A stretch of DNA of 64,000 nt from Mobula hypostoma (Eukaryota), in assembly GCF_963921235.1 (NCBI RefSeq), contig NC_086097.1, forward strand, positions 67,644,001 to 67,708,000, in the 5' to 3' direction. Below, one piece after another: positions 1 through 64,000 of this stretch. Position numbers and translations under genes: made by a program. Numbering within the stretch: the first letter of the stretch is position 1; each line of letters begins with the position of its first letter. The notes under the pieces are model-generated. The model had not been told where the DNA came from. It saw only the letters and a list, made by a program, of their open reading frames with translations, and did no database searches.

Positions 1-1228
1 CGCGGGTGAAGAAACCTATACTGTGGTCCTTCCCCACCGGGCCCTTGCGGTGGCTGCACCGAGTTTCAGTGCGTCCCTCAGCACGTACTCCTGCAGCTGA
101 GAATGTGCCAGTCGACAGCATTCTCCCACGGACATCTCCATGTGCTGGTAGATCATCAAGTTTCGGGCCGACCAAAGAGCGTCTTTCACCGAGTTGATGA
201 TCTGCCAGCAGCACCGGATGTTGGTCTCCGTGTGCGTCCCCGGGAACAGCCCGTAGATCAGAGAGTCCTCTGTTACGCAGCTGCTGGGGATGAAACGTGA
301 CACTAGCCCGTCTATCCTCCTCCACACCCTCTTTGCGAACTGGCAGTGTGCAAAGAGGTGGGTCACAGACTCCTCCTCACTGCAGTCGTCCCGTGGGCAG
401 TGGGGTGCGGAGACGATGTTCCGGGCGTACAGGAGGGCTCTGACTGGGAGGGCCCCTCTCACCGCCAGCCAGGCGAGGTCTTGGTGCCTGTTGGTGAGAT
501 CTGGCGATAAGGCATTTTGCCAGATGAACTGGACAGTCTGCTCAGGGAACCACCCCACTGAGTCCATCACGTCCTTCTCCTGCAGTGCCTGCAGGACACT
601 ACGTGCCGACCACTACCTGATGGCCCTGTGGTCAAAGGCGTTCTCCTGGAAGAACTTTGCTACGTAGGACAGGTATGCTGGCAACGACCAGCTGACTGGG
701 GCGTTGCGCGGGAGTGGGGCCAGACCCATCCTTCGTAGCCAGGGCGACAGGTAGAACCTGGGCACATAGTGGTACTTGGTGCCCACATACCTGGGTTCTA
801 CACACAACCTGATGCAGCCACATACGAAGCTGGCCATCAGGGTGAGGGCGACATTGGGGACGTTCTTGCCCCCGTTGTCCAGGGACTTGTGCATGATGGT
901 CCGTCTCACCCGCTCCATCTTGGATCCCCAGACGAATCTGAAGACAGCCCGGGTGATTTCCGAGCTGTAGGAGCGGGGGACGGGCCAGACCTGCGCCAAG
1001 TACAGCAGCCCTGAGAGCACCTCACACCTGATGACCAGGTTCTTGCCCGTTATCGACAGGGAGCGCCCTCCCCACAGTCCCAGTTTCTGTTTCACCTTGG
1101 CAGTCCGCTCCTGCCAGTTCTTATTGCACGCCTCATCCCCTCCGAACCAGATCCCCAACACCTTCACGTGGTCAGACCTGATGGTGAAGGGGACGCTGGA
1201 TCGGTCGGGCCATTTGCCGAAGAGCATG
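1..1228 (-). mobile_element. 5'-truncated Tx1/L1-clade non-LTR retrotransposon, ORF2 C-terminus (RT thumb and CCHC zinc finger)
   Basis: ORFs 613..1329 and 16..570 are in the same frame, separated by one TAG. Motifs VKVLGIWF, KLGLWGGRSLSITGKNLVIR and CPRDDC...ESVTHLFAHC. GC content drops sharply near 1228. Confidence 0.88.
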
Positions 1229-3387
1229 GAACTGCAGTTACCAAGGGTGTGTTTATGAGGCACGCAGTGTATGAAACTCAGAAAAGTGCCCTCAGAACAT
1301 TGAAGATGAGTACTGGTAGTTTCTAGCAATTACCTCTTTAGCTGGCAGGAGCAGGGCAATATAGGTGACAAGTGCTAGTAAATACCAGGGTCTACAAATG
1401 GAATTATATAGCACATTTAAATCAATAGTTGCCTATTAAATTTGAGGATCCCTGATCTTTGGTTAGTTTCCAGTGCTGTCGATAACTGAGGCTCCAATGC
1501 ATACATTATTTGTCAGAAAATTTCTCAGCCATTTATTTACAACTTATGATTCTTCTACCTGGCGTACTGGCAGAGTCCTGACATGAATTGCAAATATTTT
1601 CAAGTACTTCTCCAACTTTGCTTCTCATAGTTCTTGAGTAGTTGATGCATTTTACCCATTTCTGACAATATCCACATGAATGCTGTAAATTACCCAAAGC
1701 AGAGCAGTGTGCAAGGGAGATTGGTGTACTTTTGTGGGAGAAGGAATGCCTTTCTCATTGTTAATGCATCCAATTCCATAACACTCCTACCTGATTTGAT
1801 AACTGACAAAATTACGAACTACAAGAAAAAAAACACTTAAATTTCTGTGGTTGAAATATCGGCATTTCAAATCAAACTTCTGTCAGATGGAAAATGGTTA
1901 GAGACGCCATCAGCATCCTCCAAATATTAATCACAAATGTGTTACACAATGAATGAATTCTGGACGGTAGCACAAAGAATCCTGAGTTCTGAAGAAGCAT
2001 TTTAATAACTTCTGTGAATCAATACATATAGGATTCTCTAAATGATGACATATTGTAACATCAATCTCTAATGTTATTGGCCGTTGGCCAATGTCAGTCT
2101 ATGTTAGTAAACAGCAGCTGTTCAAGAGGGTATGTTGTATTTGTCTATATTTGTGCTTCCATCCCCTGAGAACTGGTTACCCAACACTGTGGCAGGCATG
2201 AATAGAAATGATGATTAAAATGCATATGTACATTAATAACACTGCACCCAGATATAGCATTAATTATTGCTACAAATATGAGCAATCATAAGAATAACAG
2301 AGAAAAATAATTCATCATTCAAAAGCTTTAATGATCTGAAATGCTTGGAAGGTGCTTATTAGTTGAACATGTTAACACTGGTAATTTTTGGTTCTTTTTT
2401 AAGTTTGTGCATCTGATTTTTCTTTAATTAAAAAAAACATTACAACAGTATTCCCTACATGCCCTTAATTTGGCAGAAGCACCAAATTACAAATCATCCT
2501 CACCAGTTTTTATAAATAACACTGAGTTTGTGCACTATTCCATCACGGGGAATGGATGAGGGTAGCCTGATCCTCGACAATTGCAAAACTATCATAGGAT
2601 AATCAAACATGTAAGGAAATAGGGAGTTCTTTTGCATTTTTCTTTGAATTTTCTTCTCTTATTGCATTTGTGTCCAGTGAGTACACACCAAGTGTGTAAT
2701 TGGAAAAAGAACCCCTAGATCTAACCCTGTGTAGCAGAAAGCATCAAAGCACTATCAGAATGAGTCATCACACTGGTATTTTGATATCACTACCAATAAT
2801 TTAATTTTTCTTTATTGTTGAAGCACATTTGGGATCCAGTAAAATATCTCAGTTCAAAATTGAAAACATTTGTTACTAATTGGACATAAACATATGAAGG
2901 ATTTATTTTACACTCTCTGGACTTTGGACCTTTCATTATTCAGGATGGCTGATGAGTGACCTGATCTAAAGTAAATGTGGAATCTCTTCCATATTCTTCC
3001 ATTATCTTGTGCTTGGAATTTTTCATCCCACTCCCTCCCCTTTATTATCACAGGACAAATAGGTTCAGGAGCTACAGCATTGTGTCTTGGGACTAAATTC
3101 TAATTAACCTTTCTCTGCACAAAATACTGGAATCTGATTATCAACTTCAGATGGACATCAAAACATATTCATACACAGCTGTTATTAAAGTCTGGCCCCA
3201 AAATACTGTAGAGCATTTCCTTACAAACATCTATAAGCGCGAATTTATTCCTGCTGAGACATCTTTGGGTTATTTCTTATTAATATTCTTGAAGGAATAC
3301 TTCACACTTAACACAATTGTCTTCTCAGGAAAATTATTTTAGGAAGCTCATTTTGCAGAGTTTTTATAGAATTAATCGTATACTCAC

Positions 3388-3494
3388 AATCCAAGTGACT
3401 ATGCCTGATCCCTTCCACGTCCTCAGCATGAATGAAGTAATAGCATCTTTTACCCACGATATCTACTGGAGTTAGGTCCATGTAGTCACTAATA
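3388..3494 (-). CDS. npas3: NPAS3 coding exon (PAS-B; about exon 9), 107 bp
   Basis: (R)[35 protein letters not shown](L). Acceptor CTGCAG|T completes the split codon CG|T; donor T|GTGAGT. Confidence 0.97.
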
Positions 3495-4115
3495 CTGCAG
3501 TTTTGAAGCAGAAATGAAACAACATTAAAAGTGCAGATCCTTGAAAGAGTAAATTGAAACAACTTGAAAGCACATTATAGTAAAAATATTTATTTACAAC
3601 AATCTAATGTTGATAAATTTGTCAATCTAATGTTGACAAATGCTGCAGATACGCTGAGTATTTCCAGCGTTTCTCGGTTTCTATTTCGAACTGTATCGCA
3701 TCTGCAGTTCTTTTGCACTCTTTGATTACATCATATTTTGATTGACACATTCGATGGTAACTAAAAACACTTGAAATTGCAAAAATGGACAAAACCAACA
3801 GAGAACTGTGATGGTGAATGTAACCAAGTATAAAATAAATATAAGCTAACAGGTTCGTGGGTCCTCCGTTGCTTGCCACATGTCTGTGTGTACTCAGGCG
3901 TGTGGGAAGGTTTGTTGTTCATAACATTCTTGTAGAATTCGAGTGGGGTGGAGAGTCACGGAGATCTGTTGAGCAGTTGAGACTGTCACTCATTGTGAGC
4001 TGCCAGCAGTGTCAAAAATTATGATTAGGAAAAAAAAAGTGACAGACGGAAATCTCCACAGATCTTCATTTAAAAAAAAGAACAGGTATATAAAGTAGAA
4101 GGAAAAACTGCTTAC

Positions 4116-4309
4116 CGGTTTTCACAGTAAACTATACTTAGGTCCATATTTACTCTGGTGACAAACATCTGGCAGTCAATCCGAACTTCATTTATTGTTG
4201 GAGGAGGCAAAGCATGAGCCACAACGACTAGGCCGATGATTTGAGTGGGCAGTACACGTCCATGGGAATGAGAAACTCGCAATCTTAACCGTCCTGTTAC
4301 ATGAATGAC
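4116..4309 (-). CDS. npas3: NPAS3 coding exon (linker to start of PAS-B; about exon 8), 194 bp
   Basis: Read by hand (not in the ORF track): [64 protein letters not shown](R). Acceptor TTTTGTTTTAG|GTC and donor CG|GTAAGC. Continues the preceding exon in phase 0. Confidence 0.97.
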
Positions 4310-4465
4310 CTAAAACAAAATAATATCGCAAGGATGTGTAAGTACTAATGGTCTACCAGATCATCGGTGTTCAACCATCAAGGCATAGGGAAATGTCATT
4401 CACTTTAACATGGTAATCTTTCTAAATCTGGCTGCAATCGATTTACTTTACGTCTTTCTCTGGAC

Positions 4466-5385
4466 TAAGCACATCTTTCCTCCGCTTCCCCCCCCCCCCC
4501 GCTTTCTGCAGGGATCACTCCCTACGCAACTCCCTTGTCCATTCGTCCCCCCGATCCCTCCCTACTGATCTCCCTCCTGGCACTTATCCGTATAAGCAGA
4601 ACAAGTGCTACACATGCCTTTACACTTCCTCCCTTACCACCATTCAGGGCCCCAAACAGTCCTTCCAGGTGAGGCAACACTTCACCTGTGAGTTGGCTGG
4701 GGTGATATATTGTGTCCGGTGCTCCCGATGTGGCCTTCTATATATTGGCGAGACCCGATGCAGACTGGGAGATCGTTTTGCTGAACACCTACGCTTTGTC
4801 CGCCAGAGAAAGCAGGATCTCCCAGTGGCCACACATTTTAATTCCACGTCCCATTCCCATTCTGACATGTCTATCCACGGCCTCCTCTACTGTAAAGATG
4901 AAGCCACACTCAGGTTGGAGGAACAACACCTTATATTCCGTCTGGGTAGCCTCCAACCTGATGGCATCAACATTGACTTCTCTAACTTCCGCTAATGCCC
5001 CACCTCCCCCTTGTACCCCATCCGTTATTTATTTATATACACACATTCTTTCTCTCTCTCTCCTTTTTCTCCCTCTGTCCCTCTCACTATACCCCTTGCC
5101 CATCCTCTGGTTCCCCCCCCCCGCTTTTCTTTCTCCTTGGGCCTCCTGACCCATGATCCACTCATATCCCTTTTGCCTATCAACTGTCCAGTCTTGGCTC
5201 CATCCCTCCCCCTCCTGTCTTCTCCTATCATTTTGGATCTCCCCCTCCCCCTCTCACTTTCAAATCTCTCACTAGCTCTTCTTTCAATTAGTCCTGATGA
5301 AGGGTCTCAGCCCGAATCATCGACTGTACCTCTTCCTAGAGATGCTGCCTGGCTTGCTGTGTTCACCAGCAACTTTGACATTTGT
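4466..5385 (+). mobile_element. Penelope-like element (Neptune type), 3' part: GIY-YIG endonuclease plus pseudo-LTR
   Basis: GVIYCVRCSRCGLLYIGET...RFAEH...VATHFN...EQHLIFRLGSLQPDGIN ending at TAA 4995. Nearly identical to 12810-13735. Confidence 0.92.
5290..5325 (+). ncRNA. Degenerate minimal type-I hammerhead ribozyme in PLE pseudo-LTR
   Basis: AGTC CTGATGA AGGGTCTCAGCCC GAAT CATC GACT; the GAAA and CGTC elements are mutated. Confidence 0.65.
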
Positions 5386-5639
5386 ACTTATTAAGATCTT
5401 GCTAACAATCAATGAGAACATTCAAGAGGAAGTATCACTTGGTGCTTCTGAAAACAGAGCATTTAACTATAGATCATATCTGTGTTTTACAGTTGAATCA
5501 AAGATCAATGGGAAAATCAAAAGGCCTTTAAATCCCAATCTATCCCTCTATCAGAGTCCTGTAACAAACATAGATTGTCTCTGAAATTCCCACATTGAAA
5601 GGCAAATTTACCTAAATTGTTATTAAATGCTCTAAAAAC

Positions 5640-6640
5640 AAACCAGGAAATTATAGGTGGTGACCCTGACATCAGTAGTGGGAAAGTTATTGGAAGGTAT
5701 TCTAAGGGACTGAATATATGAGTATTCGTATAGACATGGACTGATTAGGGATAGTAAGCATAGCTTTGTGTGTAGTGGATCATGTCCAACCAATCTTATA
5801 GAGTTCTTCAAGGAAGTTATCAGGAAAGTTAATGAAGGCAAGGCAGTGGATGTTGTCTACATGGACCTTATCAAGGTATTTGATAAGGTCCTGCATTGGT
5901 CAAGAAGGTTCAATTTCTCGGCATTCAAGATGAAGTAGTAAATTGCAATAGATATTGGCTCTGTGGGAGAAGCCAGACAGTGGTAGTAGATAATTTCCTC
6001 TCTGTGGAGGCCTGTGAATAGTGGAGAGCCTGGGGTTTCGGAGTTGGGTCTGTTGTAGTTTGATATCTATATCAACGACCTGGATGATAATGTGGTTAAC
6101 TTGATTAGCAGATTCATGGATGTCACCAAGATTGGGTGTGTAGTGGACAGTGAGGAAGACTATCAGACCTTGCAGCGGGATTTGGAAGAGCTGGAAAAAT
6201 GGGCTAAAAAAGGGCAGGTGGAATTTAATGTGGACATGTGTGAGGTGTTGCACTTCGGTAGGACCAAAATGGGTAGGTCTTACATAATGAACGGTAGGGC
6301 ACTGAGCAGTGCAGTAGAACAAAGCAGTCTGGGAATTCAGGTCCATAATTCATTGAAAGTGGCATCACAGGTAGATAAAGTCATAAAGAAAACTTTTGGC
6401 ATATTGGCCTTCACAAATCAAAGTATTGATTACAAGAGATGGGATGTTATGCTGAAATTGGATGAGAGTTGGTGAGGCCTAATTTGGAGTATTGTGTACA
6501 GTTTTGGTCACCTAACCACAGGAAAGATGTAAATAAGTTTGAAAGAGTACAGAGAACATTTACAAGGATGTTGCCTGGATGGAGAACCTGAGTTATACAG
6601 AAAGATTGATTATGTTAGGACTCGATTCCTTGGAACATTG
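5640..6640 (+). mobile_element. CR1 LINE fragment (RT domain), decayed
   Basis: YRPVSLTSVVGKLLE-like and VDVVYMD..K.FDKV motifs, plus FNVDMCEVLHFG and VRPNLEYCVQFW. Confidence 0.9.
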
Positions 6641-8490
6641 GTCTGGCTTTGGTGGCCCAGGGAGAGCACAAAATTCAAAGTTCAAATTAAATTTATTAAC
6701 AAAGTACATATATGTCACCATATACAACCCTCAGATTCATTTTCTTGTGGGCATACTCAATAAACTGAATAACCATTATAGAATCAATGAAAGACCGCAC
6801 CAAAAGGATGGGCAGCCGGTGTGCAGAAGATAACAAACTGCAAATACAAAATGAAAAAAGAAACACTGATAATAATAATAATTAATCACCACCCACTTAG
6901 ATAACCACAATATACTTACAGAAGAAGAGAAGGATGCTGAAAGGTTATTAAAGGATATAAAGGACAATTGACAATAGATTCTGTAACTCTACATCAAACC
7001 TGGCAGAAAAACAGAAATCCTTCATGTTGTTATGTTGACTACCAAAAAGCATTTGATTCTGTGCCACATTCATGGTTAATAGAAAGTAATTAATATGTAT
7101 AAACTACACCCAATACTTATGAAATTCGCACAACGTCTGATGATGCATTGGCATACTATATTCAACCTATCTATTAACAACCAAGAAAGAACAACCAGCG
7201 TTATCAAAATAAACCAAGCATTTTCGAGGGCAAATCTCTAAGCATGCTATGGTTTTGTCTAACTTTAAACTCACTCACTAATATACTGAATCAGACAAAA
7301 ATGTTGTTTCAAATCAGAAACAACCAAACAAATTATACCTTGACACACTTTCCATACATGGATGATTTGAAATTAAACGCTCTTTCATCAGTAAAGCTGC
7401 AATAATTAATTCAAATAGTAGAACTGTCTTCTAAAGATATAAACAGGAACACTGGACTAGATAAATCCACAACATTAAACATAAAGAAAGATGCAATAGA
7501 ACTAATAGAATATGAAACACAGCAGCAGGATACAATACAACTGATGGATGGATATCAACAGGCAAACAAATACCATAGTACAATCAAGGGAAAACTTTTG
7601 ACAGAATTTACTTCAAGGCTTAAGAAAATCTGCCAAATGGAGCTCAATAGTAAAAATATAACAAAGGCAATTAACATTTCCGCTAAACCTATATTATCAT
7701 ATTCTTTTGGCATAATAACTTGCAAAGAAGAATAAGAACTGAGAAGACAAATTTTAGAAAACACTGCAGTATGTACACTCTAATGGCTTAGATTAACACT
7801 GCCTAGGACAAAAGGTGGAAGACGGATACAGACATAAAAAATTTACACAACAGTCAGATAAAATCTTTCAGGATATATGTCCATCAATGAAAACAGGATT
7901 CAGCATGCCACGTGAGCATATGCTATCTGATGAGAAGTATACAACATTAACATAAACAAAAGCACAACCGAGAAAAATGAAGAAATCTTCACTGTAAAAG
8001 AAAAAGTTAACCAATGGAAGAGCATGAACCTCCATGGAAGACATCCCCATCATATGAGCAGACTAGATGTTAACAAGGACGTGTCAAACACCTGGCTCAT
8101 TGTTGGAGACCCCTTCCCAGAAATAGAAGATTCCTTGTGGCAATACAGGACCAGGTGGTTAACACAAAAAAAAGACTGGAAGTGCATAATAAAAGACCAA
8201 TAAATTCAAGATGATAAATGCAAAAAAAAGCCAAGAGAAACTAGAAACAATCTAACACATTACAGGATCCTGCAGCAGTTTAACTCAATCTGATTACTTA
8301 CATAGACACAATCAAATGGCAAATATCATTCAGCAATATCTTGCTTTAAAATACAAACTTATAAAAGAAACCATACCTTGCCATAAACACATGCCCGAAC
8401 CAGTATTATAGTCAGAGTCCCACAAATTATATTATGACCGATCTGTTATTATAGAGAGGACAATCCATAATAACTGTTCCGATATAAAAT

Positions 8491-9522
8491 CAGGGGCAGG
8501 TAGTTTTGAGGAAGTAGAGAAGCCACAGAAGGATTTAGACACATTAGGAGAATGGGCAAAAAAGTGGCAGATGGAATACAGTGTTGGGAATTGAATGGCC
8601 ATGCACTTTGGAAGAAGAAATAAAAGGGTTGACTATTTTTTAAATGTAGAGAAAATTCAAAAATATGAGGTGCAAAAGGATTTGGGAGTCCTTGTGCAGG
8701 ATTTCCTAAAGGGTAATTCGCAGGTTGAGTCTGTGGTAAGGAAGGTAAATGCAATGCTAGCATTCATTTCAAGTGGATTAGAAGATAAAATCAAAGATGT
8801 ATTGTTCAGGCTTTATAAAGCACTGGTGAGGCCTCACTTGGCGTATTGTGAGCAGCTTTGGGCCCCCTATACAAGAAGTGATGTGCTGACACTGGAGTGG
8901 GTTCTAAGGAAGTTCTCGAAAATGATTCAAGAATTGAAAATGAGGGTAACCTATTTGGAACTTATTGAATGTTGAAAGGCCTTGATAGAGTGGATGTGGA
9001 GAGAATGTTTCTTATGGTGAGAGAGTCTAGGACTAGAGGACACAGCCTCAGAATAGAGGGATGTCCTTTTAGATGGACATGAGGAGGAATGTCTTTAGTC
9101 AGTGACTGGTGAATCTGTGGAATTCATTGTCACAGGTGGCTGTAGAGGCCGTCTTTATGGATATTTCAGGCAGTGGTTGATAGATTTCTTAAACAAGAGA
9201 GAATCTGCAGCTACTGGAAATCCAAGCAACACACACAAAATACTGGAGAAACTCAGCAGGCCAGGCAACATCTTTGGAAAATAGTATAGTTGACGTCTCG
9301 GCCTGAAACGTCAACTGTACTTTTATCCATGGATGCTGCCTGGCCTTCTGAGTCCTTCCAGCATTTTGTGTGTGTTGATAGATTCTTGATTGGTCAGGGC
9401 ATGAAGAGATACAGAGAGAAGGCAGGAGATTGGGGCTGAGAGGAAAATTAGATCAACCATGATGAAATGGTGGAGCAGACTCAAAGGGCTAAATGCTCCT
9501 ATATCTTTTGGCCTTCTGGTCT
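8491..9522 (+). mobile_element. CR1 LINE 3' end nested in the R4 element
   Basis: QKDLGVLVQD...YKALVRPHLAYCEQLW; colinear with the copy at 35270-36155. Confidence 0.9.
9191..9374. mobile_element. PLE-derived foldback (hairpin) mini-element with about 13-bp TSD
   Basis: Inverted arms of about 70 bp centred on the hammerhead stem II segment. Flanking duplication TTGATAGATT(T)CTT at 9177-9190 and 9375-9387; the empty site is visible in the CR1 copy near 36000. Confidence 0.85.
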
Positions 9523-10152
9523 TAATATTACAGGATAAACAAGCCAGAACAACTTACTTCAAAGATATCATCATTCCAAACACACATACCATGCAGAAAT
9601 CAGTAAGTGAAATACAGCAGGAAAATGCTGAATTAAAAGAGGACATTGAAAGACTTTGGACCATGAATAGGGTATACATTGTCCCAACGTAATATCTGCA
9701 ACTGGAATCATCCCAAAGTCACTACACAATAGCATTAAACAATTAGGCCTACACAGCAATATTTATGTAAATCTCCAGAAAGCCACAATGCTAAACTCCA
9801 TTAGAATAGTCCAAAAGTTCTCAGCAATTGAAAAATGAGTGTGCTTCGTTATGCATGTTCCTCAAGTTTTACCAGCTTGAGCAGAGAAACATAAAAATAC
9901 AATAATAATAATAAATAAATGAGCAATAAATATTGTGAACATGAGGTGAAGAGTCCTTGAAAGTGAGTCCATAGTTTGTGGGAACAGTTCAGTGATGGGG
10001 TAAGTGAAGTTGAGTGAAGTTATCCCCTCTGGTTTAGGTAGCTGATGGTTGAGAGGTAATAACCATTCCTAAACCTGGCAGTGTGAGTCTCGAAGCACCT
10101 GTACCTTCTTCCTTACAGCAGCAGTGAGAAGCAAGCATGACCTGGGTGGTGT

Positions 10153-10200
10153 GGGTTAGGGTTAGGGTTAGGGTTAGGGTTAGTGTTAACCCTAACCCTA
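10153..10200. repeat. Short interstitial telomeric sequence, head-to-head (TTAGGG)4-TTAGTG-TTAA-CCCTAA-CCCTA
   Basis: Read directly from the sequence. It replaces about 17 nt of the host LINE, judged by sister copies near 30610 and 31675. Confidence 0.9.
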
Positions 10201-11560
10201 CTGCTGCCTTCCTGTGACAATGCTCCATGCAGATGTACTCAATGGTGGGAAGGGATTTACCTGTGATGGATGGGCTAAATCCACTACTTTTTGCAGGATT
10301 TTCCATTCAGGGACATGGGTGTTTTCATACCAGGCTATGATGCAGCCAGTCAATATACTCTCCACCACACATCAATAGAAGATTGTCAGAGTTTTAGATG
10401 TTATGCCGAGCTTTGCAAACTTGTAAGGAAGTAGAGGCATTGTTGTGCTTTCTTTATAACTGCACTTACTGAGCCCAAGACAGATCCTCTGAAAAGATAA
10501 CACCAAAGAATTTAAAGTTGCTGACCCTTTCTGTCTTTGATCCCCCGGTGAGGACTGGCTCATGGACCTCTGATTTGGTCAGTAATCAGCTCTTTGGTTT
10601 TGCTGCCGTTGGGTGAGAGGTTGTGGTTATGCCACCATTCAGCCAGATTCTCAATCTCCCTCCAATATGCAGGTTTGTAACCACCTTTGATTTGGTCTAA
10701 GACAGTAGTGTTGTCAGAAAACTTGAATATGCCAATTGGAGCTGCGCTTAGACACACAGCCGTAAGTATAAAGCATGTAGAGCAGTGGTCTAAGCACACA
10801 GCCTTGGGGTGCACCTGTGCTGATGGAGATCGTGGAGGAGATATTGTTGTCCATCTGAACTGACAGGGATTTGCAAGTGAGGAAATCAAGGATCCAATTG
10901 CACCAGATGGTTTTGAAGCCAAGGTCTTGAAGCTTATTGATAAGTTTTGTATTGATTAGCTTATTGATCACAAACATTGTTCAGGGGAGCAGGCAAGTCT
11001 TCCCATATGTAGGTGTAGCTCTTAGAGAAGGGACATGCTTAGACCACTAGCTCTAACCTGGCTGTGGGTTCAAAACTGGCTGGTCACTTGCAGCTGTATG
11101 AACTGTCTACGGGCAGTTTCAGGTTGGCCAATGGCTGGCTAATTGTGGATTAGTTGCTTCATGATGCCGGATGGGTAACAGTTAGAGACTTAATCCCAGT
11201 TATGCTGTTGCTGGCTTTGCTGCCTGACAGGCATCTGAAAACTGAATAGCTGCTTTAGGTTGGTAGAGGGTATGCTAATCCAAATTTGTAATTATGATAT
11301 AGAGTGTCTGGGGCAGGAACTCAAGATAGATCACCTGCACCTAGGTTGTCATCCTCAGCTTCTCTGTTTTGTGAAAGTGGAGACTTCCAGTACAATTGAT
11401 TCCACACTGCCACTATATGTCTGTGCAGTTGAGGGCTTAGTGTAAAGCAGCACATGTGGATAGCAGATCAGATTGTACATAATCCAACCCAATTGGTTTA
11501 TGGATTCACAGAAAGATATACTCAAAAACCCTAGGGAGAAAATAACATCATATTTTTATA

Positions 11561-11677
11561 AAAGTTGCTGATGAATGCAGCAGGCTAGGCAGCATGCTGC
11601 CTGGCCTTATGCGTTCCCAGCAACTTTTATGTGTGTTGCTTGAAATCCCAGCATCTGCAGATTTCCTCGTGTTTGCG
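11561..11677. mobile_element. PLE-derived mini foldback with perfect 14-bp TSD
   Basis: ATCATATTTTTATA at 11547-11560 and 11678-11691; arms centred on GGCAGCATGCTGCC. Confidence 0.88.
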
Positions 11678-12143
11678 ATCATATTTTTATACTCTTTTGC
11701 AAATGCAATCATCCATTCTTCATAGATGATATTGAGTTCACCATGGTCATGATGCAGATCCATATCTTTCCACATTGTTGCATTTGAGGAAAGGTTTTTT
11801 TCTGCGTTGTTCACTATAGCCATATTTCACTGTGAAGTGAACGGAGATTTTAACATTTGTAATCTTGATGAACCTCAATTGGGTATCTGAGGAGGTGATG
11901 AGGGAAATTAAGGAAGAGCATACATTTATAAAAACAAAAACAGAAAATACTGCAAAATTGAGCACTTCATGTGGCGTCTGTGGAAAGGGAAGCAGTTAAC
12001 TGCTCAGATTAAAGAAGCTTCATCAAAATGGAGAAAAAGAAATAAAAACAACAGGAATTCTGCAGATGCTGGAAATTCAAGCAACACACATCAGAGTTGC
12101 TGGTGAACACTGCAGGCCAGGCAGCATCTCTAGGAAGAGGTAC

Positions 12144-12179
12144 AGTCGACGTTTCAGGCCGAGACCCTTCGTCAGGACT
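12144..12179 (-). ncRNA. Minimal type-I hammerhead ribozyme, intact core, sense to NPAS3
   Basis: Minus strand reads AGTC CTGACGA AGGGTCTCGGCCT GAAA CGTC GACT: stem I AGTC/GACT, core CUGANGA...GAAA, GUC cleavage triplet, palindromic ACGU stem III. Confidence 0.8.
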
Positions 12180-13637
12180 AACTGAAGGAAGAGTTAGTAA
12201 GGGATTTGAAAGTGGGAGGGGGAGGGGGAGATCCAAAATGATAGGAGAAGACAGGAGGGGGAGGGATGGAGCCAAGACTGGACAGGTGATTGGCAAAAGG
12301 GAAGCAGCGCCAAGGCGTTGACTTTATTAACTTTGCCTCCAACTTTCACCCTGCCCTCAAGTTTACCTGGTCCATTTCTGACACCTCCCTCCCCTTTCTA
12401 GATCTTTCTGTCTCTATCTCTGGAGACAGCTTATCTACTGATGTCTACTGTAAGCCTACTGACTCTCACAGCTATCTGGACTATTCCTCTTCTCACCCTG
12501 TCTCTTGCAAAAATGCCATCCCCTTCTCGCAATTCCTCCATCTCCACCGCATCTGCTCTCAGGATGAGGCTTTTCATTCCAGGACGAGGGAGATGTCCTC
12601 CTTTTTTAAAGAAAGAGGCTTCCCTTCCTCCACCATCAACTCTGCTCTCAAACACAACTCCCCCATTTCACGCACATCTGCTCTCACTCCATCCTCCCGC
12701 CACCCCACTAGGAATAGGGTTCCCCTGGTCCTCACCTACCACCCCACCAGCCTCCGGGTCCAACATATTATTCTCCGTAACTTCCGCCACCTCCAACGGG
12801 ATTCCACCACTAAGCACATCTTTCCCTCCCCCCATCTCTCTGCTTTCCGCAGGGATTGCGCCCTACACGACTTCTTTGTCCATTCGTTTCCCCCCCATCC
12901 CTCCCCACTGATCACCCTCCTGGTACTTATCCTTGTAAGCGGAACAAGTGCTACACATGCCCTTACACTTCCTTCCTTACCACCATTCAGGGCCCCAAAC
13001 AGTCCTTCCAGGTGAGGCGACACTTCACCTGTGAGTCGACTGGGGTGATATACTGCATCCGGTGCTCCCGATGTGGCCTTCTATATATTGGTGAGACCCG
13101 ACGCAGACTGGGAGACCGCTCTGCTGAACACCTACGCTCTGTCCGCCAGAGAAAGGAGGATCTCCCTGTGGCCACACATTTTAATTCCACATCCCATTCC
13201 TATTCTGACATGTCTATCCACGGCCTCCTCTACTGTAAAGATGAAGCCACACTCAGGTTGGAGGAACAACACCTTATATTCTGTCTGGGTAGCCTTGAAC
13301 CTGATGGCATGAACATTGACTTCTCAAACTTCCGCTAATGCCCCAACTCCCCTTCGTACCCCATCCATTATTTATTTTTATACACACATTCTTTCTCTCA
13401 CTCTCCTTTTTCTCCCTCTGTCCCTCTGACTATACCCCTTGCCCATCCTCTGGGTTTCCCCCCCCCCCGGCTTTTCCTTTTCCCTGGGCCTCCTGTCCCA
13501 TGATCCTCTCATATCCCCTTTGCCAATCACCTGTCCAGCTCTTGGCTCCATCCCTCCCCCTCCTGTCTTCTCCTATCATTTTGGATCTCTCCCTCCCCCT
13601 CCCACTTTCAAATCTCTTACTAACTTTTCCTTCAGTT

Positions 13638-13673
13638 TGTCCTGACGAAGGGTCTCGGCCTGAAACTTCGACT
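13638..13673 (+). ncRNA. Hammerhead ribozyme motif, stem III mutated
   Basis: TGTC CTGACGA AGGGTCTCGGCCT GAAA CTTC GACT. Confidence 0.7.
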
Positions 13674-13840
13674 GTACCTCTTCCTAGAGATGCTGCCTGG
13701 CCTGCTGCGTTCCCCAGCAACTTTGATGTGTGTTGCTTGAAAAAGAAATAAAGTTAGTCTAAGTAGCAGATAAGGCAAGGGAGGGCAATGGTGGAACAAA
13801 GGAAATTTCTGTGATTAGGTGAAATAATGTAGCTGTTTAG

Positions 13841-14021
13841 AAACACGAGATTCTGCAGATGCTGGAGATCTAGAGCAACAGATATAAAAACGCTGGAGGA
13901 ACTCAGCAGGTCAGGCAGCATTCGAAAAGAATAAACAATGGATGTCTCGGCCCAAAACATTGATAGTACTCTCTTCCGTAGATGCTGTCTGACCTGCTGA
14001 GTTCCTCCAGCATTTTGTGTG
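13841..14021. mobile_element. PLE-derived foldback mini-element with perfect 13-bp TSD
   Basis: TGTAGCTGTTTAG at 13828-13840 and 14022-14034; same architecture and axis as 9191-9374. Confidence 0.88.
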
Positions 14022-15000
14022 TGTAGCTGTTTAGGAGCTAATACTGCAAAATCTACGTGATGCTGTCTAGTCTATTGGGAGTTCCCAGCAGGGCAGAGTA
14101 TACCAATGAAAGAAAAAAGAACCCAGAAAGGTAGGCAAAAATGACCAGCTCCAAGACAAACCAGTTCTAATGCAAACAGAAAGAAACAGCTAATTATTTA
14201 AAGCTGAAGAAGTCCAGCAGGCATTTAGAGGTGCCTTATTTCTTGCCATGAGTTGTTTTTTTATGTTTAGGGTTCTTATGACATAAATATTTTGCAACCA
14301 AAGGGATACTTTTGGAATTGGTATTGTACTATTATGACAAATGCACTGCAATATTCCACGATCGATAGCTGAGTAAAATAACCAAATATTCTGCTTTTGA
14401 TATGGTTTGAAAGATATTATTGGAAGCACTTTCTGACATGTTTGGAATAAGAGCAGGGGACCATTGCATTTAAATTCTTGATCTCCCATTCTACTTTATC
14501 ATGGCTTCTGCACTTGACGTGTTTACCTGCATTGTACTTATGCCACAACCTGACTGGAAGGTATACGAACAAAAGCTTTTCACTAAATCTCAATACTTGT
14601 AGCAATACTACATGAATACCAGTATGTCCACTCAAACAAGCCTCATCTTGACACTTAACCTGAAATTATTGTATTGGGTTTACTAACCTTTTTTTCCTAG
14701 ACATAGTAAGTGGAAATGGGTTTTTCTTATGTTAGGGTTCTAATGTTATGTGGGTTCAAAGATAGGTTCAGTCCTTTTCAATACTGAAGTCATTGAGATG
14801 TAAAGGACAACTATACATCAATAAGCCAGGGGTTTAAGGTCTGTGTAAGCACAGACATGAGGATGCTGGCACTCAGCTGTCTGGTAGTTGGCTCCATGAT
14901 TTTGACCCAAAAATCGTGATTAACTGACACCAAACAGTAAAGAATTGGAGTGGCTTATTTTCCGTTGGTCCCAAGAGACAAGATAGAGAAAAGGGGAAAA

Positions 15001-15448
15001 GTGTGTGTGTGTGTGTGTGTGTATGCGTGCAGTGGGGTGTGTGCGCACGTGTGGTGGGGTGCATGTGTGCATGTGTTGGTGGTGGTGTGTGTGTGTGTGT
15101 GTGTGGTGGGGTGTGCATGTTGGTGGTGGTGTGTGTGTGTGTGTGTGTGTGTGCATGTGTTGTGGGGTGCGTGTCTGTGTTGTGTGGTGGGGTGTGTGTG
15201 TGTGTGCACGTACGGCAGGGTGTGCGAGTGTGTCTTGTGGCGGGGTGTGTGTGCATGTGCGTGTGGTGGGGTGTGTATGGTGGTGTGTGTGCGCGTATGG
15301 TGGGGTGTGTGTGTGGTGGTGGTGTGTGTGCATGTGCGTGTGGTGGGGTGTGGGGTGTGTATGGTGGTGTGTGTGCGCGTATGGTGGGGTGTGTGTGTGG
15401 TGGTGGTGTGTGTGCATGTGCGTGTGGTGGGGTGTGTGTGTTGGTGGT

Positions 15449-15499
<51 letters not shown>
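15001..15499. repeat. Compound (TG)n/(TGG)n microsatellite with an internal about 84-bp tandem duplication
   Basis: Almost entirely G and T on the + strand; the unit ATGGTGGTGTGTGTGCGCGTATGG recurs at 15277 and 15361. Confidence 0.95.
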
Positions 15500-15500
<1 letters not shown>

Positions 15501-16504
15501 GAGAGACAATTGGGAATGTTGACCAGAAGAGTTAAACTAGCTCAAAAGTCTTGTGTGGGTATGAGATTTGGGTTTAATAATAATCAGAATTTTGATTTAC
15601 AAAGTGTGAGACATTTATGATTAGGACAAAATATTGCTCAATTACATTACAGCTTCCCATCCAATCAAATGACCTTGTGGATCTTCATGTGTATACATTC
15701 ATGTATACATGTGCAAGTGCTTACAAACAGCATCAGGTGGGAAGAAGTTTCAGAGGTTCAAAGGTTCATTTATTATCAAAGTATACAGCTTCTCCAGATA
15801 GATGAATTTTAATGCTTATACTGTATAAGAAAGGCATTAAGTGTAAATGCGACTATCAGCATATCTGAGGGCCTGTGTATACAAGGGGTCACCTGGAGGT
15901 ACACATTATGGGGTATATGAAGCATTGTAATAAGCTAAGATGGGTAATCTACCATTACATCCTCATTTTGACTGGTATTTGTTGCCTTTATTTCTGCAGA
16001 CTGGGTCATACTTCTGTCCACAATCTATGATTTTAGCCTCTTAAGGGAAACAGAAGTGTTAACTATAGAAGTATTTCTTATGGAATATTTGAGAAACACA
16101 AGCTAACTGGACTATATTTCAAAGAAAACTTGATTCAGTGAGAATATATGCATTTACCACAAAATAGCCATTCAGTGAAGTGAGATCATCAATATGTATT
16201 TTCTTGAGCTATGTGCTTCAAGTCGAGTGCCATGTAGAGTCAGTTCTAAGAGGCTCTACAAAATCGATTGAACATACTTGTGCAGCTTTTGGAGGACCAT
16301 TATTCCTTGCTATTGTGAAGAGTCTGATCAGAAAAATAACTACGGACTGAGTATACAAGAAAAAGATATTGTACAAAGGACTCATCATGATTAACTTGTG
16401 AAGAGAAAATGGAACAGCTAAAAATTGCATTTTATTAAGTTCAGTCTTTGTGCAAACTAGATGACAATACTATAGACTTCTACTGATCCTGTAAATTTTA
16501 TGTA

Positions 16505-17620
16505 ACTTCTAATTGATGAGATTACCAGGAAAGTTGATGAAGGGAAGACTGTGGATGCTGTCTACATGTACTTGATCAAAGCCTTTGATAAAGCCCCACA
16601 TAGCAGGTTGGTCCAGTAGGCTCAGACACTTGGTATTCGGAATGAAGTAGTACATTGGATTCAACATTGGCTCAACAGGAGAAGCCTAGAGCCCTGTGGC
16701 TAGTGGTGTGCTGCAGGAATCAGTGCTAGGTTCATTGTTGTTTGTCATCTATGTTAATTATTTGGATGATAGTGTGGTGAACTGGATCAGCAAATGTGTG
16801 GATGTCACCAAAATGGGAAAGTAGTGGATAATGAGGAAGGCTAGCAAAGCTTGCAAAATCATCAACTGGAAAAATGGGCTGGAGAATGGTGGATAGAATT
16901 TAATGCAGACAAGTGTGAGGTGTTGCACTTTGGTAGGACAAACCAGTGAATGGTTGAGCACTGAGGAGTGCAGAACAGAAGGATCTGAGAATACAGATCC
17001 ATAATTCCTTGGAAGTGGCAGCACACGTACATAAGGCCCATAGAGAAAACAGAGTATTAAGTACAGGAGTTGGGAAGTTATGTTGAAGTTATATAAGAAG
17101 TTGATTGAGCCAAATTTGGAGTATCATGTGCAGTTCTGTTCACTTACCTACAGCAAAAATATCCATAAGGTTGAAAAAGTACAGAGAAATTTTATAAGAA
17201 AGTTGCTGGAATTCGGGAACTGAGTTATAGGGATAAGTTGAATGGGTTAGGACTTTATTTACTAGTGCGTAGGAGAATGAGTGGAGATTTGAAAAGGGAA
17301 ACTAAATTATGAGGAGTATAGATCGGGTAAATGCAACCAGGCTTTTCCCCCTGAGGATGGGTGAGACTACAACTAGAGGCTATAGGTTAAGGGTGGAAGG
17401 TGAAATATTTAAGGAGAACTTGAGGGAGAACTTCTTCACTCAGAGAGTGGAGCAAGTGTGGACTGGGCTACCAGCAGAGTGCCGATGCGGGTTTGATCAT
17501 AACATTAAAGAAAAGTTTGAATAAGTAATGGATAAGTGGGTATGGGACTAGGCAGATTAGCAGTTTGGCATTGGCCCAGTGTGTCAAAGGGACTGCTTCT
17601 GTGCGGTCATGCTCTACGAC
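16505..17620 (+). mobile_element. CR1 LINE 3' fragment, decayed
   Basis: VDAVYM...KAFDK.PH, FNADKCEVLHFG and NFFTQRV motifs followed by a CR1-type 3' UTR. Confidence 0.88.
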
Positions 17621-20600
17621 AAACCTTAGCTTCAAAAATTAATATTTCAAAAAAATAAATCAAAATTAAAATTCCACACAGAATTGTCCAAGGATACTTC
17701 TGAAGTAATTTTAGTAATGAATACTTTTGTATGCATTGCTGCAAGAGTGCTCGTGGCAAAAATCATCACAAGTGGTTGAAAAACCTTAATATAAACAAGT
17801 AGCTAAATATAAACTGATATCAAGAACCTACCAACACAATACCCAGAATAAAAAAAATCTCAATTTATCCAAATACAATAAATCTCATACAAAAGAATAA
17901 GTTTTTTTTATAATTCATAGTTCAGCACACAATTTCAGCCTCCTCAGAGTGAATAATGAGTAGATATACATAAGAAATCAGAATTATCAATTTTTAGGAA
18001 TTCTCAGGAGTGCTCGATATACAATATAGCCAACATAATGACTGAAAAATGTACATCAGTGCATTAAATAAGATTAAGTTGAGACTCAGTTACAAAGGCA
18101 GGTGTAAACTAGTAAAAGGAACTCTTTGATATGAGGCATTAAGTAAAACGCTTGTGTAAGCATTTACCCAGGATAATCTTATTTCATGCCACATGTGTGA
18201 AAGTATATGCCTTAAGGCCATTTTTAAATGTCAAACTCAGAATGCATTTTCCTCCGAGGGTCAAAGTCAGAGCCATAGCTGAACAATGTTTTAGGTGCAT
18301 TGTGGCATCACCTTCATGCTGCACCAGCACCTTTCCATAAAAGGTAGAAGAACCTGCAGAGGCCTTCAATGTCTCAGCAAAATACTACCAGTTTATCAGA
18401 AAGTGAGACATTCACAGAGATCCCTGTCATGCTCTGGAGAAGCTGCCACATATTTGAAAAAAGACAGCATAACATAACTGCAGCAGCTTTGATCAAGAGT
18501 GTTCTTTGAGCCAATGAATGACATTGTAAGTGCTGCATGCAGTATGATACGTGTAGCTTAATTCTGAAACAAGTAGCCTAAGGTATTAGAATGGATTACA
18601 GTTTCAATTATGGGTTTGCAGGTAACCTTACATACCTGTCAATTGTTTGATTAACTCCAGTTATAAAGCTATTTTAAAAATTGCCCATCGTACGGAATAA
18701 TGCCACCATGCCAAGCCCTCATACAGACATCAAAATATCTCCGATTATAACATGACAGCTGTTGGTGAGCTAATGAAAGCTTCAGACAGTTAATGGGTCT
18801 TTTAACTATTGCCACTGGACTGGAACGTTCAAATGCTTACACACAAATGAATTATGCAAGCAGATGTTTATAAAGAAAATAGCAGTCAATAATTCTTAAA
18901 TCTTAACTTTAATGGACGCTACACTTCTTATTTTAAAAACCTGCGGATCAATTTATGCCTCAAACTGTTGAAATATATCAGATATGATAATACTCCAACA
19001 GTAAGAAGAAAATTATCCCACTGCTTCAATAAAGAAGAAAATTTTAGGGACAGGAAGGGGGAAGAGGAAATTAGTACTTCCACCTCTGCTTATGTGAAAG
19101 ATGGTCTTTGAATACCATATAAAGCAAATTGGAAATCTACATTTTGTTTTACAAACATGTTCATGATTTTGCTATGCATATTTTATATATAAAATCTTTC
19201 ACCCCAACAAAACTTATATTTATATAACATACCTTCCTTGATGTGAGCACTTGAATTTTACATATTGTTTGAAAATGCACAGAGGAATAGAAAATTTCAG
19301 AAAAGCCTCTGATTGCCCTCAAGCATCATAATGTAGTGATGAAGTGATGGAAAATGTTGACAACAAAGGTATAAAATAAATAAAACAATATTGTAAAATT
19401 ACTTTTCCACTATTATAGCACTCACATTCTGAAGCCCAATTCCTTGTAGGACAACTAATTGCATCCGTTATTAGAATGTCATTGATGTAAAACAATAATG
19501 GCCCTCAGGTAACATTATTTCTGATAGCATCTGTCAAAATCAAGCTTGATTATGTAAATTTATTCATGCAAAAATGTTCAAGAAATAGATCCTGATGAAT
19601 AAATCTGGTTTATGTTTGGAATAAAGTGTGGCCAAGTAAAGGAGTCTTCCTAAAATGTAATTGTCAGGAGTTGTGCTTCTGCAACAAACAACATAGAAAT
19701 AGCTCATCAAATAAGTTAAATACATTTCTATTGCTTATTTGTTTAGGAAATGCACCCTATTAATGCTTTATTGAAAATAAATGAATCAAATGATGTAAGT
19801 GTTATTCAAATATTTTCATGTTTTTATGACTGACAACATTGTTCATAACAGTATCTTGAGCCAGCATTTAGTTAGCAATTGGAAGACATCTATCTGATAA
19901 ATACTAATGCTATTTTGTGAACATATTTCTTTCTGAGCAGTGAATAAGACTGCAAATTTACACAGAATAATTTCTTTCGCCTACAATCTCCAATTTAATA
20001 CAACTTTTCCAATCTCGTGTTTATCTTTCGTAAGCTTGGCAATGAAATAATGATTAGCTACCATGCAATTTGTAATTGTCAATTAACTTTGCACTTGCAC
20101 CAGATAGCAAGGTTAGTGAATTGAAGCATGGTAGATGTAGTGTGATTGATCTGTGATTAAAAGAAGTGCATAATCTGTCCCTATATGTGCTCCAGCTCAA
20201 ATACAAACAGAATGGCTATGCCTACAGAAAATGTAAAGGCCACTATAGTTAGTCAACTGAGAAATTAAAGACAGGGACAACACAAAAGATTGAGAATGTA
20301 TATACTTATTAAGCACCAGAGTATAAATGGCAAAAGGTCTGACAAAGGGTAATAAATCTGTGTAGCAAAGATTTAAGGCTGAACTAAAGTTTTTATTCAG
20401 CCAGATAAGTATGTAGGGATTGCTTACCATCTGGTCATATTCAAGCCTTGACCTGAAACCAGACAGACTGCACTTTTCTGCTGATGTACCTGACGTAAAA
20501 CTGATCCACCAGCAATCGAGCTATTGTTATACTTAGATGGTTGAAATGTAAAGTGAGCAGTTTTTAAATTTTGCTCAGGGCTCAGATGTTACAGAAATGA

Positions 20601-20959
20601 GCAAAAATATACTGCAGGCCAGATTCCACAGCAGATGTGCGTGACATTTAAAGAAGGCAACACATGGGAAACCTAATGAGGTTAAATACCAGAGCTCATG
20701 AAAAAAAGCGTGGCAATCATAAAGGATGATTCACCAAGACCCATTCAGTGAGTTCACTGAAGTCGTGATATCAACACCTCAATCGTACTGCAGCTTTATC
20801 TTTTCAGTGTGGACTCACTTGTGCGTTGCTCATAAGTTAAAACTTGTTCTGAATCAGCCTACAACTCTTAAAGAGGGAAAGAGGACCACTATTATAATAT
20901 GGAGTGGAAGTTATAACACTACACATGCTGCCAAATTTAAAATGTATTATTCATTTTGG

Positions 20960-21560
20960 AATCTGGGTGCAGCAGTTAGGCTAGCATGTACTTCTTATTC
21001 CTAACTACCCTACAGAAGGTGCTGGTGTTCCTTTACATTGGGGATAATATTCTAGGATTTAGACTCCCAAAGTACTTCCAAATCAGCATGGTTTATAACT
21101 TGTATGTAACCTGCAGATGGTGGTATTCACCAGTATTTGCTGCTCTTGTCTTTCTTGTTAGGGAGGTATTGTCAGAGTTGCCTGGGTGAGAAATTGTAGT
21201 GCATTTCGTAAATAGTATTCACACAGTCCCTGTGCACTGGTGATGGAGGGAGTTAATATCTAAGGTGATTAATGGGGTGCAAAAATCCACTAGTCTGCTT
21301 TGTACTGGATAGTACTGAACTTCTTTGGAGATGTTGGGGCTGCGTTCACCCAGAAAGTATTCCATCACACTCCTGAGATGACTTGTAGATTGTGCTAAGG
21401 AGTAGGAATGTTGGGAGATAAATCACTTAAGATATAGCCATCGTATCTGTCCAGTTGAGTTTCTTGTCAGTGGTGACTTCCAGATCATTGATAGTGGGCT
21501 CTCAATGATAATAATGCCATAAATGTGAAGGATGGGAGGTTGTTCTATCACAACATCCAC
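20960..21560 (-). mobile_element. Old CR1/L2-group LINE 3' fragment
   Basis: Reverse complement contains a TIYK..RSVMEY-like segment matching 49270-49320. Confidence 0.55.
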
Positions 21561-22014
21561 AATTTGCAATATTTGCTAATGCATTTCCCTTACTCTTGCT
21601 TGCAGGATTAAGTGGCACAACAGCTAATGTATGGGGGAGCAGATGCACATATGTGGCCTCTGTGGAGGAGACACCATTCATCAATATGGGTGTGGCTATC
21701 ACAATGTATGTACACTAGTAATCCTGAAATCATTAAGGCATTGATGATGACTTATTGAATCAACTCCTGATTTCATGTCTTATTCCATAACTTCCTCACC
21801 GTCCTAATTTTCTTTTCAGATAACCAAGAACGATACTCAGGCCAATAGCAAAATAGGTAGAGGTTGAAGATGAAGAATTAACACTCGGGAATTGGCACAG
21901 ACCCTGACATTGTACACATAGTTTGAAGTTAACTTTAAAGGCAGCATCAGCACGCAGACTTCACACTCACTCTTTCCCCCTCTCCCAAAGGCAGAATCGG
22001 CACTCAAACCTCAC

Positions 22015-22345
22015 ACTCACTCTTCTTCCCGCTCTCATCGGGTAAAGAATATAAAGGTCTGACAGCAGATATCTCCAGGCTCGAGGGCAGCTGCTATCAG
22101 GCTCTTCAACAGGCAACTTACACAATAAGATGGACTCTGGATCTCACAATCTGCATTGTTAGGATTTTGGACTTTACTGTTTACCTACGCTACTGCTCCT
22201 GTCACTTTTACACTTAATTCTGCATTGTCCCGACGAAAGATCTCAGCTCAAAACATTGACTGCTTATTCATTTCCACAGGTAGTACCTGACATGCGGATT
22301 TCCGCCAGCATTTTCTGTACGTTGCTCGATATTGTTTTACCTTGC
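22015..22345 (+). mobile_element. Rex1/Babar-type 3' fragment containing a decayed PLE hammerhead/tail insert (about 22227-22325)
   Basis: LFFPLSSGKEYKGL resembles the Rex C-terminus; the insert begins GTCCCGACGAAAGATCTCAGCTCAAAACATTGACTG. Confidence 0.55.
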
Positions 22346-22759
22346 TGCCTTCTCTCACAGCGTCTGCTTTCAGACGTGGCATCACAGTTATTGAGAGTAT
22401 AATGCCATGAATCTCAACAACTCAATGATTGGGGATGTGTAGGTTGCTTTTATACTTCCTCTCCTCTTCCTGCTCCCCTTCAATATTTTCTGATCACATT
22501 TTCTATTCTCTGAATAGAAGTTCCCAATCTTATTGATAATAAAAGCCCCACATGTTGATACTCAGTAAGATAAGCACCTCTTTAAAACAACTTGTAACAC
22601 CAATGACCATTCCATTTAGGGAGCTAGAGCTCTGTTCAGGATGCTCCGGCTCTGCCAGCAGCACAACAGCTGGGACAGTTGACCTGCTGAGTCTAAATCT
22701 GATTTGGTTTAAAAATTCCAAAATGGATCATTGTAACCTTTGTCCAACCTCCTGTCCAG

Positions 22760-25202
22760 CCCCAGACTGGGGGGGGGGGTGCAAAACGTGGATGACACCG
22801 AGGATGATTAATAGTCAGATACCAGTCCCTTGGTTGGTTAACAGGATCATGACAGGATTGTGGAAGCAGCTGTTGTTGGGGTGGACCAGGGTTAGAGTTG
22901 GAGGCTTTGGCTCAACAGGCTTCGGCAAGAACAGGCAAAAGCTAAGAGTGTTGAGTCACTTGGAATCACTTACTTGATTGTAGAGCTTAAGCTCAAGAAG
23001 TTAAAGCCAAAGGTATTCAAGCTCGGCGAGTAGAGGCTGAGAAAGTTACCTAGGTAACTTAAGAGATAGAACAGGTAAGCTGTCTTTTGCTGTTGTTTGT
23101 AAATCCTTAGTCCTTAAGTTAGTGTAGGCAATATGATAAGTAAGGTGGAGGAAAGCTCCTCCTGTAAGATGTGGGATTTCAGGGTACCTAACAATCTCCC
23201 CGTTGACTACATGGGCAGAAAGTGCACTCACTTCAGCTCCTGACTGGCAGGGTAAGGAGCTGGAGCTGGATGTACTCAGGGCCATCTGGGAGGCTTAAAA
23301 CCTCATAGATGAAACTTTTACTGAGATGGTCACATCAAGAGTGCAGGGTTCACCATGGCTATTCCCCTCAGCAGCAAGTATACCCCTTTGGGTACGACTG
23401 GGGACTGATTTACAGTATCAGTGCACAACAGCAGCAGCCAGATCAGTGGCATGGTGGCTGGCAGGGAAGGGTAAAGTCAGGCACAGCACCAGTGATAGGA
23501 GCCTCAATAGTTATGGGGATGGGCAGGAGATCCTGTGGCCATGAAAGAGCTGCCAGTATGATATGTTGCCTCTTAGGTGCTAGGGTCCAGGTTGTCTCAG
23601 AGCAGCAACAGAATATTCTCAAGGGGAAGATGAGCACCCAGAGGTCATGGTGCACATTGGTTCCAATGACATAGATAAAAACTGGGAAGAGGACCTGTAC
23701 AGTGAGTATTGGGACTTAGGAAACAGGCTGAAGGGCAGGACCTCCAGCGTAATAATCTCTGGATTACTCCTGATGTCACATGCTACTCAGGGTAGGAATA
23801 GGATGAGTAGCTGAGGTTTTGGAGCAGGGAGTAGGGTTCCAGGGTCTTAGATCACTGGAGCCTCTTCTGGGGCAGGGCGACCTGTACAAGAGGGAGAAGT
23901 TGCACCTAATCTGCAGGGGAACCAATATCCTGGCCAGAAACTTTACTCGTGTTATGTGGGAAGCTTTAAACTAATATGGCAGGAGGATGGGAACCAGAAT
24001 ACCAGGTGAGAAATTAGAGGGATGCAGTGGAAGTTAGATATCAGGGCTAGTAGATATCGGGCAGGAGGAGTAAAGTAAAAGATACGATGGGATGGATAAT
24101 TTGGTGTGTGTATTTTAATGCTAAGAGTATTATGGGTAAAGGCGGTGAACTTAAAACATAGGTCAGTATATGGAACTATGATGTTGTGACCAACACTACC
24201 ACTTGGTTGAGAGAGTGACAGGAATGGGTGCTTAATGTCCTAGGGTTTTGATGCTTTAAAAAAGATGTTCTGGGAAGTAAGGGAAGGGGTGGTTGTTGCA
24301 CCATCTATCAAGGACAATATCACAGCTGTACTCAGAAGGGACAGAATGGAAGGCTTGTCCACTCAGTCAATATGGGTAGAATTCAAAAATAGGAAGGGTG
24401 CAATCACGCTGATGGTATTACTCTACAGATCCCTCAATAGCCATCAGGACATTGTGGAACAAAAATGCAGGCAGATCAGGAAAGGTGCAAAAACGATGGG
24501 GTTGTTGTCATGGGAGAATACAACTTTCCTAATATAAACTGGGACCTTCTTGGTGCAACAGGATTAGATGAGGCAGATTTTGTTTTGTGCATCCAGGAGG
24601 GTTTGTTATATCAATGTTTAGATAGTCCAACAAGACGAGGGGCTGTACTGGGCTTAGTTTTGAGTAATGAGACTAGCCAGGTGAATGACCTTTTAGTGGT
24701 AAGCAGTTAAGGGAACAGTAACAACAACTTCTTAAGTTTTAAGATAGGTATAGATAAGGATAAGGATAAGCATGGCCTACATGGGAGAGTATTATATTGG
24801 GGCAGGGCAAATTATGAGAGCATTAGGCAGAAACTGGGGAGTTAAATGGAAACAACTGTGTTAGGGCAAGTCCACACCCGACATAACCAAGATGATTAAA
24901 GACCAACTACACAGAGTACAGCACAGGTAAGTTCTGGTGAAAAAGAAGGACAAGGATGGCAAGGTATGAGAAACTTGGATGTCGAAAGAGGTGACGATTT
25001 TAGTCAAGAAGAAAAGTGAAAAGTAGAATCAAACAGAGCCCTGGAGGATTATAAAGAAGCCCGAAAAGAACTTGAGAAGGAAACTAGGAAAGCCAGGAGG
25101 GGCCATGAAAAGTCTATGATATGAAGGATTAAAGTGAATCACAAAGTATTCTACACATCTGTCAAGAGCAAGAGGATAACTAGGAAGAGGGTAAGGCCAC
25201 TC
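22760..25202 (+). mobile_element. CR1 LINE 5' half: probable 5' UTR, ORF1 (zinc finger, coiled coil, SGNH esterase) and ORF2 APE endonuclease, decayed
   Basis: VIGASIVMG...ICCLLGARV...VHIGSND (esterase); YFNAKSI, SIWVEFKN, MGEYNFPNINW and PTRRGAVL.LVL (APE). Confidence 0.88.
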
Positions 25203-25203
25203 T

Positions 25204-25492
25204 ACATAGAAACATAGAAAATAGGTGCAGGAGTAGGCCATTCGGCCCTTCGAGCCTGCACCGCCATTCAGTATGATCATGGCTGATCATCCAACTCAGA
25301 ACCCTGTACCTGCCTTCTCTCCATACCCCCTGATCCCTTTAGCCACAAGGGCCATATCTAACTCCCTTTTAAGTATAGCCAATGAACTGGCCTCAACTGT
25401 TTCCTGTGGCAGAGAATTCCACAGATTCACCACTCTCTGTGTGAAGAAGTTTTTCCTCATCTCGGTCCTAAAAGGCTTCCCCTTTATCCTCA
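25204..25492 (-). mobile_element. Young CR1 3' end with (ATGTTTCT)n tail
   Basis: Open RIKGKPFRTEMRKNFFTQRVVNLWNSLP, CpGs retained, and ACATAGAAACATAGAAA tail on the + strand. Confidence 0.9.
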
Positions 25493-26153
25493 AACACCAA
25501 GATTCATTTTCTTGCTGGCATACTTAATAAATCCAATAACCATAATAGAATCAATGAAAGACCACACCAACAGGCAGACAACTGTCTGCAAAAGACAACA
25601 AACAATGCAAGTACAAAAAGAAAGAAAAATAAATTAATAAACAATAAATGTCGGGAACATGAAATGAAGAGTCCTTGAAAGTGAGTCCATAGGCTGTGGG
25701 AGTAATTTAGTGATAGGGCAAGTGAAGTGGAGTGAAGTTATTGCCTCATTCAGGAGCCTGATGTGTGAGGGGTAACAACTATTCCTAAACCTGACTGTGT
25801 GAGTCCTGAGTCTCCTGTACAATACCCACTATTTTTTGCAGGATTTTCCATTCAAGGGCATTGGTATTCCTATACTAGGCTGTGATACAGCCAATCTCCA
25901 CTTCATATCTACAGAAGTTTGTCAAAGTTACTGATATCATGCCGAATCTTTGCAAAATCCTAAGGAGGTCGAGGTGCTACCATGCTTTCTTTGTAATCAC
26001 ACTTATGTGCTGGGCAAAGGACAGCTCCTCTCCACTGATAACACAGAGAAATTTAAAGTTGCCGATCTTCTCCCCCTCTGATCGCCTGATGAGGACTGGC
26101 TCCTGGACCTCCAGTTTTCTCCACCTGAGGCAAATAATCAGCTCCTTGGTGTT

Positions 26154-26262
26154 CCTTCAGTTAGTTAGTCCTGACGAAGGGTCTCGGCCTGAAACGTCGA
26201 CTGCGCCTCTTCCTATAGATGCTGCCTGGCCTGCTGCGTTCACCAGCAACTTTGATGTGTGT
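26154..26262 (+). mobile_element. 109-bp solo PLE pseudo-LTR fragment with 14-bp TSD (one mismatch)
   Basis: AGCTCCTTGGTGTT at 26140-26153 and AGCTCCTTGGAGTT at 26263-26276. Confidence 0.9.
26167..26202 (+). ncRNA. Minimal type-I hammerhead ribozyme, intact core
   Basis: AGTC CTGACGA AGGGTCTCGGCCT GAAA CGTC GACT, identical over 36 nt to the minus-strand copy at 12144-12179. Confidence 0.8.
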
Positions 26263-28333
26263 AGCTCCTTGGAGTTGCTGAATTTGAGTAAGAAGTTATT
26301 GTTGTGGCACCACTCAGCCAGATTTTTAATCTCCTCCTATACGCTGATCAGTCACCACCTTTGTTTCGGCCTGTAACTGTAGTGTTATCAGCAAACTTGA
26401 ATATGTCATTGGAGCTGGGCTTAGCCACACAGTCATAAGTGTAAAGTGAGTAGAGCAGGGGCCTAAGCACACGGCCTTGTGGTGCATCTGTGCTGATGGC
26501 GATTGTGGAGGAGATGTTGTTGTCAATCTGAATTGATGAGGTCTGGAAGTGAGGAAATCAAGGATCCAATTGCACAAGGAGGTATTGAGGCCAATGTCTT
26601 GAAGCTTATTGATTAGTATTAAGGGTATGATAGTATTGAATGCCGAGCTGTACTCTATAAAGAGCATCCTGATGTACACCTCTTTCCTGTCCAAATGTTC
26701 CCGTTTGAGTGAAGAGCCAATGAAATGGCATCTACTGTAGGCTTGTTGTGGCGGTAGGCAAATTAGAATGGATTCAAGTCATTTCTCAGGCAGAAGTTCA
26801 TATGTTTCATCACCAAACTCTTAAAACACTTCATCAGTGCTACTGGATGATCATCACCGAGGCAGGTTCTTCCTAGGCACTGGTATAATCGAAGCCTGCG
26901 AAAAGCAGTTGGGTACCTCAGACTGCTGAAGTGAGAGGTTAAAGATCTCAGCTGTTGTTCAGCACAGGTCTTTAGTACTCGGCCACATACACCATCTGGG
27001 CCAGATGCTTCCTATGGATTTACTCACCTGAAGGATGCTCTCACATTGGCATCAGAGACCGAAATCATAGGATCACTGGGGCTGTGGGAGATCATGATGG
27101 TTCCTCCATGTTTTGATGGTCAAAGCAAGCATAGAAGACACTGAGCTAACCTGAGAACAAAGCTCTGTTTTCATCTATGTCGATTGATTTCCCTTTGTAA
27201 GAGCTGATAGCATGCAAGACCTGCAAGAGTTGTCAAGTATCCTTCATTGATTCAAGTTTAGTCCAGAATTGCCACTTCACCATGAGATGGCTTTCCAGAG
27301 ATCGTACCTGGACCTCTTGTATCTCTCTTGGTCACCAGAGTTGAATACCTCTGATCTGGCCCTCTACAGATTATGGATCTCATGATTCACTTAGGGCTTC
27401 TGGTTGGAGAAGACTCGGAGTGGTTTTGTGGGGACACACTTGTCTACAACTGTTTTTATAAAGTCTATGACAACAGTGGTGATATTCATTCAGATCTACA
27501 GGTGAGTTCTTTAACATGGCACAGTCCACCAACTCAGAGCAACCACATTGCCGCTCCTCTGCCTCCTGTGACCACCTCTTTGTTGTCCTAATCTCTGGAG
27601 CCTTGATCTTTAGCCTCTGCTTTTATGAAGGTAGGAGAAGGACATGCATACAGGCAGTTTGGACATGAAACAGTCGGCATTCCTTATCTTAGAAGAGCAC
27701 TGGTCTAGTGTGTTGGGACCTCGGGTATGCAGGTTATATGCTGATGGTAATTAGGCACGGATTTCTTCAAACAAGCCTGATTGTTTACCTTAAGTTATCT
27801 GCTGTTGGAATTTGAGATTTAATGAATATTTTCATTGCCAATTTCAGAAGCCTACCTTCAACACTTTGATCTGGAAGCATCTTCTTTTGATAATGTGCTC
27901 TTTGTAGAGTTGAACGACACTCTCTTTATACTGCCAAATAGTAAACTCAGATCAGGATTTACAAGCTAACAGAATTAATCTCTGTAATTCCCTCAATTTA
28001 CCACCATCACTTTTGGGGAAGATAAGCAGAGCCCCTGCAGAACTGATGTAAACAACTTGCTATTTATGATATTTCTCCAAGGATTCCATTGCAGTCGCAG
28101 CGGCAGATCAGGGGAACCCCTGCTGAACTCACAGCAAACGTTTTTATTCGGAATTTAAGTCGAGATTTAGACAAAAACCAAGAACAATTTTTTTTTAAAA
28201 ATGAGTAAAGTCTAATAAATTAGAAACACTTCATAAGAATATACTTAAGTAAATTTCAGAATAACATGTTTCACTTTTTTTTTGGACTCATATGATTTTA
28301 ACTAATGATTGCCTAGAACTTTTATCATGTAAT

Positions 28334-28663
28334 CATAAACACGAGAAAGGCTGCAGATGCTGGAAATTCAAAGCAACACACACAAAATGCTGGAGGAACT
28401 CAGCAGGACAGGCAGCATCTATGGAAAAGAATAAACAATCAACATTTCAGGCTGAGGTCCTTTTTCAGGACTGAAAAGGAAGGGGGAAGATGCCAGAATA
28501 AAAAGGAGGGAGGGGAAGGAGGCTAGGGGGGAGGTGATAGGGGAAGCCAGGTGGGTGGGAAATGTAAAGGGCTGAAGAAGGGTATCGGTGGCAACAACTG
28601 TTTATTCATTTCCTTTGATATTGCCTGACCTATTGAGTTCCTCCAGCATTTTGTGTAAGTTGC
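28334..28663. mobile_element. PLE-derived asymmetric foldback with 13-bp TSD and degenerate hammerheads
   Basis: TTTATCATGTAAT at 28321-28333 and TTTATCGTGTAAT at 28664-28676; minus-strand CAGTC CTGAAAA...GAAA TGTT GATTG at about 28436-28473. Confidence 0.8.
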
Positions 28664-29049
28664 TTTATCGTGTAATTTATGCTTATTTGTTCTATTTAAC
28701 CGAATTAATATGAAAAAGTTTTCGTTTAGAGAATTTCTGGATTACATGTGGATTTTAAAGTCTTTGTTTTTTTCTGTTGAACTAATGCACTAGTAGGTTT
28801 GACCTTACTCACTGGTTTTCTATGATGTGTAGCTCACAACTGAATGCCACTTCCCTGAACATCAAACACATCTGCACGGCTCATTAATGGTGCGGGAGGT
28901 CATCAAAGCACTGGTAAGGGCAGTTTTGATGAAAGCTAAATGTATCTGAAGCCATTGAGTATGAGTCTGAAAATAATTATTTGTAATTCATATTCCGGGT
29001 ATGATCATTTCTGGCACAGCCAGCAACTACCACCCATTTTTATTTGATC

Positions 29050-29480
29050 CCGTGAGGAAGCTGAGTCCTTTTGGTTGAACCACTTCAGAATGTCTAGCGA
29101 AGGCACTCAATCCCATTGAGTAGAAAGTTCCAGGATTTAGATCCAGTGACAATGATTAGCTGATGACGTCAGGATGGTATGTTATTTGGAAAGAAACTGC
29201 TGGCCGTGGTGTACTCATGCACTCACTGCTCTTGTCCTTCTCAGCTACAGTCTGGAAGATACTGTCAAAGCCGCCTGGCAAACAGTTATAGTGCACTTTT
29301 TTTGTGTAAGTGGTTACTTTGTCCCTGATTATTTCAAGTTTCTTGAGGGTTATTGACATTTCATTCATTCAGGTAAGTGGAGATTATTCCATTATATATT
29401 GCTGGCTTGTGACTTGTAGTGATGGAAAATTCATGGGGCGGCAGATGGAAAGTTATTCACTATGAGGATCTTCTTGTCAT
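29050..29480 (-). mobile_element. Old CR1/L2-group LINE 3' fragment
   Basis: Resembles 20960-21560 (GCTCTTGTCCTTCT..., TATTCCAT...ACTTGTAG). Confidence 0.5.
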
Positions 29481-30444
29481 AGCGTGCCTCTTGTAACAGT
29501 CATAACAACCACACATCAATGACAAGAATACTCCTTGCTTCAAACCTAACTCCTGTCACCCCCAGTCTGACCATTACTCCAGCAGCCTATTGTAACCACC
29601 CAATATGACTCTACATAAACCACTTAACCCAACTAATGTCAAGTTTCTTCCTCCCAGACCCTCTTGTTTGCAAATTTCACCCCTTTCCCCTTGCAAGCTC
29701 AACCTGGACCCCTATCCTTCTTGTGCTCTTTTCATTGGGTAAGTGCAGAAACGAAGTTTTTCATGCAAGAAGTGTAATGCTTGATCTGCAGACTGTGATG
29801 TCTTGGATCTTGTGGTACAGAATACAGGAGCAACACACTTGCTGCACACTATTTATTTAATGCAACATCCCAAATGCCAAAAATGTTTTTAATGTTAATG
29901 TACCTTATTCTGCAAATGTGAAATTCAACAGTATCTAACCCAATGTCTGTATTTCAAAATTTCTATTACTGCTTTCCAAGCTCACGTCAAAAAATGAGCA
30001 ATGCTTCATGATTAATGAAGACTTAGATAGTTTTCCAAACAAGTAGAAGTAATCATTATGTCCAACTGTAAGAGTATAAAGGCAAACAGACAGATGGAAA
30101 AAATAATTTTAATAGAAAGCCATTTTTATCTACTTTTCACCCTTTTTAATATAAATGTGTCAGATATTTGGGTATAACCGAATTATTCAGGGCAAAAGAG
30201 GATCTGTTAAGTTATATGAAAAGCTCAGCAATTTCTGGTAGGAAGCCAACATAATCAGTGATTCATCTATAATTGCTACTTGGAAAAATAAATTAATATA
30301 TGAAGAAAGATGATTAAATATCCTTGCCAAGGAGTCAATTATACGGCATGGAAACAGGCCATTTAGGCTAACGTCCATGCTAAGGTGATGCCTCAGGAAG
30401 GTTAGCAACCATCATGTAGGACCTCACTATCTGGGACAAATACC

Positions 30445-31076
30445 TACAGATGTGTGATGGAGAGTATATTGACTGGTTGCATCATGGCCTGGTATGGAAA
30501 TACCAATGACCTTGTTCAGAAAAGCCTACAAAAAGTAGTGGATATGGCCCAGCCCATCACAGGTAAAGCTCTCCCATCCATTGAGCACATTTACACGAAG
30601 TGCTGTAATAGGAAAGCAGTATCCATCATCAGGGACCTCCACCATCTAGTCCATGCTCTCTTCATGTTGCTGGCATCAGGAAGAAGGTACAGGTGCCTCA
30701 GGATCAACACCACCAGGTTTAAGAATAATTATTACCTCTCAACCATAAGGCTCTTGAACCAGGGAATAACTTCATTGAACTTCACTTGCCCCATCATTGA
30801 ACTGTTCCCACAACTTACGGACTCACTTTCAAGGACTCTTCATCTCATGTTCTTGATATTTATTTCTTATTTATTTTTATTAATTTTTTCTCTTTCTCAC
30901 TGTATTTGCACAGTTTGTTAGGTGTTCTGCACATTGATTGTTGCCTATCCTGTTGGGCGTGGTTTTCATTGATTTTATTGTGTTTCCTGTATTGCTGAGA
31001 TTGCCCACATCAAAATGGATCTCAGGGTAGTATATGGTGACATATATGTACTTTGATAATAAACTTACTTTGAACA
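30445..31076 (+). mobile_element. Rex1/Babar-type LINE 3' end
   Basis: ESILTGCIMAWYGN...SGRRYRCLRINTTRFKNNYY; tail TACTTTGAAC. Confidence 0.9.
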
Positions 31077-31439
31077 TGCCCCATCTTCTTGTTACTGCCA
31101 TCAGGGTGGAGTGGGAGGGACTGGAGCCTGAAGATCCATACTTAATTCAGGTACAGCTTCTTCCCCTCCGTCATCGGATTTTAGAATGGTCCATGAAACC
31201 CACGAACACTATCTCGGTCTTTTTGCACTATTTATTTTGAAATTTAAAGTAATTTTATAAATCTTCGGATTCTCCTTTACCTTATTTTCCAAATCTATCT
31301 CATATCCCACTTTTGCTCTTGTAATTTCTTTCTTGTGTGCACCACAATATCCTATATACTCAAGAGTTTCACTTGATTCCTGCTGCCTGTACCTGACCTA
31401 AACATCCTTCATTTCCCTGATCAGAACCTCAATATCCAG

Positions 31440-32148
31440 CAAGGAATGATTACTGATTTCAGGAGGAGGAAACCGGAGGTACATGAGTCAGTCCTCATCG
31501 GAGGATCAGAGGTGGAGAGAGTCAGCAAGTTTAAATTCCTCCTGCATCACAGCCTGGTATGGAAACACCAATGCCCCTGAACAGACAATCTGACAAAAAA
31601 TAGTGGATATGGCCCAGCCTGTCACAGTAAAGGCCTCTCCACCACTGAGCACATCTACATGAAGTGTTGTTGCGGGAAAGCAGTATCCATCAGCAGGGAC
31701 CTCCACCACCCAGGACAAGCTCTCTTCTTGCTGCTGCCATCAGGAAGAAGGTACAGGAGCCTCAGGACTCACAACACCAGGTTCAGGAACAGTCATTAGC
31801 CATCAACCATCGTGCTCTTGAATGAAAGGGAATAACTTCATCAACTTCACTTGCCCCATCATTGAAATGTTCACTCAAGCTATGGACTCATTTTCAATGG
31901 CTGTTCATCTCGCGTTCTCAATATTTATTGATTACTTATTTATTATTATTTCTTTCTATTTGTATTTGTCAGTTTTTTGTCCCTTGGACAGTGGTTGAAT
32001 GTCCATTTTGGTGTGGTCTTTCAATGATTCTATTACGGTCATTATTCTATTATGGCTTTATTGTGTATGTCCACAAGAAAATGAATCTCAGGGTTGTATA
32101 TGGTGATATATATGTATTTTGATAATAAATTTACTTTGAACTTTGAAC
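31440..32148 (+). mobile_element. Rex1/Babar-type LINE 3' end with internal deletion, nested in a CR1 fragment
   Basis: KE.ITDFRR...VERVSKFKFL joined directly to CITAWYGN; tail ACTTTGAACTTTGAAC. Confidence 0.85.
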
Positions 32149-32319
32149 CAGAGTTTCCTAATCCTACCAACCTTGCCTTTCACTCTAACAGGAACTTGTT
32201 GGCTCCAAATTCTCCCTATCTTTCTCCCATTCACCTTTTCTATGTTCCTGTGTATTGCCATCAAAATTAGTCTTTTCCCAATTTAGGACTTTAACATGGG
32301 GAAATTATTAAAAATTACA

Positions 32320-33090
32320 GAGGATCTTGATTAGATGGGTAAGTAGGCTGAAGACTGACAAATGGCTTTCAACTTGGATAAACGTGAACTGCTGCAGTTT
32401 GGGAAGTCAAACCAGGAGAGGACATATGCAGGGAATTGCTGAACTCTGGGGACTGTTGTGGAGCAGAGGCACCTAGGGAAGAGAGCAAGTTTATATTTCA
32501 CTAAAAAAGAGGCATCATTTGACCATAAGGTAGACAGGGAGGTGAAGAAGGCACTTGGCTTGCCGGCCTTCATCAGTGAATGCACTGAGTATAGTACGTT
32601 ATGCTGAGTACAGACATTCCGAAGTCCAATGACATACTGGTTGGTTGGTTAATTGCTCATTATAAATTTTCCTGGGATTAAGCGAGGATCATATCAGGCG
32701 ATTGCTGGGTGGCATGGCTCAAAGGGCCAGAAGGGCCTATCCTGCACTGTACCCCAATAAATAAATAAATAATTGCAGTTATACAAAATGTGGTGAGATG
32801 CTTATACAGTTTTGGTCACCCTGTTACAGGAAAGACTTCTTTAAACTGTAAAGAGCATAAAGAAGATTTATGAGGATGCAGTCAGGACTTGAAGGAATGG
32901 GTTATAGGGAGAAGGGACAGGCTAGGACTTCATTCCTTGGAACATAGGAGATTGCAGGGTGATCTTATAGAAGTGTATAAAATTATGACAGGTATCGACA
33001 GGGCAAATGCATATAGTCTTTTTCCTGGGAAAAGGGAACTACATAGAGGGCATTGATTTAAGGTGAGAGGTGAAAGGTTTAAATGGGATT
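32320..33090 (+). mobile_element. CR1 LINE 3' fragment (minus-strand CR1-like pieces at about 31260-31440 and 32150-32300 suggest a 5' inversion)
   Basis: QMAFNLDKRELLQFG and GDLIEVYKIMTGIDR motifs. Confidence 0.75.
32612..32772 (+). mobile_element. 5'-truncated V-SINE/HE1-like SINE with CR1-derived tail and (AATA)n
   Basis: GTCCAATGACATACTGGTTGG...TTAATTGCTCATT.TAAATT resembles the V-domain 3' part; followed by AAGGGCCAGAAGGGCCT and AATAAATAAATAAAT. Confidence 0.6.
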
Positions 33091-33091
33091 T

Positions 33092-34255
33092 GACCATAAG
33101 ACATAAGAGCAGAATTAGGCCATTTGGCCCATCGAGTCTGCTCCACCATTTAATCATGGATGACCCTTTTCTCCCCTCCTCCACCCCATTCCAAAGCCTT
33201 CTCCCTGTAACCTTTGAAACCAAATCCAATCAAGAACCTATCAAATCTCTACATAAATGCACCCAATGACCTGGCCTCCACAGCTGCATGTGGCAACAAA
33301 TTCCACAAATTCACCACCCTTTGGATAAAAAAATTTCTCCACATCTCTGTTTTGAAAGGACGCCTCTCTATTCTGAGGCTGTGCTCTCTTGTCCTAGATT
33401 CCCCCAGCATGTGAAACATCCTTTCCACATCTACTCTGTCTAGGCCTTTCAAATTTGAAAGGTTTCAATGAGATCCCCCCTCACCCTTCTAAATTCCAGT
33501 GAGTACAGGCCCAGAGCCATCAAACGTTCCTCATACGATAATCTTTTCATTCCCGAAATCATCCTTGTGAACCTCATCTGGACCCTCTCCAATGACAGCA
33601 TATCTTAGATGATGAGCCCAAAGCTGTTCACATTACTCAAGGTGAGGCCTCACAAGTGCCTTATAAAGCCTCAGCATCACAATCCTGCTCTTGATTCAAG
33701 ACATCTTGAAATTAACGCTGACATTTCATTTGCCTTCCTCACCATCAACAACCTGCAAATTAACATTTAGGGTGTTCTGCACAAGTACTCCCAAGTCCCT
33801 CTGCATCTCAGATTTTTGGATTTTCTCCCCATTTAGAAAATAGTCTGCACATTTATTTCTACTGCCAAAGTGCATGACTTTCTTGCCCATTCTCCTAATC
33901 TGTCTAAGTCCTTCTGCAGACTACGTGTTTCCTCAACATTACCTAGCCCTCTGCCAATCTTCATATCATCTGAAAACCTGGTAACAAAGCCATCTATTCC
34001 ATCATCTAAATCATTGATATACAGTATAAAAAGATGCAGTCCCAACACTGGCCCCTGTGGAACACCACTAGTTACTGACAGCCAACCAGACTAGGATGCT
34101 TTTATTCCCACTCACTGCCTCCTACCAATCAGCTAATGCTCTAACCATGTCAGTAGCTTTCCTGTAATGCCATGGGCTTTTAACTTAGTAAGTAGCTTCA
34201 TGTATGGCACCTTGTCAAAGACCTTCTGAAAGCCCAAATATATAACATCCACCAA
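33092..34255 (-). mobile_element. CR1 LINE 3' 1.2 kb
   Basis: LFILYINDLDDGIDG...FSDDMKIG and RNFFIQRVVNLWNLLP. Confidence 0.9.
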
Positions 34256-34294
34256 TTAACTTAAATATCATATTGATAAAAAAGTAATAGATTA

Positions 34295-34414
34295 ATGCTG
34301 CAAAGAACACAATGATGGAGGTACTCAGTAGATCAAGGAAATGAACAATCACGTTTCAGATCAAAAGCTTTAATCTGTTCTGATGAAGGGTCTCAACCTG
34401 AAACATTGACTGCC
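34295..34414. mobile_element. Old PLE-derived foldback remnant with hammerhead motif
   Basis: CTGATGA (34380) AGGGTCTCAACCT GAAA CATT GACT, preceded by an inverted decayed arm. Confidence 0.6.
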
Positions 34415-35067
34415 ACCTCAATTTAGTTTGCAAAGGTCACTGAGAGCTTAAATCCATCATGGACCCAATCTCACTTCTTTGCCTTGAGTCTCTTAAACAA
34501 TTTTCACTGAATGTAATACTCAAACAACAACACCCCTTCTTCCAACACAGCATGTTACAGCTTCAGAACTCAAATTTAAATTTAACGATTTCAGATAATC
34601 AGCGATTTCACAATTCCTATGTTTGGATCTATCTCTCTCTGGTAATTACAGATTTTATTGGCCTCCTGATATTTAAATCTTAGACATACCTTTGGGTATT
34701 GACTATCCTTCATCATCCTTTACTTGCTGTCAATACCGTGACTAATGTCATTTCAGCTCTCCTGTTCTCCACACGAGTATAGACCTTCCTTTTTGTTCTC
34801 CTGTACCTGCTATCTTTCCACCTCAAAACCTGCTTGATTTCTTGGTTTTTTCAAGATTATTGATCTGCAGTAGTAGCTCTCCACTGATGCTACCTGAATT
34901 GCTAAACATTTCCAGATTTGTTTTTATTTGTGTTTATTCAGGGATCATCAATCTAAGGAAAACTGGATGCATTTACAAAAAAGTAAATAGTGAATAATTT
35001 ATAAAGGTGGGTGATTTCAGGTGTTGGTGAATAGATGTGTGAGAAAAAATGTATGCACATGCACATT

Positions 35068-36155
35068 CTAGCATGGAAAGAGCAGCATCTGATTGGCAGG
35101 AAGCAAAGAGTGGGAATAAAGGGAGCCTTTTCTGATTGGCTGCCGGTGACGAGTGGTGCTCCATGGGGGTCTGTATTGAGACTGATTCTTTTTACGTTGT
35201 ACGTCAATGATTTGGATGAAGGAATTGATGGCTTTGTTGCAAAATTTGTAGACAATATGAAGATAGGTGAAGGGGCAGGTAGTTTTGAGTAAGGAGAGAG
35301 GTCACAGAAGGACTTGCACAGATTAGGAGAATGGGCAAAGAAATGGCAGATGGAATACAGTGACGGGAAGTGTATGGTCATACATGTTGGTAGACGAAAT
35401 GAAAGGGTTCACTATTTTCTAAATGGTGAGAAAATTAAAAAAACTGAGTGCAAAGGGACTTGGGAGTTCTTGTGCAGGATTCCCTAATGGTTAATTTGCA
35501 GATTGTGCCTGTGGTGAGGAAGACAAATGCGATGTTAGCATTCATTTCAAGAGGACTAGAATATAAAAGCAAGGATGTAATGTTGAGGCTTTATAAAGCA
35601 CTGGTGAGGCCTCACTTGGAGTATTGTGAGAAGTTTTGGGCCACTTATCCAAGAAAGAATATGTTGATACTGGAGAGGGTTCAAAGGAGGTTCACAAAAA
35701 TGATTCCAGGATTGAAAGGCTTGTCATATGAAGAGCCTTTGATGGCTCTGGGCCGGTGTTCACTAGAATTCAGTCGAATGAGGGGTGACCTAATTGAAAC
35801 CTATCAAATGGTGAAAGGCCTTAATAGAGTGGATGGTGGGAAAGTCTAAGATCAAAGGACACAGTTTCAGGATAGAGGGTATCCTTTCAGAATGAAAAAT
35901 GAGGGGGGTTTTCTTAAGCCAGAGATTGGTGAATCTGTGGAATTCGTTGCCACAGACAGCTGTGGAGGCCAATTCTTTATGTATATTTAAGGAAGAAGTT
36001 GATAGATTCTTGATTGGTCAGGGGATGCAGGGATATGGGTGGATGGCAGGAGATTCGGGCTGAGAGGAAAATTAGATCAACAACAATGAAATGGCAGAGC
36101 ACACTTGACGGGCCAAATGGCCTAATTCTGCTCCTAAATCTTATGGACTTATGAC
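35068..36155 (+). mobile_element. CR1 LINE 3' 1.1 kb
   Basis: WLPVTSGAPWGSVL...YVNDLDEG...FVDNMKIG and YKALVRPHLEYC. Confidence 0.92.
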
Positions 36156-39100
36156 CTAATACACAAGAGCGTGAGTAGATCACTAAGCAAATGAAGGATG
36201 AGCGGAAAAAGAAATGCAAACTTCATCTTGGCCCTCTTCCTCCAGCTTCCTGAACTGAACACACAGTGCTGGAAAAACCTAAAATTAGAGGCTTTCCTAC
36301 TGGCTAATCCTTTGGCCTGAAAATAGAGGAGCAATGATGAGAAGCTTAAGTCTGAACATTATGAAAAGAATGAAAGCAAAGTATAAGCCCTTCAACTGAG
36401 TTTGTCTGTGAGTCAATAGACATGCATCATGCAGGTTGCTTTTGTTGTATTTTGAGCTTACCTTTCAAAATGTTAACAAAGGATTAGTTTCAGTTTGATG
36501 TGGCAGAAATAACATGTGTCCTGCTGTTACATGGGAATGATGTGAAGCTTTGATAGATTGGTATTGGAGCATTTAGTATGCTGCCTCAATCGTGGCTTAA
36601 CTGAGTGAGAGGAAACGCATTGTGGCATCCATAATTTTTCCATATATTTAATATAATGAACAGTCAGTTGCAATTGGCAAACTTCCATAGGCAGTTCAAT
36701 GATTTTGCATTTGTGAACGTGTCCTTAGACTGTTGAAAGCAACATAATCTGTCCGCTAGCTTGAGTCAAGGATTATTTTATTGTATTTGGTTTGTTTTAC
36801 AAAAAGTAGATATTATGTCTAGATATGAAAAAAATCTTGATATTTTCCAGATAGCCCTGCAACCATTTACAAGAGATGGAAGGAAATCTTTGGGATTAAC
36901 CACCTGAATGAACTAGCTTCCCAGATATAATTTTAATCAAATTTCTTTTAATCTTATTAGCTTGAAATGAGGGCATAGTAGCAATTTATTCAAGGTATAT
37001 TAATTTAGCACTGATGTAACATCTTAATACTCCAATACGATGCCTTGGATTTCCTGCTATTTTTAGCTAGCCGAACATAAGAGGCAAGATGAAAGTATAG
37101 TAAAGACATTCCGAAGTCTCGCAAAGATACTGACATTATGGCATTATCCACTTCCAGAATTTTCTACCGAATATGACAATTGGTATTGAATACAATTAAA
37201 ATGGACATTCTGATATGTAAAGTTCAATGCTGGAATATGTACCCTGTCATAGTTCTCATCATCAAGCCTTTGTAAAGCTAGATGACAGCTATGTCATGTT
37301 GTTACTATTGTACATCATTCTCAAGGTTGCTGGGGGTTAATAATTAAAATACTACCTTGCCAGGTGCACTTAATTGCAGGAGGCAATAGGTTTATTTTAT
37401 TATCACATTTCAGGGTTTTTTCTTGCTGAAACAGTGTACAGAGCAGCACATGTTACAGCTGATGAGTTCTCTCTTAAAACCTAGGATGAATGATCACAAA
37501 AACCTGACCTCAATAATCTGCTGGAAACAGCATTTAAGGAAACTGACAGGTAGAAATCCAACAGTGACCCCACTGCCTGCACTAAGCCTCTCCCTGCTGC
37601 TGGAGCTGCATTGATTTCAGGTACGATTTCCGGCTCCGACATGCTCTCCAAGGAAAGCACTGACAGCCTCAGGACTGTGCACGTTTACAAGAGAGGAACC
37701 ATAACTAAAAGGGATAAAATAGCATGAGAGAAAAATACTTTTTACAGGTCTTCCACAGGTTACAAATGTTCAAAGTATATGCAGCCACATCTGGGAGACA
37801 GGCAAAATGGATTTGCTGTCTGCTGTGGAGCTGTGTGGGAACTTGCTTCACAGCAATATTATTGCATCTCGCAGAGAAATACGAATGGTTAAATTAAACA
37901 TCCTGATTTAACAACATGATGCCCTTGGTTGACTTGTTTTTTTATTCAAATAAATTGCTGGGGACATGGGGTAGGGCATTTCCCACTTGCAAATTGTTCG
38001 CAAGAAGGAGGGAAACCCTGTAGTAACCTGAAATAACAAAATAACCAGGAATTGTTTTACAAATCACATACTTTGGTGTAATTCATTGCTGACTTGTGAC
38101 AAAAGGCATATTTTGAAACAAAAATCTTGCAGGATAAGAGCAAAGCAAGCACTGTCTGAGTGTCAGTGAGATATAAATGTACAAGTTCTTCCAGTTAAGT
38201 CCTGGGACTAATAAAAAAAAATAGAAAAAGGATGAAGATCCTCAACAGTCAGGCAGCATCTGTAGAGACAAGAACAAGCTGATGATTTTTCATTATAAAA
38301 TGTAAGAGTGTGTTTATGTCAAAGAGAAGAAGAGGGGTGAGAGAACAAAGAACGTCTTCGAATATTTTTTTTATTTTTTTTAAGTCCTTAGATACTAATC
38401 TAGAGTTGGTCTATGTTTTGCAACTTGCAATCTTCTACAATACCTAATTTCTTTATGAATCATTATGCTGGAATGAAATGTGAGCTAGAAACAAGCTTAG
38501 AGCTCATCATATTAAGTGAACTGCATTTGAATTACAAAGTAATCTTTTACTGTATGTTTGAACTAAAAGACTGTCATTTACTTGAGTCTATAGGAACAGG
38601 ATTTGATTTTTGATTTTCTCCCACTCTACAGATGTGCAGCAATAAGAGTTTCTGTTTGTCATCTATCATTACTTGGAATGAAATGCTGTGGAGGATTTTG
38701 AGTCCCAACGCTGCTAAAGAAATAGAGAAAGTGCTTACACTGTTTCTTGATATCGTATGGAGTGAATCAAATTAGCCGGAAGCTGCCTTCTACAATGCTG
38801 GGGATAACAGAAAGAAGCTGAGCTGCACCATCTATTTGATACTTCTGCTGAGCAGAGCTGTGAATACTTCAATATTTTCCTTAATATTCACATGATATAC
38901 CTCATCATTTTTGAGACTATATTCTTCTTCCATTATCTACTTAATTGGAGAGCAGTTTAGGCACTGTAATTGATTATATTTAAACCAAAGGGAGGTTAGT
39001 TCTGGGATATTAAAGGAATCACAGGATATGGGAATATGTGGGAAAATAGCTTTGAGGTAGAATATCAGTTGGAATTTTCTGGAAAGGCAGAGGAGCTGAG

Positions 39101-39364
39101 AGGTCTACTCACATTCTCATTTCTTATATACGTATGGCCTTGTGGGGAATAGCAGAACTTTGAGCTTCTGATGATATTTCTAAGATGGCAATCTCTATGA
39201 CTTGTCACCATCATATTGTTTAGGGTGGTCGATGGTGCAGGGTGGACGAGCTGCTTGAGCTGCTGAGCGGTGCCTGTAAATCTGGTGGATTGGGAAGTAT
39301 ATGGTGGAGTTGGAAGTGAACTGGATTTCCATCAGAACTCTGAAGCACTCCAATATGACCTTGA

Positions 39365-39590
39365 TATTCTTTCACTGACATATGTTGTGAAATTTGTTGT
39401 TTTGTGGCAGTGGTGAAATGCAATTATGTACATAAAATGTACTGTAAATTGTAATAAGAAATCTGATAGTGGAGAAGGAGAAGCTATTCCTAAAACGTTG
39501 TGTGTGTGTCTTTGGGCTCCAGTGCTTCCTCCCTGATGGTAGTAATAAAGAGGGCATGTCCTGGGCGGTGGAAGTCCTTAGTGATGCTGA
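39365..39590 (-). mobile_element. Rex1/Babar-type 3' end fragment
   Basis: LLPSGRKHWSPKTHTQRFRNSF. Confidence 0.75.
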
Positions 39591-41804
39591 AGACAAACAG
39601 ACTAAACTAACAGATACTGTATAACAATAAGGCCAGGATTTATCAGAGACCACTGTGGCATCTACAAAGTATCTACTTTGACAGGGAGATGCATTTACAT
39701 TGCTTAGTCAGAGTGTAAACTTCTCTCTCCATAGATGCTGCCTGATCTGCTGAGAATTTTCAGCATGTTTTAAGTTAAATTTTTAGCAGTGTTGTATTTT
39801 TGGATGAGTCAGTAATGATGCCATCAATTGTGAAAAACATCTTGCACTGTTTTCTAGAAATGTTAAAATGCTATCCGTAGAGGAAGGTGATTTCAGGCCA
39901 TAGTTTTTATCTTTTACTATTTCCTTTTGGGGCGGATATTGAAGTCTGCCAGTGAAGACTTCAGAACCTACTTTTGCTTACTTCTTACATTTGTTGCACT
40001 AGAGATAACAAAAGGAGGGAACGATGGGGCTATGGAAAGAATTGATCATTTCTATGTTTAAACATACCACGACTGACAGCTGTGCCTTCAGTTTAACCAG
40101 ATGCCAATGTCAGTCAGCAAACACAGAAGTCATATATGATCAGGACTTTTCCACAACCTGGAATGTTTTGTCTGAGCTCGGTTTAAAATTAACAAAGGCA
40201 TGCGTAAGCTTTTCAGCAGCAAACAGTCCTAGTAATGGTAAAGATATGTGCCCACACTTTATCATTGTGGTTGCATACAGCACAGTTTCACTGAGGTAGG
40301 GGAGTACAAGTGGAACATGAATGTAATGGCTTCATCATTCCCAATATTTAATCTGGGAAATTGCTGCTCATTCTTGGCAGATGAACAATGTGTAATTTAA
40401 TGGGGTTGAAAAGGGGGCTAGTGAGGTAGAGCTGGGTGTTTTCATATGGAAGCTATATTTTCAGATAGCAATGCAATTTCACAGGGGCCACAAATGGACC
40501 CCAAAGAAACAATGAAGGAATGTTGTTGGCGTGAGAAGAGTAGTTTTTACCTGACCGTGAATGGATCAATAAGAATGAAACTAGTCTAGCAAGATCTCAT
40601 CAAAATTGAAAAGAATGGAAATGTACCATAGGAGGATAATGTGATCAACTTCGTCAAATGCTTTAGACGGGTTATGAACTAGAGGAGAGAGATTACATTT
40701 GTCACAATAGCACTGGATATCATCAGTGATTTTGTTCAGTGGAATGGTAGGTAGATAAATGATTGAAGTGATATGAACCAGCAGCTTCAACGAAGATGTG
40801 CATGTATTTAGAGGATCCACAACATCCACGGATAATAATTTTGGAAAGATGGAGTGATAAGGGATGGTTATTTAAGAAGACAATCTCTCAGAAGAAACAG
40901 CGTGAATGTAGGATCAGAAATGCATTATAGGGTTGAATAGGATGTTAAATTGAAAATTGGTAAAATATTTAGGTTTTTTACAATCTTGAGCTTATTGCAT
41001 TCATTCATTAATGACAGCTTTTAATTACCAGAATTAAAACAAAAGAAATAATTAAAATACTTAAACATGTATTACACCTAATACTTAAACAAACACTTAA
41101 ACATCTGCAAACTCTGGAATCAAACCCCCATTATGCTATCCATTGGCAGATGCTGGGACTGGAGAGATGAGTGGAACTATTGCATAAAAGGCTTCACTCA
41201 TCTTCTGCTGCCTGCCCAACCTCACAATACCAATACTGAGTTGTCCTGCACACTCAGAGACTATTGGGAGAATAGTCCATTACCCTGTGGTACCTGTATG
41301 CTTTTTTTCTCCTTATCTCTCCAACTGATCTATAATACCATTCCGGATAAAGAATGTTGCCAGATTTCAGCCAGTCACATGAGGTGTAAGCGTTTAAGAA
41401 TTGCTAACAGCAGTCATCTCAAAGCTGACAACCTCTAGTATTCTGCTGAAGTCAAATGGGCTAGGGGCATCATTGTCAAAAGAGTTCACTTCAATCTGCC
41501 ATTATTGTCTTACGTGCCTTATCAGCATTTAGAAGATTTATTGTGGTTTCTTTCAAAGGAGATTTTAGAATGTTTTGCCATTATATAAGGGTTTGCTAAA
41601 TTATTTGACCAATCTTTCACATACAATAAAGAGAATGTAGAAGGGTGATGGAGAGAGTTGTTTTGCAGTACAGATACTGTTAAAATGTGGAGAGTCTTCC
41701 TGTTGGTTTTCAAGTTAATTAGTTAAATATGTTACGGTAAGCAGTGAGTGAATAATTGTTCCCAGGCCTCTCAGGTTCTTGTGTTGACAGCGGATGCCTC
41801 ATTG

Positions 41805-42910
41805 AATCATAGAGCACTACGCCAGAAAAATAGTCCCTTCGATCCATCTAATCCATAATGGCCTGGTTTTCTGCCTAGACCATCTACCTGTACCTGGACC
41901 ACCATATCCCTTCACATCTCCTCATTCATGTACCTATTAAAATTTCTCTTAAATGTTACAATTAAATCTGCATCCCCCACTTTCACTCACAGCTCATTCC
42001 ATACTCACACCACCCTCTGAGTGAAGAAGATCCCCCTCAGGTTCCTCCTAAATATTTCACTGTATACCCTAGATTTATGACCTCTAGTTCTAGTCTCACC
42101 CAAACTGAGGTGAAAAGGCCTGAATACATTGACCTTTTCTATATCCCTCACAATAAATATCTGTGCAGTTCTAGTTATAACATTCCAAATCTGGCCTCAC
42201 CAATGACTTTCACAACTTCAACCTAACATCTCAGGTCCTGGCCTCTTATTTCTCACCTGCCTATCACCTCCCCCTGGGTCCCCTCCTTCTTCCCTTTCTC
42301 CTAAGGCCCACTCTCCCTCTCCTATCAAATTTCTTCTTCTCCAGCCCTTGACCTTTCTCACCTACCTGGCTTCACATCATCCTCCATCCAGCCTCCTTCC
42401 TCTCCCACCCCCCAGCTTTTTATTCTGGCAGCTTCCCCCTTCCTTTTCAGTCCTGAAGAAGGGTCTCCGCCCGAAATATTGACTGTTTTTTAATTTCCAT
42501 AGATGCTGCCTGACCTTCTGAGTTCTTCCAGCATTTTGCTACTCTGGATTTCCAGCACTTGTAGAATTTCTTGTATTTATCTCAACTGCTGAACCCAATG
42601 CCCTGACTAATGAAGGCCAATGTGCCAAATGCACTCTTTGCCACCCTATATACAAGTGTTGCTACTTTCAGGGAACTTTGGATCTATATTCCCAGGTTAC
42701 ATTGTTCTACTTGCACATCTCAATGTCCCACCATTCATCCTACCCTGGTTTGTCCTCCCAAAGTGCAACAACCTGTTTACATTCAACTTCACTTGTCATT
42801 TTCAGCTATTTTCCTGGCTGATCATTTCACAAGCTTTCTCAATGTCCATCACTCCCCAGATCTTGCAAATCTGTTGATCTAAATTACCATATTATCATTT
42901 AAATCATTAA
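41805..42910 (-). mobile_element. CR1 LINE 3' fragment interrupted by a PLE pseudo-LTR
   Basis: CR1-type tail at about 41805 and CACCACCCTCTGAGTGAAGAAG (FFTQRVV reversed). Confidence 0.8.
42240..42578 (+). mobile_element. PLE pseudo-LTR (older subfamily) with hammerhead motif at 42448-42485
   Basis: CAGTC CTGAAGA AGGGTCTCCGCCC GAAA TATT GACTG followed by ATAGATGCTGCCTGACC and the tail. Confidence 0.8.
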
Positions 42911-43099
42911 CATAGACAAAAAGCAACATCTGTTGTATAGCAAAACTGTAAGCAAGAACTTGACCCCTCTTCCCCATTCTGGTTCTCTCCACTTTCAGTG
43001 AAGATTTCTTTGTTGTGTTCCATTTTATCCAACACCAACTCTCATTTTATAGTAATGTGATCTGCGTTATCCATAGCATAATATAAAATTGGTAAAATC

Positions 43100-43625
43100 G
43101 TAGATGATTAGAAGCTTGTCCAAAGATACAGAGGAACAGAAGCCAATTGGAAATTTGGGCAGTGATTGGAGTCAGATAGAATTTAATTCAGTCAAGTGTG
43201 AGATAGTTCACGTTGGGAAGTCAAATTCCAGTAGGACATATGGGGTAATTGGCAGGGACAATAAAGGTGTTCATGGCATAGGGATGCTATTTTGCAGTTG
43301 AACAAAACATTGGTTAGATTGAACTTAGAGTATTGTGTACAGTTAACATCAGTAGCCTTCAGAAAGACTGGTAGCAATACAGAGGAGATAAACCAGGATG
43401 CTACCTGAAATAGTGAGCTGTAGTTATAAGAAAAGTTTGGATAGGCAGGGTTTAGTTTCACTCAGATGTCAGAGGCTGAGTGGCAAGTTTTTCATACAAA
43501 AGGTGGTGAATATCTGGAACAAACTACCAGAAGAGGTGGTGGAAGAGATACAGTTATAATATTCAACAGGCTTTTTATGCAGATACTTGGATAGAAAGGA
43601 TGTGGAGGGATACAGGTCTACCGCG
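43100..43625 (+). mobile_element. Old CR1 3' fragment
   Basis: QIEFNSVKCEIVHVG and FFIQKVVNIWNKLPEEVV. Confidence 0.75.
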
Positions 43626-45227
43626 GGGATATGTGATTGGATGAGGTAAGAACAAGGAGTCCATTTCTGTGTGGTGCATTTGTATGATTCATCTTGCTTG
43701 GAGTCCCATCAAGGCACTGGACCAGCAGCTTCAAGATACTGATGATAATACTGTGTTCATTCACTTTCGGACTGATCCAATGATCTTTATTTTTGTGCAC
43801 TGCTTAGATGTCAATACATTGTGAAGGAATTGCCTAATGCAGATATAGAAGGGGTAACTCTGCCCTCCCTTAATAACTCCCCTGACATCACAGGATGAGA
43901 GTATCACTAGTGGACACTGATGAGTACTTTCTGGTTACTTTTTCCTCTTGTCCTCTGATAACTGCATGTGTGCCTGTCAATGATGCCCTCTACAAAAGGC
44001 AACTGCTTCAAGACCCAGAAAATAAGGTATACACCAATTGGTACTGATTAAAACTATAGCTTAGTACAAGTTAACACTGATGAACTTTTTTACCACAGTT
44101 GTATCTATAGGTTTCAGTAACATCTCCCAGAACAACCAAAAAGAGACTGGGGAAGAATTGTTTTCGAGTATGGATGGTGCCTATAAGCTGTACAGTTCTA
44201 TGAAACTTGGCCTATAGATTCTATGGACTAGGAAAAATCTTCAGTAAGCAACACTCCACTACCAACTATCACCTTCCGTGCTCTAACAGATCCAAGTGCT
44301 GCTATGTCTGCTTACACAGAATACTAATATCACTCCTCCTCCAAGATAAAGTCCTTCTGTACTAAGTATAGAAGCAAAGAAGTCACCCATGATAAGCTCA
44401 AAATACTAATCCATTGCAAGCCTAGCAAACAAATCAGGTAGTAATAATTTCCAAGACCATAAGTTTTTACAACCTAAATAATCCAAATATTTGAAAGCAA
44501 TTGCTCTTTTAAACAATCTTACCATTATATCAGTACGTTTATAAAACGAATCCAGTGAGGCTTCACAGACTGGGTTAGCAACTATTCCGTACAGTTAAAA
44601 CCTATTCCATAGAGTTAAAATCACAATCCTAAAAGCATGATGTTCTCTGGCAATCTTATACTCAAATCTTAGTTGGTTGTACTGTTAAAATTCTATAAAC
44701 TGTCAGGTTGGATGAAATTAAAATTTGGTTCTGATATATCAAAAAGCTATATATGTTGCCATATAAGATAACATTTTTATTCTAAAGCTATTGGAAATAT
44801 AGAGATTAATGATCAATAAGAGATAAAAGTGAAGAAAACAAAAAATAACACATTTTTAATTGTTCAAATGCCAGCTAACCAAGAAAACATATTCAAATTA
44901 TATCTAACTTTTCACTGATCTACTTAGCTACATCAATTAAAATGGCAAACAAAAGCACATTTAATTGAAAGTTAAAATGCTTTCTGGTAAAAATATTTCC
45001 ATAAAATTAAGTCAGCACAAATATAAAAAGAAATTTTCTCTTTCCAATCAAGAACACACTGCATTTCACTCTGATTTGAAAGAAATGTTCCAATATCTAA
45101 ATGAAAGACCCACAGCTGAAGAAAATAAATTACAAATTGTAACACATCGTACGTTCAACCATAAGCTGTATGGATTTCTGGCAACTGAAATTTAATCATT
45201 GCAAAAGATGATTAAACAGTTATTTAC

Positions 45228-45343
45228 CTTATAGCCTGATGATTTGATATGAACTCCCCGCTTGGTCAATGTTGACTTCATTCTGATAAAAAATGATCGT
45301 TCCAAGGTATTGTCAATATTCAGTAAAGTCGGGCTAGTGGATT
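45228..45343 (-). CDS. npas3: NPAS3 coding exon (end of PAS-A region; probably equivalent to mammalian exon 7), 116 bp
   Basis: Translates (E)[44 protein letters not shown]...[10 protein letters not shown] is NPAS3-type rather than NPAS1-type (FFVRMK...GLHVKASGYK). Acceptor ...CCCACTCTAG| (phase 1) and donor AAG|GTAAAT (phase 0). Confidence 0.96.
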
Positions 45344-47174
45344 CTAGAGTGGGATTTAAAGAAAATATTAATGTTAAGATTTTGTTTGTAAATACTTGGA
45401 ATTTCTCCTGCAATTAATGTTTCTGTCACCACTCCCTGCAGTAAAGAAGATGTCGACTGGATTTTCTGTTAAATGCATAAAAATTGTATATTTAACTGAC
45501 CAATCAATAAATTTGAAAAAATGCCCCGAAAGAAAGATGAGTGTTATATAAAAAGGATTAGAACATATTTAGGTTGCACAATGAATTCTTCATATAGATT
45601 AGTGTCATGATGACACTACTTTCCTGATGGAAAGCTTAATTTCTCAATCGTAATATTTCTCTTTGGCGATAAAATATTATAGCTGTAACAGAAATTAGTC
45701 AATATGTACCATGTAATATCACAAGTTTAAAAGATAGTTTACAATAAGCCAGATATGTACTGACATATTCATACAATAAGTAGTAATAATTTGCCGTGGT
45801 TGATTTTTGATGACAACTGCAATAATTTTTATATCAAACAGGTCATATATGAGATGTCAATTAAAAATATTAAGGACGATGCACTTTTTACTTAAGTATG
45901 GAAAGTTTGTTGTGGAATCTCAGAAGAATTCGAAGATTATTTTTATTCTGTAATGCTATATTATTCCCCAGATTGTCTTTTTGAAATTTTTTGTTTTAAC
46001 AAGTCAGTCATTTTGATTTTCAGAAATCTGAATAATTTCCCCTTATTCAAAACTAAACTGGTGCAATGCTAAAAATTTAGTGCTTTCACTTCCACTGATT
46101 AAAAAATGAATTACCATAAAATTCTTCTCATCATCTAACATACTATAATGTGCCAACAGCTTTTTAATTTTATTTCATACAGCCTGTAATGCACTATCCA
46201 GGCAGAAACTTCAACTGTAAGAGTCTAATTCATCCCTCTAATCCAATCACATCAACCTTATTTTTCTTATCAGAGATTCTCATTTTGAATTAAATGAGCT
46301 CATTAGTTTTAATCAAAGCCAGAAAGATCAAAACTTACACTTAAATGCTTCAGATCAGAACTGTCACTCAGCCGTGTAGTTCTATTTTATGAAAGCATAA
46401 GATCAGAGCCCTTGGAGCTGTATTTTTTTCCAAGGAATGCTTATAGTATGAAAATGGCAGATATCTTTGGAATTAAATCAGCTCTTCCCATTTTGGCATG
46501 TAGAAAGCTCAGCGACCTATCGAGCAAAGCTACAGCATTGGTGCGTCAGTGAGAGTTGAGAATTAATGACTTCTACTTCTGAAACGGGAGTATCCAGTGA
46601 TTAGCCAATATTAAACCGAGAGGAAGACTTACAATATTTATTCAATTACAGTGAAAACATAAATATGGGTCTTATTCCTGCATGTGCTGTTCATGATGAA
46701 CTCTTAGTTCTCCTCTGCTCTTTGGCCATGCTAGAGACTAGCTGCATATGCCTCTGCTGCTTGCTGCAGTTCAACAATCTGCCAACATTACCTAGCACAG
46801 TTTTCTGTGTTGTACTAGATCTTGTTTTGATTTTGCTTGCACTCTTTTACAAGTGAAATTGTTTTGGGAATTCCCACTGGCGGTGAAATCTTGGAGTGAA
46901 GCAGCATCACCGAAAGTTGCTAGAGCACCAAATAACCGCACAAACACAAAACATCCATATCTGTCCAAACCAACGTAGTGTGGAGCTTTGTGCTTCAATT
47001 TATGACCATCATGGAACAGTTTCATTCAAACGAAGAGCACGTCATGAAAGTTTGGTGATTTATGCACTTTTGGACACTGTCCATATCAGAACATCTGATA
47101 ACTCAATGTCTCACTTTGTCCTTCAGGAGAGAAAATCTGCCATCCTTCATGATTTTCATCATGAAGTAATATAA

Positions 47175-49500
47175 TTGACTCTCACCTGCCCTTTGAAATG
47201 GCCAGCTGAGCTACTCAGTTGTACTGTAACCATCATGTCACAACAGAAAAATGATTAACTAAGTGGATCACATGGCCCTGAACTAACTTTGATTCATAAT
47301 ATTTCTCCCCGCCCTGTCAACCCTGCAGAGTCCCCCCATATGGAGACCATTGTCCGAAGTGAGTGAGCTGTCCTACGGATTAGTCAAGCAACAGTCTGAC
47401 ACAGACATATTCATAGAACCAATCTGCTAGACTGAGCAGGAGAATAGATCCAACAGGGAAGAAAGCACAGTGGTATACTGTACATGTGGGAGGGAACAGG
47501 ACTGGGAATCATCAACATTGATTCCAGATCTGATAACATCTCAAGACATAAGGTCAAATATGAACAAGAATGTCTCCTCCTACTTACCTCCTGTCATTTT
47601 CCCTCAGCAGTAGAACCAGAGCTTTTCAGGTTGAGCAAAGCACTGAAACAAGTCAAAACTCTGAATGTAATTTTGCCGGGAAGCTCTAATGATCATCACC
47701 ATGGGAAGTCATTAATTGGCCAAGCTGACTCAGTCCTGAAAGACGTAGCATCTAGACTTGGTCTGCAGAAAGTAATGAGTGAACCTACGAGAAGGATAAA
47801 CCAGTCTGACCTCATTTTCACCTGGTCCATAACAACATTCTTAGGAGTGACCAGCCCACAGTAGTGTGAAGACAAAGTTGCATATCATATTGAGGATCCC
47901 TTCTATTATCCTGCATGAAATGCTGATTGTGCCAAATGGAATGGATTTACAGCAGATCTGGCAGTTCAGATCTGGGCATCTATGAGCTGTTGAAGACCAC
48001 CTGCAACAGCAGACACCACCACACTCTATAAACGTGTGGTCCAGCAGATCCATTCTTCTATGGTTATAAACAAGAAAGGGAAAAGGCCCTGGGTTCAATG
48101 ACCTCTGCAGAAAGGATTGATAATGAACACCAGCTGTTGGTGAAGCTAAAACAGCAACAACAGCATGAAATAGTCAAAGCTAATCAATCCACAATCAAAT
48201 TACCAAATCAAGTTCTGCAGTTCTACCACAATTAGTAGGCAATATCACTCCCATGAGCAATGCACAGGCATGTGAGCACATGGCTGTGCATTTGTAATCA
48301 CACTCACCTAAATATGTGGATGATTTATATTGGCTTCCTTCTCATACCATCACCAGCATTGCCAATTTTATTATCTACTTGATATCATGGTGGGATAAGA
48401 ACACAGTTCACCAGATGTTTTGGTGCAAGATAACATCCAAGTTGTAGTACTGATGCCCTCTCACTACTAACTGTGCCTCTAGGTAAACAGTGAAAAACTG
48501 CTCTGATAGATCCTGTTCTGTCCATCCCCCCAAAGACAACCAAATCAGTCTATTCTCAGCCATCAGGTAAGCTATGTGTTATCAATAGTGCCATCAGGAA
48601 ACAGTTACTAATTATCTACTCCCTGACACCCAGGAACAGTTTGATCAGGAACCACTTGGTTCCAGACGTTATCACAACCTTGGTCCAGATATGAAACAAA
48701 TAGCTTATTTCTAGAGGTGAGGCAAGCGTGACTGTCCTTGACATCATGGCAACATTGACTCAATATGGCATTAAGGAACTTTGGTAAAATTTAATTTAAT
48801 GGCCCTACCTTGCATTAAGGAAGCTGGACAAGGTTGGTGAAGATCAATCATTCTCGGGTCTAGGGTATCACTGCAGGAATTCCTCAAGGCAGTGTATTTG
48901 GCTCATATGCTGTTACCTTGATCTTCATGTTTATTATGATCTTCTTTCATTTGTAAGGTCAAAAATGGGGATGTTTACCGATGACTGAGCAAAGTTCAAA
49001 TCCTCAGCAAATGAAGCAAGCCATGCAGCAAATCCCAGTTAATGTTCATGCCTGGACTGCACCATAAAAATGCCAAACCATAATTATCTGAAGTAAGAGA
49101 AAGTCTAACAATCTACTTTGATTTGCAATGCTATTATTTTACCCCACACCCCCCACCATCAACATCCTGCAGGTCACTAATTAATAGAAAGTCAACTGGA
49201 CCAACTAAATAAAACTGTGTCTACAAGGGTGTTGTATGGGGAGTGATTCACCTCCTGACACGAGACCTTCCACCATCTACAAGACACAAGTCAAGAGTGT
49301 AATGGAGTACTTTCCATTGCTTGAATGTGTTTTGCTACATTTCTCAAGACAACTGACACCTTCCAGAAGGAAGAATGCACCTTATCTTGCACAGTTAACA
49401 TACATTCCTTTAGCATTACTGCACCATGGCTACAATGTGTACTGTCTACAAAATGTACAGTAATAACTAGCAAAGACTATTCTCAGCCACCAAGAAGGAC
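47175..49500 (+). mobile_element. Ancient, heavily decayed CR1/L2-group LINE
   Basis: Remnants EPTRRINQSDLIFT (APE), VTVLDIMA, ITAGIPQGSV.G, MFTDD and STIYKTQVKSVMEY. Confidence 0.65.
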
Positions 49501-49529
49501 AAGAGGAGACTCGGTTATTTTTCACTGGC

Positions 49530-50490
49530 GTGGGGGAGGTTAAGAGGATGTGATTGAGCTGTATAAAATGATGAAGGGTATAGATAGGGTAGAAAGCAAG
49601 AATATTTGCACCTTATTAGAGGAGAATAAAGCTAGAAGACAAAAATTTAAGATATTCAGAGGGTCCTTTTTGCACAGCAGTACTGATACCTGGAATATGT
49701 TGCTGCTGAGTAGAGATATTTCGACAAGCACTTAAATTGCATCAGCATTGAATACAATGGGCCAAGTGCTGGATGATGGGATTAATATGGATGTGTATAA
49801 GGAGTGTTTGATGGTTCTGGACCTGTAATCACTGGAGTTTAGAAGAAGGGGGGGGTGGATCTCATTGAAACCTATTGAATATTGGAAGGAGTAGATAGAG
49901 TTCATGTGGAGAGAGCATGTTTCTTATGGTTGGGGACCAGAGGGCACAGCCTCAGAATCGTGGGATGTTCATTTACATCAGAGATGAGGAGGAATTTTGT
50001 TTAGTGTTGGGCACGTGGCCAAGTGGTTAAGTCGTTCGTCTAGTGATCTGAGGGTTGCTAGTTCGAGCCTCAACTGTGGCAGTGTGTTTGTGTCCTTGAG
50101 CACGGCACTTAACCACACATTGCTCTAGTGTCTGTGTGAGGAGTGGCGTCCCACACAGACTCCCAATCTGCACCTTGTAAGACATGAAAATGCCCGACGC
50201 AGGCCCCTCACGGTCTGAGCTGATGTTCCACCCCTCCCCTTTTTTAGCCAGTGAGTAGTGAATCAGTGGTATTCCTTGCCACAGCAACTATGCAGCCCAA
50301 GTCATTGGGTATATTTAAAGTAGAGGTTGATAGGTCCTTGATTTCTCAGGGTATCAAAGGTTACAGGGAGAAGGCAGGAGAATGGGGTTGAGTGAGATAA
50401 TAAATCAGCCATGATGGAATGGAATGTTAGAGTAGACTCGATGGGCCAAATGGCCCAATTCTGTTCCTATATCTAATGCTGTTATAGTCT
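49530..50490 (+). mobile_element. Two adjacent CR1 3' ends, the second interrupted by a SINE
   Basis: DVIELYKMMKGIDRV and DLIETY.ILEGVDRV motifs; CR1 3' UTR GACTCGATGGGCCAAATGGCC. Confidence 0.8.
50006..50240 (+). mobile_element. Full-length tRNA-derived SINE with CORE/Meta-like central domain
   Basis: A box TGGCCAAGTGG (50016-50026), B box AGTTCGAGCC (50060-50069) and GTGTCCTTGAGCACGGCACTTAACC. Short TTTAG-type duplication in the host CR1. Confidence 0.85.
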
Positions 50491-52417
50491 TAAGGATACC
50501 AACTGGTTGGCATGGATATAGTTGACGAAATAGCCATTTTTCCACACTGTCTGACTTTGACTGGAACAAATTCTCCTCTAAATCCCACACTGTTGTTTCT
50601 TCATTGTTGTTCGGTCTAAATCCGGTGAATACATCCTCATTGGCATCACGGAGCAACTTCAGCAGAAAGGTTGCCACTGTGTAATATTGCTCCTTACGTG
50701 GCTGGTCTAGTCGATGGTGGCCTGCAGGATGTTTTTAGTGGGGAATTTGAGCTATAGAGCAAAGCTATTGAAAATCAAAAGTAGGTTAGACTTTCTCTTG
50801 TTAAAGATGAACATGGTTTGGCACTTTCATCGTGAAAGATCATCACCATCTTCCCAATGACAATTAACAACTGGAAATAAATGCTGGATATCTGCATCCT
50901 GGGAATAAACAATCGAATGAGTGGATCTGCATTGACAAAGTCATCAGAACATGTTTGTCAGTGTTATTTTTATAGGCGTGGCTTAAGATTTATGATATAT
51001 CAAGGACCTTGGGACTGTAGACAAGGACATGTCCCACAGCAAAGATGTCTGAATGGTTAATGCCATGATTTTAGGATGCATATCTAACCCATTCATCCTG
51101 ACAGAGTCCACAATGCCTGTCACTTTGTTTCCATGGCTAGTCACACCACTATGCGGTCCAACTACAGTGGCTGAGTATTGATCAGTGAAAGCCATGTAAG
51201 ATATCCAGCTCATACTGAAAAACGTCACAGGTCTCCTGAAGATGAGATTTGTTGCCTGTGGGAACCTTGGCAATTAGAGACAGCTTGAGGAAATAAAAGC
51301 ACAGAGTCCCAGAGCCCAAGGGCCTAGATGCAGAGCTTAGAGTGCAGCAAGAGGAATAAGGTGGCTATCGAGAAGACAGCCCTGCTTAAACATCCATCCT
51401 TTTGCAAAGGGATTTACATCCTTTTATATCAATCTCTACATAAACAGAGGCACCCTGAATGGGGGATATATATTTAATTAAAAGGTTCCATTCTAAGCCA
51501 TAGTAACAATTCTATGTTTCCAGGTGCATAATGAGGGGGAACTGAGGAGGTATCAACTGTAGAAACACCACATTCACTCAGCTCAAAACAGTTGGATGAT
51601 ATTAATGTAATGTCACACTCTCCTACACTAGCAATCACTATTAGCTAACATTCTCTCACCTTTCCCAGCTACATTCAATTGTACATAGAGCGGGATGGGC
51701 AAAAGAAAATATTTTTCCCTTACTAAATGACTCTGCACATATTCCTCAGCTGCGCACAGAAGATCCTCTATCAGAGATTGCCATTAAAATTGTTTTAAGA
51801 GCAGACCAAGCACAAAAGATTCCCAACATATGAATTATATTGGAGTCATACTCAATCATTGCAAGAATAACATGACAGCTGTAGCATTATATTAATCCAC
51901 AATCATATTCTTCCAATGCAGTAAAGCAATCCTATTTATGTGAAAAATATCCTTCAATGTTCATGGCATTCAAGGTTGACCTCGAGCTGGCTGACCAGAA
52001 ATGCATGACATTAGCAAACTCACTCGGTGAGACATTGCAGATTACAAAATTATGTCAATGCCTGGCAGACCAGTGAAACTTCCCACCACACACTGAACCG
52101 TGACCTCGGTGTGGCGCATGGTACAGGAAGAATGTCAGCGGTGCAGCAGCATTGAGATGTGATAGGAATGAGGAGTACCTGTGTGGCATTGCCTGTGCAC
52201 ATCAGGGCATATATGAATCATTGGGCAATATTTTCAGTGGTGATTGGCTGATCCTGATATATTTTATATGCTCATGAAATTTATTTCTCCATTGTACAGC
52301 TGGAGGGATGGACTGCAGCTAGCATTGCCAGGCTCTCTTTATCGAATATATACATATGCAAGAAAATTCAACTGATCCTTCAGAACCCATCGATAGAAAA
52401 CAAACTTAAAGTCTGAG

Positions 52418-53230
52418 ATTCGAGGAAATGTGCAGATGCTGGGATTTCAAGCAACACACATCAAAGTTGCTGGTGAACGCAGCAGGCCAGGCAGCATCTC
52501 TAGGAAGAGGTACAGTCGTCGTTTCAGGCTGAGACCCTTCGTCAGGACTAATTAAAAGAAGAGCTAGAAAGCGATTTGAAAGTGGGAGTGGGAGGGGGAG
52601 ATCCAAAATGATAGGAGAAGATAGGAGAAGACAGGAGGGGGAGGGATGGAGCCAAGAGCTGGACAGGTGATTGGCAAAAGGAATATGAGAGGATCATGGA
52701 ACAGGAGGCCTAGGGAGAAAGGAAGTGGGGGGGGGGGAAGACCAGAGGATGGGCAAGGAGCATAGTGAGAGGGACAGAGGGAGAAAAAGGAGAGAGAGAA
52801 AAAGAATATATATACACATACACACACATATATATAATAATAATAAATAAATAATGGATGGGGTACGAGGGGGAGGTGGGCATTAACGGAAGTTAGAGAA
52901 GTCAACGTTCATGCCATCGGGTTGGAGGCTACCCAGGCGGAATATAAGATGTTGTTCTTCCAACCTGAGTGTGGCTTCATCTTTACAGTAGAGGAGGCCG
53001 TGGATAGACATGTCAGAATGGGAATGGGGTGTGGAATTAAAATGTGTGGCCACTGGGAGGTCCTGTTTTCTCTGGTGGACAGAGCGTAGGTGTTCAGCGA
53101 AACGGTCTCCCAGTCTGCGTCGGGTCTCGCCAATATATACAAGGCCGCATCAGGAGCACCGGACGCAGTATATCACCCCAGCCGACTCACAGGTGAAGTG
53201 TCGCCTCACCTGGAAGGACTCACTGGGGCC
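52418..53230 (-). mobile_element. Penelope-like element 3' part (GIY-YIG plus pseudo-LTR)
   Basis: Reverse complement of about 12990-13740; hammerhead at 52514-52549 with the triplet GTC changed to GAC. Confidence 0.92.
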
Positions 53231-53263
53231 CCCTTACCCCATCTATTATTTATTTATTATTAT

Positions 53264-53267
<4 letters not shown>

Positions 53268-53336
<69 letters not shown>
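53268..53336. repeat. (TG)n microsatellite at the end of a short inverted PLE fragment
   Basis: Pure TG run preceded by ACCCCATCTATTATTTATTTATTATTATTATAT, an inverted copy of about 52830-52865. Confidence 0.95.
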
Positions 53337-53339
<3 letters not shown>

Positions 53340-53342
53340 AGC

Positions 53343-54007
53343 TGTAAAAGTGTCACATAAACCGCAAGGCTACCGTGGTACCCATTCAGATTCTGTGGCA
53401 AAATGAAAATACTACTGACCACATGCAGGTCTATTGATAAGTGATCAAAGATTTAACATAAATGCTGGTCCAGGACATGAAAAGCAATAGATTTAATTAG
53501 CCCTCTCCCACCTCATGTATCAGACTGCTTTTAAAGCTTGCCTCAAGCTGCTCATCCTTTAATGTAACTAACAGTGACGCTCCCACCTTGCTACCCAATT
53601 GCTCATGTCGAAGGTAGATTCCGGAAAGTCAAATCAGGAGTATAACTAATCCGCAGTAGTGACAACTCCACTACGCTGACCTGTGATGAAGGGCTTTGAT
53701 GGCAGCCAGCGAGGTCACCAGCCAGAGAAGGCCGACTTCATAGGCTCCAATCAAAGGAATGATAATGGCACTGCCATCATCTGGGGCAGGAGACCAACCC
53801 CTGTGAGGGGCACAGAACCCTGGACCTGAGACCAGTGAAGGTTCCTGTGACAGGTCCCATAGCAATTGGGACTTGGATAGATGGTGAGAGCCTAAGTCTA
53901 GAATTCCATGACTAAGTGTGTTTGTGTGTGTGCACCTGTATGTGAATAAAGTTCCATTTGGACGGAACCCAACTTGTGTACTTCACTCCTTTTAAAAATA
54001 TAAAACA
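53343..54007 (+). mobile_element. Possible solo LTR
   Basis: TGTAA...AAACA ends with AATAAA at about 53945; no TSD found. Confidence 0.3.
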
Positions 54008-54744
54008 CACTTAAATGGATGTTAGTCAAAGTGTTCAGAAAGAGCTGCAGCAACACAGGGTACGATTAGGATGTCTGGTTATTGTAGAATAGTATCTGCC
54101 TTTTAATTTTATTTAATAGAATCCACAACTTCATTTAAATTTCTGTCAGATGTTCATGGCTTTCAGACTGAAAGTGCAATTAATTTAAAAATCAATCTAG
54201 TGATGCATTAAAATATTCACAGTTTCCCTCTTTTAGTATGGATAGCAGAAGGAAGCAGTTATTTGGTAAATGTTACACGTATTTGATGTAATAACCAGAC
54301 TTGGCATTTCTTATTTCAAATATCTGATGAACCAATTACAAAGCTGCTAACCAGTAAAAGTATAAATCATCTTAAGGCATCTATTCTCTTTAAAAAAAAC
54401 ACTAACTGATCACCTTAGTTGAAGTTCTAATGGTACATTAAAATAAGAAAACCAATATTTGGTTGCTTGTTTCAGTAAGGTAGATTGATATATAAAGCAA
54501 ATATGGTGGAAACACAATTTAATGATTTTACTCTTATAACTTCACAGACAGGTTGGTTTTGAAACTTTGAGGAATAATGTTAATCAATATTAAGTATGGC
54601 TGCTGAATTGGAACATTTTAAAATGTATTTATTGCCAGTCAATCTGTCAAGCCAATTAGTATGAAAGAAGAGATTAAAATTCTATATAAGAGTTGAAATT
54701 GATTCCCAATTATTCTCTCTCTGCAGATGAATATCCAATAGAAA

Positions 54745-54900
54745 AATGTGCATAGATTTAGCACTTCATATGCTCATTTCAGGCTATCCCAAAGCAACTC
54801 TGGTTAATGAAGTAGCCTTAAAGTGTTGTAGCCAAGATGAACGCTGCAACATCCCATGATAACTGAGTGACTAAGGATCAGATCACCTTTTCTTGTTATA
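54745..54900 (-). mobile_element. Ancient DeuSINE/SacSINE1-like 3' fragment
   Basis: TCCCAAAGCAACTCTGGTTAATGAAGTAGCCTTAAAGTGT resembles the remembered DeuSINE tail; not aligned. Confidence 0.45.
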
Positions 54901-56177
54901 ACCATGCATGCAATAATGTAAGCCATTACATGTGACACAATGTGTCATTAGTACATTACTATGTGCAAGCTCAATTGCAGTAGCACATTTGCATGAACTA
55001 AACATACCTTGTTTGATCTCACTTATGTTAGTTTTGTATTCTGCAATAGGCTTTGTTGGAGATTATTATCTCAAAGAGTGCACAGATGTTTACTTCACTA
55101 CTGAACAGGATGGTACACTGAAGAGCTGAAGCCTTCAAACGCGAGGAAGTCATTGACCATTGGTAGGTGAGCTTATTATTAATCCCAAGAGTGAGCTGCA
55201 GATTCCAGCATGGAGTTCCCAACGATATACAGGCTGGAAGTTTCATCATCATTGTGTGCCATGTTGTATTACATAGGCAATTACGGTCATGCCATTGCCC
55301 TCTTCTGGGCAGTGTTTTCTCAAGATGGGTGAACCCAGCCATTATCAATACCCTCCAGAGATTGTTTGCCTGGCATCAGCGGTCGCAGAACCAGGACTTG
55401 TGATATGTATATAAAAGAATTTCTAAAAGAAATAGGATTGGAAGGCTGCTGATTCTTGTGAGTTGGCATAGACTTGATGGGCCAAAAGGCCTCCTTCTAT
55501 GGTGCAAGGAAATATGACAAAGTGCAGGATCCCAGCCACTTATATGTACTACATGAATGAATTCATTATTAAGGGCAAATTATATCATCCAGATAGACGG
55601 TGGGATAAATTATTCAGATCGAAACCTGTTGGTAAAAGTAAGGCCAGATATTTATATGATGTTGGAGAATAGTCAACATTGCATTGTGAGCTGTTTGTCA
55701 TACTGGAGGCCTGTGACTAGTGGTGTACTACTGGGATTGGTGCTGGGACATGTTGCTCTTTGTAATTTATATACTGTACATGAATTAGATGTGAATATAA
55801 AAACATGGTTAGTAAATTTGTGGATGATACTAAAATAGGTGGTGTTGTTGCAGGTAGTACAGAAGGTTATGAAAATTTACAGGGGAACTTGGTCATCGAA
55901 AGATTGCCAAGTAAATTTCAATCCAGATACATGAAAGAATGAATGCATTCTGGGAGATCAAACCATAGTAGGATTTGCACACTAATTGGTAAGGCCCAGG
56001 GGTGTGTTATGGAACTGTCAGACCAAGGTGTGCAAAATGCAGGGTTCGTTAATAGTGGTAGCACAAGTAAATGAAGTGATAAAGAACATATTTGGCACTC
56101 TGGTCTTCATCAGTCAGGGCATTTGGGAATTTGGGAAATTATGTTGCAGTTATGTAAGATGTTGGTGAGGCTGTAAT

Positions 56178-57485
56178 TCAGAATCAGGATCAGGTTTAAT
56201 GTCACTGGCAGTTGTCATGAAATATGTTGTTTTGTGGCTGCAGTACGTTGCAAAACATAATAAAAAAACTATGAATTACAATGAGGTATACATATCTATC
56301 TCAACCTCCCACCGCCCCACCAAGAATAGGGTTCCTCTTGTCCTCACCTACCATCCCACCAGCCTCCATGTCTGGCACATAATTCTTCAGAACTTCTGCC
56401 ATCTCCATCGGGGTCCCACCACCAAGCACACCTTTCCTTCCCCCCTACTTTCTGCTTTCCACAGGGATCACTCCATACACGACTCCCTTGTCCATTCATC
56501 CCTCCCCACTGATCTTCCTTCTGGCACTTATCCTGGCAAGCAGAGCAAGTACTACACCTGTCCCAACACCTCCTCCCTCACTACCACTCAGGGCCCCAAA
56601 CAGTCCTTCCAGGTGAGGTGACACTTCACCTGTGAGTCTGTTGGGGTCATCTACTGTATCCGGTGTTCCTGGTGTGGCCTCCTGTATATTGGTGAGACCA
56701 GACGTAGATTGGGAGACTGCTTCGATGAGCACCTGTGCTCCGTCTGCCAGAAAAAGCGGGATCTCCAAGAGGCCATCCATTTCAATTCTACTTCCCATTC
56801 CCATTCCAACACATCAATCGATGGCCTCCTCTGTTGTTGCAATGAGGCCACACACAGGTTGGAGGAGCAACACATTATATTCTGTTGGGTAGCCTCCAAC
56901 CTGATGGCATGAACATCGATTTCTCGAACTTCCAGTATTGCCTACCCCCTCCTTCGCCATTCCCCATTCCCTACTCCCCCTCTCATCTCCTTAGCTGCCC
57001 ATAACCTCCCTCTGGTGCTTCTCCCCCTTTTCATTCTTCCATGGCCTTCTGTCTTTTCCTATCAGATTCCCCTTTTCCAGCCCTCTATCTCTTTCACCAA
57101 ACAACTTACCAGCTCTTTACTTCACCCCTCCCCCCTCCTGGTTTCACCTATCACCTTGTGTTTGTTCCTCCCCTACCCTCACCATCCAAATCCTTATCTA
57201 TTTTTCTCCAGTCCTGATGAAACGTCGACTACACTCTTTTCCATAGATGCTGCCTGGCCTACTGAGTTCCTCCAGCATTTTGTGTATGTTGTATGAGATA
57301 GTGTACATGGTTTTACTGTCCATTCAGAAATCTGATTGCTGTTGGGAAGAAGCTGTTCCTGAAATGTTGAGTGTGTGTCTTCAGGCTCCTGTATCTCCTC
57401 CTTGATGCAATGAAAAGAAGGCACATCCTGGATGGGGGTATTGAATGACATCACCTTTTGAAGCCGTCCTGGAGGCTAGTGCACA
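56178..57485 (-). mobile_element. Rex1/Babar-type 3' end with (TTCTGA)n tail, split by a PLE
   Basis: TCAGAATCAGGATCAGG tail on the + strand; same family as 63090-63850. Confidence 0.75.
56296..57292 (+). mobile_element. Penelope-like element 3' part (older subfamily)
   Basis: NRVPLVLTYHP...QGPKQSFQVR, a GIY-YIG remnant and a pseudo-LTR with a stem II-deleted hammerhead. Confidence 0.9.
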
Positions 57486-59319
57486 TGATGGAGCTGCCTG
57501 GGTTTGCATTTTGAGCATGGTGTACAATTTTGATCACCCTGTTGTTAGAAAAGGTGGTGTTCAACAAGAAAGAGAGCAGAAAATATCTACAAGGATGTTT
57601 CCTAGACTTGGTGGTTTGAGTTACAAGGAGACATTGTGTAGACTAGGGTTTTACTCCCTAAACTGTAGGAGATTGAGCAGTAGCCTGATAGGGGTATCTA
57701 AGATCATGAGGCACATGGACAAAATGAAGACCCATGGCCTTTATACCAGGGAGCAGGTGCTAAAAACAAGAAGATATAGTTGAGGATCAGAGGTAAATAT
57801 AGAAAGAAAAAAAAGTAAATCTATTACAGTAGGTATATGTATATTAAATAGATTAAAATATTTATATTTAGAATAAGTTGCCATAAATAGTGGTTGAAGC
57901 AGGCACATTGGCATCATTTAAAAGCATCCAGATAAGGAAATGGATAGAAGAGGTTTACGGGGTGACGAGCAAAACGTGGGCAGATGGGTGTAGTTTGCTG
58001 AGCAACACAGTTGTCATTGTCGAGTTGGGGTGTAGGGCTTGTTTTCCTGCTGTATGACCCTTTGAATATTTAAGGGGACCAAGCTCATGCATATCTTGAA
58101 CAAAACGCCAACTCAGTTTGGTGTAAATCAAGACTGGTAGCAAATATGTTGAAAACTTAGTTAGAAGAGCTAAAAAAGAAAGTCCAGGAGTGACAAGGGA
58201 CATTGGTGAAAGTATCAGAGAGTGATTGGATAATATCCATCAGATAACATCATACAGCTCTCCAGAAATTATAAGCTAAGACTAAATAAAATGGTGAATG
58301 ATCAATGATGCCCTTTTCCCACATCACAAGATTAGTGTGTAGCGTTGGCACGGACTGAAGTCTTTACCAAGTCAGATCTGTTATTTATGCCTAGCTTAAC
58401 ATCATTGATGAAAGTCAACACAACTTGTCAATTAATTCCCACACAGGGTTACAGTTGTATAGCCATCAAATGTATGGGTAAACATCATTTCAGACAACAA
58501 TAGATAAAATGCAGCAGGAATTTCAGCATTCCATCATAATACTGCAATAACCAGGGAGGAGGAAAACCATCAGATACCTGAGGAAGTGTTCTGACGACTC
58601 CATCAATATAATGTCAATTTTACCAAAAAGAAAATGTGTTTTTTGCTGTAGGAAATGAATTATTTAGGCCTGCAGTTAGACAGAAAACTGATTGCAACTG
58701 TTAGAAAGCAAGTTATAGTCAGAAAACAAACAAAAATAAAATTAGTGAGTTCTGTTCGTTTCTGGGTATAATCCAATACTTCACTGGCTTTCTACCACAG
58801 CTTGCCACAGTCTTGATTTCAACTGATCAACTATTAAACAAAGATGGATCATTAGTGGTAGGGAAGAGATCAATAAATGTCCAATGCAATCTAAATACTA
58901 TAAATGGTTGCATTTGACACAAAATTAATGCTAAAACTTGCTTACCATGTTTCTAGTTATGGCGCAGAGGTACTGATATGCAATGGTATGGTAGTTGCCA
59001 TGACATTCCCACAGCTCATGCATCACACATGCTGACTAAATGACAAGTTCACTCGTATTATACCCGGGGGTCACAATCTTCGATCACTTCTTTCCAAGAA
59101 GACTATTCAAACTAGTGGCTGATCACAAATCGTCACTGGCTGCTCTGCAACCAAGTCCACAATCCTCACAACTGCATTACTAAACCTGCAGAAGTGGACC
59201 ATTTTTCTCACAGTTCTTTGTAAAATTGGCTTTGAACAATTATTATTGCTTTGTGATTGTCATCCGCAAACAATTGTTTTATGTGATTAACGTCTTACTG
59301 GAATGCAACAAAGTTTATA

Positions 59320-59982
59320 GAAAGTTTCAAAGTTCAAAGTTTGTATATATTATAAAGCCCTGGGATACGTCCCTTAACAAGCAGCCACAAAACAAGGAAA
59401 CCTCAAAAGAACCCTTTAAAAAAAGGCAGAGACAGAGAGAGAATGACTCGTGTAAACAATAAAAGCAGGCCACAGCCTCAGTTTATCACAAAGATGATTA
59501 AACTTTGCGAGACCACAGATGAGAAGCCAGGCATCACTGCAGCAGGCCATGGCTTCAGTTCAGCGCAAAGACGAGTATACATCGTGGAGCAGCGGGTGGA
59601 ACTGAACAGAGCCAGGCAGATCCAGCCCTCGCCTCACCTCTGGTTCCAACACCCTGACCTTTTCAATCTGGCCGGTGCTTGGGTCATTCCTCATTCTGGG
59701 GATTAAACCCTGCTGCCACGATTTGGCCCGGTGCTTAAATGAACCAGGCATCAGGACGGACTTTGCTTGCTCTCGGGAATGTCGCAACTCTTCGTTAACT
59801 CTGCTTCGACTCGGCCTTTGCTTGCCTTGACCATGCCTCGCCTGTGCTACCACCTCCATCTCCACCACTGCTTGCCTCTACATTGCTAGCATTGATTGTT
59901 ATTAATAAAGTGTTCTTAATAAGGTATTTAGTAGTTTCCTGGGTTTTGTTTTTCGCTGCTGATGCAGCACCATCTTAAACCC
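59320..59982 (-). mobile_element. Probable non-autonomous Rex1-dependent element
   Basis: Minus strand starts TTTAAGATGGTGCTGC and ends ACTTTGAACTTTGAAAC, the same tail as the Rex copies. GC-rich interior with no RT motif. Confidence 0.5.
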
Positions 59983-62900
59983 GAATTGGGTTTCAGCTGC
60001 AGCCTATGAAGAACACTAGTCATCACTTTTTTGTGACTCTTGTATCAAATCTGTACACTGCAAGCCTTAAAATTTGCAAATTTCTTCATTGGAGGTTAAG
60101 AAAACACTGAGCTGACAAGGTATATACAAATTAAATGCTTCTGTGGATTTCTAGTTAAGTCCATCTTACAAAAATGCCACAACAAAAAGAAAACAGAAAA
60201 CAGAACTTACACTCTACGAAAAACAGAAGGCACTTTCCTTTACACCAAGTAGAATTACTCAAAAAGATTCAATTCTCAGATGTAGGTCTGAAGGAAGAAA
60301 TAATCATTGCAGCATAGAAGCTGCTAATTGTTACCAGTGAAGGCTGTGGAAAATGAAAACACCAAAGAACCACAAAACAAGATTATGGATGAACTTCTGG
60401 GTATAAGATGATTATGGACAATCTGTCAATTGCCCAGACATAGACAAGAACATAGAAGATCTAGCCAGCAGATACATAGTATTTATATAATTTAGAAAAC
60501 ACTCACTGGGTGTGGAACTGGTCTACATGACCATTCCAGTGGTTCCATATCAATTACTGTGAAAAAGGTGCTGACAGAATTAAATTATGAATTGAAAGCC
60601 ATTCAAAGTGCTCACATTTGGCATATGGGGCTTTGCACAATGACAGAATGCACAACAGAGGACGAAAGATATAGACTACTGGAAGAGGTTACATCTAGCT
60701 ATTAATCCATAAGTTAACTTGTCCCAGTTTGAAAACTTTCTGTAGCAGTTAGTTCAGTTCAGATTGTCTACCATGGAGATGTTCAGCAAATTTGAGTTCT
60801 ACAGTACAGACTCCTGAGTCGTGAGATGCAAAGCAGACTGGCATTGTCAGGAAGACACAGATCCAGCGGATCCAGTATTATTCACTCATAAGTGTAATGA
60901 TAAACATAGGCAGGAGTTGCAGATGTTGGGGGTGGGGGGAGTGCTTGGATTAATAAGTTATATGCTTATTACCTCACCATCATGGGACCTTAGACCTTTC
61001 TGATGATTGGCAGGGGAGCAAACGGAGCAGGAGTAGAAACAATGAGAGGAGCAGGAGAAGGAAGTAGGTAAACTGAACAGCCCTTTCCTGGCAGAGCTTT
61101 CAACGACCAGCTCATCTGAAAACACTTCAAAAGTAAAGCCACAATTATTCACTCACCAGAGCCTACACTCCATCCACTGCTGATCAGCAGAGCAAATGTT
61201 ACATCACTACATCAACATAAAAATGGAGACAAAATTCATAATTGAAGCCAAATTTGTACATAAAAACTTGGCAAAACTGCATACAAAGTCAGCTAAACAC
61301 TGTCTTTCTTTCCTGTTGTGGTAGTTTGCTGCATCTGTTGTGAAGATAAAAAGAGGGATGAATTTGAACACTATGAATTTACATCTTCTATTTCAGGAGC
61401 TGGACTGTCAAGTTATTGGGAGAATCTGCTGACAATTAGTTTAAATTAGGGTACTCGTATAATCAGGGTAGATTGTCTTGATAAAGGTGCAAAAACAAAT
61501 TCCAATGTTTATGGTTCATGACTTAGTCTTTCCATACAGAGCACTTTAAATCTTTAGTGCTTCAAAGCCAACAAAAGTCTTTGAGTTTATCACAGACCCA
61601 CTGCATTTCCTCTAATGGGGTTAATTACTCTGAATATAGCCTCCAAAGCATATTGTAAAGCACCATAACACCTTAACAATCCAATATTTTAAGAATTCAA
61701 CTACTAGCATCACTGAAGAGCAACTAGCTGTTGTTAACTGATCTCATATGGGAAATGGAATTGGTTTATTCCTGTCACCTGTGCCGATGTACAGTGAACA
61801 GCTTGTCTTGCACACTGTTCGTACAGATCAATTCATTCCACAGGCAGTACAAGGTAAAACCAATCTCTGGTTAGTTTGATAACGAATGGTTGGCACAGCA
61901 TCCTGGACTGAGGGGTCGGTAGGGTGTTGTACTGTTCTACTTTCAGCTTACACTTATAACCTAAACAGTAAACATAAACACTAGGAGGGCCAAATCATGG
62001 TTAGCAGACTGATTAAGAAGAAGACTTGCAATTTATGAAATCAAGTTAGTGTAACCTGATGTACTGATACTCGCTTAACAATCCACCAACATGAAATTCT
62101 CCAAAATCAAATACTGAAAGACAAACAATTGGAAGCATAGTAGTCTGAGATATAACTAGATGGACAATTTATAGGTACCTCTTTGGTTACAAAAAGGATA
62201 CAGTAAACATTTAACACCAATTTTGAATGCAATAAAACTAGAATTTGACACATTTTGGGTTGAATACAGTCAATCATTGTCCTTCTGTTAATCTCTACCA
62301 CTTTCTGGAAGCCTTTCTGGAATCCTTCAGCTTCTCCAAATCTTAATCCTCCTTTAAAACTTTCCTAAGGACTCGCTTTATTCACCTGCCTCTTGGCCAC
62401 TCCATACTAATCTATCTCCTTTGCTTTTGCTCAGTATCTGTTTTACACCTCAGAGATTCTCATGGGATTTTTTTTCGTATTCCATTGCATATGCTGTGTA
62501 AATGCAAATCACTTTCCTGGAAGTAAAGCTATCTGGTTGCTTTATGATCAAAGGGGGAAAAGTGATGTCAGAATGATGAACTATCTTTGCCACAGCTGGA
62601 AACAATGATGTATGATTAAAAGTAAATAAAGAAATTGGCTTTCTTGGAAGACTTGTCACTTCCTTGAATCCAGTTCTCTTGGCTCATAATTAAGATGTAA
62701 GTGCATAATTTGTCTCCTGATCAGTTCCATTCAATACCACAGCAAATGAGGCATGGCAAAATTAATTAGCAATCACCTGGTTCTGCAACAAGTCAGTGGA
62801 GGGTCAATAGATCCAACTACCCTCTACTACCTTGGATATTACCACCTTGGCAGCAGTACAAAGTGGATTAGACATGTCAAATTCTATAATGCCATAGATT

Positions 62901-63089
62901 GAAAAACTTGAAAGTTTTAGAACAAAATCTCAGGTTCATGAACTTTGTAAACCACAGTCTTTTTTTAAATTGCTAGTACTGTTTTATTAAATGCATCAAG
63001 AAAACCCACTATAACCTCTTGACCTTCATTCAATTGTGGTTCTAAGAATTTTAACTGAAAAGATTTCTCTCTCTCCCTGAAAGTAGTGA

Positions 63090-63845
63090 GTCAGAATTAG
63101 AATCAGCTTTACTTTCATGATCTTATATGAATTTTGGTGTTTTGCAGCAGCATTACAGTGAAAAGACATGATTACTATAAATTACAGAATAAATAAATGG
63201 TGCAAAAAAAAGGGTAGTGTTCATGGGTTCACAGACAACAGGAATTTGTTGATAGAGGGAAGGAAGTTGTTCCTGATTCATTGAGTGTACATCTTTAAGC
63301 TCTGTATCTCCTCCCTGATGGTAGTAATAAAAAGAGGGCATGTCCAGCATGGTGAGGTCATCTTCTTGAGCCACCTCCTCTTGAATATGTCCTCACTGGT
63401 GGGAGGATCGTGCCTGTGATGAAACTGGGTGAGTCTACAACTCTTCATATCTCTTCCAATCCTGCGCACTGGAGCCTCCATACCACAACATGACACAACC
63501 AGTCAGAAGAACGCTATCCACCATATACCTATAGAAATTTGCAGAAGTCTTTGGTGACATACCAAATCTCTTCAAGCTTCTAATAAAGAAAAGTTGCTCA
63601 TGTGCTTTCTTAGTGATTGCATTAATGTGTTGGGTCTAGGACATATCCTCTGAGATATTGACACCAATGAACTTAAAATCTGCTCACCCTTTCTACCAAT
63701 GATCCCTTGATGAGGGCTGGTTCATTTTTTCTGGACTTATCCACCCAAAGTCCACAATTAATTCCTTGGTCTTGTTGACGTTAAGTGTGAGGTTAACCAC
63801 TCAACAAGCTGATCTATCTTATGCCTGTACACCTCTTCATCATAC
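63090..63845 (-). mobile_element. Rex1/Babar-type LINE 3' fragment
   Basis: Reverse complement encodes NFYRYMVDS.L...MSCCG and FKFIGVNISED-like segments; TCAGAATTAGAATCAG tail. Confidence 0.8.
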
Positions 63846-64000
63846 CAGAATATGATGGTTTGCCGAATGATTATTCCTCATCGATTTGTCAAGGTGGTCA
63901 GTATCAGGAGGCTATTTTACCAAAAAGACATGATAGCTAAAATCGACTTTGCCCTCACTTTGCATCAATAATACATATTTCAGACAAGGTTACTGAACAG

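Follow-up and report, generated by a model that had tools for sequence, protein, structure and literature searches.

Two short hairpin insertions with one junction are likely heavily shortened copies of a Penelope-like element in Mobula hypostoma

Two hairpin insertions of about 180 bp in the genome of Mobula hypostoma, termed E1 and E2, are likely heavily shortened copies of a Penelope-like element (PLE) and not a novel element that spreads by itself; their insertion pattern is a known one. Both lie in a 64,000-nt stretch of contig NC_086097.1, hereafter the window. We slightly favour the reading that E1 and E2 are independent insertions, in each of which two short cDNAs made from both nicked target strands annealed at a quasi-palindrome. 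A preliminary description had left the choice between a foldback family amplifying as a unit and a recurrent product at one site; the latter is supported by the same junction in both elements, the differing arm subfamilies and the top-ranked palindrome.

E1 (9191–9373) and E2 (13841–14021) share the order of tail, inverted arm, 13-nt axis and direct arm. They are composed of pseudo-LTR (pLTR) sequence alone, as had been proposed, and their source is an apparently Neptune-type PLE. In E1, a tail of ~36 nt with the TGTTT end on the element strand (9191–9226, minus strand) precedes an inverted pLTR arm of the short-spacer (TACT), GGCC type (9227–9295, minus strand). The axis TCTCGGCCTGAAA (9296–9308, plus strand) is the sense version of a quasi-palindrome made of the 3' part of hammerhead helix II and GAAA, and is followed by a direct arm without a tail, also short-spacer and GGCC (9309–9373, plus strand). 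The target-site duplication (9176–9190 and 9374–9387, plus strand) has copies that differ by a 1-nt indel, and GTTG is common to the end of the direct arm and the target. The reported start of E1 stands, but its reported last base, 9374, opens the right duplication. The repeat broken by E1, presumably of the CR1 type, is uninterrupted at ~35.9–36.1 kb, and the word duplicated around E1 is single there.

The E2 tail of ~35 nt (13841–13875, minus strand) is followed by an inverted arm of the long-spacer (TTTATT), GACC type (13876–13944, minus strand), the axis TCTCGGCCCAAAA in the same register as in E1 (13945–13957, plus strand), and a direct arm without a tail of the short-spacer, GACC type (13958–14021, plus strand). 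The E2 axis differs by one base from the motif given previously. The duplication copies at 13828–13840 and 14022–14034 (plus strand) match at 13/13 positions, and TGT is common to the direct arm end and the target.

The account of two ~180-bp hairpins with one layout, each within its own 13–15-bp target duplication, holds, and the folding is far beyond chance: E1 folds at -96.9 kcal/mol (z -13.8) and E2 at -83.1 kcal/mol (z -9.2), with 0/200 shuffles as stable in either case. The duplication matches score 24 for E1 and 26 for E2; of 20000 random flank pairs, 102 and 68, respectively, scored at least as high in a test where the match was free to lie away from the element. MITEs and foldback DNA transposons are short, non-coding and hairpin-shaped, and they duplicate their target; the suggested MITE-like character of E1 and E2 is confined to this shape. 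Unlike such transposons, E1 and E2 have no terminal inverted repeats (nothing at the opposite end pairs with the 35–36-nt tail), long 13–15-bp duplications of variable, unrelated sequence, and a retroelement parent, and they show no sign of amplifying as a unit. The only Rfam match in the window, Plastid-psbJ-4, scores 40 bits against a gathering threshold of 55.2 and was rejected as a generic hairpin.

E1 and E2 align at 70–78% to the pLTR and tail of a long two-armed PLE insertion at 12047–13738 (plus strand), which is flanked by a 14-bp duplication and in which a tailed inverted pLTR extends to ~12302 and is followed by a 5'-truncated ORF and a direct pLTR with a complete hammerhead motif. 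Endonuclease-bearing PLEs are defined by a CX2-5CxxC linker and two cysteines between GIY and YIG (PMC8557442). A C-x4-C-x2-C linker and a cysteine pair between GIY and YIG, as in the Neptune/Nematis type, were read directly in the ORF at 12814–13338. The 3' ORF piece matches Pfam GIY-YIG at 20.4 bits, below the cutoff of 22.6, and falls to GIY-YIG clusters in Atlas at 0.97; the C-terminal part of the RT region, all that this insertion retains of it, gave no Pfam family and no meaningful PDB match. Judged by its endonuclease and cysteine features, the GIY-YIG-encoding parent of the pLTR and tail is probably a Neptune-type PLE. It is very abundant, with matching sequencing-run contigs on the order of 10^5 per run, a figure that is not a copy number.

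Two further two-armed insertions were found in the window. E0 (11561–11677) is a 117-bp element of the young subfamily with its tail at the right, the axis GGCAGC-AT-GCTGCC and a 14-bp duplication (11547–11560 and 11678–11691). E3 (28334–28663) is a 330-bp element of an older subfamily with a long tailed inverted arm, a direct arm that begins at the hammerhead core via a shared CTG, and a 13-bp duplication (12/13). All five duplication-flanked insertions combine an inverted truncated pLTR with a one-sided tail of 30–40 bp, one end being tailed at TGTTT (0–3 extra bases) and the other untailed. The untailed end has 3–4 nt in common with the target in four of the five, E3 being ambiguous (read by eye). 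E0, E3 and the long element each differ in junction from E1/E2, so that four junctions occur among five insertions and E1 and E2 therefore fall within a continuous size range of 117 to 1692 bp. Only two elements with the E1/E2 junction occur in the window, a number that counts against the mechanism set out below.

The junctions of E1 and E2 are identical to the base and fall within the helix II segment of a minimal hammerhead. The 15-nt helix II/GAAA quasi-palindrome forms 12 Watson-Crick pairs of 15 and is the best self-duplex (-13.2 kcal/mol) among 9730 (old) and 11325 (young) 15-mer pairs of script-built pLTR consensuses. Its axis, with 6/7 positions paired, is unique in 296 axes of the young consensus and tied with two others in 274 of the old one. 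In a 21-mer scan the palindrome came first in the old consensus, and second and third in the young one. It was outside the top six self-duplexes on two real, CpG-decayed copies, and the rank therefore depends on CpG restoration. We attribute the common junction to this quasi-palindrome, because it is the top self-annealing 15-mer of the pLTR; a 15-bp heteroduplex would have formed there, and the junction itself has just a 2-nt common word (GT) at the palindrome edge. Derivation from the ribozyme, as previously suggested, is correct for the position of the axis, but the catalytic core is absent (CTGANGA on neither strand of E1 or E2) and ribozyme cleavage does not set the junction, since the inverted arm reaches 4–5 nt beyond the predicted cut, whose position we take from the general hammerhead consensus. 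No Rfam hammerhead model matched the window, even with E values up to 1 admitted.

Comparison of the arms bears on whether E1 and E2 descend from one hairpin. E1 has GGCC and E2 GACC in both arms; in sequencing run X1 the two states make up 44% and 54% of the depth at this site, which hence serves as a subfamily marker. The right arms of the two elements differ at this marker, and a 2-nt subfamily indel separates their left arms. The E2 left arm has the 2-nt-longer spacer, as in the copies at 28337, 28592, 42476 and 22253, and its right arm the short spacer, as in E1 and the copy at 57222. The arms of E2 are thus of different subfamilies, which fits two templates. Informative columns group three times by locus, never by arm, and one is crossed (n = 2 elements). 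States common to both arms of one locus are one CpG change in E1 and two columns in E2; of the three by-locus columns, two could reflect recurrent mutation, and gene conversion, whether between arms or ectopic, could account for the grouping by locus as well as for the mixed arms of E2. The proposed comparison of left and right arms was informative among the window copies through these columns, but not as a tree, which was without resolution for old copies (72 columns, 1/11 inner branches starred).

We consider it improbable that one founder hairpin was transcribed and that the PLE enzyme retrotransposed it as a single unit. Such descent would account for a base-identical junction in two of the five insertions, a coincidence of ~3.5% if junctions spread over ~280 symmetric axes (10 pairs), although the palindrome accounts for the recurrence with no descent needed. 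One strand of the hairpin ends in an intact pLTR end and tail, a likely start site for the enzyme, but a hairpin of -97 kcal/mol would probably hide most of that end. Non-autonomous PLE derivatives do exist, among them retrozymes (10.64898/2026.07.22.740005) and Chlamys MRC1 (PMC8557442). Against unit amplification, E1 and E2 differ in left arms at the indel and in both arms at GGCC/GACC, every untailed end overlaps its own target separately, and the E1–E2 identity of 74% (139/188) is not above that to plain copies (up to 81–86% over 71–104 nt). Arm-specific diagnostic mutations common to the copies, the mark of a self-propagating family, were not found (n = 2), and with zero columns by arm against three by locus the claim of a family is unsupported in the window. 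That the Penelope enzyme copies a MITE-shaped, retrotransposon-derived hairpin as one unit, which would make it a non-autonomous foldback family mobilised through RNA, and that its copies came to differ by later gene conversion from plain copies seems very improbable.

From the duplications, the one-arm tail, the subfamily differences, the common junction and the palindrome rank, all observed directly, we infer the steps of the favoured two-cDNA mechanism. The GIY-YIG endonuclease would make nicks staggered by 13–15 bp. One 3' end would prime without homology at the fixed tail end, as in a reconstituted anole element, and the other ~35 nt further in via 3–4 nt of pairing, its template being either another pLTR copy or another RNA. 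Both cDNAs would halt where the hammerhead region is structured and anneal in antiparallel orientation across the quasi-palindrome, and trimming and fill-in would retain one strand's version of the axis. The products, having neither ORF nor ribozyme core, are likely dead on arrival.

A self-priming origin, in which one strand folds at the palindrome and copies itself, appears unlikely. It is the published hypothesis for rotifer PLEs (PMC3846280, discussion), where self-priming on an antisense template is preferred, and the palindrome at the junction, the symmetry of E0, E1 and E2 about their axes and the states common to both arms of a locus agree with it, as do the arms of the long element, which are 95% alike compared with 89–91% to other young copies. 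Yet it predicts identical arms, and a subfamily indel separates those of E2; the junctions of E3 and the long element are asymmetric. Moreover, the strand whose axis has the fold-back form begins at the untailed end, and self-copying therefore cannot yield the 35-nt tail.

It is also rather unlikely that longer head-to-head insertions lost their middle by microhomology-mediated deletion after insertion. The deletion would have joined the sense and antisense forms of the quasi-palindrome, direct repeats with 12/15 identity. Long two-armed insertions adjoin E1 and E2, mixed arms such as those of E2 are permitted, microhomology deletions are known in PLEs (PMC3846280), and the copy at ~57200 has a 15-nt deletion through a shared TGAA. 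This origin nevertheless requires a second event at one register in two of five insertions, each crossover falls on the 2-nt edge outside the 4-nt identical blocks, and the 117-bp E0, with another junction, indicates that short arms arise anyway.

Contigs of four of the 24 sequencing runs listed were aligned to window sequence. In 4/4 runs, loose ends behind 28437 run on into plain pLTR and do not show the E1/E2 junction (1272, 1129, 1091 and 532 contigs per run, agreement ~0.6), as seen among the best 24 of 1626 loose ends; this speaks for the two-cDNA reading. The E1/E2 junction was absent from the best 15 of 726 joints (at most five contigs per run) and the best 12 of 289 inserts, rows that are uninformative on this junction because the alignment was saturated and reference mismatches at 28438–28444, beside the axis, likely shorten its matches. 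A genome-wide junction hotspot is not demonstrated. Pattern scans of metagenome contigs, viral contigs and prokaryote genomes gave no relatives, and 44 metagenome loci found by a looser 20-mer were discarded as chance matches, none matching beyond 22 nt. The sequencing-run search returned no run recorded as RNA. Among titles and abstract openings of openly accessible papers, none suggested a self-propagating PLE hairpin or such a junction; it is quite possible that short forms like these are already annotated, in Repbase or Dfam for instance.

In L1 twin priming, both target ends prime on different parts of one RNA and the two cDNAs join by microhomology, which produces an inversion. Here, in contrast, both arms copy the same pLTR segment, and therefore two pLTR copies or two RNAs are needed. 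The closest likeness is to Pen2a_Av and Pen3a_Av of Adineta vaga (PMC3846280; scheme in PMC8557442, fig. 2), with head-to-head pLTRs, the inverted one overlapping the direct one, in one duplication. The Adineta vaga insertions are also 5'-truncated, with a 30–40-bp tail on one side and, at the point of inversion, a palindrome or an overlap. They differ in a duplication of 8–10 bp, compared with 13–15 bp here, whereas in E1 and E2 truncation took all of the ORF and half of the hammerhead, two copies have one junction, and the parent is extremely abundant and seemingly of Neptune type. The anole Poseidon element PAc in vitro, according to the main text of Frangieh et al. 2024 (PMC11167929), is alike in two internal RT start sites a tail length apart, cutting and extension of both target strands, a start without homology, a predicted dimer and dispensable hammerhead cleavage. 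PAc belongs to another clade, the joining of inverted arms is untreated in that main text, and, unlike in PAc as described there, the untailed ends here overlap the target by 3–4 nt. Animal non-LTR retrozymes (10.64898/2026.07.22.740005; minimal hammerheads, PMC4209133) are likewise short, non-coding and pLTR-derived; they are head-to-tail tandem repeats with a complete type I hammerhead per unit, whereas the arms of E1 and E2 are arranged head-to-head and the catalytic core is missing.

As they stand, E1 and E2 are an ordinary by-product of PLE integration, and their value is as mechanistic evidence. Such hairpins are mistakable for MITEs or structured RNA genes, as the sub-threshold plastid match illustrates, which is a risk for annotation. 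The formation of PLE inverted ends is considered unresolved (PMC8557442), and the mixed arms of E2 provide one data point on two-template priming versus snap-back. With abundant contigs and subfamily markers within the arms, this question is decidable by counting.

The two ~180-bp hairpin insertions, E1 (9191-9373) and E2 (13841-14021), were confirmed by sequence inspection as the preliminary description had claimed them, each with its own target duplication (flanks of 14-15 bp for E1, a perfect 13 bp for E2). Both are arranged in the order tail, inverted arm, 13-nt axis and direct arm, where the tail is a ~35-nt extension on one end. The CR1-type repeat hosting E1 is continuous at ~36 kb in the window. 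The fold z-scores are highly significant for both E1 (-13.8) and E2 (-9.2). The claimed derivation entirely from a Penelope-like element (PLE) also holds, since every part of E1 and E2 aligns with the terminal repeat (pLTR) and tail of longer elements in the window. The hairpins are genuine, well observed and ordinary. Other repeats in the window include about five telomeric GGGTTA units placed head-to-head with two or three TAACCC units, the whole embedded in an interspersed repeat (10153-10200), and a complex GT-rich tandem repeat of ~500 bp (14993-15525).

The window contains five insertions with a clear duplication in which an inverted and a direct pLTR arm meet head-to-head: E1, E0, a long element, E2 and E3. 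One-armed copies are present as well. E0 (11561-11677, 117 bp) belongs to the young subfamily and has its tail on the right, a perfect 14-bp duplication and an axis unlike that of E1 and E2. The long element (12047-13738) is two-armed, duplication-flanked and GIY-YIG-encoding. In E3 (28334-28663) the direct arm begins at the hammerhead core via a shared CTG, after which the GAAAC part is swapped for a few unrelated bases. The five insertions use four different junctions. The tailed end always stops at TGTTT plus 0-3 additional bases, and the untailed end shares 3-4 nt with its own target in four of the five, E3 being ambiguous. Published PLE descriptions report the same architecture, with a truncated pLTR in inverted orientation, a tail at one end, junction palindromes and a duplication (PMC3846280; PMC8557442). 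E1 and E2 are the short extreme of this two-armed series.

Two candidates without an established duplication, at ~34290-34420 and 52423-53286, were kept out of the two-armed counts; the latter has a tailed 810-bp arm, then a 60-bp inverted piece entering a long GT microsatellite. Short direct arms starting just upstream of the hammerhead motif occur at 26152-26266 (nested within another repeat, with its own duplication), 22215-22330 and 34366-34420. A plain pLTR copy carries a 15-nt deletion through the hammerhead with TGAA repeated at its borders (57200-57225).

The ORF of the long element, the longest related one, combines a C-x4-C-x2-C linker with a GIY-YIG domain that contains an internal cysteine pair; PMC8557442 gives this as the Neptune/Nematis signature. 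The putative clade label is based on these motifs, the GIY-YIG Pfam score being slightly below the curated cutoff. In four public runs from four organisms, contigs matching the plain tailed arm 28330-28590 numbered 196037, 179846, 149296 and 98492, so the parent PLE is very abundant in all four. Pattern scans of metagenome contigs, viral contigs and prokaryote genomes gave no relatives.

The preliminary description had proposed either a foldback family amplifying as a unit or a recurrent product of template switching at one site. In the 74-column arm alignment, arms of one locus go together in three informative columns and arms of one side in none, while one column pairs them crosswise. The clearest by-locus column (GGCC in both E1 arms, GACC in both E2 arms) is a subfamily marker, since the depth at this site divides 44% / 54% in the contigs of one run; the other two may reflect recurrent change. 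Between the left arms there is a 2-nt spacer indel, which likewise divides plain copies into two groups. A single founder could yield E1 and E2 only if conversion events had altered both arms. The identity of 74% between E1 and E2 is not above that of either with plain copies. On these sequence comparisons, made at n=2 and with an arm tree that leaves the old copies unseparated, a propagating family is disfavoured and very unlikely.

E1 and E2 probably, if by no means securely, originated by two-strand priming with annealing at a quasi-palindrome. The endonuclease would make nicks 13-15 bp apart in the two target strands, and each 3' end would prime reverse transcription with sense RNA as template. 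One would start at the fixed end of the tail and the other ~35 nt further in via short pairing. Both cDNAs, if stopped in the hammerhead region, could anneal over the quasi-palindrome, and repair would then retain one strand's version of the axis. Each cDNA would be a copy of the same pLTR segment, which calls for two pLTR copies or two RNAs; the mixed spacers of E2 (left arm long, right arm short) fit two templates. An anole enzyme cuts and extends both strands, has two start sites separated by one tail length and is a predicted dimer (PMC11167929). Snap-back self-priming is an unlikely source of the two hairpins, and later collapse of a longer insertion is a rather improbable one. Independent formation of E1 and E2 is implied by two-strand priming, snap-back and collapse alike.

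A junction common to two of five insertions would be uncommon by chance alone (roughly 3.5% by our own arithmetic, if spread over ~280 symmetric axes). The E1/E2 axis comprises GAAA and the 3' half of hammerhead helix II, and forms a 15-nt quasi-palindrome with 6 of 7 positions paired in script-built, CpG-restored consensuses made from window copies. On these consensuses it is the top self-duplex among 9730 and 11325 15-mer pairs (-13.2 kcal/mol). When 21-mers are used instead, the young consensus places it no higher than second and third; in real decayed copies it lies outside the top six. The suggested derivation from the ribozyme stands for the position of the axis in helix II and fails for the catalytic core, as CTGANGA is absent from both strands of E1 and E2. 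Ribozyme cleavage was ruled out as the cause of the junction, because the inverted arm continues beyond the position where cleavage is predicted.

In the contigs of the public runs, the loose-end consensus behind 28437 is plain pLTR in all four, so the majority form there is not that of E1/E2. Joints spread over 726 rows, and each of the best 15 has at most five contigs per run; the E1/E2 junction is not among these 15 of 726, a saturated set obtained with a reference mutated beside the axis. The contigs thus do not confirm a junction hotspot at the quasi-palindrome. Opposite-strand joints of a tail end to an untailed pLTR end (28331-28336 / 28371-28376; two or three of four runs per row) are possibly insertions into or beside another copy's end, or assembly artefacts. 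An opposite-strand cluster at 28396-28403 / 28434-28437, with two rows in all four runs, may mark another preferred junction, or may be due to mismatches of the reference at 28438-28444.

MITEs have terminal inverted repeats and a short duplication; E1 and E2 lack such repeats and have a long duplication, and were rejected as MITEs. L1 twin priming is a further system to set beside them. They were also rejected as retrozymes, which have a hammerhead core and tandem units (10.64898/2026.07.22.740005; PMC4209133), whereas E1 and E2 have neither. Among the papers listed in literature searches, none pointed to a PLE hairpin that propagates itself or to the E1/E2 junction. E1 and E2 belong among ordinary PLE inverted insertions and work likewise. 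Arm markers and axis versions could make the PLE inversion mechanism countable across the whole assembly.

Follow-up and report, generated by a model that had tools for sequence, protein, structure and literature searches.

Judged from its letters, the recurrent 36-nt motif of the window (the whole 64,000-nucleotide stretch of DNA analyzed) is a minimal type-I hammerhead sequence located in the pseudo-LTRs (pLTRs) of a young, very abundant Neptune-type Penelope-like element (PLE). The motif is probably a weak ribozyme that needs the element protein or a second copy to work, and it is probably not what makes the ends of the template RNA. The following sections describe the copies in the window, the element that carries them, the conservation and variation of the core, and the start points of young copies relative to the predicted cut.

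Hammerhead motifs in the window

The same 36 nt were found by sequence comparison at 12144-12179 (minus strand) and 26167-26202 (plus strand), confirming the intact core that the preliminary description had reported at both places. All core positions are complete in these two copies (C3 U4 G5 A6 N7 G8 A9, G12 A13 A14 A15.1, U16.1 H17), and the motif plan comprises 4-bp helices, a G-U pair at 10.1-11.1, an extra A and the palindrome ACGU. Helix I has 4 bp, whereas the canonical Rfam-type feature is a 6-bp helix I with loop contacts. No Rfam hammerhead match was obtained at the gathering score in the whole window, nor at E values up to 10 in the interval 11900-14100. The variant copies listed previously are also all present, each at most one base from its given place, as is the deletion form at 57209. 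They differ from the 36-nt motif by 5 mismatches at 5290, 2 at 13638, 10 at 22226, 8 at 28437 (minus strand), 7 at 34376, 6 at 42449 and 2 at 52514 (minus strand). A loose core pattern matched seven times in the window compared with 1.62 expected, and none of 100 shuffles reached seven. Only the copies at 12144, 26167 and 42449 combine all 11 invariant letters of the core with the two 4-bp helices and a helix III that is palindromic; each of the others departs from this through a changed core letter, a broken palindrome or a mispaired position.

The motifs at 12144 and 13638 are the two ends of one insertion, bounded by a 14-bp target-site duplication read from the sequence (left copy 12033-12046, plus strand; right copy 13739-13752). 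Its left arm (12047-12301, minus strand) is an inverted, 5'-truncated pLTR copy with a tail of ~40 nt; it holds the intact hammerhead at 12144-12179, which lies sense to the NPAS3 pre-mRNA and has a predicted cut between 12148 and 12147. The other arm (12316-13738, plus strand) is a 5'-truncated PLE body with the reverse transcriptase (RT) thumb, a CX4CXXC linker, a frameshifted GIY-YIG domain, the 3' UTR and a pLTR without the full tail. The endonuclease frame of this arm matched Pfam GIY-YIG with an E value of 6e-4, under the cut-off, and the hammerhead in its 3' pLTR (13638-13673, plus strand) has a broken helix III palindrome. The second intact motif sits in a short solo copy of about 110 nt (26152-26262, plus strand) that starts ~44 nt before the cut and has a 10-bp target-site duplication.

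Two further 5'-truncated copies are located at 4464-5378 (plus strand), with an endonuclease frame and a hammerhead at 5290-5325 in which A15.1 is changed, and at 52423-53231 (minus strand), with a tail and a hammerhead at 52514-52549 in which U16.1 is changed. Older material includes a truncated copy at 56302-57291 (plus strand), whose motif near 57209 is without helix II, and two pLTR copies: at 42439-42583 (plus strand) the hammerhead (42449-42484) still matches the minimal descriptor, and at 28337-28482 (minus strand) the hammerhead (28437-28472) has a changed G8. A decayed pLTR copy at 22226-22331 (plus strand) has changes at U4 and G12, and a lone hammerhead remnant with a broken palindrome remains at 34376-34411 (plus strand). 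Head-to-head pairs of short pLTR pieces occur at 9191-9377, where the junction is inside the ribozyme, and at 13842-14028, where the pieces are older. Many more such pairs, 170-250 bp long and joined in or near the ribozyme, are scattered across the surrounding 1.264-Mb region; they resemble MITE-type palindromes, yet they are single PLE insertions.

Some other features of the window were recorded in passing. A pyrimidine tract and AG stand just before the core at 12180-12200 (minus strand), and in all subfamilies, and resemble a 3' splice site. The 100 nt downstream of the cut (12047-12143, minus strand) are predicted to fold into a long stem that includes the tail; this stem is kept between subfamilies with loop changes and may contain both reverse-transcription starts. 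A long degenerate (CA)n/(GT)n tract with open frames in every direction fills 14873-15620. By eye, two long frames within 16-1329 (minus strand) resemble parts of a Tx1/L1-type element, namely the end of the RT and the C-terminal zinc finger, and the frames at 6059-6475, 8595-8975 and 35448-35849 and at 10560-10955 and 26326-26778 resemble CR1/L2-type and Rex-type LINE fragments.

The element, its protein and its abundance

Across the 3.48-Gb genome, a 28-nt motif pattern was matched exactly 28,067 + 28,197 = 56,264 times and an 18-nt pattern 95,091 times, whereas the reversed control of each had no match. The element family covers at least 4.5% of the 1.264 Mb surrounding the window. The motifs previously counted as about nine copies are real, but they are a local sample of about 10^5, and two of them (12144 and 13638) share one insertion.

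Twenty loci with long open frames were taken from 150 scored protein matches. One of them, L068 (G000:C18:74749800-74759700), contains a whole 3,511-bp unit with two identical 167-bp pLTRs and a 7-bp duplication. Each pLTR carries the hammerhead in sense orientation, the two motifs being spaced by 3,511 nt, in agreement with the preliminary description of a minimal type-I hammerhead in a PLE pLTR, and the identity of the pLTRs is a sign of very recent activity. The L068 frame is interrupted by a stop codon at position 57 and shifts near 870, and the 5' pLTR extends 102 nt upstream of the predicted cut. The whole element sits inside another repeat. A second locus, L061, provides an open 1016-aa RT/GIY-YIG frame (DKG at 418, YIDD near 662 and YIG at 933) with RT motifs A-C, a CX4CXXC linker at residues 883-891 and GIY-YIG/CCHH; Pfam matches were RVT_1 (E 5e-5) and GIY-YIG (E 0.003), both under the curated cut-offs. 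The family protein also has a long proline/serine-rich stretch in its N-terminal third, and its nearest named protein is from Chiloscyllium (71%), which points to a cartilaginous fish as the likely host.

The ribozyme lies about 300 nt after the ORF stop and about 165 nt ahead of the next ATG. Insertions are truncated or inverted and are flanked by target-site duplications, and they finish at two 3' ends ~40 nt apart, with the tail in 78 and without it in 77 of 156 copies; a two-ended signature of this kind in PLEs is explained in PMC11167929. One ORF with a PLE-type RT plus GIY-YIG at the C terminus, pLTRs placed in tandem or inverted, 5' truncation and an optional tail of 30-40 nt are the features of an endonuclease-bearing (EN+) PLE, and all were found here. 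The linker between RT and endonuclease is of the Neptune type, as the earlier assignment to a Neptune family would have it, and the CX2-5CxxC form is present in 21 of 22 aligned proteins. According to PMC8557442, this linker marks the Neptune and Nematis clades alike; the placement as Neptune is tentative and comes from the linker together with an indirect link, relatives bearing Acropora Neptune ribozyme letters.

The host gene NPAS3

Two exons in the window (minus strand) match PDB 5sy7_B (NPAS3) with E values of 2.5e-33 and 4.8e-20, far above NPAS1. An NPAS3 exon is located at 4115-4309 (minus strand), with further exons near 3311-3574 and ~45195-45413, and the coding exons of the gene were traced on the minus strand from about C1:68.438 Mb to 67.634 Mb. 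The third exon, at ~45195-45413, places motif copies between exons in at least two introns, so the intronic location given in the preliminary description stands. Nine intact hammerhead copies inside NPAS3 are sense and eight are antisense, which gives no sign of purge or co-option; loss of sense copies from the gene was considered and was not seen in this small sample. Ribozyme copies are evidently tolerated in host introns in both orientations.

It is very unlikely that the copies have been co-opted to process or regulate the NPAS3 pre-mRNA in the way that amniotes use their conserved intronic hammerheads. In favor of such a role, the 12144 copy has an intact motif in the sense orientation, but it is one arm of a recent insertion that is 94-95% like other young copies, it is one of about 10^5, and it is without the long helix I and loop contacts of the amniote intronic hammerheads; the lack of strand bias within the gene also argues against co-option. 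NPAS3 is simply a landing place for copies of the element.

Conservation of the core in distant relatives

Protein alignment identified 80 metagenome loci with related elements; 38 of these included the ORF end, and three with fewer than 150 nt behind it were dropped (n = 35). A minimal hammerhead was present on the sense strand 83-300 nt past the ORF end in 12 of the 35 relatives and on the antisense strand in none, compared with 0.05 expected from shuffles. The hammerhead-bearing relatives have 41-53% protein identity. Their catalytic core is kept while the helix letters differ, and the palindromic helix III and G10.1 are kept as well. Position 1 of helix I is C-G in 3, A-U in 7 and U-A in 3, pairing being demanded by the descriptor; strand, position, the extra base (A in 12/12) and G10.1 were not imposed by it. 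Three relatives (L363, L383 and L397) have the same ribozyme letters as the Acropora Neptune motif in Fig. S3 of PMC4209133. The motif was not found in 23 of the 35 relatives within 700 nt of the ORF end, using a descriptor that demands paired helices; these loci, among L351-L430, may be cut short, decayed or equipped with other variants.

Comparison of these sequences supports conservation of the hammerhead core over long distances. By the terms of the preliminary description, a lack of excess core conservation among PLE subfamilies would refute its claim. The core is kept in the 12 relatives, but one subfamily of the present element carries a substitution, A6C (described below), which goes part of the way towards that refutation.

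Variation of the core

In young copies, minor letters make up 0-7% of the core columns and are highest at CpG sites. Within the motif a single change is common: position 11.1 is U instead of C in 86 of 108 young copies of one set and 21 of 34 of another, and a wobble pair is retained. Core position 6 is A in 113 of 114 young copies and in 53 of 64 other older copies, compared with C in 8/8 older copies that have a distinct upstream signature. In the genome-wide search with the 18-nt pattern, C6 occurred 3,902 times, G6 and T6 together 1,943 times and A6 95,091 times; when the upstream context was included, C6 exceeded A6 (3,847 versus 1,294). Examples of C6 copies are L265:1458, L289:1488 and L277:891 (all minus strand). 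Coding remnants lie upstream in 11 of 35 C6 copies, with the coding DNA belonging to a neighbouring copy in one or two cases. A flank tree clusters the C6 copies (7 changes compared with 15.2 when shuffled), and neither this tree nor an endonuclease tree, in which three row pairs share the same DNA, settles whether C6 had a single origin or reverted.

On this analysis, an older coding subfamily was amplified with a core change that would likely weaken cleavage. A6C is known from the hammerhead of phage Bcep176 and is slow in Mg2+ but good in Mn2+, according to PMC3088659 and PMC7151607. A C6 core in repeats was not found in the papers searched.

These substitutions bear on whether the motif cuts at all in this lineage, or is instead kept as a protein-bound fold or sequence, as part of an internal promoter, or as a passenger. 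The C6 subfamily and the prevalence of U at 11.1 are in keeping with an absence of cutting, as are the intact sense copies that have not been lost from NPAS3 introns (9 versus 8) and the Naiad PLEs, which thrive without the motif (PMC8557442, in part). However, what the relatives have kept is precisely the catalytic core, the helices being variable, a G-U at 10.1-11.1 occurs in published PLE motifs, and A6C hammerheads still cleave, slowly or with Mn2+ (PMC7151607, in part). We consider a complete absence of cutting improbable.

Predicted folding

The predicted fold of the lone motif pairs G5-G8 with C15.2-C17, at -10.0 kcal/mol compared with -6.0 kcal/mol for the open form, so the hammerhead core is hidden in it. 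For two strands, the double hammerhead has a predicted energy of -9.5 kcal/mol compared with -28.3 kcal/mol for the best two-strand fold; folding energies of this kind omit tertiary contacts and metal ions. Folding z-scores were unremarkable (-0.37 for the motif and -0.53 for 140 nt). The GUC in the 5' strand was discarded as an alternative cut site, as helix I is unable to close when read from the sequence.

Start points of young copies

The 5' ends were mapped in 156 young copies recognized by an exact match to a 33-nt anchor that lies downstream of the predicted cut; one variant contributed 118 copies and another 38. They came from retrieved loci and the 1.264-Mb region, and an anchor was not used if the edge of its locus was less than 150 nt away. 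The predicted cut site is traversed by 145 of the 156 copies. Two begin at the cut, each of them at an inverted junction where the helix I letters match, and 63 begin 16-57 nt upstream of it. This corresponds to 63 ends in 4,426 exposed bases at -57 to -16 (0.0142 per exposed base), compared with 16 in 6,857 (0.0023) at +31 to -15 and 17 in 9,275 (0.0018) at -58 to -200, an excess of roughly six- to eightfold over the two flanks. The binomial p of 2e-20 is too small because inverted pairs contribute arms that depend on each other and because the hot-spot interval was chosen after a first look at the data; 52 of the 63 ends came from loci fetched later. No copy-start pile-up upstream of a PLE ribozyme was found in the papers searched.

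The pile-up is unchanged by the tail (medians of -34.5 with it and -30 without; p 0.17), it holds among non-inverted copies (30 of 96), and target-site duplications of at least 7 bp flank 19 of 29 pile-up copies compared with 1 of 29 in the control. A fixed product length was rejected as the cause since tailed and untailed copies end alike, later deletions are ruled out by the duplications, and microhomology at inverted junctions is not the sole cause since non-inverted copies show the pile-up too. Together, these data indicate that the place of the pile-up is set by the element and not by product length or later deletion. The peak is broad, fading out towards about -80 without a hard edge, and is centered on TCAGTT just before helix I, a sequence that we take to resemble an initiator.

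We lean towards the reading that the element RNA starts just upstream of helix I; otherwise, the RT may stall at the ribozyme or at a protein bound there. An intron ending at helix I was also considered, as D. virilis Penelope is described as having an internal promoter and an intron that ends at the ribozyme. This was not supported here: the putative branch A varies (G in 15/62), short copies are without a common upstream exon, and no spliced form was seen. No intron-like ends at the ribozyme were present among the 15 joints listed, of 345, when four contig sets were compared with L061; these are contigs, not RNA, and their depth on L061 follows the 5'-truncation profile. None of the holders of the element listed in a search of sequencing runs was recorded as RNA.

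The preliminary description inferred that this family uses self-cleavage in its life cycle, a proposal that the data do not establish: 145 of 156 copies pass the cut and one subfamily carries A6C. In its strongest form, the model put forward in 2014, self-cleavage is obligatory: the two pLTR motifs form a double hammerhead that releases a unit-length RNA, which is religated and copied as a circle for more than one round. In its favor, distant relatives retain the core, G10.1 and palindromic helix III, and A6 is present in 113 of 114 copies of the young expanding group. Full copies carry two same-direction motifs spaced by 3,511 nt and 5' pLTRs extending 102 nt upstream of the cut, as a circle would account for; low activity of Schistosoma motif dimers and trimers is also on record (PMC4209133, in part). 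Set against this, only 2 of 156 copies start at the cut, both being inverted junctions where helix I letters match, an end near -33 is not expected of a circle, the C6 subfamily with coding remnants was amplified, the double hammerhead is predicted to be far less stable than the best two-strand fold, and the anole element did not need cleavage in vitro (PMC11167929, in part). We therefore regard obligatory self-cleavage as unlikely.

Under the preferred reading of a weak, assisted ribozyme, the element RNA would likely begin just upstream of helix I. Priming at the pLTR nearest the RNA start would end in run-off at that point, yielding solo and head-to-head copies of 100-140 nt, and priming at the far pLTR would give long truncated copies. 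Cleavage would be occasional or late, and might serve in trimming of the leader or of read-through transcripts, or in circle closure. A point against this reading is that a circular template, cut and religated, would likewise yield copies through the cut site.

A more specific combination is offered tentatively, as less likely than not: that the RNA starts a few bases upstream of helix I, making the ribozyme a 5'-leader device, that uncut RNA integrates, and that a coding Neptune A6C subfamily spread to thousands of copies or more. If it were true, full Mg2+-dependent catalysis would be dispensable or attenuated, or would have moved to Mn2+ or assistance by protein. The 10^5 genomic copies would be a fossil record of the role of the PLE hammerhead, and among the papers searched the C6 group would be the first example of a hammerhead family with A6C in an animal retrotransposon.

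Comparison with known systems

The arrangement of a hammerhead in a PLE pLTR was already published in 2014 (PMC4209133). As stated, the initial finding matters little: the list already extends from corals to snakes, and cartilaginous fish are one more entry. No chondrichthyan PLE hammerhead was found in the papers searched, although the family may be catalogued in Repbase or Dfam. The side results, the 5' pile-up and the C6 group, bear on why PLEs keep a barely cutting hammerhead that is not needed for insertion in vitro (PMC4209133, PMC11167929 and PMC8557442, each in part). With open frames, identical pLTRs, a sharp map of copy starts and natural A6 and C6 versions together, the role of the PLE hammerhead becomes testable cheaply and clearly.

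The metazoan PLE minimal hammerheads described in the available parts of PMC4209133 share with the present motif a U-rich leader, a short helix I, CUGANGA plus an extra base, G at 10.1, helix II, GAAA, a two-base palindrome and UH, and they are likewise found in both pLTRs, mostly as solo copies, with opposite-strand pairs and an inverted 5' copy. Many motifs in Fig. S3 of that paper also have AG directly before the core. The extra A after CUGAYGA had been called a non-canonical detail, but Cervera and De la Pena reported the extra base as a conserved trait (consensus CUGANGAH), so it is standard in PLE motifs. The differences are that cartilaginous fish are absent among the 56 motifs of Fig. 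S3, that exact copies number 56,264 here compared with 4,000-9,000 for coelacanth and Xenopus, and that the core variant given there is U3-A8, with a 5'-end pile-up or an A6C family not reported in the parts available.

The Neptune element of Acropora digitifera (BACK01051917; Table S1 of PMC4209133, and PMC8557442, both in part) resembles the present family in its RT, CX2-5CxxC linker and GIY-YIG with CCHH, and in its partial tandems, inverted copy and 30-40-nt tail, and relatives of the family carry the Acropora motif; the long proline/serine-rich stretch in the N-terminal third distinguishes the family here. Poseidon PAc of Anolis carolinensis (Frangieh et al. 2024; PMC11167929, in part) likewise has two tail-giving reverse-transcription starts downstream of the ribozyme and insertions copied from uncut RNA. 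It belongs to another clade, and its ORF starts inside the ribozyme, compared with about 165 nt after C3 in the present element. In the same account, cutting by the anole ribozyme required protein, and none of the RNA reads had an end at the ribozyme site.

The phage Bcep176 A6C hammerhead (PMC3088659 and PMC7151607, in part) shares C at core position 6, but it is a single phage ribozyme with full helices, whereas the C6 group is a retrotransposon subfamily of thousands, known from sequence. Non-LTR retrozymes (PMC7229834 and bioRxiv 10.64898/2026.07.22.740005, in part) also have type-I hammerheads related to those of PLE pLTRs, and the 2026 preprint describes hammerhead arrays in one chondrichthyan genome. 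Retrozymes are non-coding tandem arrays, whereas the copies here are scattered fragments of a coding element, truncated or inverted, and an identity with non-LTR retrozymes was rejected on this ground.
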